DNA of 64,000 bases from Escherichia coli (GTDB lineage Bacteria; Pseudomonadota; Gammaproteobacteria; Enterobacterales; Enterobacteriaceae), in assembly GCF_009931435.1 (NCBI RefSeq), contig NZ_CP043414.1. One strand, 5' to 3'. How positions within the stretch are numbered: position 1 is the first letter of the stretch; every line of letters starts with the position of its first letter. Shown in pieces: positions 1 through 64,000 of the stretch. The position numbers and the translations under genes were made by a program. The notes beneath the pieces are model-generated. The model saw only the letters and a program-made list of their open reading frames with translations, was not told the DNA's origin and searched no databases.

Positions 1-581
1 GCATCATCAAACCAAAGCGTGATGGGCAGAATATGGTGTTGATAATTAACGCCGTTCAGCGACTGTTCGATTTCATCTGGCGGTAAAAAGCGATTAGCAT
101 GCGGGCGCTCGTCCACCGCCTGCCACGCCTGATGCAGTTCGGGGAGCGATCCCTGCACCAGCGTGGTAAACGCGACCACGCCTCCGGGGCGCACCACGCG
201 ATACAGCTCGCGAAGTGCCGTGGATAAATTACCGCACCACTGCACCGCGAGATTGCTCCATGCAAGATCGAAGGTTGCAGTCGCTAACGGCAGGGATTCG
301 ATATCTCCCGCCAGATAATGGTCTGCGGCATCCTTCTGGCGTGCCTGAACAAGCATTGGCGGCGAGAGATCTAACGCTGTCACCTGCGCGTGACGTTCCC
401 GCCAGTGGCGACTCATCCAGCCAGGTCCACAACCCGCATCCAGTACGTGGGTGTATTTACGCTGTGGGAGCATTGCCAGTAAGACGTCAGCACTCTGGCG
501 CTGTAGATCCGCATGTTGCTCATAATGTGCGGCTGCCCGACCAAATGCCGCAGCAATGGCTTGTTTATTAACCGTTGCCAT
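1..581 (-). CDS. bioC: malonyl-ACP O-methyltransferase BioC, C-terminus cut by window edge
   Basis: Minus-strand ATG at 579-581 reads [38 protein letters not shown], open to position 1; start lies 11 nt downstream of bioF stop. Confidence 0.9.
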
Positions 582-1722
582 GCAGCACCTCCAGCAGACG
601 GTCGATATCCTGCATTTCATGCGCGGCGGTTAGCGTTAAGCGCAGTCGCGCAGTACCAGCGGGTACGGTTGGCGGGCGAATCGCCGTGACCCAGCAGCCT
701 TGCTGGCGCAGTTTTTCTGCCAGTTGTAACGCACGGCTGTTATCACCGACAATCAATGGCTGGATGGCGCTGTATGAATCAGCAAGCGTAAACGGCAAAT
801 CCTGTACTCCGGCACGAAAACGCGTAATGAGTGCCGCCAGTTTTTCGCGCCGTGCATCACCCTCATCACTGCGAATGACCGCCAGCGACGCACGTAATGC
901 CTGCGCCTGAGCGGGCGGCATACTGGTGCTGTAAATAAGATGGCGGGCAAATTGCAGTAGATAATCCGCCACCGTATCGGAGCAAAGCACCGCTGCCCCG
1001 CTGACGCCAAATCCTTTGCCAAAAGTCACCACCAGAAGTTCCGGTTTCACCTGCTGTTGCCAGCAGCTACCGCGCCCCTGTTCACCGATCACGCCCGTGC
1101 CGTGGGCATCGTCGACCATCAACCAGCCGTTGTGCTGTTGCGTTACCTGCTGGATTTCCGCCAGTGGCGCACTATCGCCGTCCATGCTGAACACGCCTTC
1201 TGTCACCACCAGTTGCTGCCCCGGACAGGGGGAAGCAAGCAGTCGCGCCAGATGAGCGACATCGTTATGGGTAAAACGGCGAAGCTGCGACGGGCTTAAA
1301 CTGGCAGCTTCCAGCAATGAGGCGTGACTCAGCCGATCGGCAACAATACGGTCCTCTTTCGCCGTCATCGCGGTAATGACTGCCTGGTTAGCGGCAAAAC
1401 CAGAGATAAACAGCAGTGCCCGCGAATAGCCCAGCCACTCGGCCAGTTCTTCTTCCAGCGCCTGATGCGCCACGCTATAACCGCTGACGTGACCGGAACC
1501 GCCGCTACCGACGCCAAATTGCTCCGCACCCTGCTTCCATGCACGGATGATGTGCGGATGATGACTTAAACCTAAATAATCGTTACTGGAAAAGTTCAGA
1601 TACTGGCATTCATCCGCCACCAGCCAGCGTCCGGCCCCTTGCGCCACCGGATAACGGCGACGCAGGGCATCGGCAGCACGCCGCGCATCGAGCGCCGCGT
1701 TGATTTTCTCCTGCCAGCTCAT
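568..1722 (-). CDS. bioF: 8-amino-7-oxononanoate synthase
   Basis: 384 aa ORF, PLP aminotransferase class II signature, length matches K-12 BioF, 4-nt overlap with bioB. Confidence 0.95.
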
Positions 1723-2759
1723 AGTGCTGCCGCGTTGTAATATTCGTCGGTGTCCGGGGTCATCAGCGCCTGTTCAAGACGTTGCTGTTGTTCGTTATCG
1801 CCCGCCAGCACTGCGGTTTGCTGCGGATTTAACCCCAGTTTGCGGAACAGTTGCAGGTCTTTATCTTCTTCCGGATTCGGCGTGGTCAGCAATTTGCAAC
1901 CGTAGAAAATCGAGTTTGCGCCAGCCATAAAGCACATCGCCTGAGTCTGTTCGTTCATCTGCTCGCGTCCGGCAGAAAGGCGCACGTAAGAGGTCGGCAT
2001 CATGATCCGCGCGACTGCAATAGTGCGAATAAAATCAAAGGCATCGACATCATCGTTATCTGCCAGTGGAGTGCCTTTCACCTTCACCAGCATGTTGATT
2101 GGTACGCTTTCCGGCGGCGTCGGCAGGTTTGCCAGTTGCAGCAATAATCCAGCGCGATCTTTTACCGTTTCGCCTAAACCTACAATGCCACCTGAACAGA
2201 CTTTGATCCCGGCATCACGCACTTTTTCCAGCGTGTCGAGACGTTCCTGATAAGTGCGTGTGGTGATGATATTGCCGTAAAACTCCGGCGAGGTGTCGAG
2301 GTTGTGGTTGTAGTAATCCAGCCCGGCATTCGCAAGGCGCTGCGCCTGAGATTCACTCAACGTGCCCAGCGTCATACACGCCTCCAGGCCCATCGCTTTT
2401 ACCCCCTGCACCATCTGTTCCAGGTACGGCATGTCGCGTTCGTGGGGATTCTTCCACGCCGCGCCCATACAGAAACGTGTCGATCCCGCCGCTTTCGCTT
2501 TTCGCGCCGACTCCAGCACCTGTTCAACTTCCATCAACCGCTCAGCTTCCAGTCCGGTTTTATAACGCGAGCTTTGCGGGCAGTATTTGCAATCTTCCGG
2601 GCAAGCTCCGGTTTTAATTGACAGCAAAGTACTGACCTGCACCTGACGAGGATCGAAATGCTGACGATGCACCTGCTGCGCTTCAAACAGCAGATCCAGC
2701 AACGGTTTTTCAAATAATTCTGTGACTTGCGACAATGTCCAGCGTGGGCGGTGAGCCAT
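1719..2759 (-). CDS. bioB: biotin synthase (radical SAM)
   Basis: 346 aa ORF with CxxxCxxC radical-SAM motif ([10 protein letters not shown]), divergent from bioA. Confidence 0.95.
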
Positions 2760-2801
2760 GGGGCTTCTCCAAAACGTGTTTTTTGTTGTTAATTCGGTGT
2801 A

Positions 2802-2841
2802 GACTTGTAAACCTAAATCTTTTCAATTTGGTTTACAAGTC
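2802..2841. promoter_or_regulatory. bioO: bio operator (BirA binding site) in divergent bioA/bioBFC promoter region
   Basis: 40-bp dyad: gacttgtaaacc (2802-2813) and ggtttacaagtc (2830-2841) are exact reverse complements. Confidence 0.8.
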
Positions 2842-2845
2842 GATT

Positions 2846-4135
2846 ATGACAACGGACGATCTTGCCTTTGACCAACGCCATATCTGGCACCCATACACAT
2901 CCATGACCTCCCCGCTACCGGTTTATCCGGTGGCGAGCGCCGAAGGTTGCGAGCTGATTTTGTCTGACGGCAGACGCCTGATTGACGGTATGTCGTCCTG
3001 GTGGGCGGCAATCCACGGCTACAATCACCCGCAGCTCAATGCGGCAATGAAGTCGCAAATTGATGCCATGTCGCATGTGATGTTTGGCGGTATCACCCAT
3101 GCGCCCGCTGTCGAGCTGTGCCGCAAACTGGTGGCAATGACGCCGCAACCGCTGGAATGCGTTTTTCTCGCGGACTCCGGCTCCGTAGCGGTGGAAGTGG
3201 CGATGAAAATGGCGTTGCAGTACTGGCAAGCCAAAGGCGAAGCGCGCCAGCGTTTTCTGACCTTCCGCAATGGTTATCATGGCGATACCTTTGGCGCGAT
3301 GTCGGTGTGCGATCCAGACAACTCAATGCACAGCCTGTGGAAAGGCTATCTGCCAGAAAACCTGTTTGCTCCCGCGCCGCAAAGCCGCATGGATGGCGAA
3401 TGGGATGAACGCGATATGGTGGGCTTCGCACGTCTGATGGCGGCGCATCGTCATGAAATCGCGGCGGTGATCATTGAACCGATTGTTCAGGGCGCTGGCG
3501 GAATGCGCATGTACCATCCGGAATGGTTAAAACGAATCCGCAAAATGTGCGATCGTGAAGGTATCTTGCTGATTGCTGACGAGATAGCCACCGGTTTTGG
3601 TCGTACCGGCAAACTGTTTGCCTGCGAACATGCGGGGATCGCGCCGGACATTTTGTGCCTCGGTAAAGCCTTAACCGGCGGCACGATGACCCTTTCCGCC
3701 ACGCTCACCACGCGCGAGGTTGCGGAAACCATCAGTAACGGTGAAGCTGGCTGCTTTATGCATGGGCCTACTTTTATGGGCAATCCACTGGCCTGCGCGG
3801 CAGCAAACGCCAGCCTGGCCATTATCGAATCTGGCGACTGGCAGCAGCAGGTAGCGACTATTGAAGTACAACTGCGCGAGCAACTGGCTCCTGCCCGTGA
3901 CGCCGAAATGGTTGCCGATGTGCGCGTGCTGGGAGCGATTGGCGTGGTCGAAACCACTCGTCCGGTGAATATGGCAGCGCTGCAAAAATTCTTTGTCGAA
4001 CAGGATGTCTGGATACGACCATTTGGCAAACTGATTTACCTGATGCCGCCCTATATTATTAGCCCGCAACAGTTGCTGCGCCTGACCACAGCGGTTAACC
4101 GCGCGGTACAGGATGAAACATTTTTTTGCCAATAG
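2846..4135 (+). CDS. bioA: adenosylmethionine-8-amino-7-oxononanoate aminotransferase
   Basis: ORF 2735-4135; start placed at internal ATG 2846 ([19 protein letters not shown]) giving 429 aa as in K-12. Confidence 0.93.
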
Positions 4136-4193
4136 CGGGAAGTCAGCGTGAGGGTTTCTGGCTACACTTTCTGCAAACTAGAAAGGAGGGTTC

Positions 4194-4670
4194 ATGAAAC
4201 TCATCAGTAATGATTTACGCGATGGCGATAAGCTGCCGCATCGTCATGTCTTTAACGGCATGGGTTACGATGGCGATAATATTTCACCGCATCTGGCATG
4301 GGATGATGTTCCTGCGGGAACCAAAAGTTTTGTCGTCACCTGCTACGACCCGGATGCGCCAACCGGCTCCGGCTGGTGGCACTGGGTAGTTGTTAATTTA
4401 CCCGCTGATACCCGCGTATTACCGCAAGGGTTTGGATCTGGTCTGGTAGCAATGCCAGACGGCGTTTTGCAGACGCGTACCGACTTTGGTAAAACCGGGT
4501 ACGATGGTGCAGCGCCGCCGAAAGGCGAAACCCATCGCTACATTTTTACCGTTCACGCGCTGGATGTAGAACGTATTGATGTCGATGAAGGTGCCAGCGG
4601 CGCGATGGTCGGGTTTAACGTTCATTTCCACTCTCTGGCAAGCGCCTCGATTACTGCGATGTTTAGTTAA
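4194..4670 (+). CDS. ybhB: PEBP-family protein YbhB
   Basis: 158 aa ORF, AGGAGG Shine-Dalgarno 7 nt upstream, PEBP-like sequence. Confidence 0.9.
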   Translation: MKLISNDLRDGDKLPHRHVFNGMGYDGDNISPHLAWDDVPAGTKSFVVTCYDPDAPTGSGWWHWVVVNLPADTRVLPQGFGSGLVAMPDGVLQTRTDFGKTGYDGAAPPKGETHRYIFTVHALDVERIDVDEGASGAMVGFNVHFHSLASASITAMFS

Positions 4671-4821
4671 TCACTCTGCCAGATGGCGCAATGCCATCTG
4701 GTATCACTTAAAGGTATTAAAAACAACTTTTTGTCTTTTTACCTTCCCGTTTCGCTCAAGTTAGTATAAAAAAGCAGGCTTCAACGGATTCATTTTTCTA
4801 TTTCATAGCCCGGAGCAACCT

Positions 4822-6105
4822 GTGAACACATTTTCAGTTTCCCGTCTGGCGCTGGCATTGGCTTTTGGCGTGACGCTGACCGCCTGTAGCTCAACACCGC
4901 CCGATCAACGTCCTTCTGATCAAACCGCGCCTGGTACCTCTTCTCGCCCGATTCTGTCGGCAAAAGAAGCGCAGAATTTCGATGCTCAACACTATTTTGC
5001 GTCCCTGACGCCAGGTGCTGCAGCGTGGAATCCTTCCCCGATTACTCTGCCTGCACAACCTGACTTTGTTGTCGGTCCGGCGGGTACTCCGGGTGTAACG
5101 CATACCACGATTCAGGCGGCGGTAGATGCGGCAATTATCAAGCGTACCAATAAGCGCCAGTATATTGCCGTGATGCCTGGTGAATATCAGGGAACGGTGT
5201 ATGTCCCTGCCGCTCCGGGTGGAATTACCGTTTATGGTACAGGTGAAAAACCGATTGATGTGAAGATTGGGCTTTCCCTTGATGGGGGCATGAGCCCTGC
5301 CGACTGGCGTCACGATGTCAATCCGCGCGGCAAATACATGCCCGGTAAACCGGCATGGTATATGTACGATAGCTGCCAGAGCAAACGCAGCGACAGTATC
5401 GGCGTTCTCTGCTCTGCGGTCTTCTGGTCACAAAACAATGGCCTGCAACTGCAAAACCTGACCATCGAAAACACGCTGGGTGATAGCGTAGATGCGGGTA
5501 ACCATCCGGCGGTGGCACTGCGTACTGATGGCGATAAAGTGCAGATCAACAACGTCAACATTCTCGGTCGTCAGAATACCTTCTTTGTGACCAACAGCGG
5601 TGTACAGAACCGTCTGGAAACCAATCGTCAACCACGTACGCTGGTGACGAATAGCTATATTGAAGGGGATGTGGATATCGTTTCTGGTCGCGGCGCAGTG
5701 GTGTTCGATAATACCGAATTCCGCGTGGTGAACTCCCGTACCCAGCAAGAAGCGTATGTGTTTGCACCGGCTACGCTGTCTAACATCTATTACGGTTTCC
5801 TCGCCGTAAACAGCCGCTTCAATGCTTCCGGTGATGGCGTGGCGCAACTGGGCCGCTCGCTGGATGTTGATGCCAATACCAACGGTCAGGTGGTGATCCG
5901 TGATAGCGCCATCAACGAAGGTTTTAACACGGCTAAACCGTGGGCCGATGCGGTGATTTCCAATCGTCCGTTTGCGGGTAATACTGGCAACGTTGATGAT
6001 AACGACGAAGTACAGCGTAATCTGAATGACACTAACTACAACCGCATGTGGGAATACAATAACCGCGGCGTGGGTAGCAAAGTGGTTGCAGAGGCGAAGA
6101 AGTAA
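4822..6105 (+). CDS. ybhC: outer-membrane lipoprotein YbhC (pectinesterase-fold acyl-CoA thioesterase)
   Basis: 427 aa ORF with GTG start and lipoprotein signal peptide ending in lipobox LTAC. Confidence 0.9.
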   Translation: MNTFSVSRLALALAFGVTLTACSSTPPDQRPSDQTAPGTSSRPILSAKEAQNFDAQHYFASLTPGAAAWNPSPITLPAQPDFVVGPAGTPGVTHTTIQAAVDAAIIKRTNKRQYIAVMPGEYQGTVYVPAAPGGITVYGTGEKPIDVKIGLSLDGGMSPADWRHDVNPRGKYMPGKPAWYMYDSCQSKRSDSIGVLCSAVFWSQNNGLQLQNLTIENTLGDSVDAGNHPAVALRTDGDKVQINNVNILGRQNTFFVTNSGVQNRLETNRQPRTLVTNSYIEGDVDIVSGRGAVVFDNTEFRVVNSRTQQEAYVFAPATLSNIYYGFLAVNSRFNASGDGVAQLGRSLDVDANTNGQVVIRDSAINEGFNTAKPWADAVISNRPFAGNTGNVDDNDEVQRNLNDTNYNRMWEYNNRGVGSKVVAEAKK

Positions 6106-6119
6106 AAGCGATTAACTTT

Positions 6120-6322
<203 letters not shown>

Positions 6323-6337
6323 TTCACATGGCGCTTT

Positions 6338-8599
6338 TTACATCTGACGGTTTTTATTGAAGTTAATCAAACTACCCGCCTTGATAATCTCGCGCTCTTC
6401 AGCAGTCAGACTTTCCATATAGAGCGTAATCTCTGTTACCGGCGCATCTTCATGGATCACATAACCTTTAAACGTCGTCCCCGGATTATCCAGCGCCGCT
6501 TTAATGCCAGGGATGTAAATGTAATCGCCCACTTCAAAGTTCGGTGCTTCCGCCATTTGCAGCGGTAACATCCCCCAGTTGATGACGTTAGAACGGTAGC
6601 GTTTAGTCGCGTATTCCTCGGCAATATTCGCCAGACCGCCAATCACACGCTGGCAACTCGCCGCCTGCTCACGCGCAGAACCATCGCCTGGTTTCACCGC
6701 ATAGACCATGCTGCCAATTTCAGTTTGCAGCGGATCAATATGCTCCTGACCAGCAATCTGCTTAATGCGCGCAAACACCTCTGTCAGCTCGCTGACATTG
6801 CCCGCCAGACGCTGATTTTCCAGCTCGGCAGTCGCTTTACTTCTGCCAACATAGCCCGGATCACGGCGTAACAGGGTAAACTCCGCCAAACCAATCGGAT
6901 TTGAACGATAAGAAGAGGTTTCACCGGAAGGAATCAATTCGTCGGTGGTGGTCACTTCGTCGAGGATCTTCGAGCACACTTTGAGGACGATATTGTCAGT
7001 CAGCGCCCCCAATTCCGGCCAGTCTTTGATGTTCGGTCCGTAGATCAGCGATTGCTGGGTCGCCCCTTTCACAAAGCCCTGATAGACGCGATTTTTATAC
7101 GGCGTGACATCGAAGGCATACTCCGGCACGATGTCCCAGCAGTCCAATTCACTTGCAGAGGTTAAATAACCACCGTTTGCGGCTGTTGCAGCGATAGAAC
7201 GGGCATCCATCAACGCCACCGCTGACATCTGACCGTTGGCTGGCTTAGAGCCTTCGCGATTCGGGAAGTTACGCGTGGTGTGGCGAATACTCAAACCGTT
7301 GTTGATTGGCGTGTCGCCCGCGCCAAAGCATGGGCCGCAGAACGCGGTTCTGATGATTGCGCCTGCGCCAATCAAATCTGCTACCACGCCTTTTTTGGCT
7401 AAATCCATAAACACCGGCTGTGATGATGGATAAACCGCCAGCGAGAAGGTGTCATTGCCACAGGATTGACCGCGCAGCGCATTAGCTGCAGCGATAACGT
7501 TTTCATAGTTACCGCCAGAACAGCCCGCGATAATCCCCTGCTGCACTTTCAGGCGACCATTTTCGACTTTATCCAGCAATGAGAGTTTGGCTTTCCCGTG
7601 CGCCACGCGCTCGGACTCAATTTCAATCTCACGCAGAATGTCAGTCAGGTTCTGGTTCAGCATGTCGATTTCATACACGTTGCTCGGGTGGAACGGCAGC
7701 GCAATCATTGGTTTGATGGCACTCAAATCAACGCTGATGCAGCCATCGTAGTACGCCATCGGTTGAGGGTTAAGCTGACAATAATCCTGGCCGCGACCGT
7801 GCAGCGCCAGCCAGTTATGGACTTCTTCATCAGTTTGCCAGACAGAACTTAAACAGGTCGTTTCAGTGGTCATAACGTCAACGCTGTTACGGAAATCGGT
7901 AGAGAGCGCCGCAACACCGGGACCTACGAATTCCATCACTTTGTTTTTGACGTAGCCGTTTTTGAACACGGCACCAATGATAGCCAGCGCCACATCCTGC
8001 GGCCCCACATACGGCGCAGGTTTTCCGGTCAAATGCACCGCAACAACTCCCGGATAGTCGATATCCCAGGTGTCATTAAGCAGCTGTTTTACCAACTCAC
8101 CGCCACCCTCACCGACTGCCATTGTCCCTAATGCACCGTAACGGGTGTGGCTGTCTGACCCGAGGATCATTTTGCCGCCTCCTGCCATCATCTCACGCAT
8201 ATATTGATGGATGACCGCAATATGTGGAGGCACAAAAATACCGCCATAACGCTGCGCTGCCGATAAACCAAAAACATGGTCATCACCGTTAATGGTGCCG
8301 CCGACGGCGCAGAGTGAGTTATGGCAGTTGGTCAGCACATACGGCAGCGGGAAACGTTCCATACCGGACGCTTTAGCGGTCTGTACAATACCAACAAAGG
8401 TAATATCGTGAGAGGCTAATGAATCAAACTTAATTTTAAGTTTGTCCATATTTCCGGACGTATTATGAGAAGAGAGAATAGACCAGGCAATAGTGCCTTT
8501 TTTGGCTTCTTCTTTTTTAATTTCGCCGCTGAAATGTTCTTCGGCAATTATTTCGTTATTACTGGCGAGAAACACGCCTTTTTCAGATAACTTGATCAT
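6338..8599 (-). CDS. ybhJ: aconitase-family protein YbhJ
   Basis: ORF 6338-8623 (761 aa); start placed at Met9 ([10 protein letters not shown]) giving 753 aa as in K-12. Confidence 0.88.
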
Positions 8600-8654
8600 C
8601 AAATGCTCCAGATATCTGCGCACCGTTAAGTGCGCAGAAAGATAATAAATGGAT

Positions 8655-8779
8655 ATACTCTAAATAATTCGAGTTGCAGGAAGGCGGCAAGCGAGTGAAT
8701 CCCCAGGAGCTTACATAAGTAAGTGACTGGGGTGAGCGAACGCAGACGCAGCACATGCAACTTGAAGTATGACGAGTAT
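8655..8779. repeat. ERIC (IRU) element between ybhI and ybhJ
   Basis: Contains gtgaatccccaggagcttacat and aagtaagtgactggggtgagcg, the two ERIC primer core sequences. Confidence 0.75.
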
Positions 8780-8781
8780 AT

Positions 8782-10215
8782 TTACAGCATGTTCCAGCCG
8801 ATCAGCATATTCCACCACCACACGCCGAGGGTGATATGTACCAGGAAGGTTAATATCGTCAGTACCGCACCGACCAACCACCAGGATTTAATATCGTTAT
8901 AGCCTACGCCGAAGATGACCGGACCTGCCGCACCGCCATAGTGAGTAACCATGCCGCCATAGGAGTTGGAGAAAAGCAGCGCCAGCGCAGTTAACATTAA
9001 CGGTGCGCCGGAGACGTTCGCCAGCATGGCAAATACCGGTAACATGGCAACGATATAGGCACTACCGGAAGCAAAGAAATAACGCACGATGATGCTAAGG
9101 AAAATAATAACGAAGAAAGCTACGTTACCATGGCCGTCAAATGCCAGGTTATTTTTAAAGACTTCAGCTAACCATTCGAAGAATTTAACTTTCGATAATA
9201 AGGAGCTTAAGCCGATAATACCGCCGTACCAGATTAAGGTATTCCAGCCGCCTTTATTTTTCACCACGTCTTCCCAGGTAACGATCCCCAGCAGCAGCAT
9301 GGTCGCCATAACAACGATTGCCACAGTGGATTCATCTACCCCGAGCGTTTTACTGAAAATCCAGCCCAACAGCGCCAGCACAAAGACACCGAGCAGCATT
9401 TTTTCGCGGATTTTCATCGGCCCCAGTTCAGCAAGGCCCGCTTTGGCGATGGTTTTGTTATCCACTTTCTTAATTTCTGGCGGATACATGGTGTAAATCA
9501 CCAGCGGAGTGACCAGCAGCATAATGATGCCCGGCAATCCAGCAGCCAGCGCCCATCCACCCCAACTAATTTGTAGGTGCAGAATATCATTGATCATTTT
9601 CAGCGCCAGAATGTTCCCCGCCATTGCGGTAAAGAACATATAGCTGGTGGTTTTAGTGACCATGTAAATGGACATCATCAGGTAATGTCCAACACGACGT
9701 GGGCTTTTTTCAGGTTCTGACCCCAAAGCCACCGCCACGCTGTTGATGATCGGTAACACAATGCCGCCCGCACGCGCGGTGTTAGACGGTGTTGCCGGAG
9801 CCAGTACCAGATCGAGGAATACCGTAACGTAACCCAGCCCCAGGGTAGTGCTACCAATTTTGCCAATCAATAAATAGGCAATACGTTTACCTAACCCTGT
9901 GGTCACAAATGCGGCGCTTAAGGTAAACGCCGAGAACACCAGCCAGGTGGTACCTGAAGAGTAACCGCTTAATACGGCGGTAGTCTTAAATGCACCATCG
10001 GATAAATTACCGACCACCACCATTGAGGCAGCAACGGCAATTAACAGTACGACAGGTTCCGGGAAAGGCTTGATAACCAGCCCGACGATTGCTGCCAGGT
10101 AAATACCAAAAAGCACCCACGCCAGTTCGCTTAATCCTGCCGGAGCTGGCATAAAGCCAATAATACATGGGATCGCTAATATCAGAATTAGCTTCCATAA
10201 CGATTTTTTATTCAT
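8782..10215 (-). CDS. ybhI: DASS-family anion transporter YbhI
   Basis: 477 aa polytopic membrane protein ORF. Confidence 0.9.
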   Translation of the reverse strand: MNKKSLWKLILILAIPCIIGFMPAPAGLSELAWVLFGIYLAAIVGLVIKPFPEPVVLLIAVAASMVVVGNLSDGAFKTTAVLSGYSSGTTWLVFSAFTLSAAFVTTGLGKRIAYLLIGKIGSTTLGLGYVTVFLDLVLAPATPSNTARAGGIVLPIINSVAVALGSEPEKSPRRVGHYLMMSIYMVTKTTSYMFFTAMAGNILALKMINDILHLQISWGGWALAAGLPGIIMLLVTPLVIYTMYPPEIKKVDNKTIAKAGLAELGPMKIREKMLLGVFVLALLGWIFSKTLGVDESTVAIVVMATMLLLGIVTWEDVVKNKGGWNTLIWYGGIIGLSSLLSKVKFFEWLAEVFKNNLAFDGHGNVAFFVIIFLSIIVRYFFASGSAYIVAMLPVFAMLANVSGAPLMLTALALLFSNSYGGMVTHYGGAAGPVIFGVGYNDIKSWWLVGAVLTILTFLVHITLGVWWWNMLIGWNML

Positions 10216-10289
10216 TTAAAATCCTGTTCTTTCTGTATGACTTATACAGAAGTCCTTTGTTAATTGCCCTTATCACGACAACGACCTTT

Positions 10290-11342
10290 TCAGGGAAGAT
10301 AAACTTCACCGGAAAATATTTTTCTGGTCGTCCGAATAACAGATGCGCGTAAGGTTGTGGCATCCTGACCTTCATTGCTTAAATGAACGTCGAGCGCACC
10401 ACTGGGATGTTCAATATTGATATTGCCATATCCTACAGAAGGGACGATTTGTCGGGTGACGGTGCCTTCCAATGCACAGCTACTGGAAATGGCAATAGCA
10501 CCGGTTATCGCCAGCGCACGATGGCAGGAGTGCGGCATAAAATAACGCACATTAATTGCCCCGCCTTTCTGCGCAGGAGAAATAAGCACAGGTTTAGGGA
10601 TAACCATATTACTGACATCACCTAAGCCCATTGCTTTACCCGCTTGTAGGCGGATAGATTCAATGCGGGCTAATAATGTTTTGTCGGCATCCAGTTCCGC
10701 CGGTAATTCATAGCCTGTTTTACCCAAATAATCAGCCGGAATAATGACGACTGGCATCGCCATATCGATACAGGTCACTGGAACATCGTCAAAATAATCA
10801 ATCTGATTATCAGTCGGGAAGACTTTTCCGGTTTTTGTTCCGGCGGCATTCAGGAAAGTGAGCGCAACCGGTGCGGCAGTACCCGGTACGCCGTCAATTC
10901 TGGCGTTACCCTCGTACTCGACAACACCATTTGGCGTTTGCACATCAGCTTCGATGAACGTACCCGTATTGACGTTGCGGATACATACGCGGGTAACTGG
11001 CGAAGTCGCTGCAATCAAACCATTTTCAATAGCAAATGCCCCAACGCCAGACAGCATATTGCCGCAGTTAGGCGTGGTATCGACACGTTGCTCATGGACG
11101 ATAACTTGAGCAAACAGATAATCGACATCAGCACGCGGATCGCTGGAACGGCTAATTATGGCGACTTTACTGGTCAGTGGATTACCGCCGCCAATACCGT
11201 CAATTTCCAGATCGTTACCGGAACCCATAATTGCCATCAATATTTTATCGCGCTGCGTTTGATCTTCGGGTAGATGTTCCGCTAACAGGAACGCGCCCCT
11301 CGAGGTTCCACCTCGCATCATCACGCAGGGTATTTTTTTCAT
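10290..11342 (-). CDS. ybhH: PrpF/AcnD-accessory family isomerase YbhH
   Basis: 350 aa ORF, first gene of ybhHIJ, divergent from ybhD. Confidence 0.9.
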   Translation of the reverse strand: MKKIPCVMMRGGTSRGAFLLAEHLPEDQTQRDKILMAIMGSGNDLEIDGIGGGNPLTSKVAIISRSSDPRADVDYLFAQVIVHEQRVDTTPNCGNMLSGVGAFAIENGLIAATSPVTRVCIRNVNTGTFIEADVQTPNGVVEYEGNARIDGVPGTAAPVALTFLNAAGTKTGKVFPTDNQIDYFDDVPVTCIDMAMPVVIIPADYLGKTGYELPAELDADKTLLARIESIRLQAGKAMGLGDVSNMVIPKPVLISPAQKGGAINVRYFMPHSCHRALAITGAIAISSSCALEGTVTRQIVPSVGYGNINIEHPSGALDVHLSNEGQDATTLRASVIRTTRKIFSGEVYLP

Positions 11343-11525
11343 AATAATGCCCTCAATTTAAAAACATAACTTATTGCGATATGGTTACATTAAGGGCAAA
11401 GCATCTCTAATGACTTTAGCTCAACGATTAATAACATTTTTTCATTAATTTAAGTTGGCTAAATGCAGTTAAAATTTTTAACGGCCTGTCATCCAAAATC
11501 GTCGCATCCATTTTTCGGAGTAATA

Positions 11526-12479
11526 ATGAAGCATGAATTATCAAGTATGAAGGCATTTGTCATACTGGCAGAGTCCAGTTCATTTAACAATGCTGCTAAA
11601 TTACTCAATATTACGCAACCTGCATTAACGCGAAGAATAAAAAAAATGGAAGAGGATTTACATATTCAACTATTTGAGCGTACAACTCGCAAGGTTATGT
11701 TAACAAAAGCAGGAAAAAGGTTGCTCCCGGAGGCGCGGGAATTAATAAAGAAATTCGATGAAACGCTTTTTAATATTCGTGATATGAATGCTTATCATCG
11801 TGGTATGGTGACGTTAGCGTGTATTCCGACCGCAGTATTTTATTTTTTACCACTGGCAATCGGTAAATTTAATGAGCTGTATCCCAATATTAAAGTGCGG
11901 ATTCTGGAACAAGGCACGAATAATTGCATGGAATCGGTGCTGTGTAACGAATCAGACTTTGGCATAAACATGAACAACGTCACAAATTCATCCATTGATT
12001 TTACCCCACTGGTCAACGAGCCGTTTGTGCTGGCCTGTCGGCGTGACCATCCATTGGCCAAAAAGCAGCTTGTAGAATGGCAGGAGTTAGTAGGTTACAA
12101 AATGATTGGCGTACGCTCCTCCAGCGGCAACCGACTTTTGATAGAACAACAGCTGGCCGACAAGCCCTGGAAGCTGGACTGGTTTTACGAAGTGCGTCAT
12201 CTTTCGACGTCATTAGGACTGGTGGAGGCGGGACTGGGGATTTCGGCGCTTCCTGGTCTGGCAATGCCCCATGCACCCTATTCTTCGATTATTGGTATCC
12301 CGCTGGTGGAACCGGTTATACGTCGGACATTGGGGATTATTCGCCGCAAAGATGCCGTGCTTTCTCCGGCAGCAGAACGCTTTTTTGCCTTGCTGATTAA
12401 TTTGTGGACTGACGATAAAGACAACTTGTGGACCAATATCGTCGAACGCCAAAGACATGCGTTACAGGAAATGGGGTAA
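11526..12479 (+). CDS. ybhD: LysR-family transcriptional regulator YbhD
   Basis: ORF 11463-12479; start placed at ATG 11526 (MKHELSSMKAF) giving 317 aa; N-terminal HTH. Confidence 0.88.
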   Translation: MKHELSSMKAFVILAESSSFNNAAKLLNITQPALTRRIKKMEEDLHIQLFERTTRKVMLTKAGKRLLPEARELIKKFDETLFNIRDMNAYHRGMVTLACIPTAVFYFLPLAIGKFNELYPNIKVRILEQGTNNCMESVLCNESDFGINMNNVTNSSIDFTPLVNEPFVLACRRDHPLAKKQLVEWQELVGYKMIGVRSSSGNRLLIEQQLADKPWKLDWFYEVRHLSTSLGLVEAGLGISALPGLAMPHAPYSSIIGIPLVEPVIRRTLGIIRRKDAVLSPAAERFFALLINLWTDDKDNLWTNIVERQRHALQEMG

Positions 12480-12519
12480 TACTCCGGCGCAGGAGATACT
12501 GCGCCGGGTGAATCAGCGG

Positions 12520-13551
<1,032 letters not shown>

Positions 13552-13669
13552 CTAAAATTAGTCGCTTTTGGCGGTGAATGCTGAATTAAAACGCAGAATT
13601 TTGTCCGATAGTGGTATCGGTGTACCATTCGCGCAGACGAAAATTCTTAACCTTAATCTGGAATACGCC

Positions 13670-14488
13670 ATGACCACACGCGTGATTGCACTCGACTTAG
13701 ACGGCACCTTATTGACCCCGAAAAAAACCTTGCTTCCTTCATCGATAGAAGCCCTGGCCCGCGCTCGCGAAGCAGGTTATCAATTAATCATCGTCACGGG
13801 CCGCCATCACGTCGCTATTCATCCTTTTTATCAGGCGCTGGCGCTGGATACACCTGCTATTTGCTGTAATGGCACCTATTTGTATGATTATCATGCAAAA
13901 ACAGTGCTTGAAGCCGATCCAATGCCCGTTAATAAAGCCCTGCAACTCATTGAGATGCTGAATGAACACCACATTCACGGTCTGATGTATGTGGATGATG
14001 CAATGGTCTATGAGCACCCGACCGGGCATGTCATTCGCACGTCTAACTGGGCGCAAACCCTGCCGCCGGAACAGCGTCCGACCTTTACCCAGGTTGCTTC
14101 ACTGGCCGAGACAGCGCAGGAAGTTAACGCAGTATGGAAGTTCGCCCTGACACACGATGACCTGCCGCAATTGCAGCATTTTGGTAAGCATGTTGAACAT
14201 GAATTGGGACTGGAGTGTGAATGGTCCTGGCACGATCAGGTTGATATTGCCCGCGGTGGTAACAGCAAAGGTAAACGCCTGACGAAATGGGTTGAGGCGC
14301 AAGGCTGGTCGATGGAAAACGTTGTCGCATTCGGCGATAATTTTAATGATATCAGTATGCTGGAAGCCGCTGGTACAGGCGTGGCGATGGGCAACGCTGA
14401 TGACGCAGTAAAAGCGCGCGCCAACATTGTGATTGGTGATAACACCACCGACAGCATTGCCCAGTTCATTTATAACCACCTGATTTAA
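13670..14488 (+). CDS. ybhA: HAD-family pyridoxal phosphate phosphatase YbhA
   Basis: ORF 13568-14488; start placed at ATG 13670 (MTTRVIALDLDGTLL, HAD motif I) giving 272 aa. Confidence 0.9.
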   Translation: MTTRVIALDLDGTLLTPKKTLLPSSIEALARAREAGYQLIIVTGRHHVAIHPFYQALALDTPAICCNGTYLYDYHAKTVLEADPMPVNKALQLIEMLNEHHIHGLMYVDDAMVYEHPTGHVIRTSNWAQTLPPEQRPTFTQVASLAETAQEVNAVWKFALTHDDLPQLQHFGKHVEHELGLECEWSWHDQVDIARGGNSKGKRLTKWVEAQGWSMENVVAFGDNFNDISMLEAAGTGVAMGNADDAVKARANIVIGDNTTDSIAQFIYNHLI

Positions 14489-15547
14489 TCAGGCGGTTAT
14501 CGAGACACTTTTAATTTGCGCGTATAGCCACAGGCCAGGTTTGATCGCCAGTTCATCCCTGGCCCACGGGCTTATTCGCGCCCACAGCGTTTTACCGCCG
14601 ACTTCCAGTTCCACTTCCACCTGGCCGTTGTCGTCATAACTATTAACAACTTTTGCCCGCAATACGTTACGAATGCTGGTTTGCTGCGGCGGTTGTAAAA
14701 CCAGCGAGACATCGGAAGCCTGAATGCGGATGCGTAGCGCAGCTTGCAGCGGTTCGTCCAGCTTATTGACCCACAAATGCTGATCGCCCAGCGCCAGTGC
14801 GGTCATCGCGTAATGCGGATGATGTTCCAGTACCGTTACTTTCAGAATGCTGCTTTGTTGCTCTTTCGGCAACCATGGATTCATCACGCTACTGCCCCAG
14901 ACGTCTTCCAGCGCACCGAACGCTTTCACCTGGCCGTTTTCCAGTACCATCACTCGGTCTGCCAGATGGAGGATCTCATCCAGTGAATGACTGACATAGA
15001 GCATCGGAATGTTGATTTCCCGCGTCAACCGTTGCAGATAAGGCAATAGCTCGCGTTTTCGCGGAAGATCCAATGATGCCAGCGGTTCATCCAGTAACAG
15101 CAATTCCGGTGCTGTCAGCAAAGCCCGACCAATCGCCACACGCTGTTTTTCGCCTCCGGACAGGCTGCCCGGTAAACGGTCAAGCAACGGTTCAATGCCT
15201 AAAAGCGCCACCAGCTTATCGAACTGATCGACCATGCTTTTCGCCATGCCGTAGCGCAGATTTCCACGTACTTTGTAATGCGGAAACAGCCGCGCATCCT
15301 GAAACACATAACCAACGCGACGCTTTTCTGGCGAAAGGCAGATCCTTTTTTCGGCGTCATTTAGTACCCGACCATTGAGGACAATCCGCCCTTTTTGTGG
15401 ACGTGTCAGCCCACTGATGGCATTAATCAGCGAGGTTTTTCCGGCACCAGAGACGCCAAAGATAGCAGTGATACCATTGGCGGGCAGCGTTTCATTAATG
15501 GTCAGGCAATGGTTGCCCAACGTCTGGGAAAAATTCAGTTCCAACAT
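14489..15547 (-). CDS. modC: molybdate ABC transporter ATPase
   Basis: 352 aa ORF with Walker [10 protein letters not shown] and ABC signature LSGGEKQR. Confidence 0.95.
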
Positions 15548-15549
15548 GA

Positions 15550-16239
15550 TTAGCGCCCCGCCCGTTCACGGCTGATTCTGGCCAGCCATTCTGAAATCAA
15601 CAGGGAGATCATCGCCAGCGCAATAGAGATAATGCACAGTCTCGCCGCACCACTTTCCCCGCCGGGGGTCTGGATCAGGGTATACATGGCTGAAGGAATG
15701 GTTCGCGTTTCGCCAGGAATGTTAGAAACAAAGGTGATCGTTGCCCCAAACTCACCAAGCGAACGAGCGAATGCCAGTACCGTACCGACGATAATTCCCG
15801 GTAAGGTCAGCGGTAACGTGATAGTAAAGAACACGCGCCAGCGCCCTGCCCCCAATGTTCTTGCGGCCTGTTCCAGTTTGACATCAACCCCTTCCAGCGC
15901 CAGACGAATTGCCCGCACCATCAACGGAAACGACATCACGGCGGCAGCGAGAACCGCACCACGCCAGCTAAAGGCGAAGGTAATGCCAAACCAGTCATAC
16001 AGACGTTCACCGATAAATCCGCGCCGTCCCATCGAAACTAATAACAAGTAACCGACGACCACGGGCGGTAACACCAGCGGTAGATGCAGTACGCTATCGA
16101 GCAGAGCTTTGCCCGGAAATGTGCAACGCACCAGTAACCAGGCAAAAAAGATCCCAAACGGCAGGCTAAACAGCACAGCCAGGGAAGAAACTTTCAGGCT
16201 TAATAAAACCGCCTGCCATTCTGGATCGGTCAGTATCAT
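15550..16239 (-). CDS. modB: molybdate ABC transporter permease
   Basis: 229 aa membrane ORF between modA and modC. Confidence 0.95.
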
Positions 16240-17012
16240 TACTTGGTTGTAAATCCGTAGCGTTTAAAAATTTCCGCAGCCTGCGGTCCCTTCAGATAAT
16301 CATAAAATGCTTTTACTGTCGCATTGTTATGTCCTTCCACAACAGCAACCGGATATTCCACTTTTTTATGTGAATCTTCCGGGAAGGTGGCAACCACTTT
16401 TACCCCTTTGCTGGCAACTGCGTCAGAACCGTAAACAATGCCCAGCGGCGCTTCATTGCGTTCGACCAACGCCAGCGCGCCACGAACATCTTCCGCCGGA
16501 GCCAGTTTCGGGGAGAGCGTATCCCATGCGCCCAGTTTTTGCAGTGCTTCTTTTGCATAAATGCCAGCGGGAACATGTTCCGGATCACCAACCGCCAGGC
16601 GACCGCCATTCAGCAGCGAAGTCCAGTTGGTTTTGCTGTCAATGGAGAAATCTTTCTGCTCGCTGGCTTTCGGTGCTACAACAACCAGGCTATTACCGAG
16701 TAGAGTCTGACGCGAAGCTGTATCGATCGCTTTTTTATTAACTGCATAATCCATCCATTTCTGATCGGCAGAGATAAACAGATCCGCAGGCGCTCCCGCT
16801 TCAATCTGACGGGCGAGAGTAGATGACGAAGCGAAAGAAGAAACCACATCCACGTCTTTCTCTTTTTTATACTGCGTAGCAATGTCCTGCATTGCGTTAG
16901 TCAGTGATGCGGCGGCGAATACCGTGATTTTCCCTTCATCTGCCAGTGCATTGCCAGCAGCAGCGAAAGAGAGTGCCGCCCCGGCAAACAAGTTCAACCA
17001 TTTACGAGCCAT
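16239..17012 (-). CDS. modA: molybdate periplasmic binding protein
   Basis: 257 aa ORF with signal peptide; ATG at 17010-17012. Confidence 0.95.
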   Translation of the reverse strand: MARKWLNLFAGAALSFAAAGNALADEGKITVFAAASLTNAMQDIATQYKKEKDVDVVSSFASSSTLARQIEAGAPADLFISADQKWMDYAVNKKAIDTASRQTLLGNSLVVVAPKASEQKDFSIDSKTNWTSLLNGGRLAVGDPEHVPAGIYAKEALQKLGAWDTLSPKLAPAEDVRGALALVERNEAPLGIVYGSDAVASKGVKVVATFPEDSHKKVEYPVAVVEGHNNATVKAFYDYLKGPQAAEIFKRYGFTTK

Positions 17013-17031
17013 TGGTAACCCCTTAATGTGA

Positions 17032-17055
17032 CGTTATGTAGGCGACAATATAACG
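17032..17055. promoter_or_regulatory. ModE operator at modABC promoter
   Basis: Minus-strand reading cgttatattgtcgcctacataacg matches the remembered ModE site; located 20 nt upstream of modA ATG. Confidence 0.7.
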
Positions 17056-17140
17056 GCAAGTTCAGAATTTTCCCAGCAGTTATTGCTAACCTTTGTGAGG
17101 TTGATGAAAAAAATATCGGCAGGAAAAGCAGGAAGTTGAG

Positions 17141-17170
17141 AAAAAGAAAATGCCCGACTAAGCGGGCATT
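17141..17170 (-). terminator. Rho-independent terminator of acrZ
   Basis: Stem atgcccg / cgggcat with 6-nt loop, followed on the minus strand by TTTTCTTTTT. Confidence 0.6.
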
Positions 17171-17177
17171 CAGAGAA

Positions 17178-17345
<168 letters not shown>

Positions 17346-17455
17346 TCATGAGACTATTCTAACCGCTAAGCACAGAAAAGCACTCCCCTTTTGTGCGGTC
17401 AGCTTTGCGTGGCGTTCGTTTTCCGTCACAATAAGACTTTTGCCAGGACATTGTT

Positions 17456-18244
17456 ATGCAGGCCGAAATCCTTCTCACCCTTAAGCTCCAACAAAAATTA
17501 TTCGCCGACCCGCGCCGCATTTCGTTACTAAAACACATTGCGCTTTCCGGTTCCATTAGCCAGGGAGCGAAAGATGCCGGTATCAGCTATAAAAGCGCCT
17601 GGGATGCCATTAACGAGATGAATCAGTTAAGTGAGCATATTCTGGTTGAGCGCGCAACAGGCGGTAAAGGTGGCGGCGGCGCAGTACTGACCCGCTATGG
17701 TCAGCGACTGATTCAGCTCTATGATTTACTGGCGCAAATCCAGCAAAAAGCCTTTGATGTGTTAAGTGACGATGACGCCTTGCCGCTGAACAGCCTGCTG
17801 GCCGCGATCTCACGTTTTTCACTGCAGACCAGTGCCCGTAACCAGTGGTTTGGCACCATCACCGCCCGCGATCATGATGACATTCAACAACATGTTGATG
17901 TCTTACTGGCCGATGGCAAAACACGCCTTAAAGTCGCGATTACCGCACAAAGTGGCGCACGTCTGGGACTGGATGAAGGCAAAGAAGTGTTGATTCTGCT
18001 GAAAGCGCCGTGGGTGAACATTACTCAGGATGACACTGTCGCCCAGGGTGCCGACAACCAATTGCCGGGCATTATTCGTCATATAGAGCGCGGTGCAGAA
18101 CAGTGCGAAGTATTAATGGCGTTACCTGACGGGCAAACTCTGTGCGCCACGGTGCCGATAAATGAAGCAGCTTCTCTTGAACAAGGGCAGAATGCCACGG
18201 CTTACTTTAACGCCGACAGCGTGATTATCGCTACGCTTTGCTAA
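17456..18244 (+). CDS. modE: molybdate-responsive transcriptional regulator
   Basis: 262 aa ORF divergent from acrZ/modABC. Confidence 0.95.
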   Translation: MQAEILLTLKLQQKLFADPRRISLLKHIALSGSISQGAKDAGISYKSAWDAINEMNQLSEHILVERATGGKGGGGAVLTRYGQRLIQLYDLLAQIQQKAFDVLSDDDALPLNSLLAAISRFSLQTSARNQWFGTITARDHDDIQQHVDVLLADGKTRLKVAITAQSGARLGLDEGKEVLILLKAPWVNITQDDTVAQGADNQLPGIIRHIERGAEQCEVLMALPDGQTLCATVPINEAASLEQGQNATAYFNADSVIIATLC

Positions 18245-18311
18245 GCGTGTTGACAATTTGTTATGAAACACGTATCCCTGTCAGTAATCGCTGCAAAAAA
18301 TGGGATATAAA

Positions 18312-19784
18312 ATGTCATCGTTGCAAATTTTGCAAGGCACGTTTCGTCTTAGCGACACAAAAACGCTGCAATTGTCTCAGCTAACGTTAAACGCGGGTGA
18401 TAGTTGGGCGTTTGTCGGTTCGAATGGAAGCGGGAAGTCGGCGCTGGCCCGCGCGCTGGCGGGGGAACTTCCGTTTTTGAAAGGTGAACGACAAAGTCAG
18501 TTTTCCCACATCACTCGTCTCTCCTTCGAGCAATTGCAAAAGCTCGTCAGCGACGAATGGCAACGGAATAACACCGATATGCTCGGCCCTGGCGAAGATG
18601 ACACCGGACGCACTACGGCTGAAATCATTCAGGATGAAATTAAGGATGCACAGCGTTGTGCGCAGTTGGCGCAGCAGTTCGGCATTACCGCCCTTCTCGA
18701 CCGACGCTTTAAATACCTTTCCACTGGCGAGACGCGAAAAACCCTGCTGTGTCAGGCGCTGATGTCGGAGCCAGACTTGTTGATTCTTGATGAGCCGTTC
18801 GATGGCCTGGATGTTGCCTCACGTCAGCAGCTGGCTGAGCGACTCGCCTCGTTACATCAGTCCGGTATTACCCTGGTACTGGTGCTCAATCGCTTCGATG
18901 AGATCCCGGAATTTGTCCAGTTTGCTGGCGTGCTGGCGGATTGCACGTTAGCGGAAACTGGTGCTAAAGAGGAACTGCTGCAACAGGCACTTGTCGCGCA
19001 ACTGGCGCATAGCGAGCGGCTAGAAGGTGTACAACTGCCGGAGCCGGATGTACCTTCAGCACGTCACGCCTTACCCGCCAACGAACCGCGCATTGTGCTG
19101 AACAATGGCGTGGTTTCTTATAACGATCGCCCCATTCTTAATAACCTTAGCTGGCAGGTGAATCCAGGCGAACACTGGCAAATTGTCGGGCCAAATGGCG
19201 CGGGAAAATCGACGCTATTAAGCCTGATTACAGGCGATCATCCGCAAGGTTACAGCAACGATTTAACACTTTTCGGCCGACGTCGCGGCAGCGGCGAAAC
19301 CATCTGGGACATCAAAAAGCATATCGGTTACGTCAGCAGTAGTTTGCATCTGGATTACCGGGTCAGCACTACCGTGCGTAATGTGATCCTTTCTGGCTAT
19401 TTTGATTCGATTGGCATTTATCAGGCCGTTTCAGATCGCCAGCAAAAACTGGTGCAGCAGTGGCTGGATATTCTCGGCATTGATAAACGCACGGCTGACG
19501 CGCCTTACCATAGTCTTTCCTGGGGACAGCAACGTCTGGCGCTGATCGTCCGCGCGCTGGTGAAACATCCGACGTTGCTTATTCTCGATGAACCACTACA
19601 GGGGCTTGATCCGCTCAATCGCCAGCTTATCCGCCGGTTTGTTGATGTGCTGATTAGCGAAGGTGAAACGCAATTGTTGTTTGTTTCGCACCACGCCGAA
19701 GATGCGCCTGCCTGTATTACCCATCGTCTTGAGTTCGTGCCGGACGGTGAACTCTATCGCTATGTGCTGACAAAAATAAACTGA
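18312..19784 (+). CDS. modF: ABC-type ATPase ModF (two ABC domains)
   Basis: ORF 18300-19784; start placed at Met5 (MSSLQILQG) giving 490 aa; two Walker A motifs. Confidence 0.9.
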   Translation: MSSLQILQGTFRLSDTKTLQLSQLTLNAGDSWAFVGSNGSGKSALARALAGELPFLKGERQSQFSHITRLSFEQLQKLVSDEWQRNNTDMLGPGEDDTGRTTAEIIQDEIKDAQRCAQLAQQFGITALLDRRFKYLSTGETRKTLLCQALMSEPDLLILDEPFDGLDVASRQQLAERLASLHQSGITLVLVLNRFDEIPEFVQFAGVLADCTLAETGAKEELLQQALVAQLAHSERLEGVQLPEPDVPSARHALPANEPRIVLNNGVVSYNDRPILNNLSWQVNPGEHWQIVGPNGAGKSTLLSLITGDHPQGYSNDLTLFGRRRGSGETIWDIKKHIGYVSSSLHLDYRVSTTVRNVILSGYFDSIGIYQAVSDRQQKLVQQWLDILGIDKRTADAPYHSLSWGQQRLALIVRALVKHPTLLILDEPLQGLDPLNRQLIRRFVDVLISEGETQLLFVSHHAEDAPACITHRLEFVPDGELYRYVLTKIN

Positions 19785-19800
19785 GTCGGTAATGCTGACT

Positions 19801-19836
19801 GTACCGGAGGCGGCCTAAGCGCCCTCTCCGGCCTAC
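19801..19836. repeat. REP-like palindromic element downstream of modF
   Basis: ccggaggcggcc...gccctctccggcctac resembles REP. Confidence 0.45.
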
Positions 19837-19952
19837 AGTTCGACGCATCCAGGCATGAAACCGCGTCTTTTTTTTCAGATAAAAAGCGCAATCATTCATA
19901 AAGCCGCTGTTTTATAATCACTTAATCGCGCATAAAAAACGGCTAAATTCTT

Positions 19953-19968
19953 GTGTAAACGATTCCAC
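19953..19968. promoter_or_regulatory. gal external operator OE (GalR/GalS)
   Basis: gtgtaaacgattccac upstream of galE. Confidence 0.65.
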
Positions 19969-19971
19969 TAA

Positions 19972-19993
19972 TTTATTCCATGTCACACTTTTC
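19972..19993. promoter_or_regulatory. CRP site of gal P1/P2 region
   Basis: tttattccatgtcacacttttc adjacent to the tatgctatggtt -10 elements (20004-20014). Confidence 0.55.
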
Positions 19994-20046
19994 GCATCTT
20001 TGTTATGCTATGGTTATTTCATACCATAAGCCTAATGGAGCGAATT

Positions 20047-21063
20047 ATGAGAGTTCTGGTTACCGGTGGTAGCGGTTACATTGGAAGTCATACCTGTGTG
20101 CAATTACTGCAAAACGGTCATGATGTCATCATTCTTGATAACCTCTGTAACAGTAAGCGCAGCGTACTGCCTGTTATCGAGCGTTTAGGCGGCAAACATC
20201 CAACGTTTGTTGAAGGCGATATCCGTAACGAAGCGTTGATGACCGAGATCCTGCACGATCACGCTATCGACACCGTGATCCACTTCGCCGGGCTAAAAGC
20301 CGTTGGCGAATCGGTACAAAAACCGCTGGAATATTACGACAACAATGTCAACGGCACCCTGCGCCTGATTAGCGCCATGCGCGCCGCTAACGTCAAAAAC
20401 TTTATTTTTAGCTCCTCCGCCACCGTTTATGGCGATCAGCCCAAAATTCCATATGTTGAAAGCTTCCCGACCGGCACACCGCAAAGCCCTTACGGCAAAA
20501 GCAAGCTGATGGTGGAACAGATCCTCACCGATCTGCAAAAAGCCCAGCCGGACTGGAGCATTGCCCTGCTGCGCTATTTCAACCCGGTTGGCGCGCATCC
20601 GTCGGGCGATATGGGCGAAGATCCGCAAGGTATTCCGAATAACCTGATGCCATACATCGCCCAGGTTGCTGTAGGCCGTCGCGACTCGCTGGCGATTTTT
20701 GGTAACGATTATCCGACCGAAGACGGTACTGGCGTGCGCGATTACATCCACGTAATGGATCTGGCGGACGGTCACGTCGTGGCGATGGAAAAACTGGCGA
20801 ACAAGCCAGGCGTACACATCTACAACCTCGGCGCTGGCGTGGGCAGCAGCGTGCTGGACGTGGTTAATGCCTTCAGCAAAGCCTGCGGCAAACCGGTTAA
20901 TTATCATTTTGCACCGCGTCGCGAGGGCGACCTTCCGGCCTACTGGGCGGACGCCAGCAAAGCCGACCGTGAACTGAACTGGCGCGTAACGCGCACACTC
21001 GATGAAATGGCGCAGGACACCTGGCACTGGCAGTCACGCCATCCACAGGGATATCCCGATTAA
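20047..21063 (+). CDS. galE: UDP-glucose 4-epimerase
   Basis: ORF 20005-21063; start placed at ATG 20047 (MRVLVTGGSGYIGSH, Rossmann motif) giving 338 aa. Confidence 0.95.
   Translation: MRVLVTGGSGYIGSHTCVQLLQNGHDVIILDNLCNSKRSVLPVIERLGGKHPTFVEGDIRNEALMTEILHDHAIDTVIHFAGLKAVGESVQKPLEYYDNNVNGTLRLISAMRAANVKNFIFSSSATVYGDQPKIPYVESFPTGTPQSPYGKSKLMVEQILTDLQKAQPDWSIALLRYFNPVGAHPSGDMGEDPQGIPNNLMPYIAQVAVGRRDSLAIFGNDYPTEDGTGVRDYIHVMDLADGHVVAMEKLANKPGVHIYNLGAGVGSSVLDVVNAFSKACGKPVNYHFAPRREGDLPAYWADASKADRELNWRVTRTLDEMAQDTWHWQSRHPQGYPD
20066..20081. promoter_or_regulatory. gal internal operator OI inside galE
   Basis: gtggtagcggttacat within the first codons of galE. Confidence 0.6.
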
Positions 21064-21072
21064 GGAACGACC

Positions 21073-22119
21073 ATGACGCAATTTAATCCCGTTGATCATC
21101 CACATCGCCGCTACAACCCGCTCACCGGGCAATGGATTCTGGTTTCACCGCACCGCGCTAAGCGCCCCTGGCAGGGGGCGCAGGAAACGCCAGCCAAACA
21201 GGTGTTACCTGCGCACGATCCAGATTGCTTCCTCTGCGCAGGTAATGTGCGGGTGACAGGCGATAAAAACCCCGATTACACCGGGACTTACGTTTTCACT
21301 AATGACTTTGCGGCCTTGATGTCTGACACGCCAGATGCGCCAGAAAGCAACGATCCTTTGATGCGTTGTCAGAGCGCGCGCGGTACCAGCCGGGTGATCT
21401 GCTTTTCACCGGATCACAGTAAAACGCTGCCAGAACTGAGCGTTGCGGCATTGACGGAAATCGTCAAAACCTGGCAGGAGCAAACCGCAGAACTGGGGAA
21501 AACATACCCGTGGGTGCAGGTCTTTGAAAACAAAGGCGCGGCGATGGGCTGCTCTAACCCGCATCCGCACGGACAGATTTGGGCAAATAGCTTCCTGCCT
21601 AACGAAGCTGAGCGCGAAGACCGCCTGCAAAAAGAATATTTCGCCGGGCAGAAATCACCAATGCTGGTGGATTATGTTCAGCGCGAGCTGGCAGACGGTA
21701 GCCGTACCGTTGTCGAAACCGAACACTGGTTAGCCGTTGTGCCTTACTGGGCTGCCTGGCCGTTCGAAACGCTACTGCTGCCCAAAGCCCACGTTTTGCG
21801 GATCACCGATTTGACCGACGCCCAGCGCAGCGATTTGGCGCTGGCGTTGAAAAAGCTGACCAGTCGTTATGACAACCTCTTCCAGTGCTCCTTCCCCTAC
21901 TCTATGGGCTGGCACGGCGCGCCATTTAATGGCGAAGAGAATCAACACTGGCAGCTGCACGCGCACTTTTATCCGCCTCTGTTACGCTCCGCCACCGTAC
22001 GTAAATTTATGGTTGGTTATGAAATGCTGGCAGAGACCCAGCGAGACCTGACCGCAGAACAGGCAGCAGAGCGTTTGCGCGCAGTCAGCGATATCCATTT
22101 TCGCGAATCCGGAGTGTAA
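21073..22119 (+). CDS. galT: galactose-1-phosphate uridylyltransferase
   Basis: 348 aa ORF with HPHGQ active-site motif. Confidence 0.95.
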
Positions 22120-22122
22120 GAA

Positions 22123-23271
22123 ATGAGTCTGAAAGAAAAAACACAATCTCTGTTTGCCAACGCATTTGGCTACCCTGCCACTCACACCATTCAGGCGCCT
22201 GGCCGCGTGAATTTGATTGGTGAACACACCGACTACAACGACGGTTTCGTTCTGCCCTGCGCGATTGATTATCAAACCGTGATCAGTTGTGCACCACGCG
22301 ATGACCGTAAAGTTCGCGTGATGGCAGCCGATTATGAAAATCAGCTTGACGAGTTTTCCCTTGATGCGCCTATTGTCGCACATGAAAACTATCAATGGGC
22401 TAACTACGTCCGTGGCGTAGTGAAACATCTGCAACTGCGTAACAACAACTTTGGCGGTGTGGACATGGTGATCAGCGGCAATGTGCCGCAGGGTGCAGGG
22501 TTAAGTTCTTCCGCTTCACTGGAAGTCGCGGTCGGAACCGTATTGCAGCAACTTTATCATCTGCCGCTGGACGGCGCACAAATCGCACTTAACGGCCAGG
22601 AAGCAGAAAACCAGTTTGTTGGCTGTAACTGTGGGATCATGGATCAGCTGATTTCCGCGCTCGGCAAAAAAGATCATGCCTTGCTGATCGATTGCCGCTC
22701 ACTGGGCACCAAAGCGGTTTCCATGCCGAAAGGTGTGGCTGTCGTCATCATCAACAGTAACTTCAAACGTACCCTGGTTGGCAGCGAATACAACACCCGT
22801 CGTGAACAGTGCGAAACCGGCGCGCGTTTCTTCCAGCAGCCAGCCCTGCGCGATGTCACTATTGAGGAGTTCAACGCTGTTGCACATGAACTGGACCCGA
22901 TCGTGGCGAAACGCGTGCGTCATATCCTGACTGAAAACGCCCGTACCGTTGAAGCAGCCAGCGCACTGGAGCAAGGCGACCTGAAACGTATGGGCGAGTT
23001 GATGGCGGAGTCTCATGCTTCTATGCGCGATGATTTCGAAATCACCGTGCCGCAAATTGACACTCTGGTAGAAATCGTCAAAGCTGTGATTGGCGACAAA
23101 GGTGGCGTACGCATGACTGGCGGCGGATTTGGCGGCTGTATCGTCGCACTGATCCCGGAAGAGCTGGTGCCTGCCGTACAGCAGGCTGTCGCTGAACAAT
23201 ATGAAGCAAAAACAGGTATTAAAGAGACTTTTTACGTTTGTAAACCATCACAAGGAGCAGGACAGTGCTGA
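22123..23271 (+). CDS. galK: galactokinase
   Basis: 382 aa GHMP kinase ORF. Confidence 0.95.
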
Positions 23272-24305
23272 ACGAAACTCCCGCACTGGCACCCGATGGT
23301 CAGCCGTACCGACTGTTAACTTTGCGGAACAACGCAGGGATGGTAGTCACGCTGATGGACTGGGGTGCGACTTTACTTTCCGCCCGTATTCCGCTTTCCG
23401 ATGGCAGCGTCCGCGAGGCGCTGCTTGGCTGCGCCAGCCCGGAATGCTATCAGGATCAGGCCGCGTTTCTGGGGGCCTCTATTGGTCGTTATGCCAACCG
23501 CATCGCCAATAGCCGTTATACCTTTGACGGTGAAACCGTGACGCTTTCGCCAAGTCAGGGCGTTAACCAGCTGCACGGCGGCCCGGAAGGGTTCGACAAA
23601 CGTCGCTGGCAGATTGTAAATCAGAACGATCGTCAGGTGCTATTTGCCCTGAGTTCAGAAGACGGCGATCAAGGCTTTCCGGGGAATCTCGGCGCGACAG
23701 TGCAGTATCGTCTGACCGACGATAACCGTATCTCCATTACTTATCGCGCCACAGTTGATAAACCTTGCCCGGTGAATATGACTAATCACGTCTATTTCAA
23801 CCTCGACGGCGAGCAGTCTGACGTGCGCAATCACAAGTTGCAGATTCTGGCGGACGAATATCTGCCGGTTGATGAAGCCGGTATTCCGCACGACGGTCTG
23901 AAATCTGTCGCCGGAACATCTTTTGATTTCCGCAGCGCCAAAATCATCGCCAGTGAGTTTCTTGCCGACGACGAACAGCGCAAAGTGAAAGGTTACGATC
24001 ATGCGTTCTTGTTACAGGCCAAAGGCGATGGCAAGAAAGTGGCGGCGCATGTCTGGTCAGCAGATGAAAAATTGCAGCTGAAGGTCTACACCACCGCTCC
24101 GGCTCTGCAATTCTACTCCGGCAACTTCCTCGGCGGCACACCGTCGCGGGGAACCGAACCTTACGCCGACTGGCAAGGGCTGGCGTTGGAAAGCGAGTTT
24201 CTGCCGGACAGCCCGAACCACCCTGAATGGCCGCAACCGGACTGTTTCCTGCGTCCTGGCGAAGAGTATTCCAGCCTGACGGAATATCAGTTTATTGCTG
24301 AGTAA
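23265..24305 (+). CDS. galM: aldose 1-epimerase (galactose mutarotase)
   Basis: 346 aa ORF overlapping galK end by 7 nt. Confidence 0.95.
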
Positions 24306-24507
24306 TGTTAAGCCCTCGTCATGAGGGCTTTATCCTCATATTGTTCAAATCACCAGCAAACACCGACATATTTGCAACTCAATATTCACAACAACCTTAC
24401 ACTGCGACACTATTTTCGCTATGGTTATGCGTAAGCATTGCTGTTGCTTCGTCACGGCAATATAATGAGAATTATTATCATTAAAAGATGATTTGAGGAG
24501 TAAGTAT

Positions 24508-25260
24508 ATGGCTGTAACTAAGCTGGTTCTGGTTCGTCATGGCGAAAGTCAGTGGAACAAAGAAAACCGTTTCACCGGTTGGTACGACGTGGATCTGTCT
24601 GAGAAAGGCGTAAGCGAAGCAAAAGCAGCTGGTAAGCTGCTGAAAGAGGAAGGTTACAGCTTTGATTTTGCTTACACCTCTGTGCTGAAACGCGCTATCC
24701 ATACCCTGTGGAATGTGCTGGACGAACTGGATCAGGCATGGCTGCCCGTTGAGAAATCCTGGAAACTGAACGAACGTCACTACGGTGCGTTGCAGGGTCT
24801 GAACAAAGCGGAAACTGCTGAAAAGTATGGCGACGAGCAGGTGAAACAGTGGCGTCGTGGTTTTGCGGTAACTCCGCCGGAACTGACTAAAGATGATGAG
24901 CGTTATCCGGGCCACGATCCACGTTACGCGAAGCTGAGCGAGAAAGAGCTGCCACTGACGGAAAGCCTGGCGCTGACCATTGACCGCGTGATCCCTTACT
25001 GGAATGAAACTATTCTGCCGCGAATGAAGAGCGGTGAGCGCGTGATCATCGCCGCACACGGTAACTCGTTACGTGCGCTGGTGAAATATCTCGATAATAT
25101 GAGCGAAGAAGAGATTCTTGAGCTGAATATCCCGACTGGCGTGCCACTGGTTTATGAATTCGACGAGAATTTCAAACCGCTGAAACGCTATTATCTGGGT
25201 AATGCTGACGAGATCGCGGCGAAAGCAGCGGCCGTTGCTAACCAGGGTAAAGCGAAGTAA
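24508..25260 (+). CDS. gpmA: 2,3-bisphosphoglycerate-dependent phosphoglycerate mutase
   Basis: ORF 24493-25260; start placed at ATG 24508 ([17 protein letters not shown]) giving 250 aa. Confidence 0.95.
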
Positions 25261-25284
25261 ACGTCATTCGCTTAAAAATGAGAA

Positions 25285-25312
25285 AGCCGACTGCAAGTGA
25301 GTCGGCTTTTTT
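25285..25312 (+). terminator. Rho-independent terminator of gpmA
   Basis: 8-bp stem agccgact / agtcggct, 7-nt loop, followed by TTTTTT. Confidence 0.7.
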
Positions 25313-25334
25313 GTTGCTAACAATGGAGCACATT

Positions 25335-25408
25335 GCCTGATGCGACGCTGCGCGTCTTATCAGGCCTACGGTGATTCATCGGATAACCACTGTGACGGCG
25401 CATCCGAC
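25335..25408. repeat. REP/BIME element between gpmA and aroG
   Basis: gcctgatgcgacgctgcgcgtcttatcaggcctac plus inverted partner. Confidence 0.7.
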
Positions 25409-25417
25409 AATTAAACT

Positions 25418-26470
25418 TTACCCGCGACGCGCTTTTACTGCATTCGCCAGTTGACGTAACAGAGCATCGGTATCTTCCCAGCCAATGCAGGCATCGGTGA
25501 TGCTCTTGCCATAGGCCAGCGGTTCCCCACTCTCGAGGCTCTGATTGCCTTCCACCAGATGGCTTTCCACCATCACGCCAATAATGGCCTTTTCGCCACC
25601 GGCAATCTGCTGGCAAACGTCAGCACAAACATCCATCTGCTTTTTGAATTGTTTCGACGAGTTAGCATGGCTGAAATCGATCATCACCTGTGCTGGCAGG
25701 CCTGCTTTGTTCAGCCCTTCTTTCACTTCAGCAACGTGCTTCGCGCTGTAGTTAGGCTCTTTACCACCGCGCAGAATGATATGGCAATCGCCGTTACCGC
25801 TGGTATTCACAATCGCCGAATGCCCCCATTTCGTTACGGACAGGAAGCAGTGCGGCGCACCGGCGGCATTAATGGCATCGATAGCCACTTTAATCGTACC
25901 GTCGGTGCCATTTTTGAAGCCGACCGGACAAGAAAGACCAGACGCCAGTTCGCGGTGCACCTGCGATTCCGTAGTACGTGCGCCAATTGCCCCCCAACTC
26001 ATCAGGTCCGCGAGATATTGTGGGGTGATCATATCGAGAAATTCACCCGCTGCTGGCAAACCGCTGTCGTTAATATCAAGCAGCAATTTACGGGCAATAC
26101 GCAGACCGTCGTTGATCTGGAAGCTGTTATCCATATGCGGATCGTTAATCAGCCCTTTCCAGCCCACCGTGGTACGCGGCTTTTCAAAATAGACGCGCAT
26201 CACGATTTCCAGCTCATCTTGCAGCTCTTCACGCAGCGCCAGCAAGCGAGTGGCATACTCTTTAGCCGCGACGGGATCATGAATAGAACACGGACCAATC
26301 ACCACCAACAGGCGATCATCATTACCTTTCAGGATCTTATGGATCGCTTTTCGGGCATGGGCAACCGTATTCGCGGCATTTTCAGTAGCAGGGAATTTTT
26401 CCAGCAATGCGACAGGAGGAAGTAACTCTTTGATTTCTTTGATTCGTAAATCGTCGTTCTGATAATTCAT
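25418..26470 (-). CDS. aroG: DAHP synthase, Phe-sensitive
   Basis: 350 aa ORF. Confidence 0.95.
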   Translation of the reverse strand: MNYQNDDLRIKEIKELLPPVALLEKFPATENAANTVAHARKAIHKILKGNDDRLLVVIGPCSIHDPVAAKEYATRLLALREELQDELEIVMRVYFEKPRTTVGWKGLINDPHMDNSFQINDGLRIARKLLLDINDSGLPAAGEFLDMITPQYLADLMSWGAIGARTTESQVHRELASGLSCPVGFKNGTDGTIKVAIDAINAAGAPHCFLSVTKWGHSAIVNTSGNGDCHIILRGGKEPNYSAKHVAEVKEGLNKAGLPAQVMIDFSHANSSKQFKKQMDVCADVCQQIAGGEKAIIGVMVESHLVEGNQSLESGEPLAYGKSITDACIGWEDTDALLRQLANAVKARRG

Positions 26471-26540
26471 GTCTGTTCCAGTGTTGCCATACTTATCTTA
26501 GTGAATGCAATACTTCCAATCTATATCTTCCGTCAGAATG

Positions 26541-26558
26541 TGTAAACGGGGTTTTACA
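26541..26558. promoter_or_regulatory. TyrR box upstream of aroG
   Basis: tgtaaacggggttttaca fits TGTAAA-N6-TTTACA. Confidence 0.55.
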
Positions 26559-26785
26559 CTATGAACGGATTAATCCTGGAATTAGCAAGAAAAACGCCAG
26601 ATTGTCGCGAAAAACGAGATCTCTCCTACAATTTCTAACTGTAACTCCTTTGTTTGTTAATTATTTCAAGATTCTCTGCTGGGTATCTTTGCCTGGCTGA
26701 AATCTTAAACCATTGCCTTATATTCACCTGCAAATGCACTGTTGGAAGAGGTTATCCGACATAACGACCATAACAGGAGCATCCT

Positions 26786-27109
26786 ATGAAAATGACAAAA
26801 CTGGCCACACTATTTTTGACTGCCACTCTAAGCCTTGCCAGCGGTGCCGCACTGGCTGCCGATAGCGGAGCGCAAAGCAATAACGGCCAAGCAAACGCCG
26901 CAGCTGATGCGGGCCAGGTAGCCCCTGATGCCCGTGAAAATGTCGCGCCAAATAACGTCGACAATAACGGGGTAAATACCGGTTCTGGCGGCACAATGCT
27001 GCATCCGGATGGTTCTTCAATGAACAATGACGGCATGACCAAAGATGAAGAGCACAAGAACACCATGTGCAAAGATGGTCGCTGCCCGGATATCAATAAA
27101 AAAGTCTAA
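26786..27109 (+). CDS. ybgS: periplasmic protein YbgS, C-terminally truncated allele
   Basis: 107 aa ORF with signal peptide; same frame stays open a further 19 codons (TGDGINNDVDTKTDGTTQ) to TAA at 27164-27166, which would give the 126 aa K-12 length. Confidence 0.8.
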
Positions 27110-27279
27110 ACCGGTGATGGCATCAACAATGATGTCGATACCAAAACCGACGGTACCACGCAGTAAGCCTGCGAAATAGCCAATAATGGGAGAGCGGAGT
27201 CTCTCCCTTTTAATTTTTCCCTTCTAAAAGCAGTATGATGTCATAAAGTTAAGTGAGAATAATTAAGGGATGACTCGTC

Positions 27280-28221
27280 ATGGCGCACTCACACTCACAC
27301 ACTTCCTCACACCTGCCAGAAGATAATAATGCTCGTCGCTTGTTGTATGCTTTCGGCGTGACTGCCGGGTTTATGCTCGTAGAAGTCATTGGTGGTTTTC
27401 TTTCCGGTTCTCTGGCATTGCTGGCCGATGCGGGTCATATGTTGACCGATACTGCCGCCCTGCTTTTCGCCCTACTCGCAGTGCAATTCTCCCGTCGTCC
27501 TCCCACCATTCGCCACACTTTCGGTTGGCTAAGATTGACCACGCTCGCGGCGTTTGTGAATGCCATCGCCCTGGTGGTGATTACTATTTTGATTGTCTGG
27601 GAGGCGATAGAACGCTTCCGCACGCCGCGTCCGGTCGAGGGCGACATGATGATGGCAATTGCCGTGGCTGGGCTACTGGCAAATATACTTTCTTTCTGGT
27701 TACTTCATCACGGCAGCGAAGAGAAAAACCTCAACGTGCGCGCAGCGGCACTGCATGTCCTCGGGGACCTTCTGGGTTCGGTTGGAGCTATTATTGCCGC
27801 GTTGATTATTATCTGGACCGGCTGGACACCTGCTGACCCCATTCTCTCAATACTGGTGTCGCTTCTGGTTCTGCGTAGCGCGTGGCGACTGTTGAAAGAT
27901 AGCGTGAATGAATTACTTGAAGGTGCACCGGTATCGCTGGATATCGCCGAACTGAAGCGTCGTATGTGCCGGGAAATCCCGGAAGTCCGCAATGTGCACC
28001 ATGTGCATGTTTGGATGGTGGGTGAAAAGCCAGTGATGACACTGCATGTACAGGTGATCCCGCCACACGATCACGACGCGTTGTTGGATCAGATCCAACA
28101 TTATCTGATGGATCACTATCAGATTGCACACGCCACCATCCAGATGGAATATCAACCTTGTCATGGGCCAGACTGCCACCTGAATGAAGGGGTGTCTGGC
28201 CATTCACATCATCATCATTAA
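27280..28221 (+). CDS. zitB: Zn(II) efflux transporter, CDF family
   Basis: 313 aa ORF with His-rich termini; 4-nt convergent overlap with pnuC. Confidence 0.93.
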
Positions 28222-28937
28222 TGGGACAGCGCGCGTGAACCTCTTTCGCGTGCGCTGTTGATCCACATCCGGCTGCCGTTGAGGGCAATAAAGGTCAGGA
28301 TGATGTACTCCAGAGACATGGCGTAAACGCCCTGAAGTGCAAAAATAACGACGCTAATCACGTTAATAATCACCCACAATAGCCAGTTTTCCACATACTT
28401 ACGCGTCATCAGAATCATTGCCACGATAGATAACACCATCATGCAGGAATCCCAGAACGGGAAAGCGTCCGGTTGCAGTTCAGGCATCGCAACCTGTAAT
28501 CCTAATGCTTGCATGATCATGACTGCCACGCGGGTCAAAAATGCAAACACCGGATTGATAAATACCGTCATCAGACCAACCGAAACAACGCAAACCGCCA
28601 ACCAGCTGAGCGCCTTCGGCAATGGCAACCAGCGAATTTTCAACTCCGCCTCGTTCTGACTGGTTTGTCGCGACCACGCATACCAACCGTAAATATTCGC
28701 GGCAAAGAAAAACACCTGTAATAGCAGGCTGGCATACAGCTGAATCTGAAAGAAAATAATGCCAAACAAGGTGACGTTGATCAGGCCAAAGAAGTAGTTG
28801 CTGATCTTCTCCAGACTGGCAAGGCCAATACACAGCAACCCGGCGATCGTGCCTACCGCTTCGATCCATGAGAGATCATAACCGCCTGCTCCTATTGGTA
28901 TATGTACCAGGATATTCTGCACACTAAAAAAATCCAT
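28218..28937 (-). CDS. pnuC: nicotinamide riboside transporter
   Basis: 239 aa membrane ORF downstream of nadA. Confidence 0.93.
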
Positions 28938-28974
28938 CTTTCCCCCAAAGCGTAACGTGACGCCTTATTATTAG

Positions 28975-30018
28975 TTATCCACGTAGTGTAGCCGCAAAAT
29001 CCAGCATACGATTGAGCGGCACCAGCGCCTTCTCTCGCAGCTTTTCCTCAACATGAACCTCGTGATTGCTTCCTTCCTGTTCTAATGCCTCTGCGATGGC
29101 CTGAAGGCCATTCATGGCCATCCACGGACAATGCGCGCAGCTGCGGCAGGTTGCGCCCTCACCCGCGGTTGGTGCTTCCAGTAACTCTTTATCTGGCACC
29201 GCCTGCTGCATTTTGTAGAAAATACCCCGATCGGTTGCCACGATAAGTCGCTGATGTGGCAATGTTTTCGCAGCAGCGATCAGTTGACTGGTGGAACCGA
29301 CCGCATCCGCCATATCTACAATAGCTTGCGGTGATTCTGGATGCACCAGTATGGCAGCATCCGGGTATTGTTTTTGCAAGCGGGTTAACGCCTGAGTCTT
29401 AAATTCATCATGCACAATGCAGGCACCCTGCCAGCATAAAATGTCTGCGCCCGTCTGTTTTTGCACGTAACGCCCCAGATGTTTGTCGGGTGCCCAGATG
29501 ATTTTTTCACCCAAACTATCCAGATGATCAATAAGTTCGACGGCAATGCTTGAAGTTACCACCCAATCTGCCCGCGCTTTTACCGCAGCAGAAGTGTTGG
29601 CGTAGACGACGACAGTATGATCGGGATGGGCATCGCAAAATGCGTTAAATTCTTCAACAGGGCAGCCGAGATCCAGTGAACATTCAGCCTGAAGTGTCGG
29701 CATCAGAATTGTTTTTTCCGGACTGAGAATTTTGGCGGTTTCTCCCATAAATCTCACCCCAGCGACTAACAACGTAGAAGCGGGATGCTTTGCACCGAAG
29801 CGCGCCATTTCCAGAGAATCAGAAATACAGCCACCGGTTTCTTCTGCCAGTTGTTGAATTTCGGGATCGGTATAGTAGTGGGCAACCATCACCGCATTAC
29901 GTTCTTTTAGCAGACGTTTTATCTTCTCGCGGTAATACGCTTTTTCATCAATGCTTAACGGCGTCGGCTTCGGGGGGAAAGGATAAATCGCCGCTTCAGG
30001 ATCAAACATCACGCTCAT
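28975..30018 (-). CDS. nadA: quinolinate synthase A
   Basis: 347 aa ORF. Confidence 0.95.
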
Positions 30019-30090
30019 CTTACCATCTCGTTTTACAGGCTTAACATTAAAACCGACATAAGCGTGATATTCGCTATTATCGGCATAATT

Positions 30091-30108
30091 TGTTTTATAT
30101 GCTAAACA
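30091..30108. promoter_or_regulatory. NadR (NAD box) operator upstream of nadA
   Basis: tgttttatatgctaaaca fits TGTTTA-N6-TAAACA. Confidence 0.6.
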
Positions 30109-30264
30109 AGATAGTCGAATGGTGGGGAAAAGTCACTCGAAATACGTATGAGATGACGAATGCCACACTTTGCGTCTTATTCCTCCGACGTAGAGTCGTT
30201 TACGCAGCAAGCGCGGAGTATGTCATCAGGGTCAAGAATTGAAATTGAGAGATGCCTGAATAGC

Positions 30265-30291
30265 AAAAAAGCGCCTTTAGGGCGCTTTTTT
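30265..30291 (-). terminator. duplicated copy of lysQ-distal terminator hairpin
   Basis: aaaaaagcgcc-tttag-ggcgctttttt; identical to the copy at 30421-30447. Confidence 0.55.
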
Positions 30292-30295
30292 ACAT

Positions 30296-30401
30296 TGGTG
30301 GGTCGTGCAGGATGACTCACTTCGCTCGCCCTTCGGGCCGTCGCCGCAAGCGGCTCCGTTGTTTCGCTGCGCTCTACTCGAACCTGCAGCAGGTTCGAAT
30401 C
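30296..30401. repeat. tRNA-Lys-derived remnant
   Basis: Starts with the 3-prime-terminal 17 nt of tRNA-Lys then diverges; ends with an inverted T-arm-like segment gcaggttcgaatc. Confidence 0.6.
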
Positions 30402-30420
30402 TTTGAATATCGCAGATAGC

Positions 30421-30447
30421 AAAAAAGCGCCTTTAGGGCGCTTTTTT
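30421..30447 (-). terminator. Rho-independent terminator after lysQ
   Basis: Hairpin agcgcc-tttag-ggcgct flanked by A and T runs, immediately 3-prime of the last tRNA. Confidence 0.65.
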
Positions 30448-30451
30448 ACAT

Positions 30452-30527
30452 TGGTGGGTCGTGCAGGATTCGAACCTGCGACCAATTGATTAAAAGTCAA
30501 CTGCTCTACCAACTGAGCTAACGACCC
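30452..30527 (-). tRNA. lysQ: tRNA-Lys (UUU)
   Basis: 76-nt exact reverse complement of tRNA-Lys, anticodon loop CTTTTAA, CCA encoded. Confidence 0.95.
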
Positions 30528-30559
30528 CTTGCGGGATTATGCTGCTTTAATCATTCAGG

Positions 30560-30632
30560 ATGGTGGGTCGTGCAGGATGACTCGACTTCGTCTCGCCCTT
30601 CGGGCCGTTGCTGACGCAACGTTATCCTTCAC
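30560..30632. repeat. intergenic spacer repeat of the tRNA operon (tRNA-Lys 3-prime-end-like)
   Basis: tggtgggtcgtgcaggatgactcgacttcgtctcgcccttcgggccgttgctgacgcaacgttatccttcac; near-identical at 31276-31347. Confidence 0.7.
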
Positions 30633-30659
30633 ATTCTCTACCAGTAACCACCTTTAAAT

Positions 30660-30735
30660 TGGTGGGTCGTGCAGGATTCGAACCTGCGACCAATTGATTA
30701 AAAGTCAACTGCTCTACCAACTGAGCTAACGACCC
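30660..30735 (-). tRNA. lysZ: tRNA-Lys (UUU)
   Basis: 76-nt copy identical to lysQ. Confidence 0.95.
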
Positions 30736-30783
30736 ATACGGGTGTTACCTGAATGATTTCTACTCGGGACCAATCTTTAATAT

Positions 30784-30853
30784 TGGTGGATCGTGCAGGA
30801 TGACTCGCTTCGCTCGCCCTACGGGCCGTTGCTGGCGCAACGTTATCCTTCAC
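30784..30853. repeat. intergenic spacer repeat (diverged copy)
   Basis: tggtggatcgtgcaggatgactcgcttcgctcgccctacgggccgttgctggcgcaacgttatccttcac. Confidence 0.65.
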
Positions 30854-30881
30854 GCTTAACATCTGAGTTTGATGTTAAAAC

Positions 30882-30957
30882 TGGTGGGTCGTGCAGGATT
30901 CGAACCTGCGACCAATTGATTAAAAGTCAACTGCTCTACCAACTGAGCTAACGACCC
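30882..30957 (-). tRNA. lysY: tRNA-Lys (UUU)
   Basis: 76-nt copy identical to lysQ. Confidence 0.95.
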
Positions 30958-30960
30958 GAG

Positions 30961-31036
30961 TGGTGGGTGATGACGGGATCGAACCGCCGACCCCCTCCTT
31001 GTAAGGGAGGTGCTCTCCCAGCTGAGCTAATCACCC
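30961..31036 (-). tRNA. valZ: tRNA-Val (UAC)
   Basis: Reverse complement of tRNA-Val, anticodon loop CTTACAA, T-loop GGTTCGATCC. Confidence 0.93.
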
Positions 31037-31086
31037 GATACTGCGCTGGATACTACAAACTACTTCCACCGAACCCACCGCATTAG

Positions 31087-31162
31087 TGGTGGGTCGTGCA
31101 GGATTCGAACCTGCGACCAATTGATTAAAAGTCAACTGCTCTACCAACTGAGCTAACGACCC
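31087..31162 (-). tRNA. lysW: tRNA-Lys (UUU)
   Basis: 76-nt copy identical to lysQ. Confidence 0.95.
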
Positions 31163-31164
31163 GG

Positions 31165-31240
31165 TGGTGGGTGATGACGGGTTCGAACCGCCGACCCCCT
31201 CCTTGTAAGGGAGGTGCTCTCCCAGCTGAGCTAATCACCC
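31165..31240 (-). tRNA. valT: tRNA-Val (UAC), T-loop variant
   Basis: Same as valZ except one base (GGTTCGAACC instead of GGTTCGATCC). Confidence 0.9.
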
Positions 31241-31275
31241 GATACTACGCTGGATACTACAACTAACTAGGTTAG

Positions 31276-31347
31276 TGGTGGGTCGTGCAGGATGACTCGA
31301 CTTCGTCTCGCCCTTCGGGCCGTTGCTGACGCAACGTTATCCTTCAC
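31276..31347. repeat. intergenic spacer repeat of the tRNA operon
   Basis: Near-identical to 30560-30632. Confidence 0.7.
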
Positions 31348-31375
31348 GTTTTACTACCGCTTCCACCTTAGCGAT

Positions 31376-31451
31376 TGGTGGGTCGTGCAGGATTCGAACC
31401 TGCGACCAATTGATTAAAAGTCAACTGCTCTACCAACTGAGCTAACGACCC
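31376..31451 (-). tRNA. lysT: tRNA-Lys (UUU), first gene of operon
   Basis: 76-nt copy identical to lysQ. Confidence 0.95.
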
Positions 31452-31615
31452 ACTTTTTCGTTGCTTTCGGTTTGTTTGATATCCCGTGGCAACGGCGGCA
31501 TATATTACTGATTTCAGACTTGAGCGCAACAAAAATTTCGATGTAGATCACTCAACTGCTTATGATTCGCACGACACGACCAGAAATAATGCAACTTCTG
31601 GTCGTGTGTTATGCA

Positions 31616-32407
31616 TTACATCGCGTTCAGACGTTTTTGCGCCTGTTTTGCGCCATCAGTACCAGGGTATTTACTGATAACCTGCTGGTATACGGCTTTC
31701 GCTTTTGCGGTGTCACCTTTGTCCTGCATGATGACGCCGACTTTAAACATCGCATCTGCAGCCTTCGGTGACTTCGGATAGTTTTTCACTACCGAAGCAA
31801 AATAATACGCCGCATCATCTTTTTTACCCTTGTTGTAGTTTAACTGACCCAGCCAATAATTGGCGTTTGGCAGATAAGTTGAATCAGGGTAATTTTTGAT
31901 GAAATTCTGAAATGCCACCATTGCGTCATCCTGGCGGGATTTATCCTGCACCAGCGCAATAGCTGCATTGTAATCCGTGTTTGCATCACCGCTTTTCACC
32001 GGCGCGCCAGCATTCGCAGTACCAGCATCAGCTGTCGGCGTCGTTGATGCCGCCGCACCGCTTTGATCGCCGCTGGTTGATTGCGCCGCTGCACCACCGC
32101 TGCTGAGGCTATCGATCTGCAACAGGATCTGCTTTTGCCGCTCCACGACCTGATTCAGTTGATACTGATTTTCCTGAATCTGACCACGCAGGGAATCAAT
32201 ATCGGATTGATTATCAGAGAGTTGTTGCTGGAGTTGGGTTAAAAGCTGGCTGTGAGCATTAGAAATACGCTCAAGTTGAGTGACGCGGTCTTCGACCGAG
32301 CCTGAGCCGACACTACTGATTGGTGCCTGAGCAAAAGCGGCCCAGGGGGCCGCTATACCAACCAGTAACGACAGACTCAATAGTTGATGTCTGAAGTTAC
32401 TGCTCAT
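31616..32407 (-). CDS. cpoB: cell division coordinator CpoB (YbgF), TPR protein
   Basis: 263 aa ORF with signal peptide, Gln-rich coiled coil and TPR C-terminus. Confidence 0.93.
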   Translation of the reverse strand: MSSNFRHQLLSLSLLVGIAAPWAAFAQAPISSVGSGSVEDRVTQLERISNAHSQLLTQLQQQLSDNQSDIDSLRGQIQENQYQLNQVVERQKQILLQIDSLSSGGAAAQSTSGDQSGAAASTTPTADAGTANAGAPVKSGDANTDYNAAIALVQDKSRQDDAMVAFQNFIKNYPDSTYLPNANYWLGQLNYNKGKKDDAAYYFASVVKNYPKSPKAADAMFKVGVIMQDKGDTAKAKAVYQQVISKYPGTDGAKQAQKRLNAM

Positions 32408-32416
32408 GCAATTCTC

Positions 32417-32962
<546 letters not shown>

Positions 32963-32972
32963 TTAATTATTA

Positions 32973-34265
32973 TCACAGATACGGCGACCAGGCAGGGAAT
33001 TTGACCTGTCCATCAGTTGCCGGAAGACGCGCTTTGAAACGCCCATCTGTAGAAACCAAATTCAGCACGGATCCCATCCCCTGAGAAGAGCTGTAGATTA
33101 CCATAGTGCCGTTAGGTGCCAGACTTGGCGTTTCATCCAGGAACGTGGACGACAGAACTTGTACGCCTCCCGTTGCCAGATCTTGTTTGGCAATGTGCTG
33201 CTGCCCACCATTGGAGCTGACCATTACCATAAATTTACCGTCGCTGCTGACATCCGCATCCTGGTTCTGCGAACCTTCCCAGGTAATACGTTGTGGCGCA
33301 CCGCCGTTGATATTCACTTTATAAACCTGCGGACGACCGGCCTGGTCAGAAGTAAATGCCAGGTTCTGGCTGTCCGGGAACCAGGTCGGTTCGGTATTGT
33401 TACTGCGACCATCAGTCACCTGGCGGATCTGACCAGAAGCCAAATCCATTACGTACAGGTTCAGGCTACCGGTTTTCGACAAGGCGAATGCCAGTTTGCT
33501 GCCGTCTGGCGAGAATGCTGGTGCACCGTTGTGACGCGGGAATGAAGCCACCTGACGTACAGCACCATTTGCCAGCGTTTGAATAACCAGCGCTGAACGA
33601 CCGCTCTCGAAAGTCACATAGGCCAGTTTAGAACCATCCGGTGACCATGCCGGAGACATCAGCGGCTGCGGAGAACGGTGAACGACAAACTGGTTGTAAC
33701 CGTCATAGTCAGATACGCGCAGTTCATACGGGAACTGACCGCCATTGGTCTGAACAACGTAGGCAATACGGGTACGGAACGCACCTTTAATGCCGGTCAG
33801 TTTTTCAAACACTTCATCACTGGCGGTATGACCAGCATAACGCAGCCACTGCTTGTTCACTTTGTACGAGTTCTGAGCAAGTACAGTACCCGGTGCGCCG
33901 CCAGTGTCAACCAGCTGATAAGCAACATTGTAAGAGCCGTCCGGATTCGGAGTGACCTGGCCGACAACCACAGCGTCAATGCCCAGCGCAGACCATGCTG
34001 CTGGTTGTACTTCCTGTGCACTACCCGGCTGCTGTGGCAGACGAGCGCGATCTAATGGATTAAATTTACCGCTGTTACGCAAGTCAGCAGCAACGATGCC
34101 GCCAATATCTTCAGGTGCTGCACCAGGACCCGCCCACTGGAAAGGAACAACGCCAATAGGACGACCGGAATCTACACCGCTGTCGATCACAATGCGGACT
34201 TCAGCATGCAGAACTGATGCCCACAGTATGAGAAAACCAAATGCTACTCGTAATGCCTGCTTCAT
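32973..34265 (-). CDS. tolB: Tol-Pal system periplasmic protein TolB
   Basis: ORF 431 aa; second Met gives 430 aa; beta-propeller repeats. Confidence 0.95.
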
Positions 34266-34397
34266 CATATCTCCCTTATCTGGACCGATGGCCCACGATA
34301 ATTTAGCAGAATGTTAACAAACTAAAATACACAAAACTACCAGAACCCCGTGGCAACCGGTGTCTGATGTTGACCGTCGGAACAGTCAGCATCGCGA

Positions 34398-35663
34398 TTA
34401 CGGTTTGAAGTCCAATGGCGCGTTTTTGAACACTTCATATACTGCCTGGCTTGGTGGTTTCGGGATCTTCGCAAGTTTAGCTGCTGCCAACGCAGCCTGA
34501 CAAAGTGCGGGATCGCCACCTTCAGGTTTGATATCCAGTAACATACCATCGGGTGCCAGTTTTATGCGCAGCGTACAGGTCTTGCCTGCATAGGACGATG
34601 CGTCATAGAACTTACTTTCGATAGCAGATTTAATCTGCCCGGCATAGTTATTGATATCGGCCCCTGATGCGCCATTGTTTTTAGTATTACCACTCCCGGC
34701 AGGCGAAGCATTGTTCCCTTTCGCCCCTCCCCCCGTTTTCGGTGCATTCTTACCAGAGCTTAGCTCACCGAAAATATCATCTGCCTCTGCGGCCGCTTTT
34801 GCTGCAGCGGCTTTTTCAGCTGCAGCTTTTGCCGCTGCCGCTTTTTTGTCTGCGGCGGCTTTTTCTGCCGCTGCTTTCTTATCAGCTGCTGCCTTTTCAG
34901 CAGCCGCTTTTTCTGCTGCTTTTTTGTCGGCTGCAGCTTTCTCTGCCGCTGCTTTCTTATCAGCTGCTGCCTTTTCAGCAGCCGCTTTCTTCTCAGCTTC
35001 TGCCTTGGTTTTTTCAGCAGCTTCAGTTGCCGCTTTTTTTCTTGCTTCAGCTGCAGCTGCTTCTGCCGCTTCCGCTTTCTTCTTCAGCGCCGCAGCGGCT
35101 GCTTCGGCTTTTTTCTGCGCTTCGGCTGCGGCTTTGGCTGCTTCTGCTTCTGCTTTTTTCTTCGCGTCTGCAGCCGCTTTCTTCGCTGCTTCTTCCGCAG
35201 CTTTTGCATCCGCTTCAGCCTTCGCTTTAGCATCTGCAGCCGCTTTCGCTGCCGCCTCTTCCGCTTGCTTCTGCTTTAACTCGGCCTGTTTTGCGGCTTC
35301 TTCAGCCTGCTTTTTCTGCTCCTGAGCCGCTAACCGCTCTTTCTCAAGTTGCTTCAGGCGTTCCTGTTCAGCCGCTTGTTTCTCACGCAGTTCTTCCGCA
35401 GCCTGCTGTTCCTTCATCTTGCGCTGCTCATCAGAACGCTTCGCGCTTGATTCCTGGCTTTGCATGCGTTTGTACTGCTCAACTACCGCACCTGAATCAA
35501 CCATTACAGCGTCGATGGACGAACCACCGCCGCCTCCGGCTGAAGCTTCTATATTCTCATCGAACGAACTCCAGATCAGCGCCGCAAATAAGATGACATG
35601 CAGCACTGCTGAAATAATTATCGCCCGCTTGAGCTTGTCGTTTTGTTCGGTTGCCTTTGACAC
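34398..35663 (-). CDS. tolA: Tol-Pal system protein TolA
   Basis: 421 aa ORF with long Ala/Lys/Glu-rich helical domain II, which generates the DNA-level repetitiveness at 34740-35300. Confidence 0.95.
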   Translation of the reverse strand: MSKATEQNDKLKRAIIISAVLHVILFAALIWSSFDENIEASAGGGGGSSIDAVMVDSGAVVEQYKRMQSQESSAKRSDEQRKMKEQQAAEELREKQAAEQERLKQLEKERLAAQEQKKQAEEAAKQAELKQKQAEEAAAKAAADAKAKAEADAKAAEEAAKKAAADAKKKAEAEAAKAAAEAQKKAEAAAAALKKKAEAAEAAAAEARKKAATEAAEKTKAEAEKKAAAEKAAADKKAAAEKAAADKKAAEKAAAEKAAADKKAAAEKAAADKKAAAAKAAAEKAAAAKAAAEADDIFGELSSGKNAPKTGGGAKGNNASPAGSGNTKNNGASGADINNYAGQIKSAIESKFYDASSYAGKTCTLRIKLAPDGMLLDIKPEGGDPALCQAALAAAKLAKIPKPPSQAVYEVFKNAPLDFKP

Positions 35664-35727
35664 TCTCGGTTTCCAAAAACTGTTCGCCTGTTACCCGCTC
35701 TCTTTCAAGCAAGGGAAACGCAGATGT

Positions 35728-36156
35728 TTAGATAGGCTGCGTCATTAAACCAACCGATTTCACACCCGCACTATGTAACAAGTTCAGTGCTTTAATTATT
35801 TCATCGTAAGGCACATCTTTTGCGCCACCGATCAGAAAGACCGTTTTCGGGTTGGCCTTGAAACGGCTGGACACTTCCGCCACCACCTGCTCTGGTGGTA
35901 AACGCTCCAGGCGATCTTTCTCAACCACCACGGTGTACTGACCAATACCAGACACTTCAACAATCACTGGCGGATTATCGTTACTGCTCACCGCCTGTGA
36001 TTCAGTAGCGTCTGGCAGATCGACCTCCACGCTCTGGGTGATGATGGGCGCTGTCGCCATAAAGATCAGCAACAGCACCAGCAGTACGTCCAGCAACGGT
36101 ACAATGTTGATTTCGGACTTGAGATCGCGACGACCTCGTCCACGCGCTCTGGCCAT
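35728..36156 (-). CDS. tolR: Tol-Pal system protein TolR
   Basis: 142 aa ORF. Confidence 0.95.
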   Translation of the reverse strand: MARARGRGRRDLKSEINIVPLLDVLLVLLLIFMATAPIITQSVEVDLPDATESQAVSSNDNPPVIVEVSGIGQYTVVVEKDRLERLPPEQVVAEVSSRFKANPKTVFLIGGAKDVPYDEIIKALNLLHSAGVKSVGLMTQPI

Positions 36157-36159
36157 GGC

Positions 36160-37253
<1,094 letters not shown>

Positions 37254-37402
37254 TTTACATCCCGGTAATGCAACAAAAGTTAGAGCTTTTAAACGCTGCT
37301 ACTATACGCGCGCGATTGAGGTTTGGGAATGAGGGCAAGTTAAGGGAGCGTAAAAATTTATGGGCCTGAAGCGGCCCATAAATTTTTAAAGAGAATTCTG
37401 AT

Positions 37403-37696
37403 TTAAAAGAAGAAGAAAATCAGCCCGACAATGAGAACAATATCGGCAAGCAAAGGGCAAAAAATCCCTTGCCAGAGAACCTTCTGCGGACGAAAGCCCA
37501 CGCCGTGAATAACACCAGCACAGACGGCCCACATCAGCAATAAACCATGCCAGATTTCCAGTTCACTGGTCTTCGCGGCGAAACGTGACGGGTCCCAAAA
37601 CATACATCCTGCTAACAGAAGCGCCATCACGAAGGAAAGCGCCCGCAGGGGGCGCTTGTCCATTACCGCATACAAGGTTGCGATAATCTTACTCAT
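37403..37696 (-). CDS. ybgE: small inner membrane protein YbgE
   Basis: 97 aa ORF; start codon overlaps cydX stop. Confidence 0.88.
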   Translation of the reverse strand: MSKIIATLYAVMDKRPLRALSFVMALLLAGCMFWDPSRFAAKTSELEIWHGLLLMWAVCAGVIHGVGFRPQKVLWQGIFCPLLADIVLIVGLIFFFF

Positions 37697-37809
37697 CAGA
37701 TGTCTTCTTGACCGGCTTTGCCTGATTCGACGTGCTCAAGCGCCAGCGCGGTGATTACCCCAAACGAACAGGCAAGAAGCGTTCCCAGAATCCATGCGAA
37801 ATACCACAT
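37696..37809 (-). CDS. cydX: cytochrome bd-I accessory subunit CydX (37 aa)
   Basis: Not in ORF track (<60 aa); minus strand reads MWYFAWILGTLLACSFGVITALALEHVESGKAGQEDI. Confidence 0.9.
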   Translation of the reverse strand: MWYFAWILGTLLACSFGVITALALEHVESGKAGQEDI

Positions 37810-37823
37810 TTTTAGCTCCTTAC

Positions 37824-38963
37824 TTAGTACAGAGAGTGGGTGTTACGTTCAATATCTTCTTTGGTGATACGACCGAACATTTTCCAGTAGCACCAGGCGG
37901 TGTAGAGCAGAATGATCGGTACCAGAACCACCGCAACCCAGGTCATGACGTTAAGCGTCAGCTGGCTGGAAGTTGCATCCCACATTGTCAGACTTGCGTT
38001 CATCATGGTGCTGGACGGCATCACAAACGGGAACATTGCAATACCGGCAGTCAGGATGATGCAGGCCAGCGTCAGGGAGGAGAACACAAACGCCCACGCC
38101 GCTTTATCCATACGTGCAGTCAGAATGGTCAGCAGAGGCAGAACCACACCCAGTACCGGAATAGCCCACAGAATCGGCGTATTGTTGAAGTTCACCAACC
38201 ATGCGCCAGCTTCACGAACCACTTCTTTATTCAGCGGGTTAGATGCCGCGTAATGGTCCATTGTTGATTTCACAACATAACCATCGATACCGTACATCAC
38301 CCATACGCCAGCCAGTGCGAAGCAGACCAGTGTCACCAGTGCCGCCACCTGAGCCGTTGCACGGGTACGCAGGTGCAGTTCGCCCACGGTACGCATCTGC
38401 AGATAGGTTGCGCCCTGAGTAATGATCATCCCTACGCTCACCACGCCAGCCAGCAGGCCGAACGGGTTAAGCAGCTGGAAGAAGTTACCGGTGTAGTACA
38501 GACGCAGATATTCATCCACGTTGAACGGTACGCCCTGCAACAGGTTACCAAACGCCACGCCAATCACCAGCGGCGGAACGAAGCTACCAATGAAGATGCC
38601 CCAGTCCCACATGTTACGCCAGCGGGTTTCTTCAATCTTGGAGCGGTAGTCAAAACCGACCGGACGGAAGAACAGAGACGCCAGCACGAGGATCATCGCC
38701 ACATAGAAGCCGGAGAACGCAGCGGCATAGACCATCGGCCAGGCAGCAAACAGAGCGCCACCCGCAGTGATCAGCCATACCTGGTTACCGTCCCAGTGTG
38801 GTGCGATGGAGTTAATCATAATTCGACGCTCGGTGTCGTTACGACCGAGGAAACGGGTGAGCATGCCCACCCCCATGTCGAAACCGTCAGTGACTGCAAA
38901 ACCAATCAGCAGAACGCCAACCAGCAGCCACCAGATAAAACGCAATACTTCATAATCGATCAT
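37824..38963 (-). CDS. cydB: cytochrome bd-I ubiquinol oxidase subunit II
   Basis: 379 aa membrane ORF. Confidence 0.95.
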   Translation of the reverse strand: MIDYEVLRFIWWLLVGVLLIGFAVTDGFDMGVGMLTRFLGRNDTERRIMINSIAPHWDGNQVWLITAGGALFAAWPMVYAAAFSGFYVAMILVLASLFFRPVGFDYRSKIEETRWRNMWDWGIFIGSFVPPLVIGVAFGNLLQGVPFNVDEYLRLYYTGNFFQLLNPFGLLAGVVSVGMIITQGATYLQMRTVGELHLRTRATAQVAALVTLVCFALAGVWVMYGIDGYVVKSTMDHYAASNPLNKEVVREAGAWLVNFNNTPILWAIPVLGVVLPLLTILTARMDKAAWAFVFSSLTLACIILTAGIAMFPFVMPSSTMMNASLTMWDATSSQLTLNVMTWVAVVLVPIILLYTAWCYWKMFGRITKEDIERNTHSLY

Positions 38964-38978
38964 TTGACGACTCCTGTC

Positions 38979-40547
38979 TTAGCGTGCCGGCTGAGTAGTC
39001 GTGGAAGACTGCTCAAAGTGATAGCGACCGGTTTTCAGGCTGCTTGGGCCGAGGCGTGCAAACTTGAACATCAAGAACAATTCTGCCACCAGGAACAGGG
39101 TATACAGGCCACAAATCAGCACCATCGAGAAGATGAGGTCGCCTGCGGTCAGTGACGAGTTCGCTACAGCTGTCGGCAGCACTTCACCGATAGCCCAAGG
39201 TTGGCGACCATATTCAGCCACGAACCAGCCCGCTTCTACAGCAATCCACGGCAACGGAATACCGTACAATGCAGCGCGCAGCAGCCATTTTTTCTCGCCA
39301 ATACGGTTGCGGATGACACTCCAGAAAGAGAGCGCGATGATTGCCAGCAGCAGGAAGCCACACGCCACCATGATACGGAACGCGAAGTACAGCGGCGCTA
39401 CACGTGGAATGGAGTCTTTGGTTGCCTGTTGAATCTGCGCTTCAGTCGCATCCGCCACGTTTGGCGTGTAGCGTTTCAGCAACAGACCGTAACCGAGGTC
39501 TTTCTTCATGCTATTGAACTGGTCACGAACCGCCTGGTCAGTAGAACCAGAACGCAGTTGCTCGAGCAGAGAGTACGCCTTCATCCCGTTACGGATGCGT
39601 TCTTCATGCTGCACCATCAGCTCTTTCAGGCCGATAACCGGGGTATCCACGGAACGCGTTGCAATGATGCCCAGCGCGTAAGGGATCTGGATCGCAAATT
39701 TGTTCGTCTCCTCTTCCTGATCAGGAATGCCGAACAGAGTAAAGGCAGCAGGTGCAGGTTGCGTTTCCCACTCGGCTTCAATAGCAGCCAGTTTGGTTTT
39801 CTGCACGTCGCCCATTTCATAACCGGATTCATCACCCAGAACAATAACAGACAGAACGGCAGCCATACCGAAGCTGGCAGCGATAGCAAAGGAGCGTTTA
39901 GCAAAGGCGAAGTCACGACCTTTCAGCATATACCATGCGCTGATACCGAGGATGAACATCGCGCCAGTCACATAACCAGACGCTACCGTGTGAACGAATT
40001 TCACCTGAGCAACCGGGTTAAGCACCAGCTCGGAGAAGCTCACCATCTCCATACGCATAGTTTCAAAGTTGAAATCGGATGCGATTGGGTTTTGCATCCA
40101 GCCGTTCGCAACCAGAATCCACAGTGCGGACAGGTTTGAACCAAGCGCCACCAGCCAGGTGACACACATATGCTGAACTTTACCCAGACGATCCCAACCG
40201 AAGAAGAACAGACCTACAAAGGTGGATTCGAGGAAGAAGGCCATCAGACCTTCGATTGCCAGCGGCGCGCCGAAAATATCCCCTACATAGTGGGAATAGT
40301 AAGACCAGTTAGTCCCGAACTGGAACTCCATGGTCAGACCGGTTGCCACACCCAGAGCGAAGTTGATACCAAACAACTTGCCCCAGAACTTGGTCATATC
40401 TTTATAAATCTGTTTGCCGGAAAGGACGTAGACCGTTTCCATAATGGCCAGCAGGAACGCCATACCGAGCGTCAGTGGCACAAAAAGGAAGTGGTACATC
40501 GCGGTCAAGGCAAACTGTAAGCGCGACAGTTCGACTATATCTAACAT
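38979..40547 (-). CDS. cydA: cytochrome bd-I ubiquinol oxidase subunit I
   Basis: ORF 523 aa; second Met gives 522 aa. Confidence 0.95.
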
Positions 40548-40883
40548 CATGACTCCTTGCTCATCGCATGAAGACTCCGAGAGTGAACCCCGTTAGAAAG
40601 GGTCACACGCATGCCCCAATACAAAATTATTTGCTCGCCTCTATCGCTGCCTTTTCCTCAAAAGTGGAAAAGACAATGATAAAAAGTTACAAATATGTTA
40701 ATGAATAAACCAAATTGATCCCGTAATTATATTACGCCGCAAAATCCTTACAATAAACAGGTTTTTATTGAGCAAATTTGCATTTTTCGACAGTGATCAA
40801 TTTATAGCGAAATTGTCACGACCTCACCAATTTGATCTACGACAATTTATCGTGTTTTGCAGATTTTTTTCAAGAATTAAAAA

Positions 40884-40897
40884 TTGATTTATATCAA
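40884..40897. promoter_or_regulatory. FNR-type box in cydAB upstream region
   Basis: ttgatttatatcaa is an exact TTGAT-N4-ATCAA palindrome, about 340 bp upstream of cydA. Confidence 0.5.
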
Positions 40898-41272
40898 AAC
40901 CAATCAAATATGTTAATTATGTATAAACCATAGACCATTGGTAATTTTATTGTTAATTTATTGTGAAATATTTATGTAACACAATTATTACAATAAAAAG
41001 ACATAGATAAAAAACCAGTGTTTTATTTAACAGAATCGCCTTATCAACTTTTTATAATACCAATTGATTAGAGTAGCCAATTTGTTGCTATTTTACATAA
41101 CATATTTTTATCAAAGTTAATTGATTGTTGCCTTTATGAGCATCGCCGTAAGACCGCCATGTTATTGTTTCATTTGTAATAATCACCAATAAGTATCGAT
41201 GAGAGAGATATCGCTTAACAGAGGCGACTGTGTCTGCATGAACACAGGCAACTTTCGCCTGATAAACGAAAA

Positions 41273-42295
41273 ATGAGCGATTTTTGCAAGTTAGTTTTTC
41301 TATTGCCGGGTACGCTGAGCGCCTCGCTTGATTACAATGAGGTTGCTGCCATGGGTCTTGATAATATAGGTTCTGTTGTCAATCGCTTCTCTGGTTGGCC
41401 ATCAAATGATCCTCTAAAAACAGATAACGAATCAATGACATCACCCGTGACTGTGCAGGTAATAAAGTTGATTGCCGCCATCCTTGACCCACATCGGATA
41501 GTCGTTGGTATCGATACACTTTATACAACGCAGCGCAAAACATTTACCTCAGAGGGTCAACAACTCATTGAATCAGCATTGAAAACACTTAATGTGATGA
41601 ATTTAAATAACCTGGAAACAGATCGTGATGAGGAGGGTAACTATCTGGCTTTTGGATATAACGTTGACACTCCTGACAGAATAACCGTTTCTGCTTATAA
41701 TGAAAAAAAACCTTTCTGTTATGGCCAATGTCTTTTAATACAGGATGAAGAACCAGATTTATTTAACCTGGTAAAAATTAAAACCTTTGAAGCCAGGCAT
41801 AATTATGTTTCTAAATTGATGAGCGATCCGGAATTTATGTTTAAATTCAGTTATAGCGCCCAACAAAATAGATTAGAACCTCATCTTCTGGTTCCCACTT
41901 ATTTCCCTCTGAAAACAAACCAACCGGTTACGCTAGAGGATGTACTGATACTTTATCGTTTCTTTAAAATGAATGGCGATTTTAATATATTAACATCAGA
42001 TGAATACATGAGTATCATGACACCTCTGATGAAGTGTGAGCGTAGTATCCACGACCATAACAGGTATGTGACGGGCAAAGATGCTCTTCTTCTGGACAAT
42101 CCTCCGTCTGGTAACCAGATATATTTCCATATTTCCCCTGACGAATCAGCAACACTTGTCCTTTATTTTTCAGACAATAACCTTGAATCCTTCGTCTTTG
42201 AAAATGATATTCCGAGCCAGTATCGACATTTCAAAATGTTTACCAATTTAGCACTAGTTATTGATCAGTTAACCGACGCCAATCAAATACTTTAA
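41273..42295 (+). CDS. hypothetical protein, no recognisable family, low-GC gene
   Basis: 340-codon ORF in about 33 percent GC DNA; no Shine-Dalgarno at first ATG; alternative start ATG 41351 has GAGG 9 nt upstream. Confidence 0.6.
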   Translation: MSDFCKLVFLLPGTLSASLDYNEVAAMGLDNIGSVVNRFSGWPSNDPLKTDNESMTSPVTVQVIKLIAAILDPHRIVVGIDTLYTTQRKTFTSEGQQLIESALKTLNVMNLNNLETDRDEEGNYLAFGYNVDTPDRITVSAYNEKKPFCYGQCLLIQDEEPDLFNLVKIKTFEARHNYVSKLMSDPEFMFKFSYSAQQNRLEPHLLVPTYFPLKTNQPVTLEDVLILYRFFKMNGDFNILTSDEYMSIMTPLMKCERSIHDHNRYVTGKDALLLDNPPSGNQIYFHISPDESATLVLYFSDNNLESFVFENDIPSQYRHFKMFTNLALVIDQLTDANQIL

Positions 42296-42374
42296 TTTTC
42301 TATACAGCCCTGTGTAAAATATTGCTAAACAGTGCCCGGGGTTGATTTTTATTCCTCACGGTGATATTTAAATC

Positions 42375-42797
42375 ATGACACCATCTCAGCTCTCTTTTAA
42401 TACTCTTCCTGTCAATGCAACATGCACTTCAGAGATAACAGTAAACACACAAAAATTCTCTGACATCCTCTACTCAGTGGGGTATTCCCTAAAGGATCTG
42501 GCTTATCTGAGCAGATGTCTGGCATCATTACACCCGACACTCGCCAAAAACATTTATGAAACGGAAAATCTCAGCGATCAAAAATTACTTTATATAGATT
42601 GCCGTAGTACAAATGAAATCAAGATAAATATCTTTTTGGGTCAAAAAAGAGAAGAATTAATCGAAATTAGTTCTGATACAGTCATTTTTTCGATACTGTC
42701 TTCATTGATTGACTCAGTTATTTCTGAACATCGACATCAAATCCCCGTTAACGATTCAAATAATTCTGAACTATTTTATGAGGATTATACTGATTAA
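42375..42797 (+). CDS. hypothetical small acidic protein, no recognisable family
   Basis: 140 aa ORF, same strand, 79 bp downstream of the 340 aa ORF, AT-rich, acidic C-terminus (ELFYEDYTD). Confidence 0.55.
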   Translation: MTPSQLSFNTLPVNATCTSEITVNTQKFSDILYSVGYSLKDLAYLSRCLASLHPTLAKNIYETENLSDQKLLYIDCRSTNEIKINIFLGQKREELIEISSDTVIFSILSSLIDSVISEHRHQIPVNDSNNSELFYEDYTD

Positions 42798-43341
42798 ATC
42801 CACTCTGTACGAACCTGTCCTGCATTTATGCCAGAAGTATTAGAATCTTTGCTTAACGTTACTCATACAGTAGCACCTTCATGTGCCTCTCTTTTTTACG
42901 AAAAATCAAAAGAGCTAACAAAAGTCATTCTTCGCATGAATCATTAATTATTTGTTATTTTCAACATTATTTTTACATTAAGCATATATGAATTGCAGTG
43001 AAATTCGACTTAACTTTTATGAAATGCATTTACTCATGGCTAAAGCCACGTCACAAAAATGCAAATTAGAAGTTGATCACAATTATCTCAATCCATCAAA
43101 TCAAGTTAATTTTAAAAATTTAACATCCATGACATTAGTTGACATAACACGCTGAATTAAAATGAGAATTTAAAAAAACACTTTAAACAATCATTTCCCG
43201 AAAGACATTTTGAAAATAGATCAATTGCAACATTACGGTCAGATAAAGACACTCCTCTGATATTAAACCTGTGCCGTTATGAACGGCCATAAATACGACG
43301 TGTGTAACTTAATTTACTCTCTGTCTTACAAAGGATTACCC

Positions 43342-43791
43342 ATGAAGAAAGCAACACTTGTGATTGGCGTTATTGGCGCGGACTGCCATGCAGTAGGCAA
43401 TAAAGTTCTGGACCGCGTTTTTAGCAACCATGACTTCAGAGTCATTAATCTGGGCGTAATGGTCAGCCAGGACGAATATATTGATGCTGCCATTGAAACT
43501 GGCGCTGACGCGATTGTCGTCTCCTCTATCTATGGGCATGGCGATATCGATTGTCTGGGCATGCGCGAACGCTGCATCGAGCGTGGGCTGGGTAACATCC
43601 TGCTCTATGTGGGCGGTAACCTGGTGGTCGGAAAACATGACTTCGCTGACGTGGAAACCAAGTTCAAAGAGATGGGATTTGATCGCGTCTTTTCCCCAAG
43701 TCATGACTTAGAAGATGTTTGTCAGCTGATGGCCCACGATATCAACCAACGTCATGACGTTGATACTCGCATTCTTGAAGAGGCAATCTGA
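43342..43791 (+). CDS. glutamate mutase sigma subunit (B12-binding subunit)
   Basis: ORF 43279-43791; start placed at ATG 43342 after AAAGGA; [18 protein letters not shown] resembles the clostridial MutS/GlmS cobalamin-binding motif. Confidence 0.88.
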
Positions 43792-45179
43792 TGCAAATCG
43801 TCTCTGTCGATATTGGATCGACGTGGACCAAAGCAGCCCTCTTCACCCGGGAGGGGGACGCGTTAACGTTGGTTAACCACGTTCTGACCCCAACCACCAC
43901 CCATCATCTGGCGAAGGGGTTTTTCTCCAGCCTGGACCAGGTGTTAAACGTAGATGATGCCCTCCCCCTGTTAAACAGTGGTGAGGTTGCATTGAAGTAT
44001 TCCTCCTCTGCCAAAGGTGGGCTGGCGGTTGCCGCAATGGGAATAGTGCCTTCTATCACTCTGGAAACCGCGAAAGTAACCGCTCACTCTGCGGGTGCTA
44101 AAATTGCGCAATATTACGCCTACAAGCTGAACCGCCGTGATATCCAGGCACTGGAAGAAACGCAGCCCGATATTCTCTTGTTCACCGGCGGCACCGACGG
44201 CGGAGAAGAAAGCTACGGACTGAATAACGCCCGTGTGCTGGCAGAATCCAAACTCGACTGCGCCATTATTTATGCCGGAAACCGGGATATTCAGGACAAG
44301 GTGCAGGAGATCCTCGGGCATAAAGACCTGACCATCGTCGACAACGTTCTGCCCGATCTTGACCATCCGAACCCTTTAGCTGCACGCCAGGCTATCTGCG
44401 ACATATTCCTTAAACGCATCGTTAAAGGGAAAGGGCTGGATGTCATTGTTGATAAAACAGGCGAAGAACCAATGCCGACACCATGGACGGTCTTTGAACT
44501 GGTTAAGGCAATCAGTAACGTCGATCACAGCTGGAAAGAGTTCATGCTGATCGACATGGGCGGCGCAACCACCGATGTCTATTCCGCCTGTGCCAACACG
44601 CTCTCGCCCGACACTGTTTTACATGGCGTACCGGAACCCTTCGTAAAACGGACGGTGGAAGGCGATCTGGGAATGCGCGTCTCGGCAATGGTGGTTGGTG
44701 AAAGTGCGAAAGAGTTAGTCAGTGTGAATTTTGCTCAGCAACCCGCACAGTTGGACGCTTTTTATCATTACCTCCGTCATCTAGTCGCTCATCCCGACTA
44801 CTTACCCGCGAATGCAGATGAAAAATATTTCGATACCGTCCTGGCCGGACTGTGTGTGGGTTATGCCACCGAAAGACATGCGGGCACCAAAAAAGAGGTC
44901 TGCACCTGCGTCGGCAATGTCGATTTACAGATGGGACGTGACCTGACAACCGTGCGTAAAGTCGTGGGTTCCGGCGGATGGCTCTCGCGTGCCAGTCAGT
45001 TCGATATGCATCACTGGTTGAAATACCGCGAGTTAAACGACGACGGTAAACGCATTCTCTTACCGACCGAATTTGAATATTACCGCGATTCCCGGGGGCT
45101 ATTACCACTGCTGGCAAACGTCGCCAGAGTCGATCCGCTGGCCGCCGCGCGCACCAGTATTCAATGCTTAACCCTATAA
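43791..45179 (+). CDS. glutamate mutase accessory protein MutL/GlmL-like
   Basis: 462 aa ORF starting [18 protein letters not shown] (ASKHA-like ATPase N-terminus); 1-nt overlap with upstream gene. Confidence 0.85.
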   Translation: MQIVSVDIGSTWTKAALFTREGDALTLVNHVLTPTTTHHLAKGFFSSLDQVLNVDDALPLLNSGEVALKYSSSAKGGLAVAAMGIVPSITLETAKVTAHSAGAKIAQYYAYKLNRRDIQALEETQPDILLFTGGTDGGEESYGLNNARVLAESKLDCAIIYAGNRDIQDKVQEILGHKDLTIVDNVLPDLDHPNPLAARQAICDIFLKRIVKGKGLDVIVDKTGEEPMPTPWTVFELVKAISNVDHSWKEFMLIDMGGATTDVYSACANTLSPDTVLHGVPEPFVKRTVEGDLGMRVSAMVVGESAKELVSVNFAQQPAQLDAFYHYLRHLVAHPDYLPANADEKYFDTVLAGLCVGYATERHAGTKKEVCTCVGNVDLQMGRDLTTVRKVVGSGGWLSRASQFDMHHWLKYRELNDDGKRILLPTEFEYYRDSRGLLPLLANVARVDPLAAARTSIQCLTL

Positions 45180-45197
45180 CAATTAAGGCTGCAATCA

Positions 45198-46643
45198 ATG
45201 GAACTTCGAAATAAGAAATTAACCCATGACGAATTCATGACCGAGCGGCAACAGGTATTGAAAACCTGGGAAACCGGCAAGGATGTTGAAAACTTTGAAG
45301 ATGGCGTTAAATACCAACAAACCATTCCTGAGCATAAACGCTTCTCTCTTGCCCTGCTGAAAGCAGACAAGGAAGGTAAAACCCTTAGCCAACCGCGCGC
45401 AGGCGTGGCGCTGATGGACGAACACATCGAACTACTGAAAACACTACAAGAAGAGTGCGATCTGCTGCCGAGCACTATCGATGCATATACCCGTCTGAAT
45501 CGGTACGAAGAAGCTGCTGTAGGGATTAAAAAATCCATCGAAGCCGGAACCTCTAAACTGAACGGTTTACCGGTAGTTAACCACGGCGTCGCAGCTTGCC
45601 GTCGCCTCACCGAAACTCTGCAAAAACCGCTACAGATCCGCCACGGCACGCCAGATGCGCGTCTGCTGGCTGAAATCTCGATGGCCAGCGGCTTTACCAG
45701 TTATGAAGGCGGCGGCATTTCCTACAATATTCCGTATGCCAAGCGCGTAACGCTGGAAAAATCGATCCGCGACTGGCAGTACTGCGATCGTTTAATGGGG
45801 ATGTACGAAGAACACGGGATCCGCATCAACCGCGAACCGTTTGGCCCACTAACGGGTACGCTGATCCCGCCGTTTATCTCGCACTCTATCGCAATAATCG
45901 AAGGCTTGCTGGCACTGGAACAGGGTGTGAAGTCTATCACCGTTGGTTATGGTCAGGTCGGTAGCCTGACGCAGGATGTTGCGGCGATCCAGTCTCTGCG
46001 GGAACTTGCACACGAATATTTTCAGAGCTATGGCTATACCGACTACGAATTAAGTACCGTGTTTCACCAGTGGATGGGAGGCTTTCCGGAGGACGAATCG
46101 AAAGCGTTCGCCATTATCTCCTGGGGTGCTGCAGTCGCGGGGATGTCTGGTGCTACCAAAGTCATCACCAAAAGTCCGCACGAAGCCTGGGGCATCCCGA
46201 CTGCTGCTGCCAACATTCAGGGGCTAAAAGCCTCCCGCCAGATGCTCAACATGGTCAACGAGCAGAAATTCCCGCCGTGCCCGGCGGTTGAACTAGAAAT
46301 TGAACTGATTAAGAGCGAGGTTCGCGCTGTACTGAACAAAGTGTTCGAACTGGGTAATGGTGATATTGCGCGCGGTACGGTGCTGGCATTTGAAGCGGGC
46401 GTACTGGATGTGCCGTTTGCACCAGCCGCCTGCAACGCGGGCAAAATTCTTCCGGTCCGTGACAACACCGGCGCGATACGCGTACTGGAAGCCGGAGCCG
46501 TTCCATTGCCAAAAGATATTCTCGACCTCCACCACGATTACGTTGCGGAACGCGCGCGCTTTGAAGGACGCCAACCGACATTCCAGATGGTTGTAGATGA
46601 CATCAATGCTGTATCCCACAGTAAATTAATAGGAAGACCATAA
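45198..46643 (+). CDS. glutamate mutase epsilon (catalytic) subunit
   Basis: 481 aa ORF, N-terminus MELRNKKLTHDEFMTERQQVLKTW resembles clostridial GlmE/MutE. Confidence 0.88.
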   Translation: MELRNKKLTHDEFMTERQQVLKTWETGKDVENFEDGVKYQQTIPEHKRFSLALLKADKEGKTLSQPRAGVALMDEHIELLKTLQEECDLLPSTIDAYTRLNRYEEAAVGIKKSIEAGTSKLNGLPVVNHGVAACRRLTETLQKPLQIRHGTPDARLLAEISMASGFTSYEGGGISYNIPYAKRVTLEKSIRDWQYCDRLMGMYEEHGIRINREPFGPLTGTLIPPFISHSIAIIEGLLALEQGVKSITVGYGQVGSLTQDVAAIQSLRELAHEYFQSYGYTDYELSTVFHQWMGGFPEDESKAFAIISWGAAVAGMSGATKVITKSPHEAWGIPTAAANIQGLKASRQMLNMVNEQKFPPCPAVELEIELIKSEVRAVLNKVFELGNGDIARGTVLAFEAGVLDVPFAPAACNAGKILPVRDNTGAIRVLEAGAVPLPKDILDLHHDYVAERARFEGRQPTFQMVVDDINAVSHSKLIGRP

Positions 46644-47884
46644 TGAAAATAAAACAGGCCCTTTTTACCGCTGGCTACTCCTCATTCTATTTCGATGATC
46701 AGCAGGCGATAAAAAACGGAGCGGGTCACGACGGCTTTTTCTACACCGGAGAGCCGGTAACACAGGGGTTTAACGCCGTACGTCAGGCCGGGGAGTGCGT
46801 TTCGGTTCAGTTGATTCTGGAAAACGGTGCGGTCGCCGTAGGTGACTGTGCTGCCGTACAGTATTCCGGGGCAGGCGGTCGCGATCCACTGTTCCTCGCA
46901 GAGCACTTTATTCCGTTCCTCAACGACCATATCAAGCCATTACTGGTAGGCCGCGATGTGGATGCTTTCCTGCCGAATGCCCGTTTCTTCGACAAATTGC
47001 GTATTGACGGCAACTTGCTGCATACCGCCGTACGTTACGGATTATCACAGGCGCTGCTTGATGCTACCGCGCTGGCAACCGGCCGTCTGAAAACTGAAGT
47101 GGTCTGTGATGAATGGCAGTTGCCACGCGTGGCGGAATCCATTCCATTATTTGGTCAGAGCGGCGACGATCGATATATCGCCGTCGATAAGATGATCCTT
47201 AAGGGCATCGACGTGCTGCCCCATGCGCTGATTAATAACGTCGAAGAGAAACTGGGCTTTAAAGGTGAAAAACTGCGCGAATATGTCCGCTGGTTGTCAG
47301 ATCGCATTCTGAGCAAGCGCACCAGCGCACGCTACCACCCTACCCTGCACATCGATGTATACGGCACTATCGGTCTGATCTTCGATATGGATCCGCTTCG
47401 CTGTGCGCAATACATCGCCAGTCTGGAAAAAGAGGCGCAAGGCCTGCCGCTCTACATTGAGGGGCCGGTCGATGCCGGTAACAAGCCCGATCAAATCCGC
47501 CTGCTGACCGCGATTACCAAAGAGCTGACGCGCCTCGGTTCCGGCGTGAAAATCGTGGCCGATGAATGGTGTAACACCTACCAGGATATTGTTGATTTCA
47601 CTGATGCCGCCAGTTGCCACATGGTGCAAATCAAAACCCCGGATCTGGGCAGTATTCACAACATCGTCGATGCAGTTCTTTATTGCAACAGCCACAGCAT
47701 GGAAGCGTACCAGGGCGGCACCTGCAATGAAACTGATGTCAGTGCCCGCACCTGTGTCCACGTCGCCCTTGCTGCTCGCCCCATGCGTATGCTGGTAAAA
47801 CCAGGGATGGGCTTTGACGAAGGCCTCGATATCGTCTTCAACGAAATGAATCGTACTATCGCGCTGTTGCAGGCTAAGGATTAA
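46643..47884 (+). CDS. 3-methylaspartate ammonia-lyase
   Basis: 413 aa ORF, N-terminus MKIKQALFTAGYSSFYFDDQQAIKNGAGHDGFFYTGEPVTQGF is a close match to remembered methylaspartase (enolase superfamily). Confidence 0.88.
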   Translation: MKIKQALFTAGYSSFYFDDQQAIKNGAGHDGFFYTGEPVTQGFNAVRQAGECVSVQLILENGAVAVGDCAAVQYSGAGGRDPLFLAEHFIPFLNDHIKPLLVGRDVDAFLPNARFFDKLRIDGNLLHTAVRYGLSQALLDATALATGRLKTEVVCDEWQLPRVAESIPLFGQSGDDRYIAVDKMILKGIDVLPHALINNVEEKLGFKGEKLREYVRWLSDRILSKRTSARYHPTLHIDVYGTIGLIFDMDPLRCAQYIASLEKEAQGLPLYIEGPVDAGNKPDQIRLLTAITKELTRLGSGVKIVADEWCNTYQDIVDFTDAASCHMVQIKTPDLGSIHNIVDAVLYCNSHSMEAYQGGTCNETDVSARTCVHVALAARPMRMLVKPGMGFDEGLDIVFNEMNRTIALLQAKD

Positions 47885-47887
47885 CAA

Positions 47888-49258
47888 ATGGCTCGTTCTT
47901 TTAAAGTCTTATCGCCAACGGCAATCCTCGGGTATGGATTCCCGGAAGAGAGCTTCCGCAAAGCGATGGCAGAATCGCCCGATCTGATCGCCGTTGATGC
48001 AGGCTCTTCCGATCCTGGCCCCCACTACCTCGGGGCGGGCAAACCGTTTACCGATCGCGCAGGGGTCAAGCGCGATCTGCGCTATATGATCACCGCAGGC
48101 GTGCAAAATAATATACCGGTGGTGATCGGAACGGCCGGCGGTTCTGGTGCCGCTCCACACCTGGAGTGGTGCCGAGAAATAATTCATGAGATTGCCCGGG
48201 AAGAGCACCTCGCGTTCTCGATGGCGCTGATCCCGGCAGACGTTGACAAAGCCATCGTCCACCAGGCGCTGGATAACGGCAAAATCACAGCGCTGGATTT
48301 TGTCCCGCCGTTAACCCACGACGCGATTGACGAAAGTACGTATATCGTCGCGCAAATGGGCATCGAACCCTTCCAGCAGGCGCTGAAAGAAGGCGCGCAA
48401 GTGGTGCTGGGCGGGCGCGCTTACGACCCGGCCTGCTTTGCTGCGCTACCGATCATGCAAGGCTTTGATGAAGGTCTGGCGCTGCATTGTGGGAAAATCC
48501 TTGAATGCGCGGCAATCGCCGCAACGCCCGGCTCAGGCTCTGACTGTGCGATGGGCATCATTGATGACAACGGCTTTACGCTGAAGACATTTAATCCGAA
48601 GCGTAAATTTACCGAAACGTCAGCGGCTGCACACACACTGTATGAGAAATCCGATCCCTACTTCCTGCCAGGACCTGGCGGCGTGTTGAACCTGAAAGGC
48701 TGCACATTTAAAGCGGTCAATGACGGCGAAGTGTACGTCAGCGGTTCTAAGCATGAAGAAACGCCGTATGCCCTGAAACTGGAAGGTGCGCGGCGGGTGG
48801 GCTTCCGCTGTCTGACCATCGCAGGAACGCGCGACCCGATCATGATCGCCGGGATCGATAAAATCATCGATGAAGTCAAAACCAGCGTTTCGCGTAACCT
48901 GTCGCTCGACGATGACAGCATTCGCATCAATTTCCACCTGTACGGCAAAAACGGGGTGATGGGCGACCATGAACCGATGCAAACTGCCGGGCATGAGCTG
49001 GGGATTGTCCTTGATGTAGTTGCACCGACCCAGGATATTGCCAATAGCGTTTGCTCGCTGGTGCGCTCTACCATGCTGCACTACGGCTATGAAAACCGCA
49101 TCGCTACCGCAGGCAACCTGGCGTTCCCGTTCTCCCCTTCTGATATCCAGGGCGGGCCGGTATACGAATTTTCCATATATCACCTGATTGAAGCCAACGA
49201 CGCTCTGCGTTTTGATTTCCATATTGAACAGGTGACGCCAGAAGGAGTTCAGGCATGA
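47888..49258 (+). CDS. conserved protein of unknown function, tentatively DUF1446 / AtuA-like
   Basis: 456 aa ORF 3 nt after the lyase gene; family assignment from memory of an LIAVDAGSSDPGP-type N-terminal pattern. Confidence 0.7.
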   Translation: MARSFKVLSPTAILGYGFPEESFRKAMAESPDLIAVDAGSSDPGPHYLGAGKPFTDRAGVKRDLRYMITAGVQNNIPVVIGTAGGSGAAPHLEWCREIIHEIAREEHLAFSMALIPADVDKAIVHQALDNGKITALDFVPPLTHDAIDESTYIVAQMGIEPFQQALKEGAQVVLGGRAYDPACFAALPIMQGFDEGLALHCGKILECAAIAATPGSGSDCAMGIIDDNGFTLKTFNPKRKFTETSAAAHTLYEKSDPYFLPGPGGVLNLKGCTFKAVNDGEVYVSGSKHEETPYALKLEGARRVGFRCLTIAGTRDPIMIAGIDKIIDEVKTSVSRNLSLDDDSIRINFHLYGKNGVMGDHEPMQTAGHELGIVLDVVAPTQDIANSVCSLVRSTMLHYGYENRIATAGNLAFPFSPSDIQGGPVYEFSIYHLIEANDALRFDFHIEQVTPEGVQA

Positions 49259-49572
49259 AACAGTCAATTGTCTCACTGGCGCAAGTCATTCGTTCGAAAA
49301 ATGCCGGACCTTACGAACTGGTTTTAGATATTTTATTTAAAACGAAAGAAAACTATGAGCGAGTAAAATCATCAGGGCAATTAACCCCAGAACTGATTGC
49401 GCGCTTATATCATGTTGAACCTGACTTTATTCATCGTATTGTCTGGTTTGATCCTTCTAACGCAGTAAAAATTGTCATGCCACGAGATATTATCTCCGGG
49501 AATGTAGGTGACAATGATGTCTATGGCGCACAGCAACATGCACCTTTATTAAATATGAGTTTCGATTTGTAA
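49255..49572 (+). CDS. small conserved protein, tentatively DUF4387-like partner
   Basis: 105 aa ORF overlapping the preceding gene by 4 nt (ATGA coupling). Confidence 0.7.
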   Translation: MKQSIVSLAQVIRSKNAGPYELVLDILFKTKENYERVKSSGQLTPELIARLYHVEPDFIHRIVWFDPSNAVKIVMPRDIISGNVGDNDVYGAQQHAPLLNMSFDL

Positions 49573-49658
49573 AAATCCGAACACTTTTAGCCAACTGACA
49601 TCCCGTCACTTATTGCAGCTCAACACTTCAGCTATTTGTAAGGTTGTTATAGCAGGTA

Positions 49659-49684
49659 GATGCCTGAATCTCTATTCAGGCATC
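49659..49684 (+). other. intra-operon stem-loop (possible attenuator or processing site)
   Basis: 10-bp stem gatgcctgaa / ttcaggcatc with 6-nt loop; no clean U-tract. Confidence 0.3.
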
Positions 49685-49732
49685 CACTTCTCCTGATTCT
49701 GATTTATCGCCGTGCACCTGATGGAGGAAAAA

Positions 49733-51013
49733 ATGAAGAAAATAAGTTTAACCACGATGATTCTTTTGGCGCTGGTACTTGGAATGATTATCGGCGTAGT
49801 GCTCAATAACACTGCTTCACCGGAAACAGCAAAACTCTATGCGCAAGAAATATCGATATTCACGACGATTTTCTTACGACTGATAAAAATGATTATCGCT
49901 CCGTTAGTGGTCTCTACCCTGGTGGTAGGTATTGCTAAAATGGGCGATGCCAAAGCCCTTGGTCGTATTTTTTCTAAAACACTCTTTTTATTTATTTGCG
50001 CCTCATTGCTGTCAATTGCCTTAGGCTTGATAACGGTAAATTTCTTCATGCCAGGCACAGGAATTAATTTTGTTGCACACGGTGCCGAAACCACCGGAGT
50101 GGTCGCGTCAGAACCCTTTACACTAAAAGTATTTATTTCGCATGCTTTCCCCACCAGCATTGTCGATGCCATGGCGCACAATGAAATTTTGCAAATCGTG
50201 GTGTTCTCAATTTTCCTCGGCTGTAGCCTGACGGCGATTGGTGAGAAAGGCAGCGCCATCGTTCACGCCTTAGATTCGCTGGCACATGCCATGTTAAAGC
50301 TCACTGGCTACGTCATGCTCTTCGCTCCCCTGACCGTATTCGCCGCTATTTCAGCATTGATTGCTGAACGAGGACTGGCAGTTATGGTGAGCGCCGGGAT
50401 CTTTATGGGTGAATTTTATTTCACCATGTTATTACTTTGGGTGCTGCTTATCGGTCTGGCCATCGTTTATGTCGGCCCCTGCATCAGACGCCTGACCCGC
50501 GCCCTTTCAGAACCCGCCCTGCTGGCATTTACCACATCCAGTTCTGAAGCTGCTTTTCCGGGAACGCTTGAAAAACTGGAGCAATTTGGCGTTTCCCCCA
50601 AAATTGCCAGCTTTGTCTTACCCATTGGCTACTCATTTAATCTCGTTGGATCAATGGCCTACTGCTCCTTCGCCACAGTTTTCATCGCCCAGGCCTGCAA
50701 TATCCATTTATCCATCGGTGAGCAAATCACCATGCTGTTGATCCTGATGTTGACCTCGAAAGGAATGGCTGGCGTACCACGCGCCTCAATGGTGGTTATC
50801 GCCGCCACGCTCAACCAGTTCAATATTCCGGAAGCGGGGCTGATCTTGCTGATGGGCGTTGATCCGTTCCTTGATATGGGGCGTTCCGCGACAAACGTCA
50901 TGAGCAACGCAATGGGCGCTGCGATGGTGAGTCGGTGGGAAGGCGAACATTTCGGCGAGGGCTGTCGGGGTAAAGCATTAAAACCCAATGAATCGAACGT
51001 TGCTCTGCCCTGA
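49733..51013 (+). CDS. dicarboxylate/amino acid:cation symporter (DAACS, GltP/DctA family)
   Basis: ORF 49712-51013; start placed at ATG 49733 after GGAGG; polytopic membrane protein. Confidence 0.85.
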   Translation: MKKISLTTMILLALVLGMIIGVVLNNTASPETAKLYAQEISIFTTIFLRLIKMIIAPLVVSTLVVGIAKMGDAKALGRIFSKTLFLFICASLLSIALGLITVNFFMPGTGINFVAHGAETTGVVASEPFTLKVFISHAFPTSIVDAMAHNEILQIVVFSIFLGCSLTAIGEKGSAIVHALDSLAHAMLKLTGYVMLFAPLTVFAAISALIAERGLAVMVSAGIFMGEFYFTMLLLWVLLIGLAIVYVGPCIRRLTRALSEPALLAFTTSSSEAAFPGTLEKLEQFGVSPKIASFVLPIGYSFNLVGSMAYCSFATVFIAQACNIHLSIGEQITMLLILMLTSKGMAGVPRASMVVIAATLNQFNIPEAGLILLMGVDPFLDMGRSATNVMSNAMGAAMVSRWEGEHFGEGCRGKALKPNESNVALP

Positions 51014-51120
51014 GGGGGATCTTAAGCAATCAGAAGCCAATGACTACGCATTTTTATAAGCCGGATCATGAAGTTAGACGGCAATTAAGTAACACTAACG
51101 TTTAAGGTGAAAAGTGAAAT

Positions 51121-52773
51121 ATGTCCAAACCATTTATCTGGCAAGAACCGTTTCTACAAAATAAAGACGGTACAGAATATACATTAATTAGCGATCAACA
51201 TATTACAGTAACGGAATTAGACGGCGAAGAAGTAATAAAAATCGCTCCTGAAGCATTAACGCTGCTTGCCCGGCAGGCATTTTATGAAGCCTCTTTTTTC
51301 TTACGTTCCGCTCATTTGCAACAGGTCGCCAGCATTCTTAACGATCCGCAGGCCAGCAGTAATGATAAATACGTTGCGTTGCAGTTATTACGTAATGCTG
51401 AAGTCTCAGCAAAAGGGGTATTACCCAACTGTCAGGATACCGGCACCGCAACTATTGTTGCCAGTAAAGGGCAACAGATATGGACGGGAGGTAACGACGC
51501 TGAAGCCTTAAGCAAAGGCATTTACAGTACTTTCCAGGAAAATAATCTGCGCTTTTCACAAAATGCGCCGCTGGATATGTATACCGAAGTCAATACGCAA
51601 ACCAATCTTCCGGCGCAGATTGATATCAGCGCTGTCGCTGGTAATGAGTACCATTTTCTCTGTGTTAATAAAGGGGGCGGCTCCGCCAATAAAGCCGCAC
51701 TTTATCAGGAAACCAAATCCTTATTGCAACCAGAAAAACTGACCGCATTTTTAATCGACAAAATGAAATCGTTGGGCACGGCCGCCTGCCCGCCCTACCA
51801 CATCGCCTTTGTCGTCGGAGGGCTTTCAGCCGATCAAACCTTAAAAGTTGCCAAGCTGGCCTCTACGAAATATTACGACAATTTGCCCACCAGCGGAAAC
51901 GAGCAGGGACAAGCATTCCGTGATATTGAGCTGGAAAAAGCGTTGCTCGAGGCCAGTCAGCAATTTGGTATTGGTGCGCAATTTGGGGGTAAATATTTCG
52001 CTCATGATATTCGCGTCATTCGTCTGCCGCGTCACGGTGGCTCTTGCCCGATAGCTATGGCGCTCTCCTGTTCTGCCGATCGCAATATCAAAGCAAAAAT
52101 TAACAAGCATGGTATCTGGCTGGAAAAACTCGAACACAATCCGGGGCAATATATTCCAGCCTCACTGCGGGAAGAAAATCACGCGCAACATGTACAGCTG
52201 GATCTAAACCGTCCGTTGCGTGACGTGATGCAGGATCTCGCCAGATTACCGGTAGGTACCCGCGTGTCGTTAAGTGGTCCCATCGTAGTGGCGCGCGATA
52301 TCGCCCACGCAAAAATAAAAGCGCGGCTGGATAGCGGCGAATCGATGCCGGATTACCTGAAGCATCATATTGTCTATTACGCTGGCCCGGCGAAAACACC
52401 GGAGAACATGGCCTGCGGTTCACTGGGTCCAACCACGGGCGGTCGAATGGACGGTTATGTCGAAACCTTCCAGGCGGCTGGCGGCAGTCTGGTAATGTTA
52501 TCGAAAGGTAACCGCAGCCAGCAGGTCACCGATGCCTGTCACAAACATGCAGGCTTCAATCTGGGAAGTATTGGCGGTGCAGCTGCGTTACTGGCGCAAG
52601 AATATGTCAAAAGTCTGCGTTGCCTGGAATACCCGGAGCTGGGTATGGAGGCGGTGTGGATGATGGAAGTGGAAAATCTGCCCGCATTCATCCTGGTTGA
52701 TGATAAAGGCAATAATTTCTTTAGCCAGTTTGAGCAGCAACACCGCTGCGCCAGTTGCCCTGCGGGACATTAA
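51121..52773 (+). CDS. fumD: class I (Fe-S) fumarate hydratase family protein, mesaconase candidate
   Basis: 550 aa ORF, FumA/FumB length and fold; symbol from memory of the O157:H7 cluster. Confidence 0.8.
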
Positions 52774-52782
52774 GGAAAATGA

Positions 52783-53385
52783 ATGGAAGCGCGAATTTCA
52801 ACTGAACGGCATGTGCAGCGCCAACAGAAATTGAAGGAACAGGTCGATACGCGCGTCGCGGCGGCGATAGAGAAAAAAGGGATCTTGATTGTTTTCACCG
52901 GCAACGGCAAAGGGAAATCCACTGCCGCGTTTGGTACTGTGACGCGCGCGGTGGGTCATGGCAAAACGGTGGGGGTTGCGCAGTACATCAAGGGGCAATG
53001 GGACAACGGCGAATACAACCTTCTCCAGCCGCTGGGGGTTGAGTTTCATATTATGGGAACCGGTTTTACCTGGGAGACTCAGAACCGGCAAGCGGATATC
53101 GACGCGGCGAAAGAGGTCTGGTCGGAAAGCAAACGGATGCTGGCTGACAAGCGTTACGACTTAGTGGTGCTTGATGAGCTGACCTATATGCTGGCTTACC
53201 ATTATCTGGACACCGAAGAAGTGATCACTTCTCTGCAAAACCGCCCGGCACAACAAAGTGTCATTGTCACCGGACGCAGTTGCCACAGTCAGATATTAAA
53301 AATGGCGGATACGGTCAGCGAAATCCGCCCCGTCAAACATGCTTTTGATAACGGCATTCAGGCGCAGCCGGGTATCGACTGGTAA
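52783..53385 (+). CDS. cob(I)alamin adenosyltransferase, CobA/BtuR family paralog
   Basis: 200 aa ORF with P-loop IVFTGNGKGKSTAAFG; close to remembered K-12 BtuR. Confidence 0.85.
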   Translation: MEARISTERHVQRQQKLKEQVDTRVAAAIEKKGILIVFTGNGKGKSTAAFGTVTRAVGHGKTVGVAQYIKGQWDNGEYNLLQPLGVEFHIMGTGFTWETQNRQADIDAAKEVWSESKRMLADKRYDLVVLDELTYMLAYHYLDTEEVITSLQNRPAQQSVIVTGRSCHSQILKMADTVSEIRPVKHAFDNGIQAQPGIDW

Positions 53386-53418
53386 TAACTGCGCCTGGCA
53401 TCCAGCCAGGCGCAGGTT

Positions 53419-54324
53419 TTACATCTCCTGCGGTACGACCGATTTCGCCAGCAACCATTCACGAAATTGCTGCAAGTGCGGCGAGTCAGACTTCTCTTCC
53501 TGCCACGTCATAATAAAACGATTACCGGTACGAATAGGCACATCACAGGGAATCACCATATCGCCACTATCCAAATCATGTTGAATAGCGAACCGTGGTA
53601 ACAGCGCCACGCCGAGATTAGAGCGCACGGCGGCAATCAGCATTGAAAGCAAATCGAAACGTGGTCCGTTATTGACCAGCGGACTGCTAACGCCAGATAA
53701 AGCAAACCACTCTTCCCAGCCAGTAATACGGGTGCTTTGATGCAGAAGTGGTAACTCAGTAAGCAGTTCTGCCACTGACAGTTTTTGATCGGACATTGCA
53801 AGCAAACTGCCGCTGCATACCGGCAAAATCTCCTCTTCAAAGAGATATTCTACTTCCGCCCAGGGCGCGCAAAAATTTTCGCGCATAATGACAGCATCGT
53901 ACTCCCGATTAAGAAAATCGCCGTTATTAGCTAAAGAATGAATATTAACAATAATATCGGGATGTAACTTTGTGAATTCATGTAAATTTGGGATTAACCA
54001 GTGGGTACTAAACGTAGGATTAACGGCAAGTTCAATAACCTGAACCGTAGGCTGCCAGGTCATAATCGTATTGGTATCGCGCTCCAATTTATTTAATGTT
54101 TCTTTTACTATCCCCAGGTAATACTTCCCTGCATCATTAAGAAAAATGCGTTTTTTAGAGTGTGAAAATAACGGAGTATGTAAAAATTCCTCCAACGCAC
54201 TTACTTGTCTGAATACTGCACTTTGGGTTAACGCTAACTCCTCTGCCGCTCTGGTATAACTTTCATGACGTGCGACGACCTCAAAAGTCACCAGCAGCTC
54301 CGTTTTAGGTATTTTTCCTCGCAT
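53419..54324 (-). CDS. LysR-family transcriptional regulator
   Basis: 301 aa ORF, N-terminal HTH (ESYTRAAEELALTQSAVFRQVSALEEFL). Confidence 0.85.
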   Translation of the reverse strand: MRGKIPKTELLVTFEVVARHESYTRAAEELALTQSAVFRQVSALEEFLHTPLFSHSKKRIFLNDAGKYYLGIVKETLNKLERDTNTIMTWQPTVQVIELAVNPTFSTHWLIPNLHEFTKLHPDIIVNIHSLANNGDFLNREYDAVIMRENFCAPWAEVEYLFEEEILPVCSGSLLAMSDQKLSVAELLTELPLLHQSTRITGWEEWFALSGVSSPLVNNGPRFDLLSMLIAAVRSNLGVALLPRFAIQHDLDSGDMVIPCDVPIRTGNRFIMTWQEEKSDSPHLQQFREWLLAKSVVPQEM

Positions 54325-54480
54325 AATGCCGTCCCTTAAAAATAGTTTAAACCATCAAAAATACATTACTTATTACGAAGTAATGGTAACCAAAGCAGCA
54401 ATAAATAATTTATAAGAATCATGATTAACATTTATAACCCAGTAAGCCTGGCGTGACAATTATCTTAATCAGATAATAAT

Positions 54481-54509
54481 AATCCGAAAAGCACAGCACC
54501 TTTCGGATT
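54481..54509 (-). terminator. hairpin downstream of the HAL-like gene (weak terminator candidate)
   Basis: Stem atccgaaa / tttcggat with 11-nt loop, followed on the minus strand by ATTATTATTAT. Confidence 0.35.
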
Positions 54510-54594
54510 ATCAGGAATTACATTAAGTGAAAATTATTAAATTGATATCATTTATCATATCTGTGGATATAATGATAAACAATCAACATAGATT

Positions 54595-56265
54595 TTATTT
54601 TTGATTTATAGCATATCCCTCTAAGAATTTTTGCGATGCTTCAATATCCGGGGTAAAGACCCGATCCTGACTGACAAATGGCACGACTTGACGATAAGCG
54701 GTGAACATCGCTTTTGTTGATTTGCCTAACGCCAGCTGTGGATCGGCTTGCAAGCGCAAATCAATCGCCTGGGCAGAATGCATCAGTTCAATGCCATAAA
54801 TGACATTCAAATTATCAACAACCTGTTTCAATCTTCTCGCCGCGTGGTCGTTATTGGCACCCGTATCTTCAATGCCTCCGGCTACCGGTTGAATATCGAA
54901 AGAAACCGGGTTAGCGAGATCGACATTTTCCGCATGCAGCGCAACAAACGGGATATGTAATGAACCGAAGCCATGACCTTTATTACCTGCTGCCGACAGG
55001 AAGCGTGACAAACCGGTAAAGTGATCATCTTCAAGATGCAGCGAGCGGCGCATACTGTTATGTGAAACATGCACTAACGCCACGGTCAGACGCTGGGTGG
55101 CAAGCGCAACCGGTAACGATTCGAAATTCGCCGTCGGGAAGATCCCACCGCTGATTGCCCCATCTTTAACAAAATATTGCGCGACCTGACTGGAGTCCTG
55201 ATACGCTTTGTCTGCATTCAGCACGGTTGCCGGGTTGTCATCGGAACTGTTGATCTGCACGGTAATGGTATCTTCAGCATCGCGCAACGCGCGCATTGCC
55301 TCAGAAATGGTATACACCGTCGTTCTGAACGATAACGGATCCTGCAATGCACGTTTGTCATCCTTATGCCATAAATAAGAACCACTTAACGCATCGCGAA
55401 TCTCTTTAGCGGAATCAGCCAACTGCGGGAAAGGACGCACGGCGATCGACTGCGGCAGTACCGGCGCGACATTGCCATTCAACGCTTCGAGGCTCATGGC
55501 GAAAACCACCGGACTGACATTCAGCACCTGGCGTGCCGACCGTACCGCTTCAATTGCATATGCTGTTCCGACACTGTTGTTCGACAAAATCGCCAGCATA
55601 TCTTTACCCTGCGGGACCAGTGGTTTAAGCCCCACTTTCACCAGCGCATCGCCACCACTCATTTCCACGCCATTAACCCGCGCTTTCCACTCGCCCATCA
55701 TCACCAGACCAACGTGTGAAGCGAGCATAATATCCGCTGCGCCGATACTTCCCCGCGCCGGAATTAACGGCGTAACGCCTCGATTAATAAACTCGGCATA
55801 CAACTCGGCAATATAAGGCTGCGCGCCGGTTTGCCCATGCAACATAGTATTTAAACGTAACACCATTGAGAGACGGGCAAGATAATCCGGCAACATCGGA
55901 CCGACGCCCGCAGAATGGGCGCGCAGCGCGGCAGCATTAAATTTTTTCGATGCGTCAATCACCTCAGGCGTTAAATTTCCTTTGGCATCAAATATGGGCT
56001 GATCTTTATTTAGCCCCACGCCCACGGTTAAGCCATAAACAGGCGTACCTGAATGCGCGGCAGTCATCACCAGATCATAACTTTTTTCCATGCGCTCCAT
56101 GGCGTTCGACGCGATTTTGACGCCGTTATCACCTAATGCAATTGACCAGGCCTGGTCAATAGAGAGATGTTCGCCATCCAGCGTAATGGTTGATTTTGCC
56201 ATCGCGATGGAGCAAACGCTCCAGAGCACAACGGTGACAGTGACTCTGCGTATCAATCCTTTCAT
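54595..56265 (-). CDS. aromatic amino acid lyase (HAL/PAL) fold protein lacking the MIO triad, signal-peptide-like N-terminus
   Basis: 556 aa ORF; conserved GSVGASGDLAPLAH block reads GSIGAADIMLASH (codons checked at 55729-55752); N-terminus MKGLIRRVTVTVVLWSVCSIAMA; AAGGA 6 nt upstream of ATG 56265. Confidence 0.8.
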   Translation of the reverse strand: MKGLIRRVTVTVVLWSVCSIAMAKSTITLDGEHLSIDQAWSIALGDNGVKIASNAMERMEKSYDLVMTAAHSGTPVYGLTVGVGLNKDQPIFDAKGNLTPEVIDASKKFNAAALRAHSAGVGPMLPDYLARLSMVLRLNTMLHGQTGAQPYIAELYAEFINRGVTPLIPARGSIGAADIMLASHVGLVMMGEWKARVNGVEMSGGDALVKVGLKPLVPQGKDMLAILSNNSVGTAYAIEAVRSARQVLNVSPVVFAMSLEALNGNVAPVLPQSIAVRPFPQLADSAKEIRDALSGSYLWHKDDKRALQDPLSFRTTVYTISEAMRALRDAEDTITVQINSSDDNPATVLNADKAYQDSSQVAQYFVKDGAISGGIFPTANFESLPVALATQRLTVALVHVSHNSMRRSLHLEDDHFTGLSRFLSAAGNKGHGFGSLHIPFVALHAENVDLANPVSFDIQPVAGGIEDTGANNDHAARRLKQVVDNLNVIYGIELMHSAQAIDLRLQADPQLALGKSTKAMFTAYRQVVPFVSQDRVFTPDIEASQKFLEGYAINQK

Positions 56266-56315
56266 TGTGTTTCCTTATTTTGATGAGTTTAACAACGGAT
56301 TACTGCAACAACCTC

Positions 56316-57266
56316 TTAATTTGTTTTATCTGTTTTTCCTCGACGGACAATAGTGGCAGCCAGGCGAGCGGCAACCTTCGCGGTCAAATTATCGCGGTCC
56401 AAATCTGGGTTCAGTTCGGCAATATCCGCAGCAATCAACTTCTCGCTACCGGCAATTAAATTCACAATAGCCTCAGCAATATTTAATGGCACGCCTAACG
56501 GCGAAGGCGCAGAAACGCCAGGAGCCTGATAACCCGGTAAGACATCAAGACAAATCGTTAAATAAATGGCGTCACACGCCTGAATATCTGCCGAGAGCGC
56601 ATTAACAATCTCATGCAAACCACGTTCAAATTGCAGAGATTCATCCAGCCAATAACGCACACCAGGACAATCAGCACGATCAAATAACGCCTGAGTGTTG
56701 GCATAACGGCTTATTCCCAGCACGCGATAATGAAACGGTTTGCCATGCTGCGCATTCCACTCCTGCATCTGCCGAAACGGCGTACCCGAATTGGCCTTTT
56801 CCGCCATCCGCAAATCAAAATGCGCGTCAAGGTTGACTATCAGCAGTCGCCGAATATCCGGACGCGACTGCATAATCCCCTGAAATGTTCCCCATGCCAC
56901 TTCATGACCGCCGCCCAGAACGACCGGCAAACTGCCGCGCGCAATTGCCATAGCCACGTTTTCCGCCAGACGGTTTTGTGCGGGTTCCAGCGCGTGGTCT
57001 TCGCTTTGCACGTCACCCATGTCAAAAATAGCGCCTTCATGGAGCACTGGCATATTGCCCAACATGCTGCGTAATGCGCCCGGTCCGCCTGCTGCGCCCG
57101 CTCGCCCACCGTTACGTTGCACCCCGTCATCGACGGCAAAACCAATCAGCGTACTGCCTCCATGACTTTGTTCGGTAAACGGTTTTACATGCTGATGCCA
57201 GCGGGTGCTGACGCCAGTTTCCTGCGAGTCAACACGTCCACTCCATGCCATAAATGTTTGCTTCAT
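56316..57266 (-). CDS. hutG: formimidoylglutamase
   Basis: ORF 56316-57305; start placed at ATG 57264-57266 overlapping hutI stop (TAATG); arginase-fold motifs GGGHE and DAHFD. Confidence 0.85.
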   Translation of the reverse strand: MKQTFMAWSGRVDSQETGVSTRWHQHVKPFTEQSHGGSTLIGFAVDDGVQRNGGRAGAAGGPGALRSMLGNMPVLHEGAIFDMGDVQSEDHALEPAQNRLAENVAMAIARGSLPVVLGGGHEVAWGTFQGIMQSRPDIRRLLIVNLDAHFDLRMAEKANSGTPFRQMQEWNAQHGKPFHYRVLGISRYANTQALFDRADCPGVRYWLDESLQFERGLHEIVNALSADIQACDAIYLTICLDVLPGYQAPGVSAPSPLGVPLNIAEAIVNLIAGSEKLIAADIAELNPDLDRDNLTAKVAARLAATIVRRGKTDKTN

Positions 57267-58477
57267 TACCAACTCCTTTTTCCGCCGACAATCAGCCCCA
57301 GACAAGGCTGATGTCCAAACCAGTAAGCCAGCTCACGCGGATGATTAAGATCCCAAACAGCCATATCCGCCCGTAGTCCCGGCGCAAGTTCACCCCGATC
57401 AACAAGTCCAAGCGCTTTTGCCGCATGACGTGTAACGCCCTGAACGGCTTCCAGCGGGGTCATGTGAAACAGCGTACAGGCCATATTGATCATCAACTGC
57501 AATGACATGTTGGGAGACGTTCCGGGGTTATGATCCGTGGAGATGGCAATCGGCACACCTGCGGCCCGCAGAGCGACAATCGGCGGCAGATGGGTTTCGC
57601 GCAGGAAGTAATAAGCACCGGGAAGCAAAACCGCCACTGTTCCAGCCGCTTTCATGGCGGCGATCCCCGACTCGCTCAGGTACTCCAGATGATCGCAGGA
57701 GAGTGCAGAAAACGCCGCTGCCAGCGCCGCGCCTTGCTGGTCAGAAAGCTGTTCGGCATGCAGTTTTACAGGTAATCCATAGCTTTGCGCTTTACTGAAA
57801 ACGCGCCGTACCTGCTCTGGAGTAAAGGCGATGTTTTCACAAAAAGCATCAACTGCATCAATCAGCCCCTGTTCATGCAACACGCACATCCAGTCGCAAA
57901 GCGCCGTAATGTAATCATCACTGCGCCCGGCAAACTCTGGCGGCAGGCTGTGCGCCCCGAGAAACGTAGACTGAATATGTAACCCGGTAGATTGCTGCAA
58001 GCGGCGGATCACGCGTAAACAACGCGCTTCATCTTCCAGCGTTAAGCCATAACCCGATTTGATTTCAAGCGTACTGACGCCTTCACGTTGCCAGTTTCGC
58101 AGTCGCTGCGCCGCCAGTTCAAACAGCTGTGTTTCGCTGGCTGCCCGCGTGGCATTAACCGTAGATAAGATCCCGCCGCCCGCTCTGGCGATATCTTCAT
58201 AAGCCACGCCTTGCAACCGCATCTCAAACTCGTTCGCCCTCTGGCCGCCATACACCAGATGTGTATGACAATCTACCAGACCGGGTGTCAGCAACTTACC
58301 CTGTAGATCGTGTTCTTCTGTAATATCAGCCGTCAGTTCACGGGGGATCTGCGTGGCCTTCCCAAGCCAGACAATCGAGTCACCGCGGCTGATTAATGCA
58401 CCGTTTTCAATCACCCCCCAATCATTAGCCGAAAGCGTCGTCAGGGTGGTATTTCGCCAGAGCGTAAATGCACTCAT
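57266..58477 (-). CDS. hutI: imidazolonepropionase
   Basis: ORF 57266-58513; start placed at ATG 58477 (MSAFTLWRNTTL) overlapping hutD stop (ATGA); amidohydrolase DCHTHL motif. Confidence 0.85.
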   Translation of the reverse strand: MSAFTLWRNTTLTTLSANDWGVIENGALISRGDSIVWLGKATQIPRELTADITEEHDLQGKLLTPGLVDCHTHLVYGGQRANEFEMRLQGVAYEDIARAGGGILSTVNATRAASETQLFELAAQRLRNWQREGVSTLEIKSGYGLTLEDEARCLRVIRRLQQSTGLHIQSTFLGAHSLPPEFAGRSDDYITALCDWMCVLHEQGLIDAVDAFCENIAFTPEQVRRVFSKAQSYGLPVKLHAEQLSDQQGAALAAAFSALSCDHLEYLSESGIAAMKAAGTVAVLLPGAYYFLRETHLPPIVALRAAGVPIAISTDHNPGTSPNMSLQLMINMACTLFHMTPLEAVQGVTRHAAKALGLVDRGELAPGLRADMAVWDLNHPRELAYWFGHQPCLGLIVGGKRSW

Positions 58478-59064
58478 AAGGATTTTTCCCCTCGTAGATA
58501 ATAAATCCACCAACCCGCCAGCTCGCCGACGGAGACTTTTTGCTGTGGTACGAAACGCCAGGAGTTGCCATCAGGCGCAAACCGCCATAACAACGTATTC
58601 GCCGTTACAAACACCCTGTTCTCGCCGCTTATCCACTCCCCTTCACACAGCGTGAACAGCCCCGCTTGCGCATGCGCCGGAGGGAGCCAGTCAATGACGC
58701 TTTGCACACGACGCATCCCCGCATCGCCTTCCCGCGCCATAATATTCAGATCGCGAACCCCGCCGCCCAGCAGCTGACAATCAGGCATTGCTTCTCCAGG
58801 GAAAATTAAGGCGGGATCGTGACGTTGCAGGTTGATGATCGAATCGGCAAACGTTAGCTTCACCCCTTCCCCGTCGAGGATCGCGAGGCCACGAACCACG
58901 CCAGGCCACGCTGAAAAAGGGCCATCCTGACTGACATTCGCCATACTGATGCGCAACAACCAGTTTTCATCATCGGGCCAGGCAAGCAGCTGTCGGGTAA
59001 ACCCCCCGCCGTTGCGCCACGGTTGCAGCGGCTTATCCATTGCAGAAATCAGCATCGGTTCCAT
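58474..59064 (-). CDS. hutD: HutD-family protein
   Basis: 196 aa ORF with WRNGGGFTRQL, matching the HutD N-terminal signature. Confidence 0.8.
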   Translation of the reverse strand: MEPMLISAMDKPLQPWRNGGGFTRQLLAWPDDENWLLRISMANVSQDGPFSAWPGVVRGLAILDGEGVKLTFADSIINLQRHDPALIFPGEAMPDCQLLGGGVRDLNIMAREGDAGMRRVQSVIDWLPPAHAQAGLFTLCEGEWISGENRVFVTANTLLWRFAPDGNSWRFVPQQKVSVGELAGWWIYYLRGEKSL

Positions 59065-59065
59065 A

Positions 59066-60475
59066 TTAAGACTCGGGATAAATCGTATAAGCAGGAACGC
59101 AGGTGGTGCGTTTGGCCCACGGGTAATAGATAACGGCGGTAATTAACAAGCCGACAATCCAGGAGATATCCGCCCCATCCATCAGGACAGAAATGGGTCC
59201 CTGATACAGTTTTTGATTCAGGAAGGGGATCTGCACCAACACGCCTACGCCATAGCACGTCAAAGCGGTTTTGTTATACGCGCCATAACGCCCTTCCGGG
59301 GTATAAAGCGCTGGAATATCGGTTTTACCTTGTGAGATGAAGTAATAATCGATGAGATTAATGGCACTCCACGGAACAAATACCGTCAACAGTAGCAGAA
59401 CGAAGTTTTTGAAATTATTCAAAAAATCTGCGCTTGCCGCCAGCGCGACGACCATCGACAACAGCACGAACCCTACAACGTAGGCAGCACGAACACGCTG
59501 TGAAACCTGACTGCGATCATTAAAGGCGCTGACGGTCGCCAGAATCGACATAAAGCCACCGTAGGCATTCAAACAGTTCACCGTCAGTTTGCCGCAAACA
59601 ATCACCATATAAATCAGAATGGCGAAGGTGGGTCCGGCTAACTCGCCCATAAAACCAACCTGATCCTTCAGGAAGTTAGCACCACAGGCCGCAACAAGTA
59701 CGCCAAACGTCATGGCACATTGCGCACCAAGCGTGGTTCCCAGAAAGGTGGCAAAGAAGATTGATTTTGCTGGCGTATCAGAGGGTAAATAGCGGGAATA
59801 ATCAGAGGCGTAAGGGGCAAACGTTAATTGCCATCCGGCAGAGAGAGCAATCGTTAATAAAAAGACCGACAGACTAAATGGCTTTTGACCAAATGCCGCA
59901 GCCACATCGTAGTGACCGCTAAGTTGAGTGGCCAGGTAAATAAACCCCAGAATACTTAATATCCCTGCAACACGGCCAACGACGTGAATTAGTTTATAAC
60001 CGACCAATGCGATCATCGCGGTCAGCATGCCGAAAATAATAATTCCGGTCGATGCCGATTCGAAACCAAATATCCGGTTAATCGCCTGACCGGATAATAC
60101 TGTACCCGTCGCGGCAAATCCAAGGTACATAATAATCACCATCAGTAACGGTAGCGCCGCTCCTTTAACGCCAAAGCGGATACGACTGGAGATCATCTGG
60201 GGTAATCCCAGCTTTGCCCCCTGCGACGAGTGCAATGCCATTACTGCACCACCAATAATATTACCGATTAATAAACCAATTATTGCTGACATAGCTTCGG
60301 AGCCAAAAATAATCGCTAACGCGCCGTCCACCACTGCGGTAATTTGTAAGTTAGCACTTAGCCATAAAGTAAACTGACTAGATGGCGCGCCGTGGCGAGC
60401 AGACTCAGGAACGGCGTTAATCGTATTTGATTCTAATACTGGCTTTTTACTGCGGATAGGGCTGCTTGATTCCAT
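59066..60475 (-). CDS. NCS1-family permease (CodB-like)
   Basis: ORF 59066-60520 starts on TTG; start placed at ATG 60475 with AGGAG 8 nt upstream; CodB-like RFGVKGAALP segment. Confidence 0.8.
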   Translation of the reverse strand: MESSSPIRSKKPVLESNTINAVPESARHGAPSSQFTLWLSANLQITAVVDGALAIIFGSEAMSAIIGLLIGNIIGGAVMALHSSQGAKLGLPQMISSRIRFGVKGAALPLLMVIIMYLGFAATGTVLSGQAINRIFGFESASTGIIIFGMLTAMIALVGYKLIHVVGRVAGILSILGFIYLATQLSGHYDVAAAFGQKPFSLSVFLLTIALSAGWQLTFAPYASDYSRYLPSDTPAKSIFFATFLGTTLGAQCAMTFGVLVAACGANFLKDQVGFMGELAGPTFAILIYMVIVCGKLTVNCLNAYGGFMSILATVSAFNDRSQVSQRVRAAYVVGFVLLSMVVALAASADFLNNFKNFVLLLLTVFVPWSAINLIDYYFISQGKTDIPALYTPEGRYGAYNKTALTCYGVGVLVQIPFLNQKLYQGPISVLMDGADISWIVGLLITAVIYYPWAKRTTCVPAYTIYPES

Positions 60476-60638
60476 GAAAAAGTCTCCTGCAAAATGAGAG
60501 GTCATTTTTTGAAACAGCAATAGAGGGTCGGGAGATATTTTTCTCGACGATGTAAAAATATTTTTTGATAATTATTGTTATACAGGCGAATTATTCTCCG
60601 CCTGTATTAGCGCAAATATTAAATGACGGCGTTAATAT

Positions 60639-62336
60639 TTAGCGAATCATCGGTAATTTCAGACCATAGTTTTTGGCACATTCAATTGCCGCTTCATAAC
60701 CCGCATCCGCATGACGCATAACCCCGGACGCACAGTCATTCACCAGCACACGCGCCAGACGTTTTTCGGCTTCTTCGCTACCATCGGCAACAATAACCAT
60801 CCCGGCGTGTTGTGAATACCCCATCCCGACGCCGCCGCCATGATGCAGGGATACCCACGTTGCTCCCCCTGCAGTGTTGAGCAAACCGTTGAGCAACGGC
60901 CAGTCAGAAACCGCATCACTGCCATCAAGCATGCTTTCGGTTTCGCGGTTCGGGCTGGCGACAGAACCGGTATCAAGATGATCGCGCCCAATCACAATCG
61001 GTGCTTTTAGTTCACCGTTGCGCACCATTTCGTTGAATGCCAGCCCCGCCAGGTGACGCTCACCAAGCCCCAGCCAGCAAATACGTGAAGGAAGTCCCTG
61101 GAAGGCAATGCGCTCGCGCGCCATATCCAGCCAGCGATGCGTCAGTACGTTATTGGGGAACAACTCTTTAATTTTGGCATCGGTTTTATAGATATCTTCC
61201 GGGTCGCCAGACAGCGCCACCCAACGGAATGGACCTTTGCCTTCACAAAACATTGGACGAATATAAGCCGGAACAAAGCCCGGGAAATCAAAGGCATTTT
61301 GCAGACCTTCGTTGAAGGCCACCTGGCGGATGTTGTTGCCATAATCGACAACCGGGATCCCCATCGCCTGGAAGTCCAGCATCCCCTGAACATGTGCGAC
61401 GCAGCTCTGTGCCGCTTCTTTTTGCAATCTGGCGTGTTGCTGTGGATCCTGCTGTGCAGCGCGCCATTGTTCTACGCTCCAGCCCATCGGTAGGTAGCCA
61501 TAAACCAGATCGTGAGCGGAAGTCTGGTCGGTTACCAGATCCGGCTTAATCGCCCCCTGATGCGCACGTTTCACCAGCTCAGGAACAATTTCCGCCGCAT
61601 TGCCCAACAGCGCGATTGAAACAGCGTCTTTGCGCTCGGTATGGTATTTAATCAGCGCCAGTGCATCATCAAGATCTTTCGCTTGTTTATCGACATAACG
61701 GGTACGCAGTCGGAAGTCGATGCTACTTTGCTGGCACTCGATATTTAATGAGCACGCCCCCGCCAGAGTCGCCGCCAGCGGTTGTGCGCCACCCATACCA
61801 CCGAGCCCCGCGGTCAGGATCCATTTTCCACTCAGCGAATTGTTGTAGTGCTGACGACCCGCTTCAACAAAGGTTTCGAACGTTCCCTGCACAATGCCCT
61901 GACTACCGATGTAGATCCACGAGCCAGCGGTCATCTGGCCGTACATGAACAGACCTTTACGATCCAGTTCATTGAAATGATCCCAGTTGGCCCATTGCGG
62001 TACCAGGTTAGAGTTGGCAATCAATACGCGCGGCGCATCGGTATGCGTTTTAAACACGCCTACGGGTTTACCGGACTGAACCAGCAGTGACTCATCAGCT
62101 TCCAGATTTTTCAGTGATTCAAGGATCTTGTCAAAACACTCCCAGTTACGTGCCGCACGACCAATACCACCATACACCACCAGATGCTGTGGATTTTCGG
62201 CAACGTCGGGATCAAGGTTGTTCTGCAACATCCGGTAGGCTGCTTCAATTTGCCAGTTTTTGCAGTGCAGCTGCGTACCGTGTGGCGCATGGATTACACG
62301 GCTGGTATCAATACGCGGGTCTGAAGGCTTACTCAT
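60639..62336 (-). CDS. hutU: urocanate hydratase
   Basis: ORF 60639-62435; start placed at ATG 62336 ([12 protein letters not shown]) with AGGAG upstream, 565 aa; long identity runs with remembered HutU ([33 protein letters not shown]). Confidence 0.88.
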
Positions 62337-62402
62337 GAATCTTCTCCTGTTACTTGATAAAATTAAACGCTGTAATCGGTCAGAAAAAACGAACGAATGA
62401 AT

Positions 62403-62419
62403 ATAGAAACGGTTTCTAT
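62403..62419. promoter_or_regulatory. candidate operator palindrome upstream of hutU
   Basis: atagaaac-g-gtttctat, 8-1-8 perfect dyad about 70 bp upstream of hutU start. Confidence 0.3.
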
Positions 62420-62454
62420 AATTCCCGTTTATCATTTTGTATTATTAATTCATT

Positions 62455-62487
62455 TAGTGAATATTGTTTGTCTTGGTATATTCACTA
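62455..62487. promoter_or_regulatory. candidate operator inverted repeat upstream of hutU
   Basis: tagtgaatat-N13-atattcacta, perfect 10-bp arms. Confidence 0.3.
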
Positions 62488-63093
62488 TGAATATAAATTC
62501 AAAACCACCAACGCGTTGTATGCGAATTCAATATGCTTAATTTAACTTGTCGAAAAAGTGATATTGTTGGCAAAATATTTTCTAATTTGAACATATGAAT
62601 ATGATGAGATTGCAAGATGTCAGTAATTTAATTATCTAAGAAATGCGTTAATAACGACCAGATATTAGCGTAACAACAGGTGTTCCGACACCACACAGTG
62701 CGCATAACACAATGATATTTAAAATAAGATCTTCATTATTCGTCATAAAGACATGTTTTATTATCATTAATAATCCATTTGTTTTCATCCCACTTTTGAT
62801 AATTAAAAAACGGCAACAATGGCTAGTTACCCGACGTAAAAATAGGCGTAAAAATAAATCTTAAAATATATCCACTGGAAATTATCATTTTTCATATTTT
62901 ACAATCTGGCGTCGATAACTTACCCCTTTTATAACACCCCCGTTTGTTAATAGTCTTTTTTATCTTGTATTGATCGTCATTGCTGCATACACTACGCGCG
63001 TTTTCTTTCCCTTTTGCTGGCTGCTGACCGGAAAGACAAAATTACCCTCGCAATACAGGGGGTTGATTAACGTCTATATTTCAGGACAGCGTT

Positions 63094-64000
63094 ATGCATC
63101 ATCTTTCAAGGCTTGATAAAGCCTTTCTGCGCAAAGGGATCCAACTTTCCCGCGCCAACAATATTGTTTCATTATGTCGTCCATCAGGAGCCAGTGCCCG
63201 CGTACTGCTGCCGGACGAACTGCCGCTGGAAGAAAAAGCAGTGACACAACTGCTTGATTTTGCAGAAGTGAAGATACCAGGCCATCCAGGTTACGTACGC
63301 CAGACGTGCGCGACGCCAGATTTTCATCCCGGCAATGGCGTCCCCGTTGGCGCGGTGGTGGCCTCAACGCCGGATTTAGTCATTCCCGCCGCCATCGGCA
63401 CCGATATTTCTTGTGGCATGCGGCTGCTGACGACCGGATTAACCCTTGAGCAAGCCGAAGCGAATAAAGAAATAATCACTCAGCGGTTAACACAAGTGTT
63501 ACTGCAGAATGAGCGCGATGTTCCGTTATCCGCACGAGCGTTCACCGCGCTTTTTGATGGCGGACCGGCAGATTGCATGTCGGCCTTGCCATCAGCAGGT
63601 CTCTGGACACGTACAAATATCCCCCGGATGACGCAAGAGATTGACCGCTGCATTGGGCTTAACGAGCATAACAGTCATTCGCGTTATGCCCCCACCTGCC
63701 CTGCTGGCAACGGACCGCGCATTACTCCGCGATCCTTGTCTTGGTACGCCGGGTTCAGGTAATCATTTTATTGAACTTCAGGTCGTTGATAGCGTGGTTG
63801 ATCGCCATGTAGCCTGGCAACAAGGGCTGAAAACAGGCGATATTGTGGTGATGATCCACAGTGGATCGCGAGATGTTGGCTTTTACGTCGGAAGACGCTG
63901 GATGGATCGCGCCCGTGCTGAATGGCCCACCGGACATAAACATCCACAAAGCGGGTTATATGGTCTGGCAGGCGGACTGGCGGAGGAATATCTACAAGCG
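63094..64000 (+). pseudogene. RtcB-family RNA ligase homolog, apparent frameshift, runs off window
   Basis: Frame 1 carries PDFHPGNGVPVGAV and stops at 63762; frame 2 opens at 63632 and carries LGTPGSGNHFIEL and HSGSRDVG; C5 run at 63688-63692 lies in the overlap. Confidence 0.65.

Follow-up and report, generated by a model that had tools for sequence, protein, structure and literature searches.

A predicted exported, MIO-less trimethylammonia-lyase in a hut operon of Escherichia coli

Introduction

The hut operon in the stretch of Escherichia coli DNA analysed here (64,000 nucleotides, referred to below as the window) raises a simple question. In the place of hutH it carries a gene whose product resembles histidine ammonia-lyase (HAL) in fold, has no triad from which the MIO cofactor could be made, and begins with what looks like a signal peptide. 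What does this enzyme act on, where does it act, and how would it be joined to a Hut pathway that is cytoplasmic?

The answer bears on trimethylamine. TMAO derives from trimethylamine that gut bacteria produce, and the sources of trimethylamine are being actively catalogued. Hercynine lyase, which releases trimethylamine from the betaine of histidine, has been known as an enzyme type only since 2025 (bioRxiv 10.1101/2025.08.13.670108).

Results and discussion

Family assignment and fold

The gene occupies 54595..56265 on the minus strand and encodes 556 amino acids, from an ATG start to a stop codon at 54595-54597. The preliminary description of this DNA had called the product a HAL-fold protein that is not an ordinary HutH, and the reading frame and both parts of this claim are confirmed. 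The full-length Pfam model PF00221 matches residues 34-526 (E 2e-122). Against the hutH equivalog of NCBIfam (TIGR01225), however, the protein scores 277 bits, well under the cut-off of 539, which on sequence criteria places it outside the histidases.

The preliminary description had also suggested a relationship to the MIO-less trimethylammonia-lyases, and had proposed a profile search, an alignment and a phylogeny. All of these have now been carried out, and they point the same way. The best sequence match in the PDB is ergothionase (6s7j, E 1.4e-86, as against 3.5e-48 for HAL). The AlphaFold2 model has a pLDDT of 94, and its top fold match is again 6s7j (E 1.3e-38, TM 0.95); HAL, TAM and PAL structures are matched with TM 0.8-0.95, as is characteristic of the aromatic amino acid lyase fold. 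In a neighbour-joining (NJ) tree the protein clusters within the no-MIO clade, far from the MIO histidases.

In many RefSeq records the gene is called hutH, or its product histidine ammonia-lyase; this naming is wrong.

Absence of the MIO triad and conservation of the active site

The loop at the site of Ala-Ser-Gly in MIO enzymes consists of residues 172-184 (GSIGAADIMLASH; 55714..55752, minus strand), and the triad is absent from it. Codons 55729-55752, the stretch in which the MIO block had been described as altered, translate to GSIGAADI. In alignments the loop GSIGAADIMLASH lacks one residue relative to GSVGASGDLAPLAH, and ergothionase shows the very same shortening. The tripeptides ASG, TSG, CSG, SSG and GSG occur nowhere in the 556 residues, the first three of these absences having been reported already; with no Ala-Ser-Gly, the lyase can have no MIO.

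The roles of the other active-site residues were assigned after the description of Swoo_3913, the hercynine lyase of Shewanella woodyi, and of HAL (bioRxiv 10.1101/2025.08.13.670108). Tyr77 (56035..56037, minus strand), which homologue alignments identify as the conserved tyrosine that abstracts the β-proton, is invariant or nearly so among 122 homologues, as are His117, Gln308, Arg314, Asn344 and Glu466. The residue set of a trimethylammonia-lyase is thus complete: a tyrosine base; Gln, Arg and Asn as ligands of the carboxylate; and His and Glu as ligands of the imidazole. By its sequence, its fold, its shortened loop and its catalytic residues the protein is a MIO-less trimethylammonia-lyase, and is predicted to release trimethylamine.

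The location of the gene in hutH's place, and the deletion of the hut operon from most E. coli lineages that retain the flanking island, might suggest a decayed and inactive HutH that has lost its MIO triad. We find this hardly credible, given the position of the protein inside the MIO-less clade, the integrity of all its catalytic residues and the confidence of the structural model. In addition, comparison with an 85% identical orthologue (L008) gives 237 synonymous and 73 non-synonymous codon differences, an excess of synonymous changes that indicates purifying selection.

The N-terminus and export

Codons 1-23 (MKGLIRRVTVTVVLWSVCSIAMA; 56197..56265, minus strand) are predicted to encode a Sec-type signal peptide, cleaved after Ala23 between AMA and KS. 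Its n, h and c regions are MKGLIRR, VTVTVVLWSVCSI and AMA followed by KS, with a charge of +3 and an AxA cleavage site, and the N-terminus holds the most hydrophobic 13-residue stretch of the lyase (Kyte-Doolittle 2.15). The AlphaFold2 model shows residues 2-21 as an isolated helix that is not part of the core. A Shine-Dalgarno sequence, AAGGA (56272..56276, minus strand), lies 6 nt upstream of the first ATG, while no Shine-Dalgarno-like sequence is found upstream of Met22; both observations agree with those made earlier.

The N-terminus is also conserved in the manner expected of a signal peptide. The L008 orthologue keeps the ATG, the frame and an equivalent Shine-Dalgarno sequence (GAGGA), although the rest of its upstream sequence has diverged from that of the query, and 11 of the 23 signal-peptide residues differ between the two while the hydrophobicity is kept. 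In comparison with a second locus (L009), all three codon changes in this stretch are synonymous. Nearly all Gram-negative homologues (those at 50-68% identity) have a signal peptide, and the Enterococcus homologues have none. On this comparative evidence we take the signal peptide to be real, as its Sec-like appearance had suggested, and we infer that the lyase itself is exported. The earlier remark that the periplasm would be an unusual place for this fold does not hold: the signal peptide is close to universal among these Gram-negative homologues, the Shewanella relatives have been treated experimentally as periplasmic enzymes, and periplasmic lyases for hercynine, ergothioneine and N-pi-methyl-hercynine have been characterised in Shewanella (bioRxiv 10.1101/2025.08.13.670108; 10.64898/2026.04.22.720169).

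Translation might instead start at Met22, in which case the lyase would be cytoplasmic and the permease of the operon (described below) would bring in the betaine itself instead of the product of its cleavage. GenBank records P0003 and P0004 do place the start there, giving 535 amino acids, and the resulting N-terminus, MAKSTITLDG, resembles those of signal-less homologues such as MKAIVLDG in Enterococcus. We nevertheless consider a start at Met22 very unlikely. The good Shine-Dalgarno sequence belongs to Met1; the 21 upstream codons remain open, hydrophobic and preceded by a Shine-Dalgarno sequence in L008, a diverged orthologue in which the non-coding sequence further upstream is not conserved; the changes relative to L009 are all silent; Met22 simply supplies the middle residue, x, of the AxA site; throughout the family, Gram-negative members carry signal peptides; and orthologues of the permease are found in hut operons of bacteria that have no such lyase.

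Two other kinds of export signal were considered and rejected. The Arg-Arg at residues 6-7 could indicate Tat export, which we discarded as the primary interpretation, given the short peptide, the absence of RR from L008 and the Sec-like signals of the family. The sequence WSVC is no lipobox, and a lipoprotein signal was also discarded.

The hut operon and its permease

All genes of the operon lie on the minus strand, and they overlap or abut. The first is hutU, urocanate hydratase (60639..62336), which scores 934 bits on TIGR01228 (cut-off 375). It is followed by an NCS1-family permease (59066..60475; PF02133/NCS1), a HutD-family protein (58474..59055; RefSeq annotation, with a weak match to the Ves family), hutI, imidazolonepropionase (57266..58477; 452 bits on TIGR01224, cut-off 298), hutG, formimidoylglutamase (56316..57266; 288 bits on TIGR01227, cut-off 229), and the lyase; the assignments of hutI and hutG agree with RefSeq. 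The three Hut enzymes are all above their equivalog cut-offs and a HutD-like gene is also present, so that the account of the rest of the operon as canonical stands. A LysR-family (GcvA-like) gene on the same strand, 270 bp downstream of the lyase (53419..54324), is a possible regulator; it is still present in strains that have lost the hut operon. A scan for promoters and terminators over 53300-63200 gave counts no higher than in shuffled sequences, and an Rfam scan of the whole window found nothing in or near the operon.

The permease between hutU and hutD was not mentioned in the preliminary description, and it is central to our interpretation. We propose that it is a urocanate importer of the HutTu type; HutTu of Pseudomonas is presumably also a member of the NCS1 family. 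HutTu is a urocanate transporter (PMC12977541, PMC8034625), and by analogy the cargo of the permease would be urocanate too. In Comamonas and Nocardia, permease orthologues (64-67% identity) directly precede urocanase in hut operons; the one in Nocardia has no HAL. In L008 an 85% identical permease adjoins the lyase orthologue. Import of the product by a hut-associated NCS1 permease would explain how a lyase in the periplasm can serve a Hut pathway in the cytoplasm, a connection that had been missed.

The specificity position and the substrate

His437 and Ile438 (54952..54957, minus strand), which form part of the motif SLHIP, align with Gln-Lys384 of the ergothionase of Treponema denticola (TdETL, PDB 6s7j). 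The alignments, together with the co-variation of motif and genomic context, suggest that this pair is a probable specificity determinant. In ergothionase Lys384 is the residue that binds the thiolate, and activity is reported to require it (bioRxiv 10.1101/2025.08.13.670108); it is absent here, with Ile438 in its place. MIO histidases have Q/H and V/Y at the same two positions.

Among about 270 relatives examined, the His-Ile/Val motif is confined to the clade of the lyase. Over more than 80 loci the motif tracks genomic context: genes with [IV]QK adjoin flavocytochrome c (43 loci) or thiourocanate hydratase (8 loci), those with TED adjoin another flavoprotein (16 loci), and those with LH[IV] adjoin hut/NCS1 genes or a CoA-transferase. 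The position equivalent to Lys384 amounts to a natural specificity experiment, in which the variants (Lys, Asn, Gln, Asp and Ile/Val) each go with a downstream enzyme of their own. Neither P0008 nor the sister clade from Enterococcus (LHV) has a hut context; they are found either with a CoA-transferase and an NMO-type reductase or in a hydroxyproline cluster, and the substrate of the clade may therefore not give urocanate everywhere.

The preliminary description had named hercynine and ergothioneine as candidate substrates. The replacement of Lys384 by Ile438, and the identity of hutU as a urocanase, favour the first of these and count against the second. Going by one pocket residue and the gene context, we consider that the substrate is most likely hercynine.

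A periplasmic ergothionase, converting ergothioneine to thiourocanate and trimethylamine, is what the closest relatives would lead one to expect: the nearest homologues (53-64% identity) have the lysine, the gene of the Lys-bearing Shewanella clade lies between the FAD and cytochrome subunits of a flavocytochrome, as described for SO_3057, and the best solved structure is an ergothionase. Furthermore, E. coli was reported in 1962 to degrade ergothioneine, and the gene responsible has never been found (PMC13405746). This assignment is nonetheless quite unlikely, since the residue essential for ergothionase activity is an isoleucine in the lyase. The neighbouring hutU, moreover, scores only 670 bits on the thiourocanate hydratase model, below the cut-off of 930, against its 934 bits on the urocanase model. 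No thiohydantoin desulfurase, thiourocanate reductase or flavocytochrome gene is found near the operon, unlike the Achromobacter locus, where thiourocanate hydratase and thiohydantoin desulfurase are both present.

A different N-methylated imidazole or aromatic betaine, for example a ring-methylated hercynine or a betaine not yet described, could also be the substrate, with the hut genes either taking a urocanate-like product or being unrelated. Loss of the lysine is not sufficient for activity on hercynine: SO_3299 also lacks it, yet accepts neither hercynine nor ergothioneine (bioRxiv 10.64898/2026.04.22.720169). The restriction of the His-Ile/Val motif to this one clade and the surroundings of its sister clade would fit such a substrate as well. 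We regard it as unlikely, though deserving of weight. The residues that hold the two imidazole nitrogens, His117 and Glu466, are conserved; the genes of the operon are tightly packed and include those whose products pass the equivalog cut-offs for urocanase, imidazolonepropionase and formimidoylglutamase; and the permease family is linked to hut genes in other bacteria.

Comparison with characterised lyases

The enzyme most like the lyase in its proposed function is Swoo_3913 (bioRxiv 10.1101/2025.08.13.670108), which is likewise a MIO-less HAL-fold protein with an N-terminal signal peptide, and which catalyses the reaction that we propose here, the periplasmic conversion of hercynine to urocanate and trimethylamine. 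In both enzymes a neutral residue replaces Lys384 (Asn439 in Swoo_3913, Ile438 here), and the numbering of the catalytic residues is nearly identical: Tyr77, His117, Gln308 and Arg314 are shared, with Glu467 corresponding to Glu466 and Asn339 to Asn344. The two are however only 38.6% identical, a value based on a Swoo_3913 sequence read by OCR from a Mascot page and containing some errors, and they occupy separate branches of the NJ tree, in which Swoo_3913 and representative P0124 lie apart from the query clade; hercynine specificity is therefore not transferable by orthology. The motif is TLQN in Swoo_3913 and SLHI in the lyase, and sequence comparison indicates that the change from Lys384 to Ile438 arose independently of the Asn in Swoo_3913. 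Both have a partner that consumes urocanate, but the partners differ: Swoo_3913 works with UrdA, a periplasmic urocanate reductase, in anaerobic respiration, whereas the lyase shares its operon with a canonical hutU and would feed urocanate, once imported, into the Hut pathway of the cytoplasm. Activity specific for hercynine and dependence on Mg2+ are among the defining properties of the Swoo_3913 type.

The closest relatives are periplasmic ergothionases of the SO_3057 type, found in Shewanella, Sutterella, Hafnia, Citrobacter and E. albertii (bioRxiv 10.64898/2026.04.22.720169), at 53-64% identity, where the Shewanella sequences are equated with SO_3057 by gene order and not by a deposited sequence. 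They share with the lyase the signal peptide and insertions relative to TdETL, but keep the lysine (GAIQK), and they adjoin flavocytochrome c subunits and a sigma-54 activator rather than hut genes. TdETL itself is 36% identical to the lyase; its loop, likewise MIO-less, is shortened in the same way, and its catalytic residues agree. It differs in having Lys384, no signal peptide, and neither of two insertions found in the lyase (around residues 89-100 and 349-371). HutH of Pseudomonas putida (PDB 1b8f) is 27% identical. It resembles the lyase in fold, in its place in the hut operon and, if our proposal is right, in its product urocanate, and it too has a hydrophobic residue (Val) at the position of Ile438. 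The lyase differs from it in having no Ala-Ser-Gly or MIO, in falling far under the hutH cut-off, and in its predicted export.

A proposed pathway

These comparisons lead us to the following model. The lyase would be exported by the Sec pathway and cleaved between AMA and KS, and the mature enzyme would be active in the periplasm. Tyr77 would take the β-proton from hercynine (histidine betaine, that is, N-alpha-trimethylated histidine), and trimethylamine would depart without an electrophilic cofactor, to be freed outside the cell. The remaining urocanate would be brought into the cell by the NCS1 permease, and HutU, HutI and HutG would convert it to glutamate and formamide. On balance we lean towards this model of periplasmic hercynine cleavage followed by urocanate import. 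What is directly supported is that the protein belongs to the family, lacks MIO, has kept the catalytic residues, begins with a signal peptide and is encoded beside canonical Hut genes. What is new is the change at the specificity position, from Lys384 to Ile438, and the wiring of the enzyme to a hut operon in place of a periplasmic-reductase neighbour.

A broader reading, which we regard as plausible but somewhat short of probable, is that a subset of E. coli, together with E. marmotae, has a previously undescribed hercynine pathway. It would comprise a lyase that acquired its hercynine specificity independently of the Shewanella enzyme, with a His-Ile pocket descended from periplasmic ergothionases, and that cleaves the betaine outside the cytoplasm; import of urocanate only; and a Hut pathway that does without HutH. 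It would be a source of trimethylamine.

Significance and distribution in E. coli

If the model is true, hercynine joins the known trimethylamine precursors for Enterobacteriaceae, and carrier strains would be enterobacteria that directly make trimethylamine from a compound taken in with the diet or derived from ergothioneine. It would also give periplasmic trimethylammonia-lyases a second use, namely the gain of a nutrient by cleavage outside the cytoplasm and import of one product, and not the supply of a respiratory electron acceptor. The lyase gene would then also be the sole candidate to date for the degradation of ergothioneine/hercynine reported in 1962. That study, by Wolff, is said to have possibly used E. 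coli W. In E. coli W, mngRAB lies between sucD and cydA as in K-12, and the lyase is absent.

A megablast search of the complete E. coli genomes gave no match to a Lys-bearing ergothionase of the E. albertii type. According to a 2026 paper, E. coli is without an ergothionase homologue (PMC13405746); against this statement, a full-length trimethylammonia-lyase gene is present in 144 of 5,426 complete E. coli genomes (~2.7%). Strain R32_14_1F (NZ_CP074749) is one carrier. A further 836 complete genomes retain only a 138-nt remnant of it.

Family assignment and catalytic residues

The protein encoded at 54595–56265 on the minus strand (556 codons) is a full-length member of PF00221 according to profile searches, but its hutH equivalog score is only 277 bits, against a cut-off of 539. 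Among all PDB sequences, it matches the MIO-less Treponema denticola ergothionase (TdETL, PDB 6s7j) by far the best, with an E value of 1.4e-86, while histidases start at 3.5e-48. Residues 172–184 read GSIGAADIMLASH, and none of the tripeptides ASG, TSG, CSG, SSG and GSG occurs anywhere in the protein. The loop in TdETL, SSIGEGDITTLSH, is one residue shorter, as it is here. The structure predicted by AlphaFold2 from 44 homologues is confident (pLDDT 94.1, pTM 0.91), and its top structural match is again 6s7j (E 1.3e-38, TM 0.95), followed by HAL, TAM and TAL structures.

Tyr77 as the catalytic base, Gln308, Arg314 and Asn344 as ligands of the carboxylate, and His117 and Glu466 as ligands of the imidazole are all present, and are essentially invariant across 122 aligned homologues; these roles are taken from Bertsova et al. 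(bioRxiv 10.1101/2025.08.13.670108), who also argue that trimethylamine leaves well enough to dispense with MIO. We consider it highly probable that the protein is a trimethylammonia-lyase. Compared with an 85%-identical orthologue, the mature part has 237 synonymous and 73 non-synonymous codon differences, and the gene is therefore under purifying selection. This excess rules out a decayed hutH, and an inactive relic is extremely improbable. The preliminary description of the MIO-less loop, the Shine-Dalgarno sequence, the N-terminus and the canonical hut genes was correct in every particular, and its core idea, that a MIO-less trimethylammonia-lyase stands in the place of HutH, holds.

Signal peptide and start codon

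The sequence AAGGA lies six bases upstream of the first ATG of the lyase, and nothing comparable is found in the region before Met22. Residues 1–23 begin with three positive charges and end in Ala-Met-Ala, and no stretch of the protein is more hydrophobic than the one between them; in the model, residues 2–21 fold as one helix apart from the globular core, whose first element is strand 25–29. The signal peptide was judged comparatively, against the N-termini of homologues. Among the 120 closest proteins, almost every Gram-negative one has a signal-peptide-like start of 20–30 residues with a small-x-small end, just ahead of a conserved [IV]-x-L-D-G. Such starts are found in homologues from Sutterella, Shewanella, Hafnia, Citrobacter, Leminorella, E. 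albertii and Burkholderiales, while those from Enterococcus start directly at MKxIVLDG, and lyases translated from 80 genome loci follow the same pattern.

In the 85% orthologue, 11 of the 23 signal peptide residues differ; reading frame, ATG, hydrophobicity and AMA site are nevertheless preserved, and a GAGGA again lies upstream, beyond which conservation of the non-coding sequence ends. In a 97%-identical allele, all three changes within codons 1–23 are synonymous. Two shorter GenBank annotations (P0003 and P0004) begin at Met22, which is the middle residue of the predicted cleavage site. Because the upstream peptide is kept across the homologues, the orthologue and the allele, these starts are very probably wrong. 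Export of the lyase is thus predicted with good confidence, and a cytoplasmic enzyme translated from Met22 is very unlikely.

A periplasmic location had been described as unusual for this fold. This was reasonable before 2025, but is contradicted by two preprints from one laboratory on periplasmic, leader-bearing, MIO-less lyases of Shewanella (bioRxiv 10.1101/2025.08.13.670108, 10.64898/2026.04.22.720169), so that the enzyme type, periplasmic location included, has been known since 2025. Swoo_3913 acts specifically on histidine betaine (hercynine) (bioRxiv 10.1101/2025.08.13.670108), SO_3057 is an ergothionase, and the substrate of SO_3299 is N-pi-methyl histidine betaine (bioRxiv 10.64898/2026.04.22.720169). 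According to the two preprints, each of the three genes adjoins a periplasmic flavocytochrome or urocanate reductase, for which the enoate product serves as respiratory electron acceptor. The partner in Shewanella is thus a respiratory reductase, whereas here the partners are cytoplasmic Hut enzymes.

Substrate specificity

The authors of these preprints place the determinant for the thiolate of ergothioneine at the position of TdETL Lys384, where ergothionases have Lys, Swoo_3913 has Asn439 and SO_3299 has Gln434. In our alignment, Ile438 of the lyase occupies this position, preceded by His437 (GSLHIPF, compared with GTIQKTF in TdETL); Lys is retained in 103 of the 120 nearest homologues. MIO-containing histidases have Gln or His at the first of these two positions and Val or Tyr at the second, and the pocket beside imidazole C2 therefore resembles that of enzymes binding unsubstituted imidazole. 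A pocket with Ile in place of Lys argues against ergothioneine as the main substrate, which we consider quite unlikely. SO_3299 provides a cautionary example, in that it also lacks Lys, yet accepts neither hercynine nor ergothioneine; another methylated histidine derivative is accordingly a minor but real possibility as the substrate. Hercynine is the substrate that we favor.

Among the aligned homologues, only four groups have the His-Ile/Val pair: E. coli with E. marmotae, the 85% orthologue (from a metagenome), the 68%-identical homologue P0008, and a signal-less clade from Enterococcus. In a neighbor-joining tree without support values, they form one clade nested within the Lys-bearing periplasmic group, and Swoo_3913 and its representative lie on a separate branch. 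The lyase is 53–64% identical to Lys-bearing proteins and 38.6% identical to Swoo_3913, which has Asn439 rather than Ile. On these grounds, its Lys would have been lost independently of that of the known hercynine lyase, and the resulting His-Ile pocket is new.

Of the collected loci, 43 with the motif [IV]QK have an adjacent gene for the FAD subunit of flavocytochrome c, and 8 with this motif have a hutU homologue (approximately 48% identity) nearby; the Achromobacter homologue exceeds the thiourocanate hydratase cut-off and has a thiohydantoin desulfurase alongside. The motif TED is adjacent to a different flavoprotein in 16 loci, and LH[IV] adjoins either hut/NCS1 genes or a CoA-transferase/NMO pair. 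This covariation of motif and neighboring genes supports the Lys384-equivalent position as a putative specificity determinant.

The hut operon and its permease

The operon genes lie on the minus strand and abut or overlap, in the order hutU (60639–62336), NCS1 permease (59066–60475), hutD (58474–59055), hutI (57266–58477), hutG (56316–57266) and, last, the lyase. HutU, HutI and HutG score above their NCBIfam equivalog cut-offs. HutU is a urocanase (934 bits, cut-off 375), and falls under the cut-offs for thiourocanate hydratase (670 vs. 930) and S-methyl-thiourocanate hydratase (671 vs. 880). The region between hutU and the divergent rtcB (62337–63093, about 750 bp) is very AT-rich, and the 270-bp spacer between the lyase and a LysR gene is AT-rich; no Rfam family matched in either, and promoter-like sites are no more frequent there than in shuffled sequences.

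Among the 80 loci from species-representative genomes, the only one with the lyase within a hut operon is the E. coli-type locus, represented by the 97% allele from a MAG labelled Citrobacter sp. Orthologues of the permease (60–72% identity) are widespread. The order in Comamonas testosteroni is hutC, HAL, hutC, permease, hutU, hutD, hutI, while a Nocardia genome has hutC, permease, hutU, hutI, hutG and no histidase, the gene content of a urocanate-utilisation operon. The transporter HutTu is presumably also an NCS1 family member. In the 85% orthologue locus, the lyase is adjacent to an 85%-identical copy of the permease on a contig with no other hut genes; the pair therefore travels together. 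Pseudomonas hut operons encode HutTu as a dedicated urocanate transporter (PMC12977541, PMC8034625).

Because the operon carries a hut-linked permease, a periplasmic first enzyme can be reconciled with a cytoplasmic pathway. We propose that hercynine arrives in the periplasm, where the lyase, Sec-exported and cleaved after Ala23, would act on it: Tyr77 would take the beta-proton and trimethylamine would be expelled, giving trans-urocanate, which the permease would bring in for HutU, HutI and HutG to convert to glutamate and formamide. On balance we favor this model as a whole, by a modest degree. It is new for such a lyase to be recruited into a catabolic Hut operon that lacks HutH and encodes a urocanate-type permease.

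A glutamate fermentation cluster (43342–53385) directly adjoins the operon, and encodes methylaspartate mutase S/L/E, methylaspartate ammonia-lyase, AtuA-family and DUF4387 proteins, a dicarboxylate/amino-acid symporter, a class I fumarate hydratase (mesaconase-like) and cobO. Since the Hut pathway ends in glutamate, the island may provide one route from hercynine or urocanate via glutamate to fermentation products.

Distribution in E. coli

The window is E. coli chromosome; the nearest complete genome is strain R32_14_1F (99.8% identity). The accessory island is situated between cydA and sucD, a site occupied by mngRAB in K-12 and W; the lyase gene is absent from the W genome. Two hypothetical genes without a RefSeq family (41273–42800) lie at the island edge, between cydA and the methylaspartate mutase genes. 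The window opens (1–4513) within a lambdoid prophage (bet, exo, xis, int) that is integrated beside ybhC and is unrelated to the lyase.

The full-length gene occurs in 144 of 5,426 complete E. coli genomes, at 93.7–99.9% nucleotide identity. A further 836, including O157:H7 and O55:H7, have only its last 138 nt (54595–54732). In these strains the match (53400–54732) spans the LysR gene, the spacer and the remnant, up to a junction with sucD. It has the look of a uniform scar, left by a deletion that took out rtcB and the operon from hutU into the lyase gene, most of which is gone; the glutamate mutase/methylaspartate ammonia-lyase cluster is still in place, and the LysR regulator persists without the operon.

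RefSeq names the gene 'HAL/PAL/TAL family ammonia-lyase'; the label 'hutH: histidine ammonia-lyase' in some records is a misannotation. According to a 2026 paper, E. coli lacks an ergothionase homologue, and a 1962 report of the activity is doubtful (PMC13405746). By its sequence, the lyase gene is a homologue of the kind described as absent, and the occurrence of this enzyme type in E. coli is new.

Other lyase clades

The Enterococcus loci (L002–L004, L011–L013 and L070; lyase at approximately 9001–10587) form a signal-less sister clade with the motif SLHVP and 60–62% identity, and their gene order always runs from a sigma-54 activator through a CoA-transferase, an MFS transporter and the lyase to an NMO/FMN-type oxidoreductase. 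These neighbors suggest that the enoate product is used reductively in the cytoplasm, in a CoA-dependent manner; such a use appears to be undescribed.

Achromobacter agilis (L084, 3549–10605; also L077 and L080–L088) has an ergothioneine catabolic cluster, with a thiohydantoin desulfurase (595 bits, cut-off 440), a thiourocanate hydratase (1043 bits, cut-off 930), an MFS acid/H+ symporter and an MBL hydrolase. The N-terminus of the Lys-bearing lyase in this cluster, read from the start codons predicted in these GC-rich genomes, resembles a signal peptide. It would provide a second example of a cytoplasmic pathway supplied by cleavage in the periplasm and, if true, contradicts the statement that catabolic ergothionases are cytoplasmic.

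In a paralogous group from Sutterella, Parasutterella, Turicimonas and Duodenibacillus (L015, L017, L045, L048–L056, L060 and L062), Thr-Glu-Asp replaces Ile-Gln-Lys at the putative specificity position, and the neighboring gene always encodes an FAD flavoprotein of another kind, which shares only about 32% identity with its ergothionase-linked counterpart. Both lyase types are present in several gut Sutterellaceae, which implies a further substrate.

P0008 (L007, 9001–10659, a metagenome contig) is the closest non-Escherichia His-Val member with a signal peptide. Its cluster has no hut genes and encodes a DHDPS-like protein, an aldehyde dehydrogenase, Ldh_2, a proline racemase-like protein, DAO subunits, OprD and an amino-acid permease; from these neighbors, it looks like a hydroxyproline catabolic cluster.

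Follow-up and report, generated by a model that had tools for sequence, protein, structure and literature searches.

A six-gene hut-like operon of Escherichia coli with a MIO-less lyase, probably for the use of histidine betaine

The window analysed here, i.e. the whole 64-kb stretch of E. coli DNA, harbors a hut-like operon whose six genes all lie on the minus strand (Table 1). Both the coordinates and the order proposed in a preliminary description of this DNA (hutU, NCS1 permease gene, hutD, hutI, hutG and the gene of a MIO-less lyase) were confirmed, and the two translational couplings it had named, ATGA at hutD/hutI and TAATG at hutI/hutG, are read directly in the DNA. The stop codon of the permease gene ends 1 nt before an ATG of hutD, whose start is annotated at 59055 or 59064 depending on the genome. 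The lyase gene comes last, after a 50-nt gap, in the same orientation as the other genes, and a terminator-like hairpin follows its stop codon. As judged from the sequence, the genes of this operon are functional, since all of them are under purifying selection. A 598-aa open reading frame for hutU, starting at 62435, was rejected as an over-extension of the gene listed in Table 1.

Table 1. Features of the hut-lyase operon and its surroundings
Feature	Position	Strand	Remarks
LysR gene	53419-54324		adjacent, 270 bp downstream of lyase
Terminator-like hairpin past the lyase stop codon, operon end	54477..54513	-	16-bp stem, -19.1 kcal/mol, z = -5.15, then U-rich tract
MIO-less HAL-family lyase with signal peptide; putative periplasmic histidine-betaine trimethylammonia-lyase, 556 aa	54595..56265	-	
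Codons His437-Ile438, equivalent of Gln-Lys384 of T. denticola ergothionase	54952..54957	-	alignments
Codons 175-178, G-A-A-D (HAL equivalent G-A-S-G-D), MIO precursor Ser-Gly missing	55732..55743	-	alignments
Signal peptide MKGLIRRVTVTVVLWSVCSIAMA, residues 1-23, predicted cleavage AMA/KS	56197..56265	-	judged by eye and homology
hutG, formimidoylglutamase, arginase fold	56316..57266	-	NCBIfam TIGR01227 equivalog 288 bits, cutoff 229
hutI, imidazolonepropionase	57266..58477	-	NCBIfam TIGR01224 equivalog 452 bits, cutoff 298
hutD, HutD/Ves bicupin family	58474..59064	-	Pfam PF05962 HutD, E 3.8e-31
NCS1 permease, HutTu-like, putative urocanate importer, 469 aa	59066..60475	-	PF02133/NCS1
hutU, urocanate hydratase, 565 aa	60639..62336	-	ATG 62336 behind AGGAGA ribosome-binding site
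Inverted repeat TATAGAAAC-N-GTTTCTATA, candidate operator or 5'-UTR hairpin	62402..62420	.	perfect; centre about 75 nt upstream of hutU ATG
Inverted repeat TAGTGAATAT-N13-ATATTCACTA, candidate operator	62455..62487	.	perfect; centre about 135 nt upstream of hutU ATG

The HutU protein reached 934 bits with the NCBIfam hutU equivalog model (cutoff 375), while it stayed below the cutoffs of both the thiourocanate hydratase model (670 bits, cutoff 930) and the S-methyl-thiourocanate hydratase model (671 bits, cutoff 880). By these scores HutU appears to be a canonical urocanase, and it is 83% identical to HutU of Comamonas testosteroni, the enzyme of a standard histidine degrader. HutI and HutG likewise score above the NCBIfam equivalog cutoffs for the unsubstituted pathway. 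HutG is of the type found in the four-step pathway, which yields glutamate and formamide.

Two canonical components are missing, as had been noted before. A tblastn search of the 64 kb with Comamonas HutH returned only the MIO-less lyase (28% identity), and a search with Comamonas HutC revealed no GntR/UTRA protein in the same 64 kb. Neither gene lies just past the end of the window, where a 99.5% identical genome has an RtcB gene and then sucDCBA-sdh-gltA, nor is HutH or HutC annotated in the flanks of the operon in that genome. Within the operon itself there are no desulfhydrase, hydantoinase or demethylase genes.

The lyase is a member of PF00221, homologous in fold to HAL and PAL. Its best solved relative in a phmmer search of the PDB is the Treponema denticola ergothionase Td_ETL (6s7j; E 1.4e-86 versus 3.5e-48 for HAL), which is also the top Foldseek match (TM 0.81/0.90) of its AF2 model (pLDDT 84.9). 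The term 'MIO-less' proved apt: alignments place GSIG-A-A-DIMLASH of the lyase against GSVG-A-S-G-DLAPLAH of HAL, and a one-residue deletion, common to the lyase, Td_ETL and Swoo_3913 of Shewanella woodyi, removes the Ser-Gly. Tyr77, His117, Gln308, Arg314, Asn339 and Glu466 are invariant in the homolog alignment, and the Tyr base, the carboxylate ligands (Gln/Arg/Asn) and the imidazole ligands (His/Glu) align with the residues named for proton abstraction, carboxylate binding and imidazole binding in Shewanella enzymes (10.1101/2025.08.13.670108). From its sequence and modelled fold, the lyase appears to belong to the MIO-less trimethylammonia-lyases, i.e. the ergothionase/histidine-betaine lyase branch of PF00221. 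It might be asked whether it is nevertheless a working, if divergent, histidase in an operon for ordinary histidine utilisation, as some RefSeq records name the gene hutH and the residues with which HAL binds imidazole and carboxylate are conserved. However, it has no MIO precursor, it falls far below the HutH family models (277 bits with TIGR01225, cutoff 539; 295 bits with NF006871, cutoff 524), it carries a signal peptide, and the related MIO-less Swoo_3913 is inactive on L- or D-histidine; we find this idea hardly credible.

The residues that may set the specificity of the lyase are His437 and Ile438, which stand where T. denticola ergothionase has Gln and Lys384, the latter being the thiolate-binding Lys of ergothionases (10.1101/2025.08.13.670108, 10.64898/2026.04.22.720169). 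Lys occupies this site in 102 of 120 homologs, and L/I-H-V/I is found in 17 of the 120. In its pocket, the LH[IV] clade has His437 in place of Gln, Ile438 in place of Lys and Gly469 in place of Phe/Tyr. The site varies together with the partner gene: [IV]QK lyases pair with SO_3058-like flavocytochromes, TED lyases with a different flavocytochrome, and LH[IV] lyases with none; a respiratory flavocytochrome lies within 3 kb of the lyase in 74 of 80 related loci, and the E. coli-type locus has none. The LH[IV] signature occurs also in an Enterococcus lyase, which adjoins a CoA-transferase and an NMO-type reductase, and in a lyase inside a hydroxyproline cluster (L005), in both cases with no hut genes within 10 kb. 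The nearest Gram-negative homologs (52-63% identity) are Lys-bearing proteins of periplasmic type.

Such relatives make it natural to consider that the lyase is a periplasmic ergothionase, converting ergothioneine to thiourocanate and trimethylamine, that the operon degrades or detoxifies ergothioneine, and that this is the gene behind a 1962 report on E. coli. On one hand, the best solved relative is an ergothionase by both sequence and fold, the E. coli clade is nested among Lys-bearing predicted ergothionases, no other gene of this family turned up in 5,426 complete E. coli genomes (DNA search at megablast sensitivity), and the ergothionase activity reported in 1962 still has no known E. 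coli homolog according to a 2026 paper (PMC13405746). On the other hand, Ile438 takes the place of the thiolate-binding Lys, whose substitution abolishes ergothionase activity in the cited work, HutU fits the model of urocanase and not that of thiourocanate hydratase, and the genes for handling by a desulfhydrase or a hydantoinase are lacking from the operon. Given Ile438 and a partner that is a canonical urocanase, the lyase is most likely not an ergothionase, and we regard this explanation as improbable. As HutU fits the urocanase model and the thiourocanate models remain below their cutoffs, the product of the lyase should therefore be urocanate.

A neutral residue at the Lys384 site is known from Swoo_3913 (Asn) and SO_3299 (Gln), neither of which uses ergothioneine as its main substrate. 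SO_3299 accepts N(π)-methyl histidine betaine specifically and does not act on hercynine, which leads to another possibility, namely that the E. coli lyase acts on some other imidazole amino acid with a quaternary Nα (such as N(π)- or N(τ)-methyl histidine betaine or a betaine derived from ovothiol or selenoneine) and that the Hut enzymes process a substituted urocanate, or only part of it. The pocket changes of the LH[IV] clade (His437, Ile438, Gly469) could indeed enlarge the pocket. Yet HutU, HutI and HutG pass the cutoffs for the unsubstituted pathway, HutU closely resembles the enzyme of a standard histidine degrader, and a demethylase gene is absent, so we consider this possibility unlikely.

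The preliminary description did not pick up the signal peptide of the lyase, nor its link to ergothionase-type trimethylammonia-lyases. An AAGGA ribosome-binding site stands before the ATG of the long start, while the internal Met22 lacks one; nearly all Gram-negative homologs carry a leader, but those of Enterococcus do not; the mature end of the lyase aligns with the mature N-terminus of periplasmic Swoo_3913; and residues 1-22 are disordered in the AF2 model. From the ribosome-binding site at the long start, the leaders of the homologs and the experimentally periplasmic relatives, we infer that the lyase is periplasmic.

It had been suggested that the NCS1 permease brings a new imidazole substrate into the cell. 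This was not supported, because orthologs of the permease (67-70% identity) adjoin hutU, the position of HutTu, in canonical hut clusters that include HutH and HutC, and because the lyase has a signal peptide. In Comamonas, the 67% identical ortholog sits between hutC/hutH and hutU, and HutTu (PA5099), the urocanate transporter of Pseudomonas, is likewise encoded next to hutU (PMC12977541, PMC8034625). For the same two reasons, i.e. the orthologs next to hutU and the leader of the lyase, it is probably the product urocanate that the permease imports.

One might then argue that the operon merely scavenges urocanate by means of the permease and HutU, HutI and HutG, the lyase being either a passenger that serves some other role or a periplasmic protein that binds without catalysis. 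Indeed, a hutU-NCS1-hutI-hutG-hutD module with no lyase exists (L089), the lyase gene is the last one, past the 50-nt gap, and its relatives occur in unrelated contexts. However, the lyase is intact, with all catalytic residues and a dN/dS of 0.07 within E. coli (about 0.04 against its ortholog on contig L086), its gene runs in the direction of the other five, and the terminator hairpin sits 3' of it. Moreover, the NCS1-lyase pair recurs independently on contig L086, where an 85% identical permease ortholog lies directly upstream of an 85% identical lyase ortholog, and a periplasmic producer of urocanate beside an importer of urocanate would make a coherent design. We therefore take mere scavenging to be quite unlikely.

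Both palindromes reported upstream of hutU are exact. A single repeat of this sort is not rare in the spacer upstream of hutU, which has 32% G+C, but of 1,000 Markov simulations 2% gave two independent repeats, and none placed both of them within 160 nt of the hutU start. The arms are kept in diverged strains, and two substitutions fall in the N13 spacer. No HutC-type operator is present at the E. coli hut operon. The LysR gene that had been brought forward as a nearby regulator is truly adjacent, but its membership of the hut system was not borne out. As a dedicated regulator binding both palindromes, the LysR protein would have in its favor that its gene adjoins the operon, that no other regulator gene is linked to it, and that the two palindromes are non-random. 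Against this, its orthologs in Salmonella (85% identity) and Yersinia enterocolitica (63%) reside in methylaspartate-mutase clusters that are devoid of hut genes, about 1,000 E. coli genomes have kept the LysR gene but lost the hut operon, a strong terminator hairpin cuts this gene off from the operon, to which it is not divergently placed, and no further copy of either palindrome exists in the window, not even in the methylaspartate cluster. The LysR gene is part of the neighbouring methylaspartate/glutamate-mutase cluster, not of hut, and a role for it in hut control seems quite doubtful. The palindromes are candidate operators for a factor encoded elsewhere.

Taken together, we lean towards the view that this is a six-gene operon for the use of histidine betaine (hercynine) and of free urocanate. 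Of the substrates that the preliminary description had listed for testing, hercynine appears the best candidate. In this scenario, the lyase would be exported to the periplasm by virtue of its signal peptide and would remove trimethylamine from Nα-trimethyl-histidine to give trans-urocanate, a chemistry shown for relatives of the family; since trimethylamine leaves readily, the MIO cofactor would be dispensable. Urocanate would enter through the HutTu-like permease and would be converted to glutamate and formamide by HutU, HutI and HutG, whose family assignment is strong, HutD may have some modulatory role, and trimethylamine would be let out as waste. The earlier idea of a urocanate module repurposed for a different imidazole substrate survives in part: a hut module with neither HutH nor HutC is coupled to a MIO-less lyase, most likely for a substrate other than histidine, while the uptake of that substrate by the permease is not supported. 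Some points run contrary to hercynine, namely the 39% identity to Swoo_3913, the sole proven histidine-betaine lyase, the nesting of the clade among predicted ergothionases, the failure of a neutral residue at the Lys site to predict the substrate of SO_3299, and the LH[IV] lyases of Enterococcus and L005 with no nearby hut genes.

The closest parallel is Swoo_3913 with the urocanate reductase UrdA (10.1101/2025.08.13.670108). Both lyases are MIO-less HAL-family proteins, periplasmic (by prediction in E. coli), that share the catalytic Tyr as well as the ligands for carboxylate and imidazole, and both have a neutral residue instead of the ergothionase Lys; the conversion of hercynine to urocanate and trimethylamine was shown for Swoo_3913 and is predicted for the E. 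coli lyase. They form separate clades, however, with Gln-Asn versus His-Ile at the specificity site. In Shewanella, urocanate serves as an electron acceptor of respiration and is reduced in the periplasm by the adjacent urocanate reductase/flavocytochrome, whereas in E. coli, where the locus has no flavocytochrome, it would be imported and assimilated. Compared with the ergothionases Td_ETL, the best match in sequence and fold, and SO_3057 of S. oneidensis (10.64898/2026.04.22.720169), a periplasmic enzyme of the Lys-bearing type seen in the nearest Gram-negative homologs, the E. coli lyase has Ile for the thiolate-binding Lys, further pocket changes, and urocanase as its partner in place of a thiourocanate hydratase or thiourocanate reductase.

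With canonical Hut systems (hutUH and hutIGC of Klebsiella and Salmonella; Pseudomonas and Comamonas with the HutTu urocanate permease) the operon shares HutU, HutI, the four-step HutG, HutD and an NCS1 permease beside hutU. Unlike it, these systems have a MIO-containing HutH, the HutC repressor and a HutC-type operator, and entry into the E. coli pathway would be through a secreted lyase. Aerobic ergothioneine degradation is cytoplasmic and consists of ergothionase, thiourocanate hydratase, desulfhydrase and hydantoinase. There, too, a MIO-less lyase feeds a hydratase of the urocanase family, but that pathway handles sulfur, whereas the E. coli operon has a true urocanase and standard Hut enzymes downstream.

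The full hut-lyase cluster is present in 143 of the 5,426 complete E. coli genomes (2.6%), and the pairing of the lyase with hut genes was seen only in Escherichia. As the preliminary description had stated for K-12, K-12-type genomes lack the cluster; in E. coli W, mngRAB takes its place. No published description of the hut-lyase operon was found in the literature. If hercynine is indeed the substrate, the operon would represent an undescribed nutrient route and a new source of trimethylamine in the gut.

The operon consists of six genes in one orientation on the minus strand, and RefSeq annotates the same genes in a 99.5% identical E. coli chromosome. The preliminary description of a hut-like operon without HutH and HutC was confirmed in its observations. 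The gene overlaps it listed are real (ATGA at hutD/hutI and TAATG at hutI/hutG), and a single base separates the stop codon of the NCS1 permease gene from an ATG of hutD. The annotated hutU start, ATG 62336, follows AGGAGA, and the 598-aa hutU open reading frame is an over-extension; with the start at this ATG, both palindromes discussed below lie upstream of hutU and not within the gene. At the opposite end, a 16-bp hairpin with a U-rich tail (-19.1 kcal/mol, z = -5.2) is located 3' of the lyase stop, and thus the operon ends at that point.

Features of the hut operon and its surroundings (whole-window coordinates)
Feature	Position	Strand	Source or remark
hutU	60639-62336	-	RefSeq annotation of the 99.5% identical chromosome
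NCS1 'cytosine permease'	59066-60475	-	same annotation
HutD-family gene	58474-59055/59064	-	same annotation
hutI	57266-58477	-	same annotation
hutG	56316-57266	-	same annotation
Lyase, 'HAL/PAL/TAL family ammonia-lyase'	54595-56265	-	same annotation
LysR gene	53419-54324	-	adjoins methylaspartate cluster
Methylaspartate (glutamate mutase) cluster	~40900-53385	+	beside hut operon
Palindrome 1	62402-62420		hutU upstream region
Palindrome 2	62455-62487		hutU upstream region
12-bp repeat units	~62830-62860		two copies
RtcB-family gene	63094-64000	+	divergent from hutU

A canonical hutH and hutC just past the window end, in one regulon with these genes, would have refuted the preliminary interpretation, and neither is found in that place: a near-identical genome has the RtcB-family gene there, followed by sucDCBA, sdh and gltA; the upstream flank comprises the methylaspartate-pathway cluster, cyd, tol-pal, gal and mod. 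When Comamonas HutH and two GntR/UTRA proteins of the HutC type served as tblastn queries on the 64-kb window, no HutC appeared, and the only match to HutH was the lyase, at 28% identity. The RtcB-family gene of the window carries a 1-nt insertion near 63690 relative to strain 2020CK-00188, and its reading frame ends at 63762, giving 222 aa instead of 465 aa; this is either a pseudogene or a sequencing error.

The Hut enzymes of the operon are ordinary. HutU, HutI and HutG all pass their NCBIfam equivalog cutoffs (934 vs 375, 452 vs 298 and 288 vs 229 bits, respectively), and HutD matches Pfam PF05962. HutU falls below the cutoffs for thiourocanate hydratase (670 vs 930) and S-methyl-thiourocanate hydratase (671 vs 880), and it is 83% identical to its counterpart in Comamonas testosteroni, a standard histidine degrader.

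The lyase is of a different kind. Its HAL score of 295 bits falls short of the cutoff (524), and its best relative of solved structure is the Treponema denticola ergothionase 6s7j (E = 1.4e-86, vs 3.5e-48 for Pseudomonas putida HAL), which is also the top match of its AlphaFold model (pLDDT 84.9). At the MIO site it has G-A-A-D where HAL has G-A-S-G-D, a one-residue deletion common to ergothionase and the Shewanella enzymes. The naming of this gene as hutH in some RefSeq records is very likely wrong. MIO is dispensable in such enzymes because trimethylamine is a good leaving group (10.1101/2025.08.13.670108, 10.64898/2026.04.22.720169). The N-terminus, MKGLIRRVTVTVVLWSVCSIAMA followed by KS, is predicted to be a typical export signal; the long start is preceded by an AAGGA ribosome-binding site, which the internal Met22 lacks. 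Nearly all Gram-negative homologs carry a leader and the Enterococcus homologs do not. The MIO-less family is very large, as judged from a representative search. A role in defence was considered and rejected, there being no PADLOC match for the lyase, HutD or the NCS1 permease.

Which betaine this lyase would cleave is suggested by its active site and its partner genes. Tyr77, His117, Gln308, Arg314, Asn339 and Glu466 are kept, and the equivalents of these six residues are assigned to proton abstraction, carboxylate binding and imidazole binding (10.1101/2025.08.13.670108). Ergothionase activity requires Lys384 (T. denticola numbering), which binds the thiolate of ergothioneine; this position is Asn in Swoo_3913 of S. 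woodyi and Gln in SO_3299 of S. oneidensis (10.1101/2025.08.13.670108, 10.64898/2026.04.22.720169). Swoo_3913 converts histidine betaine to urocanate and trimethylamine, being inactive on histidine and nearly inactive on ergothioneine (10.1101/2025.08.13.670108); SO_3057 is an ergothionase (10.64898/2026.04.22.720169), and the substrate of SO_3299 is N(π)-methyl histidine betaine (2025-2026 Shewanella preprints). In the E. coli lyase the position is occupied by Ile438, preceded by His437 in place of Gln, and Gly469 replaces the Phe or Tyr beside the Glu-Asp pair. As the case of SO_3299 illustrates, a neutral residue at the Lys384 site does not by itself predict hercynine as the substrate.

Among 120 homologs, 102 bear [IVL]-Q-K at this site and 17 bear L/I-H-V/I. 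These 17 comprise the E. coli and E. marmotae proteins, two proteobacterial proteins from metagenomes (85% and 68% identity) and cytoplasmic proteins of Enterococcus (~60%). In a neighbour-joining tree, drawn without support values, they group as a single clade within the Lys-bearing proteins, well removed from Swoo_3913, to which the E. coli lyase is 39% identical. At the best 80 of 197 loci in a species-level genome collection, the Lys384-site residues and the neighbouring gene vary together. Lyases with [IV]-Q-K and IEDT[FY] stand beside a flavocytochrome 45-78% identical to SO_3058, itself a predicted thiourocanate reductase; those with T-E-D and IEDSA or IEDTA (Sutterellaceae) stand beside a different flavocytochrome, only 26-32% identical to SO_3058; those with L-H-[IV] and EDTG have no flavocytochrome neighbour. 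Altogether a flavocytochrome occurs at 75 of these 80 loci, within 3 kb of the lyase at 74, and hut genes occur at one only, an E. coli-like contig binned as Citrobacter (L006). Since the partner in E. coli is a canonical urocanase, we infer that the product of the lyase should be urocanate and its substrate histidine betaine. The co-variation suggests, moreover, where substrate choice is set in this family.

Other arrangements came to light as well. The T-E-D lyases (L061, L063-L065, L067-L069, L071-L074 and L081-L083, from Sutterellaceae and relatives) look like an uncharacterised specificity class. In Enterococcus spp. (L002-L004, L008-L010), cytoplasmic L-H-V lyases lie in a cluster with a sigma-54 activator, a CoA-transferase (PF01144), an MFS transporter and an NMO/FMN-type reductase, which may represent a third fate of the lyase product, reductive and CoA-dependent. 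A Logan contig of a Pseudomonas-like organism (SRR17714370, L005) encodes at 10001-11659 a periplasmic L-H-V lyase, 68% identical, inside a hydroxyproline-catabolism cluster (hydroxyproline epimerase, D-amino-acid dehydrogenase subunits, a DHDPS-like protein and aldehyde dehydrogenase), with no hut genes near it. A degenerate-pattern scan of metagenome contigs for further L-H-[IV] contexts turned up nothing beyond E. coli-like copies (one frameshifted), a single Enterococcus-like copy and chance matches.

The permease had been regarded as the importer of a new substrate, and this assignment was not supported. Orthologs of the NCS1 protein, 67-70% identical, occur in canonical hut clusters of Comamonadaceae and others; in C. 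testosteroni the NCS1 gene follows, in order, hutC, hutH (with Ala-Ser-Gly) and a second GntR gene, and precedes hutU, hutD and hutI. The NCS1 gene of such clusters occupies the position held in Pseudomonas by HutTu, a urocanate-specific transporter (PMC12977541, PMC8034625, PMC7319117). A metagenomic contig with an 81% identical ortholog reads hutU-NCS1-hutI-IclR-hutG-hutD and has no lyase, and at another locus (L086), devoid of hutU, hutI and hutG, an 85% NCS1 ortholog is found directly upstream of an 85% lyase ortholog. The recurrence of this pair, together with a secreted lyase, fits import of a product made outside. In P. fluorescens and P. aeruginosa, hutU and hutH2 are separated by an insertion that carries hutTu, hutH1 and the genes of a betaine-type ABC importer (hutXWV), and hutH1 is dispensable for growth on histidine (PMC8871633, PMC8034625); Pseudomonas HutH1 might be a cytoplasmic counterpart of the E. 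coli lyase.

The nearby LysR gene had likewise been proposed as a hut regulator, and comparative context spoke against it. Its orthologs in Salmonella enterica (85%) and Yersinia enterocolitica (63%) belong to methylaspartate mutase/methylaspartase/fumarase/cobO clusters without hut genes, and LysR is still present in about 1,000 complete E. coli genomes that lack the operon, having been retained after hut deletion. LysR very probably stands outside the hut system and should not be assigned to it, which leaves the operon without a linked regulator. The methylaspartate cluster beside the operon contains glmS, glmL, mutase subunit E, methylaspartate ammonia-lyase, AtuA-like, DUF4387, dicarboxylate symporter, class I fumarase and cobO genes.

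The two perfect palindromes reported upstream of hutU are real and each is unique in the window. Their pairing by chance is unlikely: two independent repeats appeared in 2% of 1,000 simulations, and in none were both within 160 nt of the hutU start. The arms are unchanged in strains with ~4% operon divergence, with two substitutions in the N13 spacer, which in four sequences is weak evidence of conservation. The core of a HutC-type operator, TGTA-N2-TACA, is absent throughout the window, no CRP site lies upstream of hutU, and there is no Rfam match to a riboswitch or leader RNA between 53.3 and 64 kb (E <= 0.1); the predicted fold of the 5' region is no more stable than those of shuffled sequences (z = -1.8), and a sigma-70 scan gave chance-level matches, none convincing near hutU. 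Between hutU and the RtcB-family gene, the 12-bp unit TATTTTTACGCC occurs twice here and three times in strain CUVET19-970 and in L006.

Of 5,426 complete E. coli genomes, 143 (2.6%) carry the full cluster, in every case on the chromosome and at the same site; E. marmotae has it as well. K-12-type genomes such as E. coli W have mngRAB and no hut cluster at this locus. In O157:H7 strain 8368 (L091, 7200-7389), a 137-bp stretch from the 3' end of the lyase gene and an internal fragment of 62 bp (window 54595-54732 and 55075-55136) remain beside sucD, a deletion scar indicating that the operon was lost there rather than never gained. A separate deletion in another lineage (L092) has left LysR adjoining RtcB. 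A lyase copy adjoining LysR in the metagenome contig VOFH01003339.1 (L097, 565-2103) has several frameshifts, which points to decay of the gene in some lineages. Where the operon is kept, a comparison of the window with a diverged strain gives dN/dS values of 0.02-0.08 for hutU, NCS1, hutI, hutG and the lyase gene, as against 0.49 for hutD, for which constraint appears relaxed; between the lyase and its 85% homolog, dN is 0.096 and dS is saturated. Synonymous divergence from CUVET19-970 (L093) differs ten-fold along the operon (NCS1 0.04, hutU 0.07, hutD 0.11, hutI 0.17, lyase 0.21, hutG 0.41), and the 757-bp hutU-rtcB spacer is ~99% identical; this unevenness suggests a recombination mosaic.

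We propose that the L-H-[IV] clade lyase would cut the C-N bond of histidine betaine outside the cytoplasm, and that the urocanate made there would be taken in and burnt through Hut. On the sequence evidence, we lean, by a small degree only, towards this mechanism as a whole. From the preliminary interpretation, a different imidazole substrate is retained, probably hercynine in view of the canonical urocanase partner; the roles given to the permease and LysR are not. The separate parts are of known kinds (Hut pathway, HutTu-type permease, MIO-less trimethylammonia-lyases), and what appears to be new is the proposed assimilatory, Hut-coupled use of a secreted betaine lyase, a combination absent from the searchable papers. 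Nothing relevant on an E. coli hut cluster was found in that literature either. Hercynine lyases have been reported only in pairs with periplasmic urocanate reductase, in anaerobic respiration (10.1101/2025.08.13.670108), and MIO-less betaine lyases in general have been described only as feeders of such respiration (10.1101/2025.08.13.670108, 10.64898/2026.04.22.720169). Whereas the Shewanella module thus serves respiration, the E. coli operon would provide a second fate for the lyase product, feeding assimilation, in an unusual layout of extracytoplasmic cleavage followed by product import.

According to a 2026 paper, E. coli lacks an ergothionase homolog (PMC13405746). A DNA search at megablast sensitivity found no second, Lys-bearing ergothionase in the 5,426 complete genomes. 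A 1962 report is said to have described an 'ergothionase of E. coli', so far unexplained; with the lyase gene as an ergothionase homolog in E. coli, that report becomes testable. Taken together, it is a tentative reading, to which we give slightly less than an even chance, that a subset of E. coli and E. marmotae possess a complete, undescribed assimilatory route for histidine betaine, that their Leu-His-Ile/Val clade (vs Ile-Gln-Lys) arose from periplasmic ergothionases independently of the S. woodyi enzyme, that gut trimethylamine may be formed from hercynine, and that the lyase gene is the only candidate for the 1962 enzyme. TMAO, for which a link to cardiometabolic disease is known, derives from trimethylamine that gut bacteria produce, and the recognised sources of this trimethylamine are choline, carnitine and betaines. 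If this reading is true, dietary or fungal hercynine, and possibly oxidised ergothioneine, would be turned into gut trimethylamine by these strains, and the strain-variable E. coli operon would be both an added trimethylamine source and a genetic marker for it.

Follow-up and report, generated by a model that had tools for sequence, protein, structure and literature searches.

The last gene in the 64,000-nucleotide stretch of Escherichia coli DNA analysed here (hereafter the window; contig NZ_CP043414.1 of assembly GCF_009931435.1) is best read as a very recent pseudogene, a single-base frameshift in an accessory, stand-alone gene of the RtcB family whose product would be unable to ligate. We put the probability of this reading at roughly 0.9. 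The proposed course of events is short. An intact gene of 465 amino acids stood at the edge of a hut (histidine utilisation) island, between hutU and sucD, as it does in a minority of E. coli lineages. In this strain's clone one C was then added to a run of four, most plausibly by replication slippage, giving the C5 run at 63689-63693. As a result, translation from the ATG at 63094 follows the native frame only through residue 200 and stops at the TAA at 63760.

Translation of the window in the three forward frames shows how the gene is divided. Frame 1 (63094-63762, plus strand) is open from the ATG at 63094 to the TAA at 63760-63762; it contains PDFHPGNGVPVGAV and encodes 222 amino acids, identical to RefSeq WP_241956677.1. 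Frame 2 (63632-64000, plus strand) is open from 63632, immediately after a TGA at 63629-63631, up to position 64000, where the window ends; it carries the remainder of the gene from about residue 200, and both LGTPGSGNHFIEL and HSGSRDVG lie in it. The Pfam RtcB profile (PF01139) matches the frame-1 piece with 66 bits (E-value 4.7e-18, profile positions 7-77) and the frame-2 piece with 81.9 bits (E-value 7.5e-23, profile positions 144-225). Both pieces are well over the gathering score of 27 bits, and the matches are far beyond chance. A preliminary description of this DNA had recognised an RtcB-like gene with its motifs in two frames; the Pfam matches on both pieces bear this out, and the structural matches given below agree.

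The same description had placed the frame switch at a C5 homopolymer, and intact homologues indeed have C4 there. CCCCC is, as it had said, the sole homopolymer of at least four bases within the overlap of the two frames at 63632-63759 (another C5, at 63621-63625, lies just beyond the overlap), but its position had been given one base too far to the left, as 63688-63692; position 63688 is the G of an ATG, and the run (plus strand) occupies 63689-63693. This coordinate is the one point on which the description needs amending. The alignment to intact RtcB homologues that had been proposed as a check locates a single 1-nt gap, which falls exactly in the C run: the window has C5, three intact E. 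coli genes have C4, and C4 is found in every intact allele examined. A look downstream had also been proposed. The window cuts frame 2, and in sister contigs this frame continues to the normal stop, which would be at about window coordinate 64492; the neighbouring gene is sucD, with no rtcA, rtcR, or prfH nearby. When one C is removed from the sister contigs, the 465 amino acid protein is restored and no other defects are seen. The frame-1 product thus consists of native residues 1-200 and 22 out-of-frame residues. The break lies at a conserved place, A199-P200 of an RYAP motif; among 30 subfamily members, A199 is nearly invariant and P200 invariant.

Is the extra base in the genome or only in the assembly? 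The preliminary description had left the choice between a pseudogene and a sequencing indel, and homopolymers are the classic place for indel errors. Such errors may be visible elsewhere at this locus: in a 4.56-Mb contig of GCA_027278565.1, the RtcB-like gene has three homopolymer indels (gene nt 139, 528, and 632), which may be long-read errors. If the window were a case of the same kind, the genome would truly be C4 and the gene intact, which we consider highly improbable. The exact 222 amino acid product occurs on nine contigs of independent projects (GCA_002965045.1, GCA_036246705.1, and assemblies made straight from read sets, among them ERR6140658 and SRR25824453). Four of these loci were read out (L004-L007), and all have C5, with the gene as in the window and 0-2 mismatches in the flanks; the window's lineage does not, then, show the C4 or C6 and single continuous frame that the description had named as the outcome pointing to an intact gene. 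A run of five bases is also short for systematic error. Over approximately 49 kb, the main alignment between the window and its nearest complete relative, 2020CK-00188, holds five indels, of which four are intergenic and the C insertion is the sole coding one, so that a systematic homopolymer error problem is not evident. The presence of C5 on nine contigs from independent assemblies and read sets argues for a real mutation, and the evidence, taken at the level of assemblies, favours a genuine single-C insertion over a sequencing error.

The insertion also appears to be very recent. The segment 62900-64000 has matches in 295 of 5426 complete E. coli genomes (90-98.4% identity), always annotated as "RtcB family protein," and in the three complete genomes examined there is an intact 465 amino acid coding sequence that starts at the base equivalent to 63094. 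A 71-nt probe centred on the run matched at best 70/71 in complete E. coli genomes: of the 289 that have the locus, not one has C5, and a search for a C3 allele in the same genomes also found none. The exact repaired 465 amino acid protein is present in 382 blocks of the assembly collection. In two of the loci compared (GCA_015328125.1 and a metagenome), the gene is identical to that of the window over all 1398 nt save for C4, and the flanks show one mismatch to the window lineage in 3 kb on each side. An otherwise identical gene with near-identical flanks indicates that the insertion arose very recently, within a clone, and is the sole lesion. The reading frame is interrupted relative to orthologues that are intact and selectively constrained. 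In this the window gene is indistinguishable from the single-lesion homopolymer frameshift pseudogenes known among accessory genes of Escherichia and Shigella, in which a one-base indel sits in an otherwise pristine gene with intact sister orthologues. As a young pseudogene, derived from an annotated orphan RtcB paralog, it is nothing out of the ordinary. RefSeq treats the halves as two proteins and not as a pseudogene; they are listed separately as WP_241956677.1 (222 amino acids) and WP_241956676.1 (268 amino acids), with "Escherichia sp. MOD1-EC6300" among the sources.

The differences from 2020CK-00188 are unevenly spread. Seventeen of 18 are packed into a 300-bp stretch at window positions 63243-63537, and the adjacent 10 kb is 99.6%-99.8% identical; the clustering suggests a recombination patch between RtcB alleles.

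Indels at this run are not confined to the window's clone. In a draft assembly of another E. coli lineage (GCA_024354095.1), the run is C3 (gene nt 596), so that one site has independently undergone an insertion and a deletion. One might therefore suppose that the C run is a phase-variable contingency switch that toggles the ligase, a supposition we find very hard to sustain. Known contingency tracts have about seven or more bases, and runs of four to five bases mutate too rarely for phase variation. The 289 complete genomes contain neither C5 nor C3, base-by-base alignment of three intact genes shows C4 in each, and within the clone the four contigs that were read out all carry C5. A phase-variable contingency locus would be marked by a tract of about seven or more bases, with lengths that differ between close isolates, which is not what we find. 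The C3 case is one unrelated draft assembly. Since the gene has 11 runs of at least four bases, a second hit on the same run has a chance of approximately 1 in 11 and is unremarkable. In both GCA_024354095.1 and GCA_027278565.1, the RtcB-like gene is followed by a gene for a GH38 alpha-mannosidase (mngB-like) in place of sucD.

What would the intact gene encode? The 465 amino acid protein matches Thermus thermophilus TTHA1785 and Pyrococcus horikoshii RtcB among the sequences of the PDB (E-value approximately 1e-41). Its residues D104, C107, N223, H224, H255, H342, and H394 align with D95, C98, N202, H203, H234, H329, and H404 of the P. horikoshii enzyme, and all seven catalytic residues are invariant in the alignment of 30 subfamily members (57%-87% identity). 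The AlphaFold2 (AF2) model of the intact allele has a pLDDT of 87.7 and a pTM of 0.90; in a structure search with this model, the best 16 PDB matches are all RtcB or RTCB, the first being 4dwq_A (TM 0.80, E-value 1e-31). Fold, profile score, and catalytic set all place the intact allele in the RtcB family. The solved RtcB ligases (P. horikoshii, 4DWQ/1UC2; T. thermophilus TTHA1785, 2EPG; human RTCB) share their Pfam family, fold, and catalytic residues with the intact allele, and the same chemistry is therefore expected of it, although sequence identity is only approximately 26% and the copy in the window is frameshifted. The intact protein is thus predicted to be a GTP/Mn2+-dependent ligase that joins an RNA 3'-phosphate or 2',3'-cyclic-phosphate to a 5'-OH via a His-GMP intermediate. 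Among intact alleles dN/dS is 0.07-0.22, and by this sequence measure the intact gene is under purifying selection.

The catalytic set of the family, metal ligands and GMP-accepting histidine, is complete in the intact allele and split over two frames in the window. The codons of the metal ligands Asp104 and Cys107 (motif GTDISCG; 63403-63414, plus strand), equivalent to Asp95 and Cys98 of P. horikoshii RtcB, are in frame 1. Those of Asn223-His224 (motif GSGNHF; 63761-63766, plus strand), equivalent to Asn202/His203, are in frame 2, and the frame-1 TAA overlaps this motif. The codon of His255 (motif HSGSR; 63857-63859, plus strand), equivalent to His234, is also in frame 2, and the codons of His342 and the GMP-accepting His394 lie past the end of the window. 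The truncated product consequently keeps Asp104 and Cys107 and has lost Asn223, His224, His255, and His342, together with the nucleophile His394. Most of the beta-sheet core is missing as well, including the strands at 225-256, 335-382, and 418-464 (numbering of the AF2 model). With Asp104 and Cys107 parted from the other five catalytic residues, the ligase activity of the C5 allele should be lost.

Could the two fragments nevertheless come together? The extra C puts an ATG at 63686-63688 (plus strand) in frame with the C-terminal part; gene callers use it as the start of the 268 amino acid ORF WP_241956676.1, and both halves are called as proteins by gene callers and by RefSeq. The 222 amino acid N-terminal fragment and a C-terminal fragment restarted at this ATG might then reassemble as an active ligase. 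We give this hardly any credence. No Shine-Dalgarno sequence was found ahead of the ATG at 63686, and with the frame-1 stop lying 74 nt downstream of this ATG, termination-reinitiation is unlikely. The break is in a conserved and confidently modelled segment (pLDDT approximately 90), the core sheet and the active site draw strands and ligands from both halves, and the C5 allele is too young for adaptation.

A full-length ligase might instead be recovered from the C5 allele by recoding, either through programmed +1 frameshifting at GCC-CCC-A, as in prfB, or through transcriptional slippage. A known property of CCC-N sites is their tendency to +1 shifts, and tRNA-Pro slipping from CCC onto CCA would give exactly the wild-type YAPPALL. 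However, genes with programmed +1 frameshifts of the prfB type have a conserved shift, a slippery site, and stimulators, and the window gene does not answer to this description. The shift is not conserved, the gene being unshifted in 289 complete genomes and, beyond these, in hundreds of assemblies; the C5 allele is the intact allele plus one C, and hence has no co-evolved stimulatory element; no Shine-Dalgarno-like stimulator precedes the site; and ACC, the frame-1 codon that follows, is neither a stop nor obviously slow or rare. A C5 run is far too short for slippage by RNA polymerase. Recoding is, in our judgement, almost certainly not at work here. Rare spontaneous +1 slippage by tRNA-Pro is possible in a CCC-A context, and trace amounts of full-length protein could be made from the C5 allele in this way.

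We now turn to the surroundings of the frameshifted gene. The window runs through a bio-ybh-mod-gal-aroG-nadA-tRNA-tol/pal-cyd region and then into an accessory island between cydA and sucD (window 41300-64000). The island contains methylaspartate pathway genes (glmS/glmL/glmE, methylaspartate ammonia-lyase) and genes for an AtuA-like protein, a DUF4387 protein, a dicarboxylate symporter, a class I fumarate hydratase, cobO, a LysR regulator, a HAL-family lyase, and hutG/hutI/HutD/permease/hutU. Coverage of 53000-63000 reaches 80% or more in just 143 of 5426 complete E. coli genomes. Last in the island comes the RtcB-like gene, which is monocistronic, with hutU divergent and sucD convergent. 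No rtcA, rtcR, or prfH was found anywhere in the homologous 64 kb. The description had called the gene an orphan paralog, and this holds: its neighbours are hutU and sucD, the three partner genes are absent from the 64 kb, and its scores against both equivalog models (given below) are under the cut-offs.

The spacer upstream of the RtcB-like gene is 0.66-0.76 kb long; measured from the annotated hutU start at about 62336, the non-coding interval between the two divergent genes is 62337-63093. An Rfam scan of 62300-64000 gave a single match at chance level (E-value 0.65; 19.5 bits against 80). For the sigma-54 motif TGGCAC-N5-TTGCW with up to three mismatches, there are 317 matches against 350 expected, and a GG-N10-GC scan of the spacer returned just two poor sites on the minus strand. 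These searches give no evidence of RtcR-type control. A sigma-70 promoter scan of the spacer gave 4 sites against 3.9 expected. The spacer is markedly AT-rich around 62700-62900. Some gene finders call a small, AT-rich ORF of 39-46 codons at 62648-62788 (minus strand), which has no family match.

Two further differences from the nearest complete genome lie elsewhere in the window. At 30260-30470, beside an array of seven tRNAs (30452-31451, minus strand; five Lys-UUU and two Val-UAC), the window is 156 nt shorter than 2020CK-00188 at repeats of the RtT-sRNA type, with one repeat unit fewer. The nearest complete genome also has a lambdoid prophage with integrase and excisionase beside ybhC (L020, 10105-15401); in the window, the ORFs at approximately 4100-6100 resemble bioF/bioB/bioA, a small ORF, and ybhC in size and order, and leave no space for a prophage.

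To which RtcB does the disrupted gene correspond? The intact protein scores 205.7 bits with NF007153, the model of RtcBA-type RtcB, for which the cut-off is 407, and 168.8 bits with TIGR03073 ("release_rtcB," PrfH-linked), for which it is 271.8. The gene belongs to a stand-alone RtcB subfamily that falls under the cut-offs of both named bacterial models. The RtcB of the RtcR-controlled, sigma-54-dependent rtcBA operon (NF007153) is likewise an RtcB-family ligase of E. coli. In contrast to it, the window gene, whose product has 465 amino acids when intact, has no adjacent rtcA or rtcR and no sigma-54 motif was found for it; its place is on the accessory hut island, which approximately 5% of complete E. 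coli genomes carry. Like the window gene, RtcB2 of the RtcB2-PrfH ribosome-repair module is an accessory paralog confined to a subset of E. coli strains (PMC9223846, PMC9304027), but no prfH adjoins the window gene. In the literature examined on RtcB paralogs (RtcBA, RtcB2-PrfH, and the Myxococcus xanthus paralogs), the hut-linked subfamily is not described.

This experimentally uncharacterised subfamily is catalytically complete and conserved, and purifying selection acts on it. It is linked to hut in Escherichia and spread widely in Pseudomonas and Burkholderiales; relatives of approximately 465 amino acids with 60%-67% identity are common in Pseudomonas, Variovorax, Burkholderia, Ralstonia, and Chitinimonas. 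Among the homologue loci examined, the divergent pairing with hutU is kept only by an 87%-identical relative. The stand-alone subfamily could have an RNA-repair substrate of its own, and a mutational hotspot or selection favouring inactivation, as opposed to neutral decay, could lie behind its loss by indels in the same run (C5 here, C3 in another lineage); we think this very unlikely.

The significance of the frameshift is slight outside annotation. WP_241956677.1 and WP_241956676.1 should be annotated as one frameshifted gene and not as two RtcB proteins, and the accessory ligase should be counted as absent from the C5 clone. Strains that naturally have C5 (null) or C4 (intact) and are otherwise near-identical at the locus provide a ready isogenic pair for functional questions.

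A conserved partner gene was sought at four homologue loci (Pseudomonas aeruginosa, Burkholderia, Chitinivorax, and an enterobacterial metagenome bin), where the neighbours are unrelated. At the locus of the betaproteobacterium Chitinivorax sp. B (L011), a gene for a KptA/Tpt1-type RNA 2'-phosphotransferase (PF01885; 6477-7049) directly follows a 66%-identical RtcB homologue on the same strand; this is the sole RNA-repair-themed neighbour observed for the subfamily.
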